DNA of 64,000 nucleotides, from assembly GCA_964016885.1 (NCBI GenBank), contig OZ024744.1, positions 57,660,001 through 57,724,000 on the forward strand, in the 5' to 3' direction. The notes beneath the pieces were generated by a model. The model did no database searches. It saw only the letters and a list, made by a program, of their open reading frames with translations, and had not been told where the DNA came from. Below, piece by piece: positions 1 through 64,000 of the stretch. Both the position numbers and the translations under genes were made by a program. Within the stretch, counting starts at the first letter, position 1, and each line of letters begins with the position of its first letter. Origin of the DNA: Eledone cirrhosa (lineage: Eukaryota).

Positions 1-404
1 ACTTGGAAGAATCATTAGGTATGTTGTCAGTGAAAAGGGCATGACCCAAAAAATAAATTTAGATTTTATTTATCCTTTTTTTTTTCCACAATCAGAACCT
101 CTGAAATTCAAACAAAATGTGAAGGCTATTTTAAAAAGCATAAATAAAATAAAATAAAAAATAAATTTACCATTGGCTTATGAATGGCTGCCTATAACAA
201 AGCACTACCTGACATCACTCATCCTCCTCAAGATTACCACTGCAAAACAACACTTATTACTCTTTCCTTCTCCTGCTGAAGAATGACTCCCTTTCTCAAC
301 AACTTGTAGTTCCCCCTTACCCTGCTCCCATCTTCCACCTAAAGTCATATCACTGCCTTTCCCTGCTTGGCCAAGGAAACAAGGAGTCCATTAATACCTT
401 AATG

Positions 405-730
405 TTATAAAGTAGTAGTGCTGGTGTCACAATAAAATACTCGCAGCCCACTCTGTAAAGTGGGTGTGTTTATGTTACAATGAAATGCACCCTGTAAAGT
501 GGTAGTGTTGTTGCCTTGAGAAAATGCACTCAGTCAGCCCCTGTAAGGTGGTTGTGCTTGTGCCACAATAAAATGTACACAATGCACTCTGTAAACTGAT
601 AGGACTGGTGCTATAAGAAAATGCACCCAGTCCACTCTGAAAATTAGTAGTGTTGGTGCCACAAGAAGATGCATCTGGTCCACTCTGTAAAATGGTTGTT
701 TTGGTACCACAATAAAATGTATCCAGTACA
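405..730 (+). repeat. Degenerate ~49-bp tandem repeat (ctctgtaaagtggtagtgctggtgccacaataaaatgcacccagtcca-like)
   Basis: CTGTAA-type anchors recur at ~539, 588, 637 and 685. The same module sits inside the SINE 3' region at 18295-18350. Confidence 0.75.
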
Positions 731-874
731 TAGAAATTTTGCTAAAATGGAATGTATGAACAAGAATTGGTTATCTGATCTGTCTAGTTTCAGAACATGG
801 CAACCCATCTAACACATGCCAGAATAGAAAACACACAAAACAGTGATGTTTTATATATATATATATACATGTGA

Positions 875-1190
875 AGGCAAATAGCTTTGAGGCTAGAGCA
901 TTTGGCTAGCAATTGTGAGTTCAATTTTCAGACCAGGTGATATGTTGTGTCCTTGAGAAAGACACTTTATTTCATATTACTCTAGTTCACTCAGCTGTAG
1001 AACTGAGTTGCAATGTCACCCAAGTTTTATCAGCCTTTGCTCTTCCTTGGACATCATCAGTGGCATAGAGAGGGGAGACTGGTATGCATGAGAAACTGGT
1101 GGTCTTCCACAAACAACCTTACCTAGATTTGTGCCTCGGAGGGGAACTTTCTAGGTGCTGATCCCATGGCCATTCGTGACCAAAGGGGTT
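875..1190 (+). mobile_element. tRNA-derived SINE, CORE-like family
   Basis: Degenerate A/B boxes (gagttcaattttc) and the CORE-like motif tgtgtccttgagaaagacactt. Similar to copies at 18131 and 12870-13250. Confidence 0.7.
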
Positions 1191-1199
1191 CTATGTATA

Positions 1200-1306
1200 T
1201 ATATATATAAATATATGAACATGCTAATATTGACTATCTATAATGAAATCATATATATATATATATATATATATGAACATGCTAATATTGACTATCTATA
1301 ATGTAA

Positions 1307-1340
<34 letters not shown>

Positions 1341-1425
1341 GAACATGCTAATATTGACTATCTATAATGTAATTATATGTATATACATATATTATTACAT
1401 TATAGATATTCAATATTAGCATGTC
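1200..1425. repeat. Three direct copies and one inverted copy of a ~35-bp unit embedded in (TA)n
   Basis: atgaacatgctaatattgactatctataatg starts at ~1215, 1273 and 1339; an approximate reverse complement lies at ~1391-1425. Confidence 0.85.
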
Positions 1426-2230
1426 CATGCATTATTATGCATATTTGAGCAACAACAGCTTCCATGTTTTTTACATTATTTACCCACTGGTGCAACGAAA
1501 GGACAAAGTTTTACATTATCGAGTAGATTATTATACTGATCTTGTTTTACAAAATACTTCAGAACATGAAATTTGGCTCAAATCCTCTGATGAAACATAA
1601 AAGAAAGAACTTTTAGAGTTGTTAAAAAGAAACTTAAAGTTTGTCCCAAACCAAGAGATTCATCAGCTGGCAACTTATCCAGGCTTCTGTGCTATTAAGC
1701 AACAGAGTACAAGATTCTCTTGCATAGGACACTAGTCTATTCCAGGATTAGCCTCTAGTTACTGTTGCTGATACTCATTCTGATTCCAAACATGTATATA
1801 GCTACAATCACCAGGAATAAAGTCATGGTAATTTGAACAATAGGTCAATGTTTGACAGCTATATTACCTAGGGCTTATCATTTTTTCAACTTTTAGTTAG
1901 ATTTAACTGAAATCTTGGGAATAGTGTTATTTGTTCCAAAATCTACTCCTATGCCAAGTTTCACTAAAATCAAAGAGGTGATAGTATTATTTCCAATTTT
2001 GTAAGATAATCTAGTTACATTTCTCAAAGGTTTTGCTTTCTATCTCCCTTTCTCCAAATAAACTGGTATGTGGATTTCAACTGATTATCTATGAACTGTT
2101 AATCCTATACATTATCTCCTAAGTTTCCACAAATATCAAATCTTACAATGGAGGTTGTTCTATTTTCACTTTTCTCTTTTAGAATTTATATATTTTTAAT
2201 GATAACTAAAGTTAATATTTTATTTATCAG

Positions 2231-2289
2231 GTGTTTGGAATGGTCTCAGTGGGACTATGGAAAAGCAGCACAAACATTTATATACAATG
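2231..2289 (+). CDS. Candidate internal exon encoding a TAP-C/UBA-like helix (CLEWSQWDYGKAAQTF), NXF1-like
   Basis: Pyrimidine-rich tract, then ttatcag|G...ATG|gtgagt canonical splice sites. The peptide resembles the NXF1 C-terminus CLQDNNWDYTRSAQAF (recalled, not searched). Confidence 0.55.
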
Positions 2290-3576
2290 GTGAGTACGTT
2301 ATAATTGTAAACAATAACGATGATAACAATAATATCAATAGTGATAACAGCAACAACAACAACATGCTGTAGTTTTCAGTGATGTTTTTTTTTAATCAAT
2401 TTCACTCTCAACCCTAAGAAAATCATGTCCATTTTCTCAGCTTTCTTCTGTCAACTTTAGCCAATGTCTTAATCTATTTGGCCACAGAAATATAAAGCAC
2501 TGAAATCCACAGACCACGATGCCAATACAACTGCTACATCATAAACCAAGGTTAGTTTTGTACACAAGCCAAATTTTACAACCTCTTCATTTCTACAGAT
2601 ATCTAACTGGAATCATAAAAGTCTTCAATTTTGTATCCCATTTCCCAAGAAATAAACACTTCACTACTAAATACCACCCTACAAACAAGGCCTCTTAGAA
2701 GTTGGTGATGAATTATGCCTTTTCAGAATGTCTCACTCTGTCGACTCTGACTTACACCAACTATGTGACTATCTCCAATATGCTTTGTTCTCTTCTCCAT
2801 CAATAATATTGTGTCAACCACTATCAACTCCACACATTACTATGTAGATAACAAACCATCCAGGCAGCAGCCATCATCTTTCAATTTATTAACCCACCGA
2901 CTGTTAATGTCATCTACACCTGACATACATCAACTTTGTCTTGATTGAACAGCATTTAAATATACACAATCTTTGACTTCTCTTCATTTATGTCCTACTT
3001 TAATGGCATTTTAATTGGAAGCAGCTCCTGTCTTCATCTATATATCCATGTGTGATTGATTGGGCAAAAGTTTGCCTACTAATGTTTGACACACTTGTCA
3101 AATTAATTACTTAATCTTAGAAAAGAGACAGCATTATATAGAGAGATAGTTATAAAGATAGACAGTTATATCTGTCTGCTAACTTGATAGAATTGTGGCT
3201 TTCTATCTTATCTTGGCCTCATTGCGTTAGAATCTTAAAAATACATATGAATCATTGATAACATTCTCCTCAAAATTCCACATACAAATCAGTCAATCTA
3301 AATCATCTATTGATGATCGGTTATTAAATATTGTCTCTTTTGTGTTTTTCTAACAAAAAAGCAAAATAAATTAATTAATTAAAGAAAAAGCATAAAACTC
3401 CAGAAAACAAACATCAAAAACCAAACAAAAACAAATTTTAATCATCAAATTCAAATGTCACTTATAGTAATTACTGTGTTGGGGCAAAAACATATTTACA
3501 GAATTGTGTCATAGTAGTATTATTCATAGCAATGATTATATTTAACAAAAAAGTGTTTATTTTCCATTATTAACAT

Positions 3577-3835
3577 TCTTCTTCTTCTTCTTCTTCTTCT
3601 TCTTCTTCTTCTTCTTCTTCTTCTTCTTCTTCTTCTTCTTCTTCTTCTTCTTCTTCTTCTTCTTCTTCTTCTTCTTCTTCTTCTTCTTCTTCTTCTTCTT
3701 CTTCTTCTTCTTCTTCTTCTTCTTTTTTCTTTTATTTCTTTTTTTCTTTCTTTTTTTCCCCCTTTTTTTTCTTTTTATTTTTTTTTTATTTTTTCTTCTT
3801 TTTCTTTTTTTTTCTTTTTTTTCTTTTTTTCTTCT
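3577..3835 (-). repeat. (GAA)n microsatellite plus A-rich tract forming the tail of the adjacent RTE relic
   Basis: Perfect (TTC)n over ~3577-3723, followed by a T-rich degenerate tract abutting the LINE 3' end. Confidence 0.9.
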
Positions 3836-4725
3836 TGAGAGGGTCATTGAGACTGAGTTATCAAACACTCCTTGCCAGAAACAAGGATCTACCCCTTGGT
3901 CTCCTGCCAGTACATGTAAAATCTGTTCAGCAATTCTTTCCTGAGACATTCTGACCACATGCCCATACTATTGGAGCTGTGATCTCTCAATTCAGAGAAG
4001 TAGTGGCTCTACTTGAAATGACTCTCTGATCTCTAAACTATGCACTCTATTGAGTAACATTATTCCAAAGACCCTTCAGAGGAACCCTATTTCAGCTGCT
4101 TGTAATTGCAATCATATTATTTCAGGCATTACCTAAGATTCATGACCATAGGTAAGAGTTGGCACAAATACTGAATTGAAAATAACAAGTAGAGTTTTCA
4201 CACTTACCTCCTTCCTTTTGATGACTGAATGCTGAAGCTGGCACATTGCTGCACTAGCGCCTGCAATTCTTGCACTTAATTCAACCTCCTGCCTTCCATC
4301 ATCCGTGAATACATCCCCAAGATATTTAAACTTCTCCACCTGATTCACTGGCATTCCCCTCACATATATAGTGCACTGTATAGGCTTCCTTGAGAGGATA
4401 CGTGACTCAGTCTTTGCAGCAATGATTTTCATTCCTGCCATGCAGTACTTGACAACAATACCATGCTGCTTGCAAAATCCTACCGAAGGATTCTAAACCT
4501 GCTAGTTTTGATATCATTTCCAGGCAAAGTGAGAGAATGAACCCTGGCAGAGTCGGACACCCCCCATTGAATGGTTTCAACTTAACACCATTCATCTGAA
4601 CCCAAATACTAGGGTATTTGTATAGAGACATCAGGGCAACAAGAAGCTGTCCATCAATCCCATACTCCTGCAGAACCTTCCACAACAATTCAATGTAAAC
4701 TCCCATACTTTATGTAGCTTGTCTC
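3836..4725 (-). mobile_element. RTE-clade LINE relic (RT C-terminal half), frameshifted
   Basis: ORF fragments LWKVLQEYGIDGQLL, VEKFKYLG, ELSARIAGASAAM and VFVPTLTYGHES are typical of RTE RT. Confidence 0.85.
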
Positions 4726-4797
4726 TGTAATGTCCTCTTGTTAAGTACTCTTGTCGCAAATTTAAGAAATCATTTTTATTATTATTGTTGTTGTTCA

Positions 4798-5015
4798 GGG
4801 TGGTGTATTGGCAGTATCGGTGGAGTGTCGGACAACATGCTGTGTAGCATAGAGTTACGGCCCTTTATGATCTGAGTTCAAATCCCTCCGAGGTTAACTT
4901 TGCCTTTCATCCTTACGGGGTCGATGAAATAAAGTACCACACACTGGGGTTGATTTAATTGACTTTTCCCTCCCCTTCAAATTGCTGGCCTTGTGACTAT
5001 ACTAGAAATCATTAT
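4798..5015 (+). mobile_element. tRNA-derived SINE with Deu/Nin-like central domain
   Basis: A box tggcagtatcgg, B box gagttcaaatcc, then gcctttcatccttacggggtcgatgaaataaagtacc. More than 10 related copies occur in the window. Confidence 0.85.
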
Positions 5016-5624
5016 TATTGTTGTTGCTCTTTCTTATTATTTATGAATTCTTTTCAACATTAATTTAACATTTATTTAAATTTTTTCTTTCCATGTTGGT
5101 TTAGGTTTGACAGAAATCAATAAAATTTGTTATATAGTGTTTATATTAAGAGTGGGGCAGAAGAACTGCATTTTCTTATTGATAGTAATAATTATAATTT
5201 TAAAATTGGTTTTGGTGTGATTGCTTGAAGATTCTATCAGTGTTGTTTTTGTTGTTATTATTAAAAATGATGAGGCTTGGCCCTGATACATTGGCCAATT
5301 ATCAGTCAATTAACCATGTTTCGATTCCATGTAAGCTAATTGAAAGTGATAATTTCAAATGTAATAATGGCTTAATTTTGTGTAAACCACTTAGGAGTAT
5401 GAAGTGATTACATGATAACAGATGTGATGTTCTTTTTCTTCTTAGGATCTTTCATTAGGATCTCTATATATATTTGATATTGTGGATCATTGTTTTCGGT
5501 GTGATGGAGGAGTGAGTTCTTCACTATATACATGGAAGGTTTTAGTTTAGATCAGACCTGTTTATTTTCTTACGGGATTGTACTTGTCTGGCAAGTGACT
5601 TGATCTGAAACTGTGAAACAATTG

Positions 5625-5843
5625 TAGCCATTTAAATCGGCCACAACCGACCAGAATTCTCTCACTTCTTTCTGTTCAAACCGGCTGTAACAGGCCACTC
5701 ATACTGATTTTAAGGTATTGTTCTTAAAATAAATAATATCAAAATCTCATAGATTCGATATTATGAGATAATTATGTGAGGTAAAGCCTTTACTGGGAAA
5801 ATATAGTAGTAAATATAGTGTAATGTAAATGCTAAAGGGTTAA
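5625..5843. mobile_element. piggyBac-like MITE (one terminus degenerate)
   Basis: Ends taaatgctaaaggg-TTAA; internal sequence matches copies at 25080 and 41051. Confidence 0.7.
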
Positions 5844-6442
5844 AAACACAAAAACTATTAACTTCACATTACATTCATTATCTGGAACCATGTCAGTGAC
5901 TAGGTCATAAAAGGTGTCAGTTTTATACTTACTATATCTGGAAGCAAGTATGCTTCATACTACATGACCTATCTGCAACAACTAAGAAGTATGTGTCCAA
6001 AACCCACATCAGAGGATATCTTTCACATTTGCTGCCCATCTTTCATCCAATACTCCTCCTTTACTACTTCACAAATTTCACATACATGCCAAGAGTAAAA
6101 AAAAAGCAGTACAACCTGTCTGACCTTGAAAAAAATGCTTGCATCTCCCTGCTTCCATTAATGCTTGCATCTCCCTGCTTCCTACTCTATGATAAATACT
6201 ATTATTTCCAGAGTCAGATCTACTAGGGACCTACCTTTCTATTTGGTCCCTTGCTCTTGGGGAAACTTCCTGTTAGATCACACCTTTGTAGCATGCACTG
6301 CTGGTATGTTCTCTGGCCCACAGTCCATTAACTCTGGTCTACCCCAAACTGTCATTACCTCATCTTCCTTTTGTACATTAATGAGCTGATTGTTGTCACC
6401 TTTAAAATTCTTACTCCCATACATATGACACCAGACACAAGT

Positions 6443-6555
6443 ATGAAGCCTGCCATGGACTCCTGCAAGGCTAACATCATCATCATCATCATCGTTTAAC
6501 ATCTATCTTTGATGATGATGATGTTAGCCTTGCGAGAGTCCATGGCAGGCTTCAT
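6443..6555. repeat. Near-perfect hairpin with ~45-bp arms
   Basis: atgaagcctgccatggactcctgcaaggctaacatcatc... is followed by ...gatgatgttagccttgcgagagtccatggcaggcttcat. Confidence 0.9.
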
Positions 6556-6964
6556 CTCTGCTTTAATAGGGGAGTTAACCTTAAAATGGTTTTTGTGTGT
6601 TGTAATGTTATGTGATACAGTCCATCTGACAGGCTTCCAAACAGTATCCATCTACCTGAGGCTATGATAAATGGTACTTGCCCAAGATGCTACACAATGG
6701 GATTGAACCTCAAAACTAATGGTTGTGATGCAAACTTCTTAATCAGTCAGTCATGCTGCATCACCTTATAAAAAAAAATATATATATATGGACAGATGCA
6801 ACATGGCTATGTGGTTAAGGAGTTTTCTTCAGAACCCCATGGTTACAGGTTCAGCCCCACTGTCTTTTAATATAGCCCTGTTCTAACCAATGCTTTGTGA
6901 GTGAAATTTGATAGACGGAAACTGTGCAGAAGTTTGTCATATACATACACATATATATATACAT

Positions 6965-7016
<52 letters not shown>

Positions 7017-7552
7017 CACACACACATGCACACATACACACACACACATGTACACATACACAGGCACATATATATAGCAAAGGTAAAACTATATATGTAG
7101 AGAATTATATATGAGAGTATAATTAGCTCAATGTGTTTATATATTATATTAGTCTGAAGAAAAAGTAGATTTTTTTTAGGGAGAAAGAATTGGAAAGGTA
7201 GACATTCAATTTAATATGTTTTTTTTTAATCTTCTGAAAATGCTGAAGTACAAGCAATGCCCATATATCATTTTGTATGTATAGATCTTGATTATAGGAA
7301 TTTTCACCTAAGATACTTTAAAAAATGTGATGTACAACTCTATTGAAACATGCGTAAGGAATTAAAAATGATTTAAAATTTAATTTTTCCATCTATATAT
7401 TTAATTATATATAGACACACACACACATATTCAAACAAACAAACACACACATACATATATATAGTAATAATAATAATAAATGTGAAGGCTAAAATCCGAA
7501 GAGGGCTTGATAAGGATAATATATATATAAAATATATAAAACCGTAGAGCAA

Positions 7553-7712
7553 ATATTTATGAAAATAACAGCTTAAAGTTTTTATGCAAAGAATCGCTGC
7601 TTTCACCTTTAACAGGATCTTCTGAAACTAAAAAAAATCTGTGTCAGAAGATCCCGTTAAGGGTGAAAGTAGCGATTCTTTGCTTAAACTTTAATGTTAT
7701 TTTAATAAATAT
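7553..7712. repeat. Fold-back element with ~70-bp imperfect arms, between TA tracts
   Basis: 7553-7625 is approximately the reverse complement of 7644-7712, leaving an 18-nt loop. Confidence 0.85.
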
Positions 7713-8289
7713 ATATATATATATATATATATTCTTATACCTTTATGGGATTTAATCATTAGACTGCGACTATGTTGAGACACCACCTTGATTTAGACAA
7801 TCATATCGACCGCATTATCATCATTATCACAGTTTAACATCTATTTTCCATGCTTGCATGGGTTAGATGGGTTGTCATGTTATGAAGCTGATCAAGTCAG
7901 GGGACCAAATCTTGCTCATGCAGATCTGATTTTCGTTTTTCTAGAGCTGCATACCCTTCTGATGTACTAACTGTCACTTTCACACTGTCACAATCATCTA
8001 AGTGCTTATCAGGTTTCATGATTGATCCTACTTCATGGCATTTTGGGCAAAGTGTTTTTACCATAGCTTTAGATCAACTTGAGCCTCATAAGTGGAATTG
8101 GGTAGGTGGCAGCTGTGTGGAAGCCTGTCAGATTGATTGTATCTATAAACTCCAGTCTGTGTCACATGTGTCATGTTGATTCAGATTAAGGGCAAGTATA
8201 TCTATGGAATACTCAACTACATATGTGACCAGTTCATTGAACAAGTAAATGCTCATTGTCAAAAGTGACTGATTACCAATCATCATCAT

Positions 8290-9765
8290 TATACACAACA
8301 ACATCAACATGCAACACTACCACCATCACAAAATTACCACCACACCGAACATCACACAAGCAGCAGTACCACCAAGTCATCATCACAACTGACACCATTG
8401 TCACACCACCATCACTACTGCCAACATCATCACACTATCACCATCACCATGCCACCACCAACACCATACCACCACCACCACTACACCACACCACCACTAT
8501 CACCACACCACCACCAACACCATCACTACACCACTCCCATAACACCACTGCTATCACCACACCACTACATCACTATCACCGCACCAACACCACACCCCCA
8601 GCATCACCACCGCCACAATCACCACCACCACAATCACCACCACCACCACAATCACCACCACCACCACAATCACCACCAACAACACAACACCACCATCACC
8701 ACACCACCACCATCACCACACCACCTCCACCATCACCACACCACCACCAGCATCACCACACCACCACCACCACCACACCACCACCACCACCACCACCAGC
8801 ATCACCAAACCACCACCACACCACCACTACCACACAACCACCACCAGCACATAACCACCACCAGCACACAACCACCACCATCACCATCACATCACTACCA
8901 TCATCATCACCACACCATCACCATCACCGCACCACCACCATTACCACACCACCACCACCACACCACCACCACACCACATCACCACCACACCATCACCACA
9001 CCACTACCTTCACCATCACCACACCACTACCATCACCACCACACCACCACCACACCACCACCACCACCACACCACCACCAGCATCACCAAACCACCACCA
9101 CACCACCACTACCACACAACCGCCACCACCACACAACCACCACCATCACCACACCACCACCACACCATCACCACATCACTACCATCATCATCACCACACC
9201 ATCACCATCACCGCACCACCACCATCACCACACCACCACCACCACCACCACCACACCACATCACCACCACACCATCACCACACCACTACCATCACCACCA
9301 CACCACCACCATGACCACACCACCACCACCACACTATCACCACCACACCACCATCACCACCATCACCACCATCACCACACCACCACCATCACACCACCAC
9401 CACCATCATCACACCACCACCACACTATCGCCACCACACCACCACCACCACCACCACCACCACCACCACCACCACCACCACCACCACCACCACCACCACT
9501 CCACCACCACCACACCTCACCATCACACCACCACCACCACCATCACACCACCACACCATCACCATCACATCACCACCACCATCACCATACCATCACCATA
9601 CCATCACCACACCATCACCACTACCACACCACCACCACCACCAGCACACCACCACCATCACCACCACCACACCACTACCACCACACCACCACAGCATCAC
9701 CATCACCACACCACCACCACACCACCACTACACCACTACCATCACTACACAACCACCAACACCTT
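8290..9765. repeat. Degenerate (CAC/ACC)n low-complexity tract
   Basis: Almost entirely C/A triplets; gives His/Thr/Pro ORFs in all three forward frames. Confidence 0.95.
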
Positions 9766-9859
9766 TCATTGCCAAATAACTCCTATCTTTTTCCTGCTGT
9801 TAGTCTAGTCTGTTACATGCTCTCAATGCATAACATTATGTTTGTTACAGTTGTTTAAT

Positions 9860-10122
9860 CAATAGAACAGCCTGCTCCTGAAATGAGTGTATAAGTAGCT
9901 GAACATTCCACACACATTTGTACCCTTAAATAGTTCTTAGGGAGAATTAGTATGACACTTGAGTGAATGTAAAAAGGCTGGCTGTTCGATTGACAGGCAC
10001 AACTCATTTTTTTTCCAGTTGATTGGAGTAATGTGAAATAAAGTGACTTGCTTAAGGAATCAAATTCATGAACTTATGATGATCAGCTGACAACCACCCT
10101 AACCACTAATACATGTGCCTTC
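9860..10122 (-). mobile_element. CORE-like tRNA SINE, degenerate
   Basis: gtgaaataaagtgacttgcttaagga...cctaaccactaatacatgtgcct is the reverse complement of the family head. Confidence 0.6.
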
Positions 10123-10129
10123 AAGCATA

Positions 10130-10322
10130 ATAATTGTTTCTACTTTTGGCGCAAGGCCAGCAATTATCCGAGTACATTACTGGTACTTTATTTTATTGAC
10201 CCCGTAAGGATGAAAGGCGAAGTTAACCTGGGCTGAATTTGAACTCAGATCGTAAAGAACTATAACTCTATGCTGTAAAGCATGGCATCCAACCCTTTAC
10301 CAATACTGCCAATCCACCGCGA
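10130..10322 (-). mobile_element. Deu/Nin-like tRNA SINE
   Basis: Reverse complement of the 4798 family (gaccccgtaaggatgaaaggc, tttgaactcag, tactgccaatccacc). Confidence 0.85.
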
Positions 10323-10435
10323 ATTTCATGTTCTGTCAAAGAGCCAACCAGAATAATCACAGTGGGCTCATTACACGTTGGTGATTGTTGTAATATATAT
10401 ATATATGTGTGTGCATGTATGTGTATCCCATTCTT

Positions 10436-10471
10436 TCTTCTGATGAAGGACTAGCGTCCGAAACGTCAAGA
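10436..10471 (+). ncRNA. Minimal type-I hammerhead ribozyme motif (Penelope-type)
   Basis: TCTT-CTGATGA-a-GGAC tagc GTCC-GAAA-CG-TC-AAGA: stem I TCTT/AAGA, stem II GGAC/GTCC, palindromic ACGT stem III, GUC triplet. Confidence 0.75.
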
Positions 10472-10809
10472 CCCTCTTCCTGTTATATCAAGCGTTAACC
10501 TAATATATACCTTCCATATACTGTACCGATTGTGTTGTTATTTCTGTTTACCTTTTACATACACATATATATATATATCTAGGGAGTGTAACATGCAGTT
10601 AATGTAGGTTTCACCCGAGTAAACACTCGATGCGTAGTTTCCTCGTCGGTAACAAGGTGTAGAACTAAACAGACCTCTGCTGTGGTCATTACCAGAGTCA
10701 GGCCAGATCGATATGGATCAAACCTTGAGGTGATCAATAGCGAAACGCGCGTCTCTACTCAATAAACGTAATGAAGACATAACAAATCATCCTTTTATTA
10801 TTATCTCTC

Positions 10810-10910
10810 GCCGAGGTTGACTTTGCCTTTCATCCTTACGGGGTCGATAAAATAAAGTACCAGTAATACACTGGGTAATTGCTGGCCTTGTGCCTAAAGT
10901 AGAAACAATT
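10810..10910 (+). mobile_element. 5'-truncated Deu/Nin-like SINE
   Basis: gccgaggttgactttgcctttcatccttacggggtcgataaaataaagtaccag. Confidence 0.8.
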
Positions 10911-11193
10911 ATTATATGTACATATATATTTATATATATATATGTATATAGGAAAAGAGTCATGACCCCGACGGCAGAGCTCAAGCCATTTCAATGACTA
11001 TTTCTGGACTGAGTCCAGAAAAAGCCGTCGAAACGGCTTTAGCTCTGCCATCGGGGTCTTGTCTCTTTTCCTATTACCCACTCTACTACCCAAAGTATCG
11101 AGTACTCTGGTGCATTTTGGTCCACCCAGTTCCTTACCACACTTCCTTTGTTATATATATTTATAAATATATATATATATACACATATACAGA

Positions 11194-11273
<80 letters not shown>

Positions 11274-11476
11274 ATGGGGGGGGGTTGTATGTATAAGGAT
11301 ATTGATCAGTGGTTTTGACTAAATGATAGGACATCTCATCATGAAAAGCCTTTTGTTGACCAATGGCTATTGATTAGTCTGTTCCACCATATATTTATCC
11401 ACATCCCCATCTACCCCTCACATCCTTCCAACTGCTATCTCTCTATTTATTTATTTATTTATCTATCTAAATATAT

Positions 11477-11479
<3 letters not shown>

Positions 11480-11547
<68 letters not shown>

Positions 11548-11680
11548 GTATATATATATATGTGTACATATATATATATATATATATACACATGTGTACA
11601 TATATATATACACATGTGTACATATATATATATATGTACACATGTATATATATATATATATATATATACATGTGTACATA

Positions 11681-11717
<37 letters not shown>

Positions 11718-11762
11718 GTGTACATATATATATATATATATGTACACATGTATATATATATA

Positions 11763-11815
<53 letters not shown>

Positions 11816-11820
11816 GTATG
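11480..11820. repeat. (TA)n microsatellite punctuated by tgtacacatg/catgtgtaca motifs
   Basis: Directly visible; the source of the YIYI ORFs on both strands. Confidence 0.95.
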
Positions 11821-12869
11821 TATGGTGAATATAATTGTTTTTAAAAGTCTTCTATCAGGTGTATTGATTTCATTCCACTTTACTGTATATACGGTTGTTT
11901 TCTTTCATTAATAAATGTATATCAGGAAAAGGATGTTCTGATTTTAAATAGCTTATACCTTGTGTATGTGAGGGGGCGGAGAATGGGAGTGAGAACAAAG
12001 TGTAACCTAGAGATATAGTGAATCTGAGAATGAGAGGGGAAACTTGCATTGAAGTGAAAAAGATAGAGGTAGGGAGATGAAGGCAAGTGGATATTGGGGG
12101 AGTGGGGAGATAGCCAGATATAAGAACAGAGTGAGTGAGAAAATATATATATTCATATAGATGTAAGAATGGATACGTACACACACATATATACTTATGT
12201 ACTTATGGGTTATATCGAACATTAATAATAATGTTCGACATAACCCATATGTATATATGTGTGTGTGTATATATATAATTATATATATATATATATCATC
12301 ATCATTGATTAACGTCAATCTTCCATGCTAGCATGGGGTAGGCAGGTTTGTCCTATTTAGAGGCAAGTTCGATCAGGTGACCTTGTCTTGCTCATATAGG
12401 ACTGTTTCTGGCTGCTTTTCTACACCTGGATGTCCTTGCTAATGCCAACCACATTTACAGTGTGTACTGGCTTCTTTTTGCCGTGTCTTTTACACGGCCA
12501 TTTTACAGTGTGGGTCGTGTGCTTTTTGTCGTGACACCTACACAACCACTTTACAGTGTGGGTTGGGTGCTTTGTGGTACCAGCATAATATACATATATA
12601 TATATATATATATACACACATCATATATATACACATATATATATATCATCATCCTTGTTGTTTAACGTCCAACTTCATGGGTAGGAGTGGGGGGGGAGAA
12701 ACTCTGAGAAGGAGTGAGTGGAGAGTTAGCGAGAAAAATAGGAATAAAAATAAATTGAAAATGGAACATAAAGTGGAAAAAAAGTTATAAAAAACAGAAT
12801 ATTAAAAAGTGAGAGGAGTGTATGGATCCGGGAGGGCATGGGTGGAACACACACATACATACACATCAT

Positions 12870-13250
12870 CATCATCATCATCTTTTTTCGTCCACTTTTT
12901 CCTGCTTTCAAGAGCGGGATGGGAACTGATTCTGGCTTGATTTCTACAGCTGGATGCCCTTCCTAACACCAACCTCATTTACAGTGAGTGCTGGGTGCTT
13001 TTTTTCCGTGGCGCCTACACGTCCACTTTACAGTGTGGGCTGGGTGCTTTTTTGCTGTGGCACCTCCACGACCACTTTTCAGTGGAATGATATGGACCCC
13101 AGTCCTTATTTCATTTTTACAGCTGAGTAAACTGAAGCAATGTGAAATAAAGTCTTGCTCAAGGAAACAACACATCACCCAGTCAGAGAATTGAACTCAC
13201 AATCTTTTGATTACAAGCCCAATGCTCTAACCACTAAGCCATGTGCCTCC
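12870..13250 (-). mobile_element. Full-length CORE-like tRNA SINE with RTE-like tail ending in (GAT)n
   Basis: Close reverse complement of 18131-18450, with one extra internal ~50-bp module. Confidence 0.85.
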
Positions 13251-13359
13251 ATTCTAAAATTCATAGCAAGGCTATAAAAATGTTTATTTACATGAACATT
13301 TCATATCTGATTCAAGTCAACCATGCTATGTCAGAGCATCACTTCCTCTCATTAATTAG

Positions 13360-13405
13360 AGCCCACGTGCTTTTGCTCAGTATACAAATGAGCTTCATCA
13401 GCCAA
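13360..13405 (-). ncRNA. Decayed hammerhead-like motif
   Basis: Minus strand reads CTGATGA-a-GCTCA tttgtatac TGAGC-AAAA-gCACGTG: perfect stem II and a palindrome, but GAAA has become AAAA and there is no clear UH site. Confidence 0.4.
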
Positions 13406-13496
13406 TGTTCATAAGCATAAATACTATAAGCTTTCAGCTTATTTTCATCTAATCATTGAAGTGGATGTTTCCTTTACATCATAATGTTATCTTCCC

Positions 13497-13539
<43 letters not shown>

Positions 13540-13844
13540 ATCACATGCTGCTTCCAGAAGTGCCTCTTATTGTACAGATTTATACATCAAAAGTTATCAT
13601 TGAACAATGTATTAAGAAGACAGTTTACAAAATTGACAAAAAGAAAGGGAAGAAAAAGGGAAATAAAATAAATTGGAATGGGGAGAAGATGAACTCTTTA
13701 TACTAGACTAGATGGTATATCTAACTAAAAAAAAACAAAAACATGAATATATTATGTCTTATCGTTTTATGTTCTCTTGTAACTAACCGTTTTCCCTGGT
13801 CAGCAACAGACAGTGATAATTTTATTCTACAACATCAATGTTCA

Positions 13845-13955
13845 AGTCTTCTGCAAGCTGCATTCCTGACAGCATTAGCTTGTAGTCTTTGTTGTCACTG
13901 TTCATCTGTTTCTGCCATCTTTGCAACACAATTGTGTTTGACAGCAGAAGACATT
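13845..13955 (-). mobile_element. Possible Helitron N-terminal repeat relic (ETxEQRxxRL type)
   Basis: Minus translation KMAETDEQ*QQRLQANAVRNAACRRLE. No Rep or helicase domain was seen nearby. Confidence 0.35.
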
Positions 13956-14899
13956 ATAGGTGGTGTACATTTTTTTTTTTTTTGTGGCATTATTGATAGA
14001 AACAAAATATTAAAAAAACAATTGTAAATCAAAATATTTCCATAGAAATCCTGAGGGACAATTCAGCAAATATCCTTTTCTATTCTGCTATGGTAGTATG
14101 AGATATTTGAGAGGAAATAGAATTATAAAGAAAATAACAGAAAGGTTCAAGAAGCTATATGGATGATGATGTCATAGAGTGAAATTATCACTATATGATG
14201 CCAACCTGGGGTTATAAAATAAAGAAAATTGAACAAAAATGACATGAATCTTTTGAAAATGTAAGTTTCTAATTCGAGAGACATACTGTTTGGAAATGGA
14301 AACGAAGAGAAAACAGCTAGCAATAGGAGATAATGTTTTTGACTCAGTTTCACTTTCATTCAATCATCTATGTTTATGTAATATGTTCAGATTTCATATT
14401 TTTATTTTGTGCAATTAAATTGTAAAATTTACTGTTCATATTAAACATGTAGCTGTAGGCCAATGCATTAGACACCAAACTGCTATAAACATAGTGGAAA
14501 ACAATTTCATTTGTTACATGAAGAATGACTTTTGAAATGAAATTAAATAATGTTCTGTTAAACACTGAATATTACATCATTGAGAACTATTCTGAGCCAT
14601 TTATATCTACTTTTCAGCCTGGGAAACACTAAATATTTGACTGACTTATACATATATATAGAGAGAGAGTGAGAGAGAGATTGATTTTGAGTGTCTACAG
14701 TTTGAAGACTGAGAAGACCACAAATAGAGTAGTACTTGATGCATGGAGAGATGCACTGGGGTTGATTTAATCACTTTTTCCCCTCTCCTAAAACTGTTGG
14801 CCTTGTGCCTAAATCAGAAACCATTCTTATTCTCATCACACATGTCATTAGCCCATCTTTTTCCTGTCCAGTAACAAGGTTGTAAAGAAAAGGAACTTT

Positions 14900-17172
14900 T
14901 TGTTAGCTCTTACACAATCATTCATCCATTTTATTTTGAGAAAATCTTACAGATTTTGAAAGTTACAGATATTGTTGCCATTTGTAGCTTCTGAATTAAG
15001 GAGCTGTCTGTTATACTTTGATCCAGGTATGTTGGAATATGTCCTTAGCTTCAAGCTCCAATAATAATAGGTATGAAGCTGAGCATGTATTTTGCATACT
15101 GGATCGGCAAACTCCTCATCACTGGTCCATAGATATCCTTCTCTTGTATCATTCTTACTACATTGACATCGACTAGTGTGGAAGATAGAATCTAAACGAT
15201 GAAGATGATGATGAGCAGCTGACTTCTACAACAGAGCATGTTTTTAATATGTGGTCCTAAACAACAACATCAGGCCAGTTGTGTTTTAAATTAGTAGCAG
15301 TTTTTATTTGTAGGTCATACGAATATTCTTTTGAGCTATCAGTCTCAACATATTCCGCCTTATTTGTTTTTATTTTTGACTTCTGTAATGCATTCTAGAT
15401 TGTTCTGGCTTTCATAATATTTCATGGGAAGGACTCCATGCTAGGCTTTTAGTGTGGATTATCCTGTCTGTGCTTTCTATTTTTATTTCAAATAGCTCTG
15501 TACAACTCCTGTACAACCTTTTCCAGTTTTCCTGGATGAGAAATCCATATCAGTATTTATTTCATGTCTCTCTTAATGTTAAATGGTTATCCTAGAAATG
15601 TTTTTATTTTCATGCTTGTATATTTGGGCAAGATAGTTTCTAACTTTTTTTTTCTGTTGATTATGTTCCTTCAGTTTCATATAATGGTTTTATATGATGT
15701 TAATATGGATTTTAGGCCCAAGCCACCCACCCACCTTGCATGAGAAATATAGCCTATCCACATCACCATTGATGTTAAAGTTTCCAGTAACACTGAACAG
15801 CTTTGAAAGTCCTTACAACCATCTTGTTCAGTTCTTGCAATGACCAGTTCAGCTAGTCAAATGTTGGCATTAGGATGGAAACAGCAAAAGTATTATGGGT
15901 AATGTACTTGTTGTGTGATGAGAGTTCTGATGACCATAATACCTTTACTCTCCTGAGGTTTACATTCTTGGTTCTCTCCTTATTTATAGGTCCATCATAT
16001 CTGACAGTCTTATCCTGTCCAAGGTATCTGTAGTTGTCACCTCACTGTAGAGGTTGTCAGACTGTTCATTCCTAGTTCTCTCATTTATAGGTCCATCATA
16101 TCTGACAGTCTTATCCTGTCCAAGGTAATTGTAGTTGTCACCTCACTGTAGAGGTTGTATTGTCAGACTGTTCATTCCTAGTTCTCTCCTTATTTATAGG
16201 TCCATCATATCTGACAGTCTTATCCTGTCCAAGGTAATTGTAGTTGTCACCTCACTGTAGAGGTTGTATTGTCAGACTGTTCATTCCTAGTTCTCTCCTT
16301 ATTTATAGGTCCATCATATCTGACAGTCTTATCCTGTCCAAGGTAATTGTAGTTGTCACCTCACTGTAGAGGTTGTCAGACTGTTCATTCCTAGTTCTCT
16401 CCTTATTTATAGGTCCATCATATCTGACAGTCTTATCCTGTCCAAGGTAATTGTAGTTGTCACCTCACTGTAGAGGTTGTCAGACTGTTCATTCCTAGTT
16501 CTCTCCTTATTTATAGGTCCATCATATCTGACAGTCTTATCCTGTCCAAGGTAATTGTAGTTGTCACCTCACTGTAGAGGTTGTCAGACTGTTCATTCCT
16601 AGTTCTCTCCTTATTTATAGGTCCATCATATCTGACAGTCTTATCCTGTCCAAGGTAATTGTAGTTGTCACCTCACTGTAGAGGTTGTCAGACTGTTCAT
16701 TCCTAGTTCTCTCCTTATTTATAGGTCCATCATATCTGACAGTCTTATCCTGTCCAAGGTAATTGTAGTTGTCACCTCACTGTAGAGGTTGTCAGACTGT
16801 TCATTCCTAGTTCTCTCCTTATTTATAGGTCCATCATATCTGACAGTCTTATCCTGTCCAAGGTAATTGTAGTTGTCACCTCACTGTAGAGGTTGTCAGA
16901 CTGTTCATTCCTAGTTCTCTCCTTATTTATAGGTCCATCATATCTGACAGTCTTATCCTGTCCAAGGTAATTGTAGTTGTCACCTCACTGTAGAGGTTGT
17001 ATTGTCAGACTGTTCATTTTTAGATTTCCAGAGGAGGACACAACTTTTCCACATTTTATTGTCAAAAATGCACAGTTAAACTCACTCGTCTGTGGAAACG
17101 TGGGTAATGAAGTCCAACTTCTTTTTGATTTGGTTACTATGTGGACCATTCAACTTTGGGTCATTGATAATA
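14900..17172 (-). mobile_element. R4/Dong-like non-LTR retrotransposon relic (RT plus restriction-like endonuclease)
   Basis: Minus translations INDPKL (degenerate xDDLKL), CAFLTIKCGK, DNYNYLGQD, GNFNINGDVDRLYFSCKVGG and KHNWPDVVV*D...CSVVEVSC. Confidence 0.8.
15971..17017. repeat. Minisatellite: 10 near-identical copies of a 104-bp unit (106/109-bp variants)
   Basis: Units start at 15971, 16075, 16181, 16290, 16394, 16498, 16602, 16706, 16810 and 16914. Confidence 0.95.
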
Positions 17173-17450
17173 TATCTGTGTATGTTTGTGTGGAGGCATG
17201 AATGTATTCTATATATATTCTGTATATGTATGTATTCATCTGTCAGTCTATTTGTCTGTATGTTTGTGTGTGTGCAATTGTATGTATGAATACATGTATT
17301 TGTGCACGAGTATGTATTTATGTATGTGTGAATGTAAATGTGTGGATATATGGATGTTACTTTGTGTGTGTGTGTGCATGTGAATATTCTACTATGATAT
17401 TGTAACATTAATCATTATCTATTTCTGTCTTTATTTTTTTTTTAATGCAG

Positions 17451-17513
17451 ACTCAAGGCTGTAATATAGCCACAGATTTTGATACATTATCTGCCAACGC
17501 TGTGTGGTTGAAG
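17451..17513 (+). CDS. Candidate 63-nt symmetric exon (TQGCNIATDFDTLSANAVWLK), product unknown
   Basis: Strong poly-T acceptor ttttttttttaatgcag|, donor AAG|gtttgt, and only one open frame. Confidence 0.45.
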
Positions 17514-17560
17514 GTTTGTGTTTATATATGTGTGTGTATGTATGCATGGGTAGGGAGCAT

Positions 17561-17592
<32 letters not shown>

Positions 17593-17665
17593 ACTGTGTG
17601 TGTGACATATATAGCATTGTTATAGCAATCAATATTCTGCTCTACATGACATCATAGAGGTAGTA

Positions 17666-17708
17666 GTTCTCTGATGAGAATGCAATCACTTCTGAAATGC
17701 ATAAGAAT
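17666..17708 (+). ncRNA. Minimal type-I hammerhead ribozyme motif
   Basis: GTTCT-CTGATGA-gaatgcaatcacttct-GAAA-TGCA-TA-AGAAT: stem I TTCT/AGAA, palindromic ATGCAT stem III, AUA triplet; stem II is imperfect. Confidence 0.65.
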
Positions 17709-18130
17709 AATCTTTTATGTTTTTCTGTGTATTTAGGAATAGTAGAATGTGTTTACACTTCATATTTTATTCTTTTCACAGCAAAAATGGTAGTTATGTG
17801 CACCATTAGATAATGTAAAAATGGGGATAGAGAGTACATCCTTGCCATCTTATGCACACACACACAGGCACATACAAAACACAAATTCCCTCTCTCTTTC
17901 AATCAATGACTTTCTATATCTTGCACACCAACTGTCACCATACACCCTATTTTCTGAAGGTGCTCTACCTGTAACTATCCACCTTCTGAAATGATGCTCC
18001 AGCCATGACTCTCCAGTACAGTTACTACCATGATTCTCATTCAACAAAATGGTTACTAATTCAGTGCATTATATCCTGGGCAACACTGGAAAAGTGGATG
18101 TGAAATGATTATATATATAAATATATGATG

Positions 18131-18450
18131 AGGCACATGGCTTAATGGTTAGAGCATTGGCCTTGCAATCAAAAGGTTGTGAGTTCAATTCTCAGACCGG
18201 GTGATGTGTTGTTTCCTTGAGCAAGACACTTTATTTCACATTGCTCCAGTTTACTCAGCTGTAGAAATGAGATGATAGGGACAGGTGTCCACTGCAAAGT
18301 GGTCGTGGAGGTGCCACGGCAAAAAAGCACCCAGCACTCACTGTAAATGAGGTTGGTGTTAGGAAGGGCATCCAGCTGTAGAAATCAAGCCAGAATCAGT
18401 CCCACCCTTGCTAGCAGGGAAAAGCGGACGTAAAATGAAATGATGATGAT
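18131..18450 (+). mobile_element. Full-length CORE-like tRNA SINE with RTE-like tail
   Basis: A box tggcttaatgg, B box gagttcaattct, motif tccttgagcaagacactt, and tail ggacgtaaaatga..(tga)n. Confidence 0.85.
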
Positions 18451-18544
18451 ATAAATATATATATATATATATTTATATAATCACATGTCTATTTTTCTAG
18501 GCTTGCATAGGTTAGAGCAGGAGATTTGTGCAGACTAGTGTCTT

Positions 18545-18720
18545 CTACATATTGTTTCAACCTGTGCACATATTAGGGTAGGTCTTCTGCAATGCAGCAC
18601 AGTGGCAGAGGTCTCGATCTTGTGTAATCTCCTTTGTGAGATGTAATTGAAAATGGTCAGCTTTTATCACCTCATCCCAAGCTTTCCTAGGTCTTCTTCT
18701 TTCATAGTTTTCAGTAACTT
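18545..18720 (-). mobile_element. RTE LINE 3'-end fragment
   Basis: RRPRKAWDEVIKAD...QDRDLC matches the C-terminus of the adjacent plus-strand RTE (GRPRKTWDDLINSD...LDRDLW). Confidence 0.75.
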
Positions 18721-18731
18721 TATATATATAT

Positions 18732-19994
18732 AAACCCCTATACTTAGCTTTTGTTGACTTGGAGAAAGCCTTTGACAGAGTCCCCCGCTCCATTATCTGG
18801 TGGGCTCTTAGAAAACTAGGTGTAGATGAATGGCTTATGAGAGCTATACAAGCCATGTATAAAGAAACAGTCAGCAAGGTTAGAATTAACAATGAATATA
18901 GTGAAGAATTTAGCGTATAAGTTGGTGTTCATCAGGGCACTGTCCTTAGCCCCCTCCTATTTATTATTGCCCTTCAGGCTATAACAGAGAAGTTCAAGAC
19001 CGGCTGCCCATGGGAACTTCTATATCAGTTGATTGAACACTCATAGCTGAATTGATGGCTGAACTAAAGAAGAAATTCCAAACATGGCCTAGAATCAAAA
19101 GGCCTTAAAATTAACTTGTCTAAGACTAAAGTTCTAGTATGTAGGAAGGAAAATAGGGCACAGTTCCCCTCAGGGAAATGGCCATGCTTAGTGTGTAGGA
19201 AAGGAGTAGGCAGAAATTCCATTTTATGTCCCAAATGTAAAGTATGGGTGCATAAAAGATGTAGTGGGATCACAGGAAAGCTATCTAAGAACATAGATTT
19301 TAAATGTGGCCGGTGCTCAGGTGCAATAAGTAGCAAGTTCCCACAGGATACTAGCTCCTTCTATTGCCCAGATGCTTCTATAGAAATAGTGGACACCTTC
19401 CGTTACCTGGGTGACAAAATCAGCAATGGTGGAGGGTGCTCTGAAAGTACAGTAGCTAGAGTCAGAACGGGATGGAAAAAGTTCAGAGAGCTTATACCTA
19501 TATTGGTCACTAAAGGTTTCTCTCTAAAAATGAAAGGCAGGCTGTATGATGCCTGCATACGAACAGCAGTGTTACATGGCAGTGAGACTTGGGCATTGTG
19601 TGCAGAGGATCTGCGCAGACTGGAGAGGAACGAAGCATGCATGCTCCGTTGGATGTGTAATAGTAATATACATGAACGGCAAAGCATAAATGAACTAAGT
19701 GAGAAATTAGGAATAAGAGGGATCAGATGCTGTTTACTCGAGAGAAGACTACGTTAGTATGGTCACGTGATGCGCATGAAAGACGACAGCTGTATAAAAA
19801 AGTGCAGGGCGATCAAAATTGATGGAAGTTACGGAGTAGGCAGACCCAGAAAAACCTGGGACGACTTGATAAATTCTGACCTTACACACTTACACCTCTC
19901 CAAGACAATGTCACTGGACCGAGATCTTTGGCGCTATGCAGTAATACAGAAGACCCGCCTTGCTTATGTACATAGTGAAACCTGCAGTCAGTAG
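18732..19994 (+). mobile_element. 5'-truncated RTE-clade LINE with a PHD-like Cys/His finger inside the RT; contains stops and frameshifts
   Basis: FVDLEKAFDRVPR, GVHQGTVLSPLLF, CLVC...CPKCKVWVHKRC...CGRC, FRYLG, LHGSETW and GRPRKTW. Confidence 0.9.
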
Positions 19995-20595
19995 GCACCT
20001 CTTAACCAAATATACACCCCCGTCAGACTCCCCCTAATCCCCTATCAACACCACCCCTTTCTCTGTAAAGTTATGTTGGTACCACAACATCCAGTCCTAA
20101 ATAAATGAGGTCCTGTAAGTGTCACGACAAAAAAACACACAGTCCACGCTGTAATGTGGATGTGTAGGTAACATGGTAAAAACCTCCCAGTCCACACTGT
20201 AAACGTGGTTAGTGTTAGGAAGGGCATCCAACTGTAGAAAACCTGCCAGACAGTCCTATACGAGCGAGACAACCAATCTTGCCTCAAATGGGACAATTCC
20301 CGTCTAAACCCATGCTAGCGTGGAAGATAGACATTAAATGATGATGATGTGTCTGTGTATAATCCTTATCAAACATATATCCAGTAAATTATGACGACAT
20401 ATGTATCTATCTGTATCTTGAGGTGACTATCAAGATTTCTGATTTGTTATTATTGTTCTTGTCCAAGGATTGATACATTGGTAAATATACATAATAGATA
20501 ACTCTAGATTGACAGGCAGGATAACAGATAGATAGACAATAAGCAAGATAGATAGATGTATTTATTGTCCTAAGATAGATAGATTGATGCACAGG

Positions 20596-20848
20596 TATGG
20601 TATGGTCCCGTAACTCCTGATAGTCATAGGGGGGCTGTATTGACATACAGCATTTCTGAGTACAGCAGATTTCTTCCAGGGAGAGGAAGAATCGACCCTA
20701 GTACTAGACTACTACTTTTTTTTTATTGATCTCAAAAGCATGAAAAGCAAAGTTGACCTCGGTGGGATTTGAACTCAGAGAGCAGAGAGCTAGAACGAAT
20801 ACCATAAAGCATTCTATCTGACGCTCTAACGACTCTGCCAATTTGCCA
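20596..20848 (-). mobile_element. Deu/Nin-like SINE with an extended 3' segment
   Basis: Approximate reverse complement of 23345-23670. Confidence 0.7.
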
Positions 20849-22096
20849 GATACATAGGTATAAATAGCCAACAGTTTGACTACTGACCATGTTGACAGCA
20901 CTGTTGTGAAAGAGAGGTTTAGACAGGAAGATATCAAATTACTATTTCATCATCATCATCGTTTAACGTCCATCTTCCATGCTAACACAAAGTGGTTGTC
21001 CTATGATTCTTGTGTTTTATTATAAAAGATATGTATATAAATACATACCTGCATACATATACACACATATATTTGAATAGTATATATTTTTCAGTATCAT
21101 ATTATGACAAATGTCAGAAATTATGAGAACTAAGTGATATTTATATTATTCTTGTGATTATAATCAGTTTTAGAAAGAATTTCTCAAAACAGAAAAAGAT
21201 ACAACAAAACACACACACAAATACAATATCTAAAATCTGGTTTCAATAAGACATCTGGTTGTTTTCACTAGATAACAATCTCAAAAGACTTCTTTCTGTA
21301 TTCTTTCTTTTTTCTTCCTTTCTCTCTTTCTGCATTTTGTCCTTTCTTCTACCCTTCCTTACTTCCTTCTTTCTTTCAGTATTTATTTTCTTTCATTCTT
21401 TCTTTGATTTATCTTTCTATCTTCCTCTTTTCTGCCTTTTACTCTTTCTCATTTACTTTTTGTCTTCCTTTCATCCTTCTTTCTGTCTTTCTATCATTCC
21501 TTCTTTCTTTCTTTTTTTTTGCCACTGTTGCCTTCTTTTCTTTGTCTTTTTCTTTGATTATTTTTGTTTCACTTCTTTCCCTTCTTTCTTTATATCGTGC
21601 TATCTTTGTTTGTTTCTTTACTTTCTGTCCTTCCATATGCAGAAAATAGCAGAAAATGTCAAATGTGGTAAAAATTAAAAAATTATATAAAAACCAAGGC
21701 ACATGGTCTAGTGGTTAGTGTGCTGAGCTCATTATAGTAAGGTGGTTTTTATGCAGTTATGTCAACAAAACTGCTGATAATGCATGAATATGTCAAAATG
21801 TTAACACAAATATTTTCACCTTCCACATGTTCATTGATCTTTACATCTACTTGAACTCATACTTTGTGTGTGTTTATTATCATTTTTCCCACCAAATTAT
21901 TTTAATTCTCCCAATGAAGAAGTAGGGGTTTCTAAGAAAGAAAGCTCTATTGCTGGAAATTTACATAACAACAACCATGAAAACTTACATGTTGAACTTT
22001 AGCAAAGTCTTGCATATTTTTACTGTTTATCTCCTACTCTTTTTACTTTAGAGATATATCAGATGAAAGAATGGTATTTAACTAATATATTGGTAC

Positions 22097-23135
22097 GCGA
22101 TGGGGCCCACCCACAGCCCCGGCGGACAGAATGGAGAAGGCGTTTCCCCGGAGGACGGCAAGAGAGACGCGCTGGAAAAGCCACTCCAACTCGCGGGGCT
22201 CACCTGCGGCTGGCCAGCTCAGCGCCTATGGTGGTGAGTAAGGAGGTAGCCCTGGGGCCGAGGACACCAGAAGTCTCCACTGCCAGGGGTACGACCGCAA
22301 ACCTGTCGGAGAGCGACTGGTATTTGAGGAGTTTGGCCCCCTCAGCCCGACGTGCAGCAGAACCTGCGTCAGTCGCAGACTGCACCAGGTTGCGGCTGCA
22401 GAAAGTGTCGGTGCAAGTGGCATCCCAGACGAGGGGTTTGCCACCGCGGAACAGGAAGATGGTCATGTCATCTGGCCTTTTGCCGTCCCCTCGATTCAGC
22501 CCCACCGACTCGAGCTTGGGAAGGGAAGCCTGCAGCATCCAAGCCATACTTAATGACCTCGTTGAGGGCAGCATGGCGTGGAATACGGCCGGCACTGTGG
22601 CGACAGGAAAGCGGGTGGAGGCCGAAAGAGTCCACGGTGGAACCGCAGTGACATTGGTATGGCTGGCAGATCCGGAGGCCGAGCCTCAGGGAAACACCGA
22701 TTCGCAGGCTATGGTTGTCTAGCTGCGTGCCAGTGGAGAAGGAGGGCAGGGCATGGAGCTAGGCACCACTGTGGGGTTTGGAGGCCGCACAAAAACAAGC
22801 AAGGAAGTGCTGGTCGAACTGGCGCGTGAGCCTGTCTGAGGTCAGGCTGCACTGGATGGCATCCCAAGTGCGTTGGAGGGGGGGGGGGGCACTTGACGTC
22901 AGCAGAGGGAAAAGGAGGAGGGATGTCTACTGGGCTAAGTCCCAGCCGGTCCCACGTCTCACAGGCGGCCTCACGTTCTCTGAACACAGAGGGTTCTGTT
23001 GTGTTTTGAAGAACCCTGCTGACGAGGACGCGGCACAAGATTTCCGACGAAAGATACACCGGCAAAGCTAGTGAGATCGGGGACCGGAGGCCAAGGCTGC
23101 CATACCTGACCGGTAAAGTGGCCTATTGCCACCCT
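22097..23135 (-). mobile_element. CRE-like non-LTR retrotransposon 3' fragment (CCHC knuckle plus restriction-like endonuclease), GC-rich
   Basis: [72 protein letters not shown] and FQRVSLAVLRGNA. Confidence 0.88.
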
Positions 23136-23344
23136 TTGTATTTGTATTTGATAGCAGGGAAAACAGGCATTAAATGAGAATGAGGATGATGATGATGTGT
23201 TAGCTGGTCAGTTTCTTTGTGTGAAAGCCCCATCTTTTCAACATTACCAATTAGACAGTAACTCATATAGCCAGGTACACTAATGGATGTGGGAACAGAT
23301 GTATGTATGTATGTGTTTATGTATTTATATATATATGTATAGGT

Positions 23345-23670
23345 GGTGAATTGGCAAAGTCATTAGAACATCAAATAGAATGCTTTGCGCCATTCTTTTC
23401 GGCTCTTTGCTCCCTGAGGTCAACTTTGTCTTTCATCCATTTGAGGTCGATAAAAAAAAAAATACCAGTCTAGTACTGGGGGTCGATTCTTCCTCTTTAT
23501 CTCTTTCTCACTTTTCCTCTCTCACTCTTTCTGTCCTTCTCTGGAAGAAATCTGCTGTATTCAGACATGGATAGGAGATAGGCTTGGTCAGATTTAGACA
23601 AATGCCCTAGCTATGCTGTATGTCAATACAGTGCCCCGGCAAATTCCTTGGAAGTTACGGGATCATGCAT
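23345..23670 (+). mobile_element. Deu/Nin-like SINE with an extended 3' segment
   Basis: gaggtcaactttgtctttcatccatttgaggtcgataaa, followed by ctggaagaaatctgctgtattcag...atgctgtatgtcaatacag. Confidence 0.7.
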
Positions 23671-24409
23671 GCATATATCTATGTATGTATGCATGTATAT
23701 GTATGTAAATCTTGATGTGAGCTTATTTGTGAATTTATTTGTAATCTTTACTTAATTCTACATAAATGTGGCCATGGGATGTTCAGTGTTGTTATTGTGG
23801 TTTTTCTATCTAGTCTGTAGTTTGTGTTTAAAGCTATTCTGTTGATACTTTCTTTTTTTTTCTTTTGATATACATTTTTTGGTGGCTGATATCACTAGTT
23901 AAAACAGCATATTTCTTCTCAACGTATGTAGTTTGCTGGCACAGTTATTTCTCACTGAAATGTGAATATGGTGGCTGAGATATTTTACATCCAAGTATCT
24001 ACTTATCCTTTTTGTGCAACCAATTGACTGATCTACCCAAGCTTTTATCTATAATTGCTGTATGACTTGATTTTATTCAAAAGTCAACTGGAATATTTTT
24101 TCATATGGTTGTATGGTTTAGAAGTTTGTTTCTAAATCATGTAATTCTGAGTTTGGTTCCACTGCCTAGCATCTTGAGGAAGTGTTTTCTAGTATAGTCT
24201 CTGGCTGAACTTTGTGAAAGCTTGTTGTTTGTATGTATGTCTGTGTGTGTGTGTGTGTCTTTGCCTCCAAAATACCATTAAGTTAGTGAATCTCTACTAT
24301 ACAGAAAAGTATGGATTGGTTGTAGAAATTTACTATGTATAAAAAATAAGTCTATAATCTGTGATAGCCGACCTTAAATTCCTGTCTTGCCATATAGCAT
24401 GTAGGAGCA

Positions 24410-24545
24410 TTGCGAGTGCGAGTTGGAATGGCTTTTCCAGCGCGTCTCCCTCACCATCCTCCGGGGAAACGCCTTCTCTATTCTGTCCACCAGGGTCGTG
24501 GGCGGCCAGCGTGTGGGCCTCCATTTGCTCATCCATGTGTTATGT
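24410..24545 (+). mobile_element. Second CRE-like 3'-end fragment
   Basis: gcgagttggaatggcttttccagcgcgtctc...cctccggggaaacgccttctc matches the reverse complement of ~22100-22195. Confidence 0.85.
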
Positions 24546-25079
24546 ATCAGTTTAATTTAATTGTTTAGTGATTGTACAGCTATGGTCTTCTCTGAGAAAG
24601 ATAATTACCATTTATCCTAAGAAGATACTCAGTTGTTTTGTTTCTTCCCAGCCTTGTATTAATGGTAAAGTTTCTAGGGAATAGTATTTATTACATGAAA
24701 GAATAGATAATTTCCATATACTGATTCCACTCTATATGGGACCATCTTTATGTATCTATATATCTGTTTGTCTGTCTGTACATGCCAGGAGTTGCAACCA
24801 GCAGGCAGTCAGCAATGGAAAAACCCAATAGAACCATTATTTACTTTGGTCCAATCTGATGCATACAGGTCATTGCATATGTGGATCTGTGTTTTCACTC
24901 ATGTATGTACATGTGTTTGTATGTATATATGTATGCATTTAATATGCAGGACATTCTTAGTTTTTAGTTGTTGTTGTTTTATTACTTATCTTACTAGCTC
25001 TTTTTGATTACCAACTGTAACGAGTACTCTATACTTCCTCTAGTCTGTCATGGCTTACTAGCTCTATACAGTCATTTAA

Positions 25080-25284
25080 CTCTTTAGCATTTAAACCGGC
25101 TGTATCCGGCCAGAATTTTCTCACCTCTATCTGTTCAAACCAGCTGTATCTGGCTGCTTATGTTGATGTTAAGGCATTATTCTCAAAATAAATTTTAAAA
25201 TCTCATAGATTCGATATTATGTGAGGTAAAGCCATTACCAATAAAATATAATAGTAAATATAGAGTAATGTAAATGCTAAAGGG
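25080..25284. mobile_element. piggyBac-like MITE
   Basis: TTAA-ctctttagcattta ... taaatgctaaaggg-GTAA terminal inverted repeats. Confidence 0.8.
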
Positions 25285-25899
25285 GTAAATTGAATAAATA
25301 AATATATATGATTATAATCAGTTGCCTCTACATCCTCTCTGTTGCTATATATACTAATGCCTTGTAAGTCTTGTCAACTGAGTATAATAAGCTTTGTTGA
25401 TGAGGTCTAACAATACAAAAACATGTCTTATTTTCACCAATTAGTTGACTTGAAAGACAAGATTCACTCCCACTTGCATTGCCTATATTTTCCAAAAAAT
25501 TTGTTTAGCTAACCTTATTGGAGTTATCTTCCTTATTGCTTTTAGACTTTAAACATCACTTGAGTGAAGTTTTGTCTACTACTAATTGTTTAGATATTTT
25601 CACTTGTTTTTTAACTCCCTATAATACATGTATGAAACTCTATTGTACATGTATATCTACAGGAAAAACTTCTGGAGTGTTTTACATATTTTCACAGTTC
25701 CAGTAATGGTTTGCAATTGTAAATACTTAAATAGGCCATCCTGGAGAAGGACGAGTTCTGCCATGTTTAAAATGTCCAAGATACACCATATATCATTATG
25801 AGTCCATCAGGAGCTAAGAGCCTATACATGAATGCAAATAGGCTATGTTCTTTCTGATCTTGTAAATCCCGACTTCTCAAGATTGGTGTGGAGGCAGTT

Positions 25900-26390
25900 A
25901 GTAACATGGTATAGTGTATTGTAACCCCAAATACCCTTTTGATTAAAGGTGTGAATCTAAAGTCCAGGTGTAGTATGTCTCAATTTTTCACCAGTTTGGC
26001 ATAGATGTTTTCTTTTCACTTTTATCTTTAACATTATTGTTAGCATCTGCTGGTCAATTAATTTCTACAACTGTGCCCACTTTCTTTTCTCTGTCCCAGA
26101 TTATTATATCTAGTCTTGGTCTGTCATGCTTACATTTTACGGAGTGTTTGTCAGGAATATTCCAGCTGTATTCATTCATATTATGGGTGAGTATGCCCTC
26201 CACATCACTGTAACTTTTTTACATTTTTATTTTCAGAGCTGTCTTTTCTACAGATTCTATTATTGGTATATGTCTTTATCTTCTTGAGAGCATATGACCG
26301 GGAGGCACTACATCTTTAAAGGGAATTATAAGAAATATATACATCCTCATCTTTTTAAATTCACTTTTTATGATGGCATCATATAGTGTC
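25900..26390 (-). mobile_element. R4/Dong-like endonuclease relic
   Basis: Minus translation KCKHDRP..DIIIWDREKKVGTVVEIN*PAD and KENIYAKLVKN. Confidence 0.7.
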
Positions 26391-26457
26391 CCTTTCAAAT
26401 AACTATTTATCTATTTCTCTCCCTGTCTGTCTATCTATCTATCTTACTGTATACTGG

Positions 26458-29400
26458 CCCCCACCTTTGATGACTTTGAGATGCACGCATATCTCTGTCA
26501 ACCCGGAGGTGGGGTGGGGTTGTCATTCTGCTGCAAAAACATCTGGGTCTCGCAACATAGACGGTACATTTAGACCCGGAGGGTCGACTAGTGGTTCTGG
26601 ACCTTGGCAGTGGTGAAGGTGGAGCGTTTAGGTTGGTAGCCGTCTACGGCCCTTTCGGGTCAATGCGGCTGGACTTCTTCCATCGTCTGGAGACTTTTCT
26701 AGGGACGTCCCGCACCTTGCTATTAGTGGAAAACTGGAATGGTATCCTAGATGCACGTTGGGGCTATGTAGGGGCCTGTCCCGATAGAGAGGGGTGTAAT
26801 AGCCTCAAAGGGTTAATCGGTCTATTTGACCTGGCCGATAGATATCGACTAGATTTTCCGACTGCGCCAACCTGGACTTGGGCAAACTGCAGCGGATCAT
26901 CTAAGTCGTACCTAGATAGGTTCTTAGTTAGAAATAAGGATAAGGACTTTTTAAGTTGTCCAAAAATGCACATGGTTGGCTATTCAGACCACAAGTTAGT
27001 GACCTGCATGGTCAACCTTGAAAGAACGCATAGACAGGGACCCGGTTACTGGAAGCTCAACTTGTCCTTACCGGCAAGTAAGGCTTACAGGGACTGGATT
27101 AGCACTTTAGTTAAGGAACGGTTGACGGGCGCCATCATCAACAGCAGGTGGTGGGGATCTCTCAAAAGAGAGATTAGAGTAGTCTCTATAGAATTTAGTA
27201 AGGAGTTAGCCTCAAATAGAAATAGGAAGGAAAGGGAGTTGGTAGATAGTGTAGAAGAGGCAATTAGAAGTGGCGACGGGGCCAGAGTGCTAGCGTCGAG
27301 AACGGCCCTGGGCCAGTTCTTCGACGCGAAACACGAAGGCTGCATCGTCCGAAGCAAAATACGTGCTCTGGGAAACGACGGGACCAAAGCTGTTAGCTGG
27401 GCCCGTGTGACAAAAGAGGGAGTAGATCCACTATCCAGTCTTTGCGAGACCAGTATGGACAAGTGATCCTTGAACCTAAGCAGATGTGCGAGGCTTTTCA
27501 AAAGCACTTTGCCAGATTGTTCGGAAAGGGCGTGAATCCGGTTGGGGAAGTGGACTTCGGTCCATACCTCGACGGCCTGCCGTGTCTCTCGGACAGGGAG
27601 GCGAAGTCCTGCGAGGAGCCGATTTCAGCCGCTGAGATAGAGGACGTGCTGAGCCAATGCGGCAAACGCAAATCCCCGGGTCTCGATGGTTTCCGTACGA
27701 ACTATATCTAGCTATGCCGGACTTGTTCCCCGATCTCCTCGAGGCGGTCTACTGCAACTGGCAACAGAACGGGAGAATTCCCTGTGCTGTGACCAAGGGC
27801 GTAGTCACGCTAGTGAGGAAGGACGAGAACAAGGGGGACGATATAAATAATTTCAGGCCCATAACTCTGCTAAATACAGAGTTACAGATTTTGGCCAAGG
27901 TGCTAGCAAAGAGGTTGGCGCTTGTCGTGGGCACCCTGGTGGGAGATGCACAGACATGTGCTATCCCATCCAGGACCATCCACGACAACCTCCACCTCAT
28001 GCGATACATCATAGAGAGGGCTGGGAACGAACCCGGCTTTGGTGGGGCCCTGATCAACTTGGATCAATCTAAGGCGTTCGATAGGGTCGACCATGGTTAC
28101 CTGGATGCGGTGCTAGCGGCGGCAGGCTTCGGACCCATTTTCAGGGGCTGGATCAATGCCATGCTCAGCAGCCGCATCTGCTCTAGGGTCAAGGTGAACG
28201 GCTACCTCTCGGAGCCGTTCAAAGTCACGCGGTCCATCCGACAAGGGTCCCCTGTCTCCTCCCTTCTGTATGTAATGACTCTAGAGCCACTGCTGCGGAA
28301 GTTGGAGTTGTTGCAGGGCATCCCATTGGAACCGGAATTGCGGAAAGCGGTGTTGGCCTACGCCGATGACGTAACAGTAATGGTGTTGACGGCCTCGGAA
28401 ATCAGGGCGATCGGCACCTTACTGGAGGAGTACGAAAGGTTTACAGGGGCTAAGCTGAACCAGGACAAGTCGATCGGTCTGCAACTCGGCACGTGGAGGG
28501 GCAGATCGATGCCCTCCGATGGTGGCGTCGGGCACTGGACGGAGGGCCCGGTGAAGTTGCTCGGGGTCTGGTTCGGACCAGACCTCCAAGTGGAGAAGAA
28601 CTGGGGGGAGGTAACGAACAGGGTGTTTGCACTGACCCAGAAGTGGGCCGAGTGCAAACTGTCCCTGAAAGGTCGGGTGGAGGTGGCGAACACTTATATA
28701 GCGTCCGTCATCTACTACCGCCTGACCGTTGTGCCTTGTCCAAGGGAAACGCTTGCCAAAATGGAGCGTGCACTCTTCCAATTCCTTTGGAAGAAGTGGG
28801 CTCCTATGGTGAGGAGATCCATCTGCTGTCAACACCCTTCGAAAGGTGGGGATGCCGTGGCTAATGATACGTAAACACGCATTAAGGCTACGGCGCCTCC
28901 AGGTATTCCTCACCGGTCAACCGGTGTGGGCCCCGTTTGTGAGGCGAGCCTTTCCCAGACTCGTCTCGCTCACCGAGCTGCAATCCTGGGTCAAGCAAAG
29001 ACCAAGAAAACTGGGCGCCTGGCACACCGAGTGTGCCCAGTGTGCCCAGGCGCTCACGGCTCTCTGGCAGGCGGACCCGGGGTCAGTGGAGATTCCACCT
29101 CGTCATTCTATAGAGGGCTGGTGGTTAGCAGGTGCGACGACGCCCTCGGAGAAGCCCTAGGCATGGAGGAAGACGAACTGGCCAACCTGTTCGGTAGGGC
29201 ATTCAGCCCGGGACCCATGGATAACTTCCAGAGGTCCCTGGCCTGGCAGTGCTACCGAGGGGCTCTGCCCATTCGAGAAAGGCTCTACAGATACGGGGGC
29301 CCGGGTAGGGACCCCTCGAAAAAGATCTGTCCCAGATGCGTGTGTGACGAGGAAACCGTTGCATATGCATTGGTACACTGCTCGGGCATTGCCGATCTGT

Positions 29401-30027
29401 GGGGCTATGTCGAACAACTGCTGTCAAGGGTGGGACCGATCTGGTTGACCACCGAGTCTATTGTAACGATCAAGCCGCCTCCCCTCTTCAAAAACGAAGG
29501 AGATGCGGTGTTTCTGTGTGTAATAGCCATGGCGAAAGAGGTTGTATGGTTGACGCGTCTGAAAGGACTGAGGTCAGACACCTTTCTCTCTGGCCAACAA
29601 CTGGTCCGTTTCTTCCGATATCATTTCGGAAGAAGGATCAGGATGGAGAGAGAGGTGCTGCACCCCTGCTGTTTTTATGAAAGATGGGTGAAAGTGGCGA
29701 GAATGGCCCGTGTGGATGGGCCTTCACTCTACATCATACTATAGATGAGGAAGATGAAAGATCAAGGGTGCACCCCCTCTCTGTGCTCCTGAGGAGAAGG
29801 GTTGCACACTTATTTTCGGGGGCGTGTGCGACCCCCCAAGGCGCCTCCTCCCTATTGAGGATTTTGTTATTAAATTTATTTTTGTTATATTTTATTTTAT
29901 TTTTATATCTTGTTATTGCCTCCTCCTTATTGAGGATGCCTTTTTATGTAAACTCTGGCCCCCCCCACCCCCCCACCCATTGTACTTGTCCCACTTTTGA
30001 TGCCCTGGTGGAAAATAAAAAGAAAGT
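26458..30027 (+). mobile_element. Tx1-type (L1 group) LINE, 5'-truncated: ORF2 APE + RT + zinc-binding region, frameshifted; 18-bp TSD
   Basis: YLDRFLV, SDHKLV, GPGYWKLN, KSPGLDG, FRPITLLN, LDQSKAFDRVDH, YADD and CPRC..EET..ALVHC. TSD tatcttactgtatactgg at 26440-26457 and 30028-30045. Confidence 0.95.
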
Positions 30028-30379
30028 TATCTTACTGTATACTGGTTCATCTATTCATCTGTCAATATACCCCCTGTTGATTACAAAAGGTAAACTATAT
30101 CACATAAATACCATTTTGTGCCCCTCCAAAATTGGCTGTGTAGCTAAGAATTCACTTCATCACAACATGGTTTTGGGTTAACTTGCTCCTGCATAGCACT
30201 TTGGGCAAGGGTCTTCTATAGAATCAGGGTTAATGCCTCGTGGGTGAAATTTGATAAATTGTAGAAGCCCATTCTATATATATATATTTTTTTTTTCCAA
30301 TTGACTTTCGTCAAATCGGACCGAGGAAACAATGTTCCCATTGGTCTTTCCAATTGCTAATACTATCTATCGGTCACAA

Positions 30380-30510
30380 CTCCAGTTAGAAGGAGCAACG
30401 AGAAATAAAGTGTCTTGCTCAAGGACATAACGCATCGCCCGGTTCGGGAATCGAACTTACAACCTCACGATTGTGAATCCAATTCTCTAACCCTCAGCCA
30501 TGCACCTCCA
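30380..30510 (-). mobile_element. CORE-like tRNA SINE head
   Basis: gaaataaagtgtcttgctcaagga...gggaatcgaact...ctctaaccctcagccatgcacctc. Confidence 0.75.
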
Positions 30511-30643
30511 CAAATATATATATATATTTGTATGTATAATTATTCCAAGTAAGAAACATTGGTTGATCAATTAATCATTTGTAACCGGACTGCTATCATT
30601 GTGTTCCAATCTATCAAAAACAAAAACATATTACACCTTAATA

Positions 30644-30714
30644 CCTGTCTGATGACAAAACATCAAAGAATTATCATGCAATCACTTTGATGTCTTCGAA
30701 ATGCGCATAACAGG
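30644..30714 (+). ncRNA. Type-I hammerhead ribozyme motif with a long stem II
   Basis: CCTGT-CTGATGA-caaaACATCAAAG...CTTTGATGTcttc-GAAA-TGCGCA-TA-ACAGG: perfect 5-bp stem I, palindromic ATGCGCAT stem III; the closing pair of stem II is a C-C mismatch. Confidence 0.75.
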
Positions 30715-30766
30715 ATTACATAATAAACAGAGGATGAGGATGTATACATAAAACCATCTCTCTTGT

Positions 30767-30796
<30 letters not shown>

Positions 30797-30798
<2 letters not shown>

Positions 30799-31437
30799 CA
30801 AGTTAATATAAATTAATATATTTGATAAACACATACCTACATATCCGTGTTTGTATTGTAAATGACTAAGTTAGCTAGATTGAAAAATACTAATTATAAT
30901 AATACAGTTTGCCTGTCTCGATTTAAAATAATAAATCAATAAAAACAAAGCATATTGGCAAATGGCCGTGGTGCTTGGACAAATTTAAATTTCAAAATCA
31001 AACCTGTTCCGTAGACAGATTTAAACCTTAAATTCCAAATAAGTTTCGAAAAATGAAAAAGTGAAAAAATACTGCATTTAGATCTCCTCAGCAAGCACTA
31101 GAAAAATTGGTATGTTTCACTTCAAAACATTTAAAAAGACCGTTTAACGCACATGGTTTTTCACACATGGTTATCCAGTGTCTAGCTGCCGCATACTCGT
31201 GCTGCTAGAAATAACAGCCGTTTATATGGGGCTCTACATAAGGAGCAATGATACTATTAATAATGAGTTCAAAACTCAGGCAGTCATTTACAATACAAAC
31301 ACAGATATGTTGGTATTTGTGTTTATCAAATATATTAATTTATATTAACTTGTATTACACGGCTCAGAAATACTTCTTTCTTTGAGCTATTTCATTGTAA
31401 AGGACTGCCTGAGTTTTGAACTCATTATTAATAGTAT
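30797..31437. repeat. Interlocked inverted repeats (A..B-A'..B') bounded by (TA)n
   Basis: A 30797-30867 pairs with A' 31282-31354; B 31251-31285 pairs with B' 31403-31437. Confidence 0.85.
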
Positions 31438-31927
31438 ATATATATATATATATGTTTGTGTGTGTCTGTTATGTATGTATGTTTGTTTTTACATTTATGT
31501 CTTTGATTATGTCCTCCAACTTAGTGATTTAACAAAAAGTGATCAATAAAATAGTTACCAGACTTGAAAAAATAAGTACTAGGATTGATATAATCGACTA
31601 AGTCCCTTCAATGTGGTGCACCAGCATGGTCACAGTCTAATGACTGAGACCTGTGTATTCATAAAAGTATTTATAAATACAAACACATACATATATAGAG
31701 GGAGAGACAGAGAATGTATTCCCACATACCCATTGAAGAATAATGAAGGGGTGTTCTGACAATGGGGTCAGGCATGTGTTGTTTAAATATGAATTCCTGG
31801 TTTGATTTAATGATTCCTATCATTTCGGAGGAGTAGGGTGGGGCAGGATAAGCAAAACAATGGTAAATGAACATATGCTTTAGCTGTTTGTTTTGAAGAA
31901 TTTTGTTTTGTTTGTAGAAAAAATTAA

Positions 31928-32361
31928 CCCTTTTAATACCAAGCTGCAGAAATCAGCCCTGGTTTTACAATATAAAGCTGCTTATTTTAAAGTGTTTATA
32001 TTTATCTAAAATCCTCCCATTATAATTTTATGTGGATTGGCAGTATCGGTAGAGGGTCGGACGCCATGCTTTGCAGCAAAGAGTTACGTCCCTTTATGGT
32101 CTGAGTTCAAATCCCGCCGAGGTTAAATTTGCCTTTCATCCTTACGGGGTCGATAAAACAAAGTACCAGTGATGCACTGGGATAATTGCTGGCCTTGTGC
32201 CAAATGTAGAAACAATTATAATTTTATGTGAGAACCTTTAAGTTATGTTCCAAACACCAGCTTAATAACAAGTCAATTATATTACTAAATCACTCCAAAT
32301 TCTTGATTATTTTCAAAATTATTAGGCAGTGTTTTTCAATAGAAATATGGTAATAAAAGAG
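31928..32361. mobile_element. piggyBac-like MITE (second family) interrupted by a SINE
   Basis: TTAA-cccttttaatacc ... ggtaataaaagag-TTAG. Confidence 0.65.
32035..32214 (+). mobile_element. Deu/Nin-like SINE with a 16-bp TSD
   Basis: attataattttatgtg at 32019-32034 and 32215-32230 flanks a copy containing A and B boxes. Confidence 0.9.
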
Positions 32362-32919
32362 TTAGTGTTGTTTTGGTTGTTGTTCTAGTCCTTAATCATG
32401 CTGTTCCATGGCAAATGGCATTCCAGTACTGACCATCCTGTCTTCCTTATATAGTGTGCCCTGGATTACAATACCTAATGTGTCCTTGTTTTTTAAACCA
32501 GTAGGGCCTATTATTGTAATTGTGCATGTTGATGCTGTAGGTGTTGTTGATGGTGAAGAGGATGAAAGCACTGGTGATGATGATGAGTGTGATGGTGGCA
32601 GTGGTAGAAGTGATGAAGATAATGATGCTGGTGATGAGGAAAATGATGATGGTAGTGATTGCTACCGTCATCGTGATGGGGGGGGGGGTAATGGAAATGA
32701 TGATGATGATGATGATGATATGGGTGAAGATGATGTGGAAAGTGATGATGATGCATGAAAGAAGGAAATAAAAATGGTGGTTTCTATACACACACTCTTC
32801 ATATATGAATATAATCCCTACCACCTGTCTCTTTCTTTTTCACCCTACCACACACACATTCTGCACAGCAGCAGGTCTATAAGAGATATTGATTAATTGA
32901 TCTAATTAATCAACTAGTC

Positions 32920-35640
32920 TACAACGAGCACCATCTTCACCATCGCCATCGGCACAATCATCAGCACCATTAACACAAATACCACCACCATCAGCACCAC
33001 AACCATCAACATCACCAACACCATCATACATACCATTGTCACCACCATTAACACTATCACCACCATAACCACCAAGATCACCATCACAACTAGCATCAAC
33101 ATCCCCACCACTATTACCACCACTACCATGATACATACCATTGCCACCACTGCCACCTTACCCATCAACATCACCATCAGCACCTCAACCATCGACAGCA
33201 CCACTACCAGCATCAACACCCCCACCACTACCATCATACATACCATTGACACCACCACAAGATAAACATCACCTCTATCACCATTGCCAGCACCATCAAC
33301 GCAATCACCAACATTACCACTTCTATCACCACCACCACCACCACAACCATCACCATCACCACTACTATCAACACTATCATCAACATTACCACAACCATCA
33401 CCACCACAACCACCACCACCACAACCACAACCACCACCACCACAACCACCACCACCACAACCATCATCACCACCACAACCACCATCAACACTATCACCAA
33501 CATTACCACTTCTATCACCACAACCATCACCACCACAACCATCACCAACACTATCACCAACATTACCACTTCTATCACCACCACCACAACCATCACCACC
33601 ACAACCATCACCAACACTATCACCAACATTACCACTTCTATCACCTCCACCACTACCACCAGCAACACCATCACAACCATCACCATCACAACCACCATCA
33701 ACACTATCACCAACATTACCACTTCTATCACCACCACCACCACCACCATCACCACAACCATCAACACTATCACCAATATTACCACAGCCATCACCACCAC
33801 AACCATCATCACCACCACATCACCATCAACACTATCACCAACATTACCACTTCTATCACCACCACCACCACCACCAACACCATCACAACCACCATCACCA
33901 CCACAACCACCATCAACACTATCACCAACATTACCACTTCTATCACCACCACCACCACAACCATCACCACCACAACCATCACCATCACCACTACTATCAA
34001 CACCATCACCACTACTATCAACACTATCACCAACATTACCACTTCTATCACCACCACCACCACCACTTCTATCACCACAACCAACACCACCACAACCATC
34101 ACCATCACCACAACCACCATCCACACTATCACCAACATTACCACTTCTATCACCACCACCACCACAACAACCATCCCACCACAACCACCATCCACACTAT
34201 CACCAACATTACCACTTCTATCACCACCGCCACCACCACTTCTATCACCACAACCAACACCACCACAACCATCACCATCACCACAACAACCATCACCACC
34301 ACAACAACCATCACCACCACAACCACCATCAACACCACAACCACCATCAACATTATCCCCAACATTACCACTTCTATCACCACCACCACAACCATCACCA
34401 CCACAACCACCATCAACATTATCCCCAAGATTACCACTTCTATCACCACCACCATCAACATTATCACCAACATTACCACTTATATCACCACCACCATCAC
34501 TACCACAACCACCATCAACATTATCACCAACATTACCACTTATATCACCACCACCATCACTACCACAACCATCACCACCACAACCATCACCACCACAACC
34601 ACCATCAACACTATCACCAACATTACCACTTATATCACCACCACCATCACTACTACAACCATCACCACCACAACCATCACCATCACCACTACTATCAACA
34701 CTATCACCAACATTACCACTTCTATCACCACCACCACCACTTCTATCACCACAACCAACACCACCACAACCATCACCATCACCACAACCACCATCAACAC
34801 TATCCCCAACATTACCACTTATATCACCACCACCACCATCACCACAACAACCATCACCACCACAACCACCATCAACACTATAACCAACATTACCACTTAT
34901 ATCACCACCACCACCACAACCATCACCACCACCATCACCACAACCACCATCAACATTATCCCCAACATTACCACTTCTATCACCACCACCAGCACCACAA
35001 CCATCACCACCACAACCACCATCAACACTATCCCCAACATTACCACTTCTATAACCACCACCACCACCACAACCACCATCAACATTATCCCCAAGATTAC
35101 CACTTCTATCACCACCACCACCACCATCAACATTATCACCAACATTACCACTTATATCACCACCACCATCACTACCACAACCACCATCAACACTATCACC
35201 AACATTACCACTTCTATCACCACCACCACCACCACAACCATACCACAACCACCATCACCACAACCACCATCAACACTATCCTCAACATTACCACTTATAT
35301 CACCACCAGCACCACCACCATCACCACCACCATCACCACCACAACCACCATCAACACTATCACCAACTTAACCCCTTCTATCACCACCACAACCATCACC
35401 ACCACAACCAACATCAACATTACCCCCAACATTACCACTTCTATCACCACCACCAGCACCACAACGATCACCACCACAACCATCACCATCACCACCACCA
35501 TCAACACTATCCCCAAAATTACCACTTCTATCATCATCACCATCACCACTACCATCAACACTATCACCACCACCACCATCACCATCACCACCACCATCAA
35601 CACCATCACCACCACAACCATCACCACCACCACCACCATG
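32920..35640. repeat. ACC-rich minisatellite: conserved core ccatcaacactatcaccaacattaccacttctatcacc with variable (ACC/ACA/ATC)n spacers
   Basis: The core recurs dozens of times from ~33300 to 35530. Confidence 0.92.
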
Positions 35641-35789
35641 ATCATGTCAAATAGCAATTCAATGTTTGGCAAAATGTATAACACATTTCAACATTTGTTT
35701 TAAAATTAGAGACTAATCATTTCTTGTGAATATGTGGAAATGGTGGAGTGTGAGGTAGTGTGAGAGTCATATGTGTGTTGAAGAGAGAC

Positions 35790-36430
35790 AATGTGTAGTG
35801 TAGTGTAACATGGTGTAGTGTAATGTAACATGTTGTAGTGTACTGTAACATTGGTGTAGTGTAGTGTAACTTGGTCTGGTGTAGTGTAACATGGTGTAGT
35901 GTAGTGTAACTTAGTGTAGTGTAATATGGTGTGGTGTAGTATAACTTGGTGTAGTGTAACATGGTGTAATGTAGTGTAGTGTAACATGGTGTAATGTAGT
36001 GTAGTGTAACATGGTGTAATGTAGTGTACTGTAAGATGGTGGGGTGTAGTGTAACTTGGTGTGGTATAGTGTAGTGTACTGTAACATGGTGTGGTGTAGT
36101 CTACTGTAAAATGCTGTAGTGTACTGTAACATGGTGTGGTGTAGTCTACTGTAAAATGCTGTAGTGTAGTGTAACATGGTGTGGCGTAGTCTACTGTAAA
36201 ATGCTGTAGTGTAGTGTAACATGGTGTGGTGTAACTTGGTGTAATGTTCTGTAACATGGTTTAGTGTAGTGTAAAATAGTGTAGTGCAGTGTAACTTGGT
36301 GTAATGTTCTGTAACATGGTTTAGTGTACTGTAACATGGTGTAGTGTACTGTAAAAGTATACTCTAATGTACGATAGTGTGGTGTAACATTATGTAGTGT
36401 ACTGTAACATGGTGAAGTGTATCATAGTGT
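35790..36430. repeat. (GTGTA)n-derived degenerate repeat (gtagtgtagtgtaacatggt)
   Basis: Directly visible. Confidence 0.9.
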
Positions 36431-36655
36431 AATATTTTACCTGTTGATCATGGTGATGATGATGGTTGTGATGACTGTGGTACATAGACATGCATTTATA
36501 TGTGCATATTTCTATGTATGTGTACAACTTTGGAAAAAGGATATGAAATGATAGTACATGTACATATGCATTCGCACACATATATACATATACGTATATA
36601 ATATATATATATATATACACATACATACATGTATATATATGTGAGAGTGCATATA

Positions 36656-36713
<58 letters not shown>

Positions 36714-37589
36714 AGAGAGAGAGAGAGTGATAGATAAATATAGTTTAACAAAGCAAATTATGTATAATCTGTATAGCTCCAGCCATTATCTACTCACTCA
36801 ATGATTTTTCAAGACTTGTATGTTGTAAATACGAACTCATAATTCAGAGTGGACACTTTGTTAATTAGTAAATAAAATGGCTTTGAGTGGGCATACTGGA
36901 TATAGATAGATATGTGTGTGTGTATAGAAAGAGAGAGAGAGTGAGATACATTGTGTGTATGTGTATGCACACATTTACATATTCGTATAATTATATATGT
37001 GTGTATATATATAATTATATAGATGGCAGTAGTAGATTTATTAAGATTTGTATACATGTGAATGTCTATTCGTAGTGCATGTATATTGTGTTTGTAAATG
37101 TTGATCAATAGAGAAACTGATAGAAAGAAGGTTGGGGATAGTTGGTCAACCATACAAATAAAAAGAGCTGAAATATAAAAATTACATTATGAGGGGTGAG
37201 GGGAAATATGTTTGTATTTATTTTGTTTGCTATTATTTAAAAAAATCATTAATATTAAATATAAATAAAAATTAAAAAGATATCATTATTATTATTATTA
37301 TTTGAAACCTCCTTTGAATTCTGCTTTTTTCCCAAATCATGCCAAGTGTCAACCTGACACCTGAGGTAAAATTTGATAATATACACATTAACACACTGGG
37401 GTCGGTTTATTTGAGTTTTCCCTGCCCACAAATTGTTGGCCTTATGCCTAAATCAGAAACCATTATTATGATGTGAAACTTCCATGGATTCTGCTTCCAT
37501 ATCTTGCTGAGTGTCAACATGACACCTGGGGAAAAATTTGATAATACACACATTTTACAATCAATTGTCACACAAATGATGCCACAAGG

Positions 37590-38310
37590 ACACAAACAAC
37601 AGTAAATGTCCTTGCAAATTTTTTTAAATTGATAATGTCCTTCTCAGGACATTGGCAGTGCCAATCAGCACTATTTTCTGTATCTCTCGCAGAGATAGTT
37701 TTCCAGGTATTTGGTCAAAATATTTTTCAGTTCCCTATTTTATCATTCCAAGTGTTCTGACTATCACTAGTATTATACAGGCCTTAAGGTGCCACATTTC
37801 CTCAATTTCAATTGTCAGATCTTTATACTTACTGAGCTTTCTGAACTCTTTCTGGGAGATGTTATGATCTGTTGGAATGCTCATGTCAATTAAGAAACGT
37901 GTTTTCTCTTTGTGGTCCTTCACAATTATATCAGGTCTGTTGGCCTAAATTGTTCTGTCAGTATTTACAGGAAAATCCTGAGGATTGTTGCATTCTTGCC
38001 TCCTGTTACTGCATATGGTTATGATTGTACCATTTTCCCTCCATTTTCAGGCCATAAAACCTGCACATTACCCAGTGTAAGTATTGTCCCACTCTATCAT
38101 GCCTTGTTTTATATTCCTAGGAAGTTAAAACTTTGCAGCCTGAAACCAGGTGATCAATCACAGAATTGACACTTTGAGTCAATTCCATTTCTGATCACTA
38201 AATTTCTCCATAAGGCATTGTATTTGTTTTGCATTGGATTACACAAACACTCTCTGGTCTTCTTATCGCTCTTGACATCAGAAATACAGTGATATAAGGC
38301 ATATCGATTA
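37590..38310 (-). mobile_element. R4/Dong-like 3' relic (restriction-like endonuclease)
   Basis: DSKCQFC, RPDIIVKDHKEKTRFLIDMSIPTDHNISQKEFRKLSKYKDL and a degenerate IVGALG motif (IVRTLG). Confidence 0.85.
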
Positions 38311-38630
38311 ATGGTGCCATGATAAAATGCTCCGACTACACACTGTAAAGTTGTAGTGCTGGTGCCATGATATAATGCACCCAGTAAGCTCTGTAAAGTG
38401 GTAGTGCTGATGCTCCAATAAAATGCATCCAGTTCATACTGTGAAGTAGTAGTGTTGTACCATGAACAAGTGAATTCAGTGCAGTTTTGTAAAGTGGTAG
38501 TGCTAGTATCATGATAAAATGCACCTAGTACAGTTTTGTAAAATAATAATATTGATGCTATGATAAAATTAACCCAACACATTCTCTGTAAAGTGGTTGT
38601 GCTGGTGCCACAATAAAATGCACCCAAGGA
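38310..38630 (+). repeat. ~49-bp tandem repeat, same family as 405-730
   Basis: ggtgccatgataaaatgc..ca..ctgtaaagtggtagtgct repeated about 6-7 times. Confidence 0.8.
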
Positions 38631-38654
38631 TCAGGTGGTAGTGTTCCACAAGGT

Positions 38655-38900
38655 CATGAATTAAGTCCATCACCAAACAAGTGAGTAGACACCATTAAAG
38701 ACACCAAATGACCTTACTGATTAAGTCTACCGTCCAACAATAGAGTGGACTCTACTAAAAGTATCCAAGGGCTAGGTGGAAGTGTTAAATTGTGTTACTG
38801 ATTAAGTCTACTACCCAACAACAGAATAGATACCACTAAAGACACCCAATGACTAGGTAATGGTGTTAAACTGGGTAACAAATTAAGTCTACCACCCATG
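38655..38900. repeat. ~81-bp degenerate tandem repeat (~3 copies)
   Basis: attaagtcta anchors at ~38720, 38801 and 38882. Confidence 0.65.
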
Positions 38901-39809
38901 TCGTCCATAGTAAGATTGAAATTTAAAGTACAAAATAGTAGAATAAATACTGCAAGGCATCCCCTCCAATGCTCTAACATTTCCACTAATCCACTGTCTG
39001 GGACTCATACTTTATTTTATTGATTTTGGAAAGAGGAAAAGCAAAGTTGACTTTGGCAACATTGGTAATGATTTAACACTAGTGTGGTTTGTCGGAGTTT
39101 GGGCTCTCATGTTGTCTTGGTTATGGCTGTTTAGCACCAGAACTTGTATGTAATTGGTTTATCTAAGCGATCATATTGGATATGTAGTTTTTATGGTTCT
39201 ATTGGTTTTGCATTCTAATTGTTGGTGTTGTTTAGCCCCAGGCGAGTCCTTACCCTGCACACCTATGACCATCCTGCCTTTTTCCTTTGTGCAAGAAACT
39301 CAGGATCACATTACCCAAACCATCTTTTTCTAAGGTGGCAGGGTGTGATTTGTGGGAGATTTGGCTGCTATTTCTAGCAATTCAAGCAACCAAGCAAAGA
39401 CTGTCTTGTTTGACTTGGGGTTAGTAGTTGTTGATATGTCTTAGTTATCACTGTGTAGTGCCAGGCCTGATTATGTAGCTACATTTAGCAACGAGATCAA
39501 TATCTAGATAATCTTTTAGCTTTAGCATTTTATTTCCTTTTGTCTAGTGTGTGGTGAATGTAAATAGGTCTGAGAGTGTGTGTGTCGGCATGTGTATGTG
39601 AGTGAGTATGTCTGTATATGTGTGTATGCAGTCTGGTGTGATGTTTTGACCAATGTTTACATCTTGTCTTTGATCTTTATGGAAGGGAGATTGATGACAG
39701 CTCTAGTAACATTGGCATTGTATTCTTTTATTCTTTTACTGGTTTCAGTCATCTGACTGTGGCCATAATGGGGCAACACTGGGAAGGGATTTTAGTTAAT
39801 CATATCAGT

Positions 39810-40165
39810 CTACCCTGTAAGGTGGTCATGCTGGTGACAAGACAAAAAGTACCATGTCCACCCCGTAAGGTGGTCATACTGGTGTCAATACAAAAAGTAC
39901 CCTGTCCACCCTGTAAGGTGGTCATGATGGTAACATGACAAAAATAATCCAGTCAACCTAGTTAGATGGTCGTTTTGGTGCCACAATAAAAAGCACCCAG
40001 GCCACACTATAATGTAGTTAGTGTTAGGAAGGGCACCCAGCCGTAGAAACCAAGTAAAAATACAGATCAGTATGAGCATGATTTGGTCTCTAAACCTGAC
40101 TTGTCTCATAACCTGACAACCTGTCTAACTCAAGTGTGTGGAAAATGGATGTTAAACAATGGTGA
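39810..40165 (+). repeat. ~49-bp module array leading into a SINE/RTE-like tail
   Basis: ctgtaaggtggtcat..tggt..ca..aaaaagtacc x4, then gtgttaggaagggcacccagccgtagaaacc...ggatgttaaac. Confidence 0.7.
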
Positions 40166-40251
40166 TAATATTGTCTCCAGTACTTATTTTCTTCAAATCT
40201 GTTACTGATTTTTACAATCTCTTTTTGTTAAACTGCTAAGTTATGGGTTAT

Positions 40252-40287
<36 letters not shown>

Positions 40288-41050
40288 CAGTAATTGTCTT
40301 AACATTGTGACACCTGAATACAGAAAAATATTCCCATTAATACACTACATACTCTTAAATCCACTATATCTTGTGGAAATTAGTCTTGTTTTTAATCATA
40401 AGAAATCATTTTTGCTTGTGTGCGTGTATGTGTGGGTGCACGTATGTGTGTGTGCCTTTTATGTAAACTGCCTTTAAACCTATTCATGTTTATTTTGCAG
40501 ATGCAAGAACATTTAATGGATATTAGATAAATATAGAACAGAAAAGAGAAAGCAAGAAAAGATAACCAAGGGATGCTTGTCTCTAATGTAGACATGCCAC
40601 GATAGTGCCAGTATTGGCTGGACAGTGTTCTTATATATCTTTGTGTTCTCACTTGGCTCCTGTAGAAATCAATAGGCTCAGGTGATGTGTAAAGTTGAAA
40701 AAGAAAAAAAAAATCTTTTGAAAAAAAAAAATAAGATATTAAAACAAAACTGAAAAAAAAAAATTGAACTAAAGAAGAAGAAAAAAAAACAAACAATAAA
40801 ATGTGAAAACGATTCTGAGGTTTTTCTTTAAATTTTTTATTTAATTCAAGACAAGTGCAGTTGATAGGCAGAATCATCAGACAAAATACCTTACAGTATT
40901 TTGTCCTGGTTCCTTTCTGTTCTGTCAAGGTAAACTTTGCCTTTTATCCTTTCAGAATCAATAAAATGCAGTAACAGTACCAGTCAAATATCTCACAAAC
41001 TCCAAACTTGTTTGCATTTAGTTATGGCCCTTTCTGTGGGTGTCAATTAA

Positions 41051-41258
41051 CCCTTTACCATTTACATTACTCTATATATACTATTGTATTTTCACGGTAA
41101 AGACTTTATCTCGCATAATATTGATTCTACGAGATTTTGATGTAATTTATTTTGAGAACAATATATTAACATCAGTATGAGTGGCCAATTACAGCCAGTT
41201 TGAATAGTAACAGGTGAGATAATTCTGGCCAGATATGGCCTGTTTAAATGCTAAAGGG
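41051..41258. mobile_element. piggyBac-like MITE with an intact TTAA TSD
   Basis: TTAA-ccctttaccattta ... taaatgctaaaggg-TTAA; inverted relative to the 25080 copy. Confidence 0.88.
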
Positions 41259-41349
41259 TTAAATTGACGCACACACACACACGCACAACTTCTTCACCCC
41301 TCCCTCCAACAAAAGAAATTGCCTGCCATGTTTCTAAATAAGAGATCTT

Positions 41350-41396
41350 TGTTGTTGTTGCTGTTGCTGATGGTTTTGGTTGCGGTGGTGGAGTTT

Positions 41397-41437
<41 letters not shown>

Positions 41438-41490
41438 TTGTTGTTGTTGTTGTAGAAGAAGAAGAAGAAGAAGAATAATAATAATAATAA
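41350..41490. repeat. Compound microsatellite (TGC)n(TGT)n(AGA)n(ATA)n
   Basis: Directly visible. Confidence 0.95.
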
Positions 41491-41890
41491 TTGGCTGAAT
41501 CATAAGATCATTAGACAAAATAACTTGCAGCGTTTGTTCCAACTCTTTATGTGTTGTGTTCAAATCCTGATGAGGTGGCCAACTTTGACTTTCATTCTTC
41601 CAGAATTGATAAAATATGAGAACTGGAGTTAATTGAAGCAATTGTACCTTCACTTCCCACCAAATTGTGGCCTTGTGGATTGGTAGTATTGGTAAAACAT
41701 TGGACACCATGATTTGTAACATATAGTTACGTCTGTTGCCATTCTGAGTTCAAATCCCACCAAGGTTAACTTTACCTTTCATCTTTACGGAATCGATAAA
41801 ATAAAGTACCAGTAACACACTGGGGTCGATTTATTTGAGTTTTCCCTGCCCCAAAATTGTTGGCCTTATGCCTAAATCAGAAACCATTAT
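41490..41890 (+). mobile_element. Two tandem Deu/Nin-like SINE copies
   Basis: Two gttcaaatcc B boxes (~41558, ~41748), each followed by aacttt..ctttcat....gataaaat. Confidence 0.75.
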
Positions 41891-42359
41891 TTTGATGTGA
41901 AACTTCCATAGATTCTGCTTCCATATCTTACTGAGTGACAACTTGACACCTGAGGAAAAATTTGATAATACACACATTTAATAATTAATTGGCATGTAAG
42001 TGATACCACAAGGACATAAACAACAGTAAATGTCCTTGCAATGTTTTTAAATTGATAATGCCCTTCTCAGGACATTGGCAGTGCCAGTCAGTACTATTTT
42101 CTGTATCACTTGCAGAGATGGCTTTCCAGGTATTTGGTCCAAATTGTTTTTCTGTTCCCTTTTTTATCATTCCAAGTACACCAACTTTCCTTCTTATTAT
42201 TATTTTTATTTTCCTTTTTCTTTTTCTTCTTTGATTTTTTGTGTTTTTTTTTTTGTTTTGTATTGTTTTTGTTGTTTTTTTCAAGTAGGATGAATTGGCA
42301 AAATCAGTAGAATTTCAAACATATTTTAGCTTTTATAGCTCTGTCTACAATACTTTTAT

Positions 42360-43190
42360 GCCTCTGAGTTACCTTTTGTCTGGCTGGTAGCTTGCCTCAT
42401 CCATAGGCATCAGTGTTCTGCAACAAGCTGTCTTAAAGAAACTTTCAATTATCCTCTATGTCATATATCTATCTCTTCCCTCTTGTTATATGTGCCCTGT
42501 AAGGGATCTTTTAAATTCTTTATTTGCCTTCTTCAGATTGTCTTGTGTCTCTGAGTCTGTCTAGATGTTGCTCTAATGTCACAATAACTAATCTATGCAG
42601 GCTGGTACATTTTTCTCCAGAGAAAAGATCTAGTATTTACAACCATCTGTCTATCTAGTTTTTTAGTGAGAATAAAGCCAATCTGATTGGTAGGTGTTTC
42701 AGTGGTTGGTCAGTTTCCTGAAGTTAGTATTGCATATAATTAGATAATTTGCATCAGGGAACTCTAGGAGCCTTGATCCCTCTTAATCTCTTGTACCATA
42801 TCCATAGCCACTGAGCACTCCATCCAGAGTAGCTATCATAGTGCTACCTAACATACTTGTTAAAGTCACTGATCCTGAAATTAAATTGCTGTCACTTAAT
42901 AATGAGTTGGTCTGCAAAAGGTCCTTGAAGAAGTGACCATTTTGCTTATTAGCAATCCCAATTGTGGTGTGTAAGCAAAGATAACAGATGTTGGTATGTT
43001 GCCTATGACTAGTTTAAGTTTTGAAATTCTGCCACATACTCTAACTGCTTCAAAAACTCCATCTATCCACTTCTCAGCTAATATCATGCTTATTCCACTT
43101 ACCCAGAAGTGTTTGTACCTGTGTTCTTGATCTGTGAAGAGCGTGGTTGAATCTCTTGCACACATCATACAGTGAACTAATGTTGACAGT
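42360..43190 (-). mobile_element. RTE LINE APE-endonuclease relic
   Basis: YKHFW..GISMILAEKWIDGVFEAVRVCGRISKLKLVIG....VIFAYTPQLG resembles RTE endonuclease. Confidence 0.75.
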
Positions 43191-44199
43191 GGGAGCTCTG
43201 AAAAAATTTGATGCATAACAAGAAGTGGATATCTGGTGTGAGATGAGTTATCTTTTGACTTCTGTTTTCTGTACCTGAAAGGAAGAGTGCAATCACTTGA
43301 TGATGGTGGAGATATTCCCATATGTGACAAGATGTTTCCACCCAGTGACCCCACTACTACTGTGAGAAGCACTAACATCACTTGGGTTAGTCCTGTATAC
43401 ACAGTTAGGGTTTATAAATTGTATTATTATTATGATGATGATGATGATGATGATAAAGTCTTCTTAAAAATTAGATATGTTTGTGTGTCTATGAAACTGT
43501 GAGAATAATTAACTGTGGGACGCGGGTGCCTACTGACTAGTAGGTTTCACTTTGCACTTAGGTAAGGCGGGTCTTCTCTATTACTGTGTAGCGCCAAAGA
43601 TCTCGGTTCAATGTATATTATACAGATTGGGCATGATCAGGTTGTCTGCAACTAAACTGGCAACCCCACCAAACTTGCTTGGTGAGAAGGGTGATTTTGG
43701 ACACCCTGTGGGATGAAAAATGACCCTTCAGAAGGTGGAGGAACTCGGGAGAGTCAACAACCATTCAACAAAGTATTTTAGGGGAAAGAGGCAGTGGATT
43801 GAGAGACCCCTAGTCTTCATTAAGGCAGGTCATTCTGATATAAAACCTGTGACTTCATTTGCATTCCATAATGTAGACCAGTTCTACTTTTTGGGTAAAT
43901 ACATTCTATGTTCAGAGAGTGGGATTGGTCCCGTGCAAAGCCTTTCCTCACTTAAAAAAGCTTCAAACACAGGCATTGCTTGATATGTGACATATCATGG
44001 CATTGCTGGCCATAGGCAACTCCCTAACAGGACTAAAAAGCCATGTCTGTGATGCTCATGCTTTGTATCAAGTGATGGCATTACTTGAAATCGAGTTGCA
44101 GCCATCATACAGGCTGGGTCATAATTAGCTTACAGGCTGGATCATAATTAGTTTATTGATAATAATGGCTATGCTTGCAAATAGACAGCATTTCAAAGT

Positions 44200-44945
44200 T
44201 ATAGTTATAATCTATAAACTTATGAACTGCATATGTATTGCTGTGGGAGTAAAGTTTAATAAAATTGTCAAGAAGGCCGAGGGTGTCTTGGCATCTCTCA
44301 GCAAGACCTTGTCAGCTGCTTTCCAGCTATTTATTTAAAGCTGTATATAACTATGGTGCGGCCACACTTAGAATTTGCATCACCAGTCTGAAACCCCTAT
44401 CGTGCTCAGAACATTGACCTCCTGGAAACTGTTCAGAGACATACAACCAAGCAAATACCCTCCATCAGGCATCTACCATACTCTGAATGCCTTTCTTCCC
44501 TGGGCATGGATACATTGAAGGTCCGACGTCTGGCAACACTGACTTGGTAAACACCCACAAAATTATTAACCATCTTGCCAACAACAACTCTGAGCACCTT
44601 TTTGATTTCCATGAGTCTAACACATGTGGGCATGCTTACAAAAATCAGAAAACAGCACAGTTCCTATGACTTTCGGAAACATTTTTTCACACTCAGAGTT
44701 GCTGAAGCATGGAACAAACTACCTGCATCAGTTGTTAGCTGCTGGGACACTGCATCCTTCAAAGCCTCCATGCTTCCTGAGTTTCACCAACACTACACCT
44801 GATATTCCCCCTTCACACACACACATGTATATCATGACTCATACACTGTTCACTTTCCTGACATTTGTACATTATTCTATGTACTATACATACACCTTTG
44901 ATGAGTTGTAGTGCACCTGAGCACTGTACACAATTATTTCATTAT
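44200..44945 (+). mobile_element. CR1-clade LINE 3' fragment with 3' UTR
   Basis: LYITMVRPHLEFASPV*NPY...LETVQR, GHAYK and RKHFFTLRVAEAWNKLP. Confidence 0.85.
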
Positions 44946-45169
44946 TATATTATAACAATGGTTTCTAAACTGTCTGCCAATGAGGAAATATTTGAGCAAA
45001 ATACTGGGTACTATGACAAAGCACTAGCAAAGTCAGGTTATAATGAGAAGATTACCTAGATTCCTGAGACACCAATTATCTCCAAACCTCAAACTCACAA
45101 CATAGAGTTTTTAAGGGATCAGGTAAGGACACTGGAATTAACTCCACTAGATACTAATAATGGTGTCTG

Positions 45170-45545
45170 AGTGAGGCACAAGGCCAACAATATTTATAAA
45201 TCAACTCCAGTGCATGACAGGTACTTCATTTTATCGACCCCGTAAGGATGAAAGGCAAAACTAACCTCGGTGATTTGAATCCAGAGGGCCGCAACTTGAT
45301 GCCGTTAAGCATGTTGTCTGATGCTCTACCCATTCCGCCAACCCACTAGATACTAATAATTGTTTCTACTTTTGGCACAAGGCCAGCAATTATCCCAGTA
45401 CATTACTGGTACTTTATTTCATCGACCCCCATAAGGATGAAAGGCAAAGTTAACCTTGGTGGGATTTGAACTCAGACCATAAAGGGCCGTAACTCTTTGT
45501 TGCAAAGTATGGCGTCCGACTTGCTACCGATACTGCCAATCCACG
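45170..45545 (-). mobile_element. Two tandem Deu/Nin-like SINEs
   Basis: tcgacccc.taaggatgaaaggc at ~45234 and ~45422. Confidence 0.85.
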
Positions 45546-46374
45546 GAAGTTGGTTGTGTAGCAGCATTGCTACACAATGCCAGGTGCAGGGTAAGATATG
45601 GGCCCCTGAACTTTAACCATAATGTAGTGTGAAGGAATAATAAGAATAGTAAGCCAAGTGCAGACCATATACTAATAACTAGTAGAATAAGAATTATGTT
45701 AAATCTGAATACATCAAATAGTACTAATGACCACACATTCCCTAGAAAGAGATCTAAATGAAAGAATATTACCTGATATCATCATCCATACGGAGTACAG
45801 ATTTCATCCAGCATACCTAAACTCTTCTTCGATATTCTGGAAAAAATTCTTTCTTCTATTACATAGGTACTATAGAATACAACTTTATGTATTTACAGTT
45901 AAACTCTCATATTCAACAACATTGGATTTAGCTGACAATATCTTATTTGGTAACCATAGGAAGATAAAAAATGTTAAAAGTGATTAAAAATAGAAATAGA
46001 AGCTTTCGCCATATTTTTGACTAAAGAAATTTTAGCCTGATAGTGGGGTTTAGAGACCTCTAAGAAATGGAAAAAGATTAGTATTGACATCAAAAATACG
46101 GCGAAAGCATCTATTTCTATTTTCAAACTCGATCATTGTTTCAAAACAAACTTGATTATATAAGTGATTCTTACCCCCAAAATGTAGCAAAGTGTAAAAC
46201 AATCACATAATTAAAGTTGACAATATAGCAAAGCAAATTAGTGCAGACTCTAAAAATGGATATGACACAGCCATCAGATCCTACCTGCAAAGTAGTCCTC
46301 AGCCCAAAATTGCAGCACTGAATAAACCATTTAAGACTGTTTAACTGTAGAAATCCAGGTAATTGACCACTGGA

Positions 46375-46560
46375 AGGGTTGGCAGTATCGGTAGAGGGTT
46401 GAATGCCATGTTTTGCAGCATAGAGTTACGGCCCTTTGCGGTCTGAGTTCAAATCCCATCGAGGTTAACTTTGCCTATCATCCTTACGGGGTTGATAAAA
46501 TAAAGCACCAGTAATGCACTGGGTAATTTCTGGCCTTGTGCCAAAAGTAGAAACAATTAT
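46375..46560 (+). mobile_element. Deu/Nin-like SINE
   Basis: tggcagtatcggtagag...gagttcaaatcc...ggccttgtgccaaaagtagaaacaattat. Confidence 0.88.
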
Positions 46561-48690
46561 TTTAGGAGAAATGGTCTATAGATGTAAGGTATCCATTAGC
46601 AACACAGCTACATATTACATTGGGGATGCTTCTAACACTTTTAAAAAAGATATTTTATGAACATATGCACTCATTTAGGAATGCAAACAAGGAACACAGT
46701 ACATCACTAGCAGAATTCATTTACTGATTAAAAGACTTGAATGTGAGGTATAATATAATTTGGTTATATAATTCAGTTAATCCATATCAGGCAAATTGGT
46801 GGGAATGCAATCTCTGCTCTGTTAAAGTATTGGAAATATATTCATGTAGTAACATTTTGCTTAACTTGAGACAAGAGATCATCATCTCTTGCATGTATAA
46901 AATTCTACAGATGTTTCTCTTGGATGGATTGTGATCCAGCTTAGCAAACTTTACCAAATAAGTCAAGTAGCAAAGTCATTTTAGTTTATTTATATCAGTG
47001 TAACACTATGCAAATAACTAAGAATAAAGAGATAGATTATCACTCTATAATGTTGAGCTGTTGTAGTGGATCTGAACATTAAGCAAAAGAAGAGAAATGC
47101 AGGCACAGCCATTGGATTAATTTGACTAACTTATACAGTGAAATAGCTTTTTCAACTTTTCAAATTATCACTTGTAATGTCTCTCTGTGTGTTATACGGT
47201 ATCTCATATTTTGACAATTTTCCATACCATCTTTTTACACCCCTATCATATTCTAATACCAAATTCTCCCTTGAATTTAGTTCTTTATTTAAATTTCTTT
47301 ACATTATCTTATAAGATGTAATCTTTATTGTATATGAGTTCCAGCTTCCAGCAGCCATACTCTTGTGATTCCAGGATTCCTTGTCTTTTTAGATATATTT
47401 TATTTTTATCATTTTTATTTCTTTGATCAATACACTTAGCTAAACTAAAATGACCAGTTAGACCAGTGATTCTCAACCAGTGTGCCGCGAAATTTTGAAC
47501 AGCACTAAGAAAATGCGAAAACCACGTGATCCCAATTGAGTATTCCCAGTGGTGTAACATGTTGCACCACATAGCTTTGTTCATTTAGGGATGAGTGAAA
47601 TGTTTCCAAATGTTGCAAGGCTAAAAATTCTATATCTTTTATTGTTTCGTTCGTCATATTGATCATATGAATGGATATTGGTCAATAATTGTCTTAAAGT
47701 GGGACCCCCACCCCACCAAAGAAATAAAAGATTTATTATATAATGCATCTTTTGTCCACTTTTATGGTAGAATCTATCTCTAAAACTGAAACAAATGATA
47801 TATTTCTTTTTCATCTAGTCCTAATTTTTGCTGGGATATGACCAAAAATGGTTGAAAAATAGCGTAATTTTCAGAGTTCTTTTGAGAAAATCCAAATAAG
47901 CTATGAAGATGATTTTTACATTTTTAGAATCAGAAAACCAGTCATTGTATGGTAACAGAAGCCTTTGTTTGATATTTTGGAAAAAAAATGTTGTCTTCAT
48001 TAATGTGCTGGACAGTAAAAAAAATGAAAAGAATCATTTAAAAAAAATAAAAGTGACTATAACATTTTTTCAAGTCAGAATAAAAAAAAAAGGTTTCTGT
48101 CACAATGAAGCTACTATTATAAGAAAGGTCTCCTCAAAATTTCAAGCGAATCTATCGAGTAGATTTTCTAGAAAGAGCTTTGAAATTTTGAGAAGTACCC
48201 ATTTTGAGAAAATTGCTTGTAAAGATTAGAAACACAAATGTCAGCTTCTACCTCTGTTTCGGAATAATCTATGGATGATTCCGATGATTTAGCTCAGAAT
48301 TCTCTGGTTCATGCTACTAAATGAGTCCATGTTAGCTTTCCTTCACATATATTTTGTCTTGCTTCATCTCTATATGGCATAATTTCCTAATTTTCTGGTT
48401 GATTATCCCATCGGAAGAGTGAGTTTGGCCGCGATGCTTACATTGTGATGGCAGATTTACGATGTGTTGTCAGTGCTCAAACATTGACTATTTTTGTGCA
48501 TAATACATTGAAAATTGATGATTTCCAGAAATGGTCTCATAAAACATCAATTTTACGTAGGAAGACATATTTTTATTATTTTGCTGTTTGTACACGAAAG
48601 AGAAGGCCTTGTGGGACTGAAAGACACTGTCATCTCAATATAGACAATCTTACCTAAAACTGTCATATTGATATCTCATGACCCTTCACA

Positions 48691-50398
48691 ATGGATAAAT
48701 ATTTGAAAAGGAAAGATATTATTGAGGAGTCCAAGTCCAGAGGCGAACAACCATCAACCTTGTGAAAATTATTTGAAATTTGGATTTTATTGGTCTGGTG
48801 ACGTTGACAAACCAAGTCCATCATGCGTAGTGTGCAGTGAAACAATGTCAAATGAATCCATGGACCCAAGTAAGGTAGAAAGACATTTTAATTCAAAACA
48901 TTCATCTCTGAAAGATAAAAAGCTTGATTACTTTCAAAGACTGTTAGAGCATAAATCAAAACAGCGAAGTTATTTTGAAAAAATAATGACCGTGTCTGGA
49001 CGAGCCCAACTAACGTCAATTCAGGTGACTGAAATAATAGCATTAAAATCTAAATCCCACACGCTTGCTGAGTCAGTCATCCTCCCAGCTTGCAAAAAGA
49101 TGGTAAAAAGGCTGAGAAGGAATTGAACAATATCCCACTTTCAAATGATACAATACGTAGAAGAATCCTAGATATATCGAAAAATATTGAAGACAATGTT
49201 TAGAAATTGCTTAATAATTCTAATTTTGCTTTAACTGTGGATGAATCCAATGGCATCAGTAATAAAAGTCAATTGCTTGCATTTGTACGTTTTATTGACG
49301 AGAATAAAATAATGAATCAATTTTTGTGCTGTAAAGAAATGCCCACAACTACAAGAGGTCAACATATTTTTGATTTGATAACAGGCTACCCCAAAGAAAT
49401 GAATTTGTCTTGTAAGTCCTGTGTTGGCATTTGCACCGATGGAGCCTCATGTCTAACAGGCTGTATTAAAGGATTTGTATCCTTCCTAGAAAAAGAAAAT
49501 CCAAATCTCATTCGTACTCGTTGCTTTCTACATAGAGAAGTTCTTATTTCAAAAATATCGCAGGAAGATTTAAAGGTTGTGGTACATCAAGTTGTTGGAA
49601 TGGTCAATTATATAAAAAGTATGCCATTGAAGTCACGATTATTGGAACAACTGTGCATGTTAAGTTATTAATACACACTGAGGTTCGCTGGCTGTCGAAA
49701 GGCAAAATACTAAATCGTGTTCACGAACTGCACAAGGAATTACTATCATTTTTTCTCCAGGAAAAGCAGGAGAAATTCTGTGAATACCTTAGTTGCGAAT
49801 TTTAGATGTCTAAAATGGAATACCTAACAGTAATATTTAGTGAACTAAATAAAACAAACAGTAGTATGCAAGGTAAAAACGAAAATGAGCAATCACTGGC
49901 AATCTTGATATGTTCCCTTTATTGCGTTCTACCTGCATTAGAGAAATGATCTCTATTGTGGTAACTCATCTGACAGTCCTGGACGAAAGCATCAACAATT
50001 ACTTCCCGTCATTAAAGACAGAAAAGTATGATTGGATTAGAGATCCTTTCATAAATCATTCTTCCACCATTGAACTTGAGTAACAGGAAGAAGAAGAATT
50101 GGCTGCCCTTTCTAGTGACCGAGGGTTAAAATTAAAACATTCTACTCTGTCCATTAATTCATTTTGGATTTCAATTCAAGAGGAGTATCCCATATTATGT
50201 AAAAGAGCTTTAGCAATTTTATTACAATGTTCAACTTCTTATATATTTGAATTAGGTTTCTCAACATTAAACAACATCAAAAACAAGAAGCATGAGAGAT
50301 TACGTACAACGGAAGAAGAAATGAGTGTGTGTCTGTCTCATATTCGACCAAACATTAAGGAAATTACGTATAAAAGCCAGGCACAAATTTCTCACTAA
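48691..50398 (+). pseudogene. Disrupted hAT transposase (ZBED5/ZBED8/SCAND3-like)
   Basis: MDKYLKRK start, BED finger (YLKFGF..CVVC..RHFNSKH), VDES, CTDGA, CFLHRE, EVRWLSKG, STSYIFELGFS and QAQISH*; multiple stops and frameshifts. Confidence 0.93.
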
Positions 50399-50493
50399 AG
50401 AAGTCAGCTATTTGACTGATGAAAGTCGAAACACTGAAATAAAGTAAGTTTATAACTGTACGGTTGTCTTTATTTAGTTTGAGTCATTCTATG

Positions 50494-53400
50494 TGTCTAT
50501 GACTTGTCTATGTCTACGGTTGTATGTCATCTATGACGTGTCTGTGTCTACAGTTGTATACCGTCTATAACTAGTCTGTGTCCACAGTTGTATACCGTCT
50601 ATGACTAGTCAGTGTCTACAGTTGTTTACCGTCTACGACTAGTCTGTCTACAGTTGTATGTCATCTATGACAAAGTCTGTGTCTACTGTTGTATACTGTC
50701 TATGACTAGTATGCGTCTACAGTTGTATACCGTCTATGACTTGTCTGTGTCTACAGTTATATACCGTCTTTGACTAGTCAGTGTCTACAGTTGTATACGG
50801 TCTATGTCTTATCTGTGTCTACTGTTGTATACCATCTATGACTTGTCTGTGTCTAAAGTTGTTGCCGTCTATGATTTGTATGCAGTTGTATACCGTCTAT
50901 AACTAGTCTGTATCTACAGTTGTATACCGTCATTTGACTAGAGTATATCTACAGATGTATACCGTCTATGAATAGTGTGTCTACAGTTGTATACCGTCTA
51001 TGACTAGACTGCGTCTACAGTTGTATATCGTATATGACTAGTCTGTGTCTACAGTTGCATACCGTCTATGACTTGTTTATGTCTACAGTTGTATGCCGTC
51101 TATGATTAGACTATGTCTCCAGTTGTATGCCATCTATGACTTGTCTGTGTCTACTGTTGTTTACCGTCTATGACTAGTCTTGGTCTACAGATGTATGCCG
51201 TCTATGACTTGTCTGTGTCTACAGCTGTATACCGTCTATGACTTGTCTATGTCTACAGTTATATACCGTCTATAATTAGTCTGTGTCTACAGTTGTATGC
51301 CGTTTATGAATTGGCTAAAGTTGTATACCATCTATGACTTGTCTGTATCTACGGTTGTATGCCTTCTATGAGTGTCTGTGTCTACAGTTGTATACCGCCT
51401 ATGACTAGTCTGCCTCTATAGTTGTATACCGTCTATGACCAGTCTGTGTCTATAGTTGTATGTCATCTATGACTAGTCGGTGTCTACAGTTGTATAACGT
51501 CTATGACTAGTCTGTGTCTACAGTTATATGTCATCTATGAATAGTCTGTCTCTACAGTTGTATACCGTCTATGACTAGTCTGTGTTTACGGTTGTATACC
51601 GTCTATGACTGGTCTGTGTCTACAGTTGTATACCGTCTATGACTAGTCTGTGTCTACTGTAGTATACCGTCTATAACTGGACTGTGTCTACAGTTGTATA
51701 CCATCTACGACTTGTCTGTGACTACAGTTGTATGCCATTTATGACTAGTTTGTGTCTACAGTTGTATACCGTCTATGACTTGTCTGTGTCTACGGTTGTA
51801 TAACATCTATGACTTGTCTGTGTCTACAGTTGTATGCCGTCTATGACTTGTCTACAGTTGTATACCATCTATGACTTGTCTGTGTCTACAGTTGTATAAC
51901 GTATATGACTAGTCTATATCTACAGATGTATACCCTCTATGACTTGTCTGTGTCTACAGTTGTATACCATCTACGACTTGTCTGTGTCTATAGATATATA
52001 CCATCTACGAGTTCTCTGTGTCTACAGTTGTATACCCTGTATGACTTGGCTGTGTCTACTGTTGTATAGCGTCTATAATTTGTCTGTGTCTTAGGTTGTA
52101 TTGTGTTTATGACTTGTCTGAGTTTACCGTTTTATACCGTCTATGACTACTCTGTGTCTACAGTTGTATGCCGTCTATGACTAGTCTATGTCTACAAATT
52201 GTATACCGTCTATGAGTAGTCAGTGTCTACAGTTGTATACCATCTATGACTAGTCTTGCACTACAGATGTATACCGTCTGTGACTTGTCTGTGTCTGCAG
52301 TTGTATACCGTCTATGACTAGTCTGTGTCTACAGTTGTATACCGTCTATAACCTTTTGTGTCTACTGTTGTATACCGCCTATGAATTGGCTGTGTCAAGG
52401 GTTGTAAACCGTTTCTGACTTGACTATGTCTACGGTTGTATGCCGTCTATGACTTGTCTGTGTCTACATTTAAATAACGTCTATGACTAGTCTGTGTCTA
52501 CAGTTGTATACCGTCTGTGACTTGTTTGTGGCTACAGTTGAATACCGTCTAAGACTTGTCTGTGTCTATAGTTGTATACCATCTATGCCTAGTCTGCCTC
52601 TACTGTTTTATACCGTCCATGATATGTCTGTGTCTACGGTTGAATGCCATCTATGACGTGTCTGTGTCTACAGTTGTATGCCGTCTATGACTTGTGTGTG
52701 TCTACGATAGTATGCCGTCTATAATTTGTCTATGTCTACAATTGTATACCATCTATGACTAGTCGGTGGCTACAGATGTATAACGTCTATAACATGTCTG
52801 TGTCTACAGTTGTATACCGTCTATGACTAGTCTGTTTCTACAGTTGTATACCATCTTTGATTAGTCGGTGTCACAGTTGTATACCGTCTATGACTTGTCT
52901 GTGTCTACAGTTGTATACCGTCTATGACTAGTCTGTGTCTACGGTTGTATACCATCTATGACTAGTCGGTGTCAACGTTGTATACCGTCTATGACTTGTC
53001 TGTGTCTACAGTTGTATACCGTCTATGACTTGTCTGTGTCTACGGTAGAATGCCGTCTATGATTTGTCTATGTATACAGTTGAATGCAATTTTTGAGTTG
53101 TCTGTGTCGACACTTGTATACCATCTACGACTAGTTTGTGACTACAGTTGTATGCAATCTATGACTAGTCTGTGTCTACAGTTGTATACCGTCTATGAGT
53201 AGTCTGTGTCTACGGTTGTATACCGTGTATGACTTGTCTGTGACTACAGTTGTATACCATCTAAGACATGTCTCTGTCTATAGATGTATACCATCTATGA
53301 GTAGTCTGTGTCTACTGTTGTATACCCTGTATGACTTGTCTGTGTCTAATGTTGTATACCGTCTATGATTTGTCTGTGGCTTAGGTTGTATGCCGTCTTT

Positions 53401-56400
53401 CACTTGTCTGAGTCTACCATTTTATACCCACTATGACTAGTCTCTCTCTACAGTTGTATGCCGTCTACGACTAGTCTATCTCTACAATTGTATACCATCT
53501 ATGACTATTCTGACTCTACAGTTGTATGCCGTCTATGACGTGTCTGTGTCTACAGTTGTATATCATATATGACTACTACAGTTGTATACCGTCTGTGACT
53601 TGTCTGTGTCTACAGGTGTATACCATCGATAACTAGTCTGCGTCTACAGTTGTATACCGTCTACACCTTGTTTGTGTCTACTGTCGTATACCGTCTATGA
53701 ATTATCTGTGTCAAGGGTTGTATACCGTTTATGACTTGTCTATGTCTACGGATGTATCCCGTTTATAACTACTCTGTGTCTACAGATGTATACCGTCTAT
53801 GACTTCTCTGTGTCTAAGGTTGTATGCCGTCTATGACTTGTCTGTGTTTACTGTTGTATACCGTCCGTTATTAGTTTGTGTCTACCGTTAAATACCGTCT
53901 ATGACTTGTCTATGTCTACAGTTGTATACCATCTATTACTAGTCTGTTTTTGCAGTTGTGTGCCGTCTATGAGTACTCTCTGTCTACAGATGTATACCGT
54001 CTATGACTAGTCTGTGTCTACTTTGTATACCGTCTATAACTTGTCTGTGTCTCCAGTTGTATACCGTCTATGACTTGTCTGTGTCTAAGGTTTTATGCCG
54101 TCTATGATTTGTCTGTGTCTACCGTTTTATACCGTCTATGACTAGTCTATGTCTACAGTTGTATACCGTTTATGACTGTTCTGTCTTTACAGTTGTATAC
54201 CGTCTATGACTACTCTGTGTTTACTGTTGTATACCGTCTATGGCTTGTCCGTGTGTACAGTTGTATACAATCTATGACAAGTCTGTGTCTACAGTCTTAT
54301 GCCGTCTATGACTTGTCTGTGTCTACAGTTGTATACCGTCTAAGACTTGTCTGCGTCTACGGTTCTATGCCGTCTATGACTTGTCTGTGTCTACTGTTGT
54401 ATGCCGTCTATCAGTTGTATGTGTCTATAGTTGTATGTCATATATGACTATTCAGTCTCTACAGTTGTATAACGTCTATGACTAGCCTGTGTCTACAGTT
54501 GTATACCGTCTATGACTTGTCTGTGTCTACAGTTGTATACCGTCTATGACTAGTCTGCGTCTAGGGTTGTATGCCATCTATAACTTGTCTGTTTCTACAG
54601 TTGTATGTCGTCTATGACTAGTCTGTGTCTACCGTCTATGACTAATCTGTGTCTACAGTTGTATACCGTCTATGACTATTCTGTCTCTACAGCTATATGC
54701 CGTCTACGGCGTGTCTGTGTTTACTGTTGTATACCGTCTATGACTAGTCTGTGTCTACAGTTGTATACCGTCTATGACTAGTCTGTATCTACAGTTGTAT
54801 CTCATCTATGACTAGTCTGTGTCTACAGTTGTATAGCGTCTATAACGTGTCTGTGTCTAAAGTTGTATACCATCTAAGACTTGTCTTTGACTATAGATCT
54901 ATACCATCTATGAGTAGTCTGTGTCTACAGTTGTATACCCTGTATGACTTGGCTGTGTCTACTGTTGTATACCGTCTATGATTTGTCTGTCTTAGGTTGT
55001 ATACCGTCTATGACTTCTCTGAGTCTACCTTTTTATACCGTCTATGACTAGTCTGTGTCTACAGTTGTATGCCGTCTATAACTAGTCTATGACTACAATT
55101 GTATACCATCTATGACTATTCTGACTCTACAATTGTATGCCGTCTGTGATGTGTTTGTGTTACGATGGTATGCCGTCTATGACTTGTCTACGTGTACAGT
55201 TGTATACCATCTATGACAAGTCTGTATCTACAGTTGTATACCATCTATGACTAGTCTGTGTCTACAGATGTATACCGTCTGTGACTTGTCTGTGTCTACA
55301 GGTGTATACCATCTATGACTTGTCTGTGTCTACAGTTGTATAGAGTCTATAACTTGTTTGTGTCTACGGTTAAATACCGTCTATGACTATTCTCAACAGT
55401 TGTATGCCGTCTATGACTAGTGTGTGTCTACAGTTATATACCGTCTATGACTTGTCTATGTCTCCAGTTGTATACCATCTATGACTAGTATGTATCTACA
55501 GTAATATACCGTCGATGACTTGTACATGTCTACAGTTCTATACCATCTATGACTAGTCTGTTTTTACAGTTGTATGCCGTCTATGACTACTCTGTGTCTA
55601 CAGATGTATACCGTCCATGAATTGTCTGTGTCTAAGTTTGTATGCCGTCTATGACTTGTCTGTGTCTACCGTTTTATACCGTCTATGACTAGTCTGTGTC
55701 TACAGTTGTATGCCGTCTATGACTAGTCTATCTCTACAGTTGTATACCGTTTATGACTATAAATGTCTCTACAGTTGTATGCCGTCTATGACGTGTCTGT
55801 GTTGACTGTTGTATACCGTCTATGACTAGTCCGTGTGTACAGTTGTATACCATCTATGACTAGTCTGTGTCTACAGTTGTATACCATCTATGAATTGTCT
55901 GTGTCTACAGTTGTAGACCGTCTAAGACTTGTCTGTGTCTATAGTTGTATACTATCTATGACTAGTCTGTGTCTACTGTTTTATACCGTCCATGATATGT
56001 CTGTGTCTACAGTTGTATGTCGTCTATAACTTGTCTGTGTCTACGGTATTATGCCGTCTATGACTTGTCTATGTCTACAATTGTATACCATCTATCACTA
56101 GTCGGTGTCTACAGTTGTATACGGTCTATGACTAGTCTTTGTCTACGTTGTATACCGACAATGACTTGTGTCTACAGTTGTATACCGTCTATGACTTGTC
56201 TGTGTCTACGGTTGTATACACTCTATGACTTGTCTGTGTCTACAGTTGTATACCATCTATAACCTGTTTGTGTCTACTGTTGTAAACCGTCTATGAATTG
56301 TCTGTGTCAAGGTTTGTATACCGTTTATGACTTGACTATGTCTACGGATGTATGCTGTCTGTGAATTGTCTGTGTCTACGGTTGTATACCGCCTATGATA

Positions 56401-59400
56401 GTCTGTCTACAGTTGTACACCGTCTATGACTAGTTTGTGTCTACTGTTGTATACCGACTATGACTAGTCTATGTCTAAAGTTGCATGTCGTCTATGACTA
56501 GTCTGTTTCTACAGTTGTATACTGTCTATGACTGGTCCGTGTCTACAGATTTATACCCTCTATTACTTGTCTATGACTAGTCAGTGTCTACAGTTGTATG
56601 CCGTCTATGTCTGGTCTGTGTCTACAGTTGTATGCCATCTATGACTTGTCTGTGTCTACAGTTGTATATCGACTAAGTCTAATCTGTGCCTACAGTTGTA
56701 TACCGTCTAAAACGTGTCTGTGTCTACAGTTATATACCAACTATAACTAGTCTGTGTTTCCGGTTGAATGCCATATATGACTTGTCTGTGTCTACAGTTG
56801 TAGGCTATCTATGACTAGTGTGTGTCTAGTGTTGTACGCCGTCTTTGACTAGTCTGTGTCTACTGTTGTATACCGTCTATGACTAGTCTGTGATTAGAGT
56901 TGTAAGTCTTCTATGACTAATCTATGTCTACGCCTGTATACCGTCTATGACTTGTCATGTCTGCAGTTGCATACCGTCAATGACATGTCTGTGTCTACTG
57001 TTGTGTACCATCTATGACTAGTCTGTGTCTACGGTTGTATACCGACTATGACTTGTCTGTGTCTACAGTTGTATGCCGTCTATTTCTTGTCTGTTTCTAC
57101 AGTTGTATGCCGTCTATGACTGGTCTCTGTCTACCGTTGTATACCGTCTATGACTTGTCTGTGTCTAAGATTGTATACCGTCTATACTTATCTGTGTCTA
57201 CAGTTGTATACTGCCTCTGACTTGTCTGTGGCTACAGTTGTATGCCGTCTACGACTAGTCTGTGTTTACGGTTGTATGCCATCTACGACTTGCCTATATC
57301 TCCAGATGTATACGGTTTATGACTAGTCTGTGTCTAGGGTTGTATGTCAACTATGACTTGTCTCTGTCTCCAGTTGTATACCGTCTATGACTTGTCTCTG
57401 TGTACAGTTGTATACTGTCTATCACTTCTCTGTGTCTATAGTTGTATGCCGTCTATGACTAGTCTGTGTCTACGGTTTTATGCCATCTACGACTTGACTG
57501 TATCTACAGTTGTATACCGTCTATGCCTAGTCTGTCTCTACAGTTCTATACCGTCTATAACATGACTGTGTCCACATGTGTATGCCGTCTATGACTTGTC
57601 TGTGTCTACAGTTGTATGCCGTCTATGACTAGTCCGTGTTTAGGATTGTATGCCATCTATGACTAGTGTGTGTTTAGGGTTGTATGCCGTCTATGATAAG
57701 TTTGTGTCTACAGTTATATACCGTCTATGACTTATCTGTCTCTACAGATGTATACCGTCTATGACTAGTCTGGGTCTACGGTTGTATGCCATCTACGGCT
57801 AGTCTGAGTCTACAGATGTATATGGTCTATGACTCGTGTGTGTCTAGGGTTGTATGCCGTCTATGACTTGTTTTTTTCTACAGCTGTATGCCATCTATAA
57901 CTAGTCTGTGTCTACAGTTTTATACCGTCTATGACTTGCCTGTCTCTACAGTTGTATACCGTCTATGCCTAGTCTGTCTCTACAGTTGTATACCGTCTAT
58001 GCCTAGTCTGTATCTACAGTTGTATGCCGTCTATGATAGTCTGTGTCTACAGTTGTATACCGTCTATGACTAGTTTGTGTCTACAGTTATATACAGTGTA
58101 TAACATGTCTATGTCTACAGATGTATACCGTCTGTGACTAGTCTGAGTCTACAGTTGTATGTTGTCTATAACTAGTCTGTGTCTACTTTTGTATACCATA
58201 TATGACTTGTCTGTGTCTACGGTTGTATGACTTCTACGACTACTCTGTGTCGACAGTTGTATACCATCTATGATTTGACTATGACTACAGTTGAATACCG
58301 TCTATGACTAGTCTGTATCTACAGTTGTATACCGTCTATGACATAACTGTGACTACAGGTGTATGCCGTCTATGACTAATGTGTGTCTACGGTTGTAATT
58401 CGTCTATGACTAGTGTGCCTACAACTATCTGCCGTCTATGACTTGTTTTTTTCTACAGCTGTATGTCATCTATGACTAGTCTGTGTCTACAGTTTTATGC
58501 CGTCTGTGACTTGCCTGTCTCTACAGTTGTATACCGTCTATGCCTAGTCTGTCTCTACAGTTGTATACCGTCTATGCCTAGTCTGTATCTACAGTTGTAT
58601 GCCGTCTATGACTTGTCTGTGTCTACGGTTGTATACCATCTATGATAGTCTGTGTCTACAGTTGTATACCGTCTATGACTAGTTTGTGTCTACAGTTATA
58701 TACAGTGTATAACTTGTCTATGTCTACAGATGTATACCGTCTATGACTAGTCTGTGTCTACAGTTGTATGTTGTCTATAAGTAGTCTATGTCTAATTTTG
58801 TATACCGTCTATGACTTGTCTGTGTCTACAGTTATATGCCGTCTATGACTAGTCTGTGACTACATTTTTATACCGTCTATGACTTGCCTGTCTCTACAGT
58901 TGTATACCGTCTATGACTAGTTTGTGTCTACAGTTGTATACCGTTTATGACTTGTCTATGTCTACAGATGTATACCGTCTATGAAAGTCTGTATCTACAG
59001 TTGTGTGCCGTCTATGACTTCTTTGTATCTACAGTTGTATAACATCTATGACCAGTCTGTGCCTACAGTTGTATACCGTCTATGACTAGTTTGTGTCTAC
59101 AGTTGTATTCCGTCTATCACTACTCTGTGTCTACAGTTTTAGGCCATCTATGACTTGTCTCTGTCTACCGTTGTATACCGTCTATGACTTGTCTGTGTCT
59201 AAGATTGTATACCGTCTATACTTATCTGTGTCTACAGTTGTATACTGCCTCTGACTTGTCTGTGGCTACAGTTGTATGCCGTCTATGGCTAGTCTGTGTT
59301 TACGGTTGTATGCCATCTACGACTTGTCTATATCTCCAGATGTATACGGTTTATGACTAGTCTGTGTCTAGGGTTGTATGTCAACTATGACTTGTCTCTG

Positions 59401-62400
59401 TCTCCAGTTGTATACCGTCTATGACTTGTCTCTGTGTACAGTTGTATACCGTCTATCACTTCTTTGTGTCTATAGTTGTATGCCGTCTATGACATGTCTG
59501 TGTCTACAGTTGTATACTGTCTATGACCTGTCTGTGTCTACAATTGTATGCCGCCTATGACTAGTCTGTGTCTGCGGTTTTATGCCATCTACGACTTGAC
59601 TGTATCTACAGTTGTATACCGTCTATGCCTAGTCTGTCTCTACAGTTATATACCGTCTATAACATGACTGTGTCCACATGTGTATGCCGTCTATGACTTG
59701 TCTGTGTCTACAGTTGTATGCCGTCTATGACTAGTCCGTGTCTAGGATTGTATGCCATCTATGACTAGTGTGTGTTTAGGGTTGTATGCCGTCTATGATA
59801 AGTTTGTGTCTACAGTTGTATACCGTCTACGACTTATCTGTCTCTACAGATGTATACCGTCTATGACTAGTCTGGGTCTACGGTTGTATGCCATCTACAA
59901 CTAGTCTGAGTCTACAGATGTATATGGTCTATGACTCGTGTGTGTCTAGGGTTGTATGCCGTCTATGACTTGTTTTTTTCTACAGCTGTATGCCATCTAT
60001 AACTAGTCTGTGTCTACAGTTTTATACCGTCTATGACTTGCCTGTCTCTACAGTTGTATACCGTCTATGCCTAGTCTGTCTCTACAGTTGTATACCGTCT
60101 ATGCTTAGTCTGTATCTACAGTTGTATGCCGTCTATGACTTGTCTGTGTCTATGGTTTATACCGTCTATGGTAGTCTGTGTCTACAGTTGTATACCGTCT
60201 ATGACTAGTTTGTGTCTACAGTTATATACAGTGTATAACATGTCTATGTCTACAGATGTATACCGTCTGTGACTAGTCTGAGTCTACAGTTGTATGTTGT
60301 CTATAACTAGTCTGTGTCTACTTTTGTATACCGTATATGACTTGTCTGTGTCTACGGTTGTATGACTTCTACGACTAGTCTGTGTCGACAGTTGTATACC
60401 ATCTATGATTTGACTGTGACTACAGTTGAATACCGTCTATGACTAGTCTGTATCTACAGTTGTATACCGTCTATGACATAACTGTGTCTACAGGTGTATG
60501 CCGTCTATGACTAATGTGTGTCTACGGTTGTAATTCGTCTATGACTAGTGTGCCTACAACTATCTGCCGTCTATGACTTGTTTTTTTCTAAAGCTGTATG
60601 CCATCTATGACTAGTCTGTGTCTACAATTTTATACCGTCTATGACTTGCCTGTCTCTACAGTTGTATACCGTCTATGCCTAGTCTGTCTCTACAGTTGTA
60701 TACCGTCTATGCCTAGTCTGTCTCTACAGTTTTATACCGTCTATGCCTAGTCTGTCTCTACAGTTGTATACCGTCTATGCCTAGTCTGTATCTACAGTTG
60801 TATGCCGTCTATGACTTGTCTGTGTCTACGGTTGTATACCATCTATGATAGTCTGTGTCTACAGTTGTATACTGTCTATGACTAGTTTGTGTCTACAGTT
60901 GTATACCATCTATAACTAGTTTGTGTCTACAGTTATATACAGTGTATAACTTGTCTATGTCTACAGATGTATACCGTCTGTGACTAGTCTGAGTCTACAG
61001 TTGTATGTTGTCTATAACTAGTCTGTGTCTACTTTTGTATACCGTATATGACTAGTCTGTGTCTACAGTTTTATGCCATCTATGACTAGTCTGTGTCGAC
61101 AGTTGTATACCATCTATGATTTGACTGTGACTACAGTTGTATACCGTCTATGACATAACTGTGTCTACAGGTGTATGCCGTCTATGACCAATGTGTGTCT
61201 ACGGTTATAATTCGTCTATGACTAGTGTGCCTACAACTGTATGCCGTCTATTACTAGTCTGTGTCTACAGTTGTATGCCGACTATGACTAGTCTATGTCT
61301 ACACGTGTATACCGTCTATGACTAATCTGTATCTACAGTTTTATGCTGTCTATGTCTAGTCTATATCTACACTTGTATACCGTCTATGACTTGTCTGTGT
61401 CTACAATTGTATACCGTCTATGACTAGTCTGTGTTTACAATTGTATCCTACCTACGACTAGTCTGTGTCTACATTTTTATACCGTCTATGACTATTATAT
61501 ATCTACAGTTGTATACCGTCTAGGTCATGTCTGTGTCTACAGATGTATGCCGTCTGTGACTAGTCTGTGTCTACAGTTGTATGCCGTCTGTGACTACTCT
61601 GTGTCTAGGGTTGTATGCCCTCTATGACTTGTCTGTGTCTACAGTTGTATGCCGTCTATGACTAGTATGTGTCTACAGTTGTATACCGTCTTTGACTAGT
61701 CTGTGTCTACAGTTGTATGCCGTCTATGACTCGTCTGTGTCTACAGTTGTATGCCATGTACGACTTCTCGGTGTCTACCGTTGTATACCGTCTATGACTT
61801 GTCTGTATCTTACGGTTGTATACCATCTATGACTAGTCTGTGTCTACAGTTGTAGGCCATCTATGACTTGTCTGTGTCTACAGTTGTATACCGTCTATGA
61901 CTAGTCTGTGTCTATAGTTGTATACCATCTATGACTAGTCTGTGTCTACGGTTGTATGCAATCTACGACTAGTCTGTGTCTACAGATATATATGGTCTAT
62001 GACGTGTCTGTGTCTACAGTTGTATACCGTCTTTGATTAGTCTTTGTCTACAGTTGTATGCCATGTATGACTAGTCTGTGTCTACAGTTGTATGCCGTCT
62101 ATGACTAGTCTTTGTCTATAGTTGTATGCCGTCTATGACTAGTGTGTGTCTACAATCGTATGCCGTCTATGACTAGTCTGTGTCTACAGTTGTATACCGT
62201 CTATGACTAGTCTATGTCTATAGTTGTATACCGTCTATGACTAGTCTATGTCTACAGTTGTATACCGTCTATGATATGTCTCTGTCTACAGTTGTATACC
62301 GTCTATGACTTGTCTGTGTCTACACTTGTATGCCGTCTATGACTAGTCTGTGGCTACCGTTGTATACCATCTACGACTAGTGTGTGTCTACAGTTGTATA

Positions 62401-63083
62401 TGGTCTATGATAGTCTATGTCTACAGATTTATACCGTCTATGACTAGTCTGTGTCTACGGTTGTATAACGTCTATGACTTGTCTGTGTCTACAGTTGTAT
62501 GCCATCTCTGACTTGTGTGGATCTAGCGTTGTATACCGTCTATGACTTGTCTGTATCTACGGTTGTCTACCATCTATGACTAGTGTGTGTCTACAGTTGT
62601 AGGCCGTCTATGAATTGTCTGTGTCTACAGTTGTATGCCGTCTGTGACTACAGTTGTATGTCGTCTATGACTTGTCTTTGTCTACAGTTTTATATCGTCT
62701 ATGACTTGTCTCTGTCTACAGTTTTAGGCCATCTATGACTTGTTTGTGTCTACAGTTGTAAACCGTGTATGACTTGTCTGTATCTACTGTTGTATGCCGT
62801 CTATGACTGGTCTGTGACTACAGTTGTATGTCAGTTGTATGTCAGTTGTATGTCGTCTATGACTTGTCTGTGTCTACAGTTGTATACTGTCAATGACTTG
62901 TCTGTGTCTATGGTTGCATGCCATCTATGACTTGTCTGTGTCTACAGTTGTATAACATCTCTGACTTGTCTGTGTCTACAGTTGTATACCGTCTAGGACT
63001 TGTCTATGACTAGTCTGTGTCTACGGTTGTATGCCATCTATGACTTGTCTGTGTCTAGGGTTGTATGCCTTTTATGACTTGTC
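50494..63083. repeat. Satellite array: roughly 370 copies of 34-bp GTCTATGACT(A/T)GTCTGTGTCTACAGTTGTAT(A/G)CC
   Basis: 34-bp periodicity throughout; copy number is estimated from length/34. Confidence 0.97.
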
Positions 63084-63133
63084 ATGTTTTATTTTGTAAA
63101 ATTCAAATATTTTTCACATATATTTAGCCAGGT

Positions 63134-63177
63134 CCCCCCCTTGGAAGTAGGGAAAATCGGACGTAAAATGATAATAT
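63134..63177 (+). mobile_element. 44-bp retroposed 3' tail with a 16-bp TSD, nested in the hAT right end
   Basis: atatatttagccaggt at 63118-63133 and 63178-63193; the insert gggaaaatcggacgtaaaatga matches the SINE tail at ~18417-18440. Confidence 0.8.
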
Positions 63178-64000
63178 ATATATTTAGCCAGGTGTGCCGC
63201 TATATTTTCATGTGTTCCAAGGTGTGCCGTTGGCATAAAAGGGTGAGTACCACTGAGTTAGACAGATGAATATAGAATTTTGCCCCCAACATACTATTTT
63301 CTCCACTTCAAGTATCTTAGTGATTCCCATATAACTTTTGAGATTATGGATTTGGTCTGAAGACAATTACAGGAGGAAGACTGAGTTAAGATGTGGAGAA
63401 GCATACATCTCTTCATTAAAACATATTTAGTTAACACCCACCAGTGTATTAGTAGGGTCTAAAACTAGCTTCTGATCTGTCCCTGTTGTTATTTTCATAT
63501 ATTTTATATATCATCATCTTCATCATCACCCTCATCATCATCATCATCATCACCTTCACCATCATTTAACATTTGTTTTTTCCCTCCAGGTCACCAACAA
63601 TACTGAAGTGGAGCTATTGACCTCACAAATGGGATTAGTGCCTGCATCTCACAGATTGCCCAGACTGGCCTGTGTTCCATATCCCACTTGTGCATTTTTA
63701 TATTTTATATACGTATTTTATTCATGTTTTTTTTTGTCCTTTATTTCTTTTTTTTATCATTATATTGCTCTCTTTATTATCTCTTTTTATTATTTTTAAT
63801 TTCTGTTTCAATCTGTGTCATTTCTCAGTATTGTATATCTACTAGGGATTGTCTATGATCAGGTTGCTATGACCATAATCATTTGTAAGATCTTTCCTGA
63901 AGAAGTGAAAAAGCACAGAGTCATGTAGTACTTGTGTCATAATCATGATTATGTAATCCTGCACAATATTTTGTGGAACAAAATCACAGAAACAAGTGTA

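Follow-up and report, generated by a model that had tools for sequence, protein, structure and literature searches.

We analyzed a 64,000-bp window of the Eledone cirrhosa genome, corresponding to C28:57,660,001-57,724,000 in a 3.0-Gb assembly. Positions 47464 to 63255 of the window are occupied by a broken Buster-type hAT transposon of 15,792 bp with a tandem array inside it (Table 1). A preliminary description, made from the sequence of this stretch, had reported a 15.8-kb element with both terminal inverted repeats (TIRs) and a perfect 8-bp target site duplication (TSD), and our boundaries agree with it: both TIRs are present, the two TSD copies match at all eight positions, and AGTTAGAC occurs on the + strand of the window at these two places only. 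Of the 15 TIR bases, 12 agree in the window copy and 14 in the majority sequence of the family. Relative to its sisters, the window copy lacks approximately 22 bp in the left subterminal repeat and, deeper inside, a second stretch of approximately 210 bp; in alignment it covers positions 38 to 1015 and 1228 to 2742 of the majority sequence. Near 63131-63180, the right subterminal region has gained approximately 45 bp by an insertion that is accompanied by a short duplication. As had been described, the transposase gene is a pseudogene; its remnant lies in five frame pieces that are 89 to 96% identical to the 612-aa reading of the family.

Table 1. Features of the window element (positions within the 64,000-bp window)
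Feature	Positions	Strand	Evidence
Left TSD, AGTTAGAC	47456..47463	.	8/8 match with right TSD
Left TIR, 15 bp	47464..47478	+	Sequence
5' non-coding region of element	47479..48690	+	Alignment to family majority
Broken hAT/Buster transposase gene with frameshifts and stops	48691..50398	+	Alignment, profile match
AATAAA, putative poly(A) signal	50438..50443	+	Conserved in family majority; 51 bp before first unit
34-bp tandem array, 373 units	50495..63083	+	TRF, wrap-around alignment
Right subterminal region; contains an insertion and the GTGTGCCG motif twice	63084..63240	+	Sequence, alignment
Right TIR	63241..63255	-	Sequence
Right TSD, AGTTAGAC	63256..63263	.	8/8 match with left TSD

The array spans 12,589 bp, or 80% of the element, and begins 96 bp after the transposase stop, which is what had been estimated earlier (approximately 80% and 100 bp). 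TRF counts 364.9 copies of the unit, and wrap-around alignment counts 373, of which 330 are full length and the final one is partial. At non-hotspot sites, the units differ from the single unit of the family by 8.2%, the highest value among 33 arrays; the flanks of the same copy differ from the majority sequence by 3.6%, and simple ageing does not explain this gap. The longest exact internal repeat is 204 bp at an offset of 2,102 bp, which matches a lag of 62 to 63 units in the array and is what is left of a 2.1-kb block that was duplicated long ago. The array appears to have ceased turnover. Open frames within approximately 10 kb on each side of the element (90 in total) included no host-gene family, in a survey that would miss short exons. 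In a search for the empty site of the window copy, no contig bridged it under our bridging rule, and the unique flank was covered by the run of its own species only. The window copy is a middling, old member, and the interest lies in the family as a whole. It has five flank variants in common with a 41-kb copy on C1; at a nominal p of 5.6e-5, this link narrowly misses the Bonferroni threshold for 2,198 pairs and is a hint only.

Identity of the transposon family

Sister copies were found by searches with the left end, the right end, the 3' part of the coding region, and the array, with approximately 40 candidates scored in each search, and they lie on many chromosomes. We built a majority sequence of 3,571 bp from 11 long copies; it has one open frame of 612 aa. 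The unswollen full-length element measures 3.46 to 3.69 kb in six of seven copies and 3.08 kb in the remaining one, rather than the 2 to 3 kb that had been given as normal for such elements. Elements of the hAT superfamily are expected to be shorter than 4 kb and to have short TIRs of 5 to 27 bp. Single-unit copies of this family measure 3.1 to 3.7 kb, and the window copy exceeds the limit through its array alone; the TIRs are 15 bp, with 14 of 15 bases in agreement in the majority sequence.

The C-terminal transposase piece matches PF05699 (23 bits versus a cut-off of 21.4), and the 612-aa majority reading contains VDEST, TDGA, HCFLH, and CELGFS, which we take to be motifs of hAT transposases (DDE residues and the dimerization domain). 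The closest named proteins are ZBED5-like and FAM200A-like, and also SCAND3-like; presumably these are all Buster-derived. Over 372 aa, the majority transposase shares 92% identity with an Octopus bimaculoides protein, and a comparison of one 155-aa transposase piece with solved structures gave no relevant match. The two TSD copies are alike at 6 or more of 8 positions in 75 of the 82 elements traced end to end, a count in which a few segmental duplicates appear twice, and TA occupies positions 4 and 5 in 74 of these 75 matched TSDs, giving the pattern nnnTAnnn. According to the available parts of PMC3517528 and PMC12637253, members of the Buster family have an 8-bp nnnTAnnn TSD, TIRs of 14 to 16 bp, and one ORF of approximately 600 to 680 aa; the family described here has the same TSD pattern, 15-bp TIRs, and a single ORF of 612 aa. 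At the level of sequence, the TSD pattern and the TIRs support the Buster-type identity that had been proposed for the window copy, and the PF05699 match supports its place in hAT; judging by the nearest named proteins, the transposase may belong to the Buster clade.

The native unit, its arrays, and their containment

Unswollen sisters carry exactly one 34-bp unit, located approximately 100 bp after the stop codon and approximately 50 bp past the conserved AATAAA, followed by a repeat of the unit's first 14 bases. The direct repeats that bound the unit (GTCTATGACTAGTC and GTCTATGACTTGCC) are alike at 12 of 14 positions, with 10 bp exact. The preliminary description had suggested, as one of two options, that the array arose from the element's own 3' region, and that sisters with no trace of the monomer would count against this; the sisters hold a single unit at the same place as the array.

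To count units per element, we collected genome-wide matches to the two junctions with at most three mismatches (64 left and 88 right), which formed 56 pairs and left 8 of the 64 left junctions and 32 right junctions unpaired. Two of the paired elements have no unit, 1 has half a unit, 20 have one, 9 have 2 to 9, 16 have 12 to 124, 7 have 199 to 1,187, and 1 has approximately 15,720. Thus, 33 of 56 elements hold 2 to approximately 15,700 units, 20 hold one, and 3 hold less than one. In the two elements without a unit, the loss lies between the bounding direct repeats. A further 20 loci contained element ends, single units, or arrays, again in the same position. Many loci came from searches with the array or the ends, and the sample is biased in this respect. 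Every array is in register, at the same site, and on the same strand relative to the element.

The largest copy is a short deletion derivative at C28:105,030,657-105,565,526 (534,870 bp) with CTATAGGT on both sides. Sixteen blocks sampled from it, making up 26% of the array, consist entirely of the unit on one strand; a private variant, C20G, is present at a frequency of 0.11 to 0.26 in all 16, and 10-kb blocks have no 128-bp exact word in common. The next longest elements are at C2:11,999,981-11,878,111 (121,871 bp, with 45% of its array read) and C1:437,134,365-437,175,126 (40,762 bp), each with a TSD that matches at 8 of 8 positions. We think it very unlikely that long arrays of this kind are products of assembly, either stutter or mis-joins of two separate elements. 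Such an origin would fit the fractions of the two longest arrays that were read, the multi-kilobase exact repeats in some arrays, and the lack of a matching TSD in 4 of 21 arrays of at least 20 units versus 3 of 61 others (p = 0.07, a value at which we rejected an excess of TSD mismatch in array copies). It does not fit the window array, in which no exact internal repeat exceeds 204 bp, the absence of shared words from the blocks of the 535-kb array, which are unit-filled and all on one strand, the matching 8-bp TSDs at both ends, or the very high depth of the unit in an unassembled run from the same species, possibly from the same sample.

We then compared the traced elements with the satellite content of the whole assembly. 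A 23-base motif of the unit has 9,243 matches on the + strand and 1,800 on the - strand (11,043 in total), and the traced elements predict 9,308 and 1,674, respectively (10,982 in total), where the prediction combines the arrays that were read with extrapolation of four partly read ones and where two - strand arrays are open-ended. Arrays traced inside elements account for approximately 99% of the genome-wide count; therefore, the satellite in the assembly lies almost wholly within elements, and approximately 70% of it sits in a single one. A satellite widespread independently of the transposon, which had been named as evidence against the proposed origin, is not what we found. The related explanation, that such an independent satellite inserted secondarily into the transposon, is refuted by the same count for the DNA in this assembly and is to be regarded as extremely improbable: we found no evidence in its favor, all arrays share register, site, and strand, and the unit is single-copy in related organisms.

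Those related organisms were represented by one run each from three organisms, as contigs whose depth does not give copy number. Contigs of all three cover the whole element and bridge the single unit, and the summed contig depth over the unit equals the flank depth, with one two-unit contig in one organism. In the E. cirrhosa run, which may derive from the sample used for the assembly, the summed depth is approximately 700,000 over the unit versus 60 to 570 over the coding-side flank, a difference of more than 1,000-fold. No amplification of the unit was detected in the runs of the three related organisms, though the family and the unit are present in them, which indicates that amplification is restricted to the E. 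cirrhosa lineage among the four species sampled.

Age, exchange, and growth of the arrays

Copies of the family differ from the majority sequence by approximately 3%, and each has its own TSD. Flank divergence is 3.2% in 21 single-unit copies; in 29 array copies, it is 3.6% (p = 0.56), which shows a single burst with no younger array branch. At least six structural types contain arrays, namely the full-length type and five or more deletion types, and single-unit members occur in the full-length type and three deletion types. Because the deletion junctions have microhomology, the same deletion type could have formed more than once, and sharing a type does not prove common descent. A tree of 21 long copies is star-like, with four array copies that group at 87 UFBoot, a topology that would be compatible with a single origin of the array state.

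Within the arrays, 28 of 33 have a non-hotspot variant at a frequency of at least 10%; of 24 such variants, 13 are confined to a single array. Divergence of the units rises with array size (rho 0.43 to 0.47), and three of seven arrays tested contain internal blocks of 1.8 to 3+ kb that repeat exactly. A11T, a variant common in many arrays, is a hybrid of the two bounding repeats. A monomer with two changes, G24A and G32A, is found in many arrays on different chromosomes and in 0 of 30 single units, a distribution that needs exchange or common ancestry. We also considered a hairpin as the driver of growth. Compared with tandem copies of shuffled units, better folding is seen for four seed units (p = 0.013) and for two (p = 0.043), and not for one. 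Over 33 arrays, size is unrelated to palindrome retention or folding energy (rho approximately 0), and the hairpin is therefore unsupported as a driver; an effect at the step from two to four units is possible.

Physical neighbors resemble each other in several respects. The well-supported pairs in the 21-copy tree are neighbors. For five pairs of arrays less than 3 Mb apart, the mean variant-spectrum correlation, calculated with omission of CpG transitions and of positions 11 and 32, is 0.59, compared with -0.03 under permutation (p = 5e-5); these pairs rank 1, 3, 5, 6, and 8 of 528 in spectrum similarity among the 33 arrays. The single or array state agrees in nine of nine neighbor pairs (p = 0.005), where three pairs come from one trio and not all are independent. 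In the 314 bp around the unit, all four Bonferroni-significant sharing pairs (of 2,198) are neighbors less than 10 Mb apart, and 8 of the 23 pairs within this distance have no flank variant in common. Segmental duplication as the source of the likeness was rejected, given flank similarity in 0 of 8 comparisons, with approximately 200 bp on one side in two of them. Array length varies two- to four-fold between related neighbors, whose arrays lack colinearity in the first and last units. Finally, the copy at C2:46.50 Mb is of one deletion type in its left part and of another type beyond it, where it carries the junction, the variants, and the T19C-bearing array that characterize its neighbor 380 kb away at 46.12 Mb. 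The copy at 46.50 Mb is clearly a chimera of two deletion types as judged from its sequence, and transposition plus deletion cannot produce it without a template switch.

Because neighbors share flank and monomer variants and one copy is chimeric, arrays have likely also been passed between copies. The other neighbor pairs fit conversion and a local hop carrying a few units equally, and movement of small arrays by one or the other is partly supported. Wholly independent births, in which a separate single unit would have given rise to each array, loci would never have exchanged sequence, and shared variants would reflect recurrent mutation, are improbable. Private variants, the recurrence expected of CpG changes and A11T, and the presence of arrays in many structural types agree with separate births, but the neighbor correlation persists with those recurrent positions left out, and the chimera at C2:46.50 Mb combines two types in one copy.

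The opposite extreme is that one or a few master copies gained an array and that transposition then carried arrays of near-present size, leaving single-unit copies as collapses or an older branch. Related neighbors with different TSDs have the array state and monomer variants in common, array copies cluster weakly on the tree, and the two-change monomer crosses chromosomes, all of which speak for such spread. Nevertheless, one unit is the commonest state and is also the state bridged in three other organisms, related neighbors differ in length and end units as described above, sizes reach 535 kb, and array copies are no younger than singles. In cells, the activity of a Buster element falls by approximately 90% between 1.6 and 8.5 kb of cargo, according to the available part of PMC12637253. 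By analogy, this argues against transposition of 16 to 535 kb as such, and size alone is no proof. We consider general spread as cargo unlikely, somewhat less so than wholly independent births, and it likely holds for arrays of a few units only. The preliminary description had offered a choice between growth in situ and dispersal of satellite cargo; its first option most likely applies to the large arrays, and the choice itself was too narrow, given the neighbor variants and the chimera that point to small arrays passing between copies.

Our preferred explanation, which we hold with good though not full confidence, is that the window array grew in place from the native single unit, after or around insertion, probably aided by copying between neighbors. 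After the burst that left each copy with its own TSD, mis-pairing at the 10- to 14-bp bounding repeats would have produced the observed series of none, half, one, two, three, and more units. The first extra units may have come from slippage or repair synthesis, and A11T is the hybrid expected of a slip between the bounding repeats. Gap repair follows hAT excision, and it is a plausible occasion for this step. Repair from paralogous copies has been proposed in the available part of PMC9659126. Neighbors probably exchanged sequence across the array region, so that some arrays were likely inherited rather than born anew. Block duplication, whether by unequal exchange or by repair synthesis, would then have enlarged small arrays to as much as 535 kb, at rates that differ from locus to locus. 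A bolder form of this explanation, which we put forward tentatively as less likely true than false, is that arrays are contagious: copies of a dead transposon would act as homologous landing pads, and ectopic repair would transfer an array born once to sisters with a single unit, where it would run away locally, to half a megabase in E. cirrhosa, with TIRs and TSD still marking each founder.

Comparison with known satellite systems

The birth of a satellite is usually inferred only after the evidence of it has vanished. In this family, the ancestral unit, the age of the founder (from flank divergence), the TSD boundaries, and the unamplified state in relatives are all readable, and dozens of loci across four orders of magnitude make the birth rate, the mode of growth, and exchange between loci directly measurable. 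The family raises the question of why E. cirrhosa alone amplified the unit. If arrays are indeed contagious and other families in the genome behave alike, then much of its satellite DNA would go back to transposon founders that can be dated, and growth rates could be obtained per locus from one known seed.

In the literature that we covered, which includes few subscription papers, no Buster- or hAT-borne satellite and no octopus satellite of this kind was found. The word "satellite" has no match in the available part of PMC13282606. The closest systems come from other transposon groups, and the comparisons that follow are based on the accessible portions of the papers cited. In Xenopus tropicalis, miDNA4 (Scalvenzi and Pollet) belongs to the Tc1/mariner MITEs and is described as having captured a repeat (PMC12628747, PMC9659126). 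As in the family described here, its unit lies in a TIR element as one monomer or as variable arrays, with short direct-repeat bounds thought to drive copy number; we likewise found one-monomer and array forms of the same element and bounding direct repeats. Unlike miDNA4, in which the repeat is captured and long arrays are expected to lose their ends, the family here is of hAT/Buster type with a coding parent and a native 3' unit, and rather than being freed from their ends, its arrays keep TIRs and TSD up to 535 kb, including both ends and the TSD of the three longest elements (PMC12628747, PMC9659126).

Tetris, or TIR-220, of Drosophila virilis also amplifies repeats already present in the element; however, it is a foldback element with the repeats in its TIRs, has at most 66 copies in that assembly, and is thought to be disrupted by amplification (PMC4079207). 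The Xmix MITE and Xstir of Xenopus similarly represent a lineage-restricted array from internal sequence of a DNA transposon, with a model involving two nearby elements, but the MITE is non-autonomous and of another group, and the model for it is one of stem-loop excision (PMC12628747). Overall, the route from transposon to satellite is known from miDNA4 and Tetris, and what is new in the E. cirrhosa family is the coding parent, the native seed, the size range, and the intact ends of arrays up to 535 kb.

Expansion of a family copy to 535 kb

The largest copy of the hAT family lies on the same chromosome as the window, at G000:C28:105,030,657-105,565,526, where a derivative originally about 400 bp long has swollen to 535 kb (assembly stretches L161, L218 and L144) and is still bounded by a perfect 8-bp TSD. 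This single locus contains about 70% of the genome-wide matches to the 23-base unit motif.

Further duplication and tandem growth

On chromosome C1, an offset of 6,655 bp recurs in the spacing of genome-wide motif matches at G000:C1:22,671,172-22,680,091 and is a multi-kb block duplication within a 24-kb array. Two pairs of single-unit elements, G000:C2:161,055,493/161,136,433 and G000:C1:290,105,938/290,112,125, have identical TSD and structure within each pair and are segmental duplications.

On chromosome C5, two neighboring arrays at 31.77 and 31.87 Mb (L232, L207) have C34T in common, and both contain units of about half length (17-bp sub-repeat slips). The right subterminal region of the family holds another short unit that is likewise tandemized (see table), and a 45-bp go-back joint was detected in that region.

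Neighboring features

The open frames in the window resemble LINE endonuclease and reverse-transcriptase remnants, and the 48-bp pieces appear similar to the octopus SINE head. The PHD-finger match is possibly a retroelement ORF1 remnant.

Coordinates of repeats and putative coding remnants in the window and in assembly stretches (L)
Feature	Location	Strand	Description
Right-subterminal tandem repeat	L125:534-885		45-bp period, about 7 copies
Right-subterminal tandem repeat	L121:4956-5125		30-bp period, about 4 copies
104-bp tandem repeat, young	window 15963-17000		about 10 copies, 97% matches
Open frames	window 26561-29744, 19068-19757, 22200-23122		LINE-like remnants by appearance
48-bp tandem pieces	window 560-727, 38312-38626, 39806-40012		
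PHD-finger match	L157:2306-2584	-	about 3 kb outside element

Relatives of the transposase

The family transposase, a majority reading of 612 aa from the family copies, is 80% identical to an isopod protein (P0002), whose record is flagged as unverified contamination, and 78% identical to a shrimp protein (P0005). Identity of 78 to 80% is high for a mollusc compared with arthropods, and horizontal transfer is possible.
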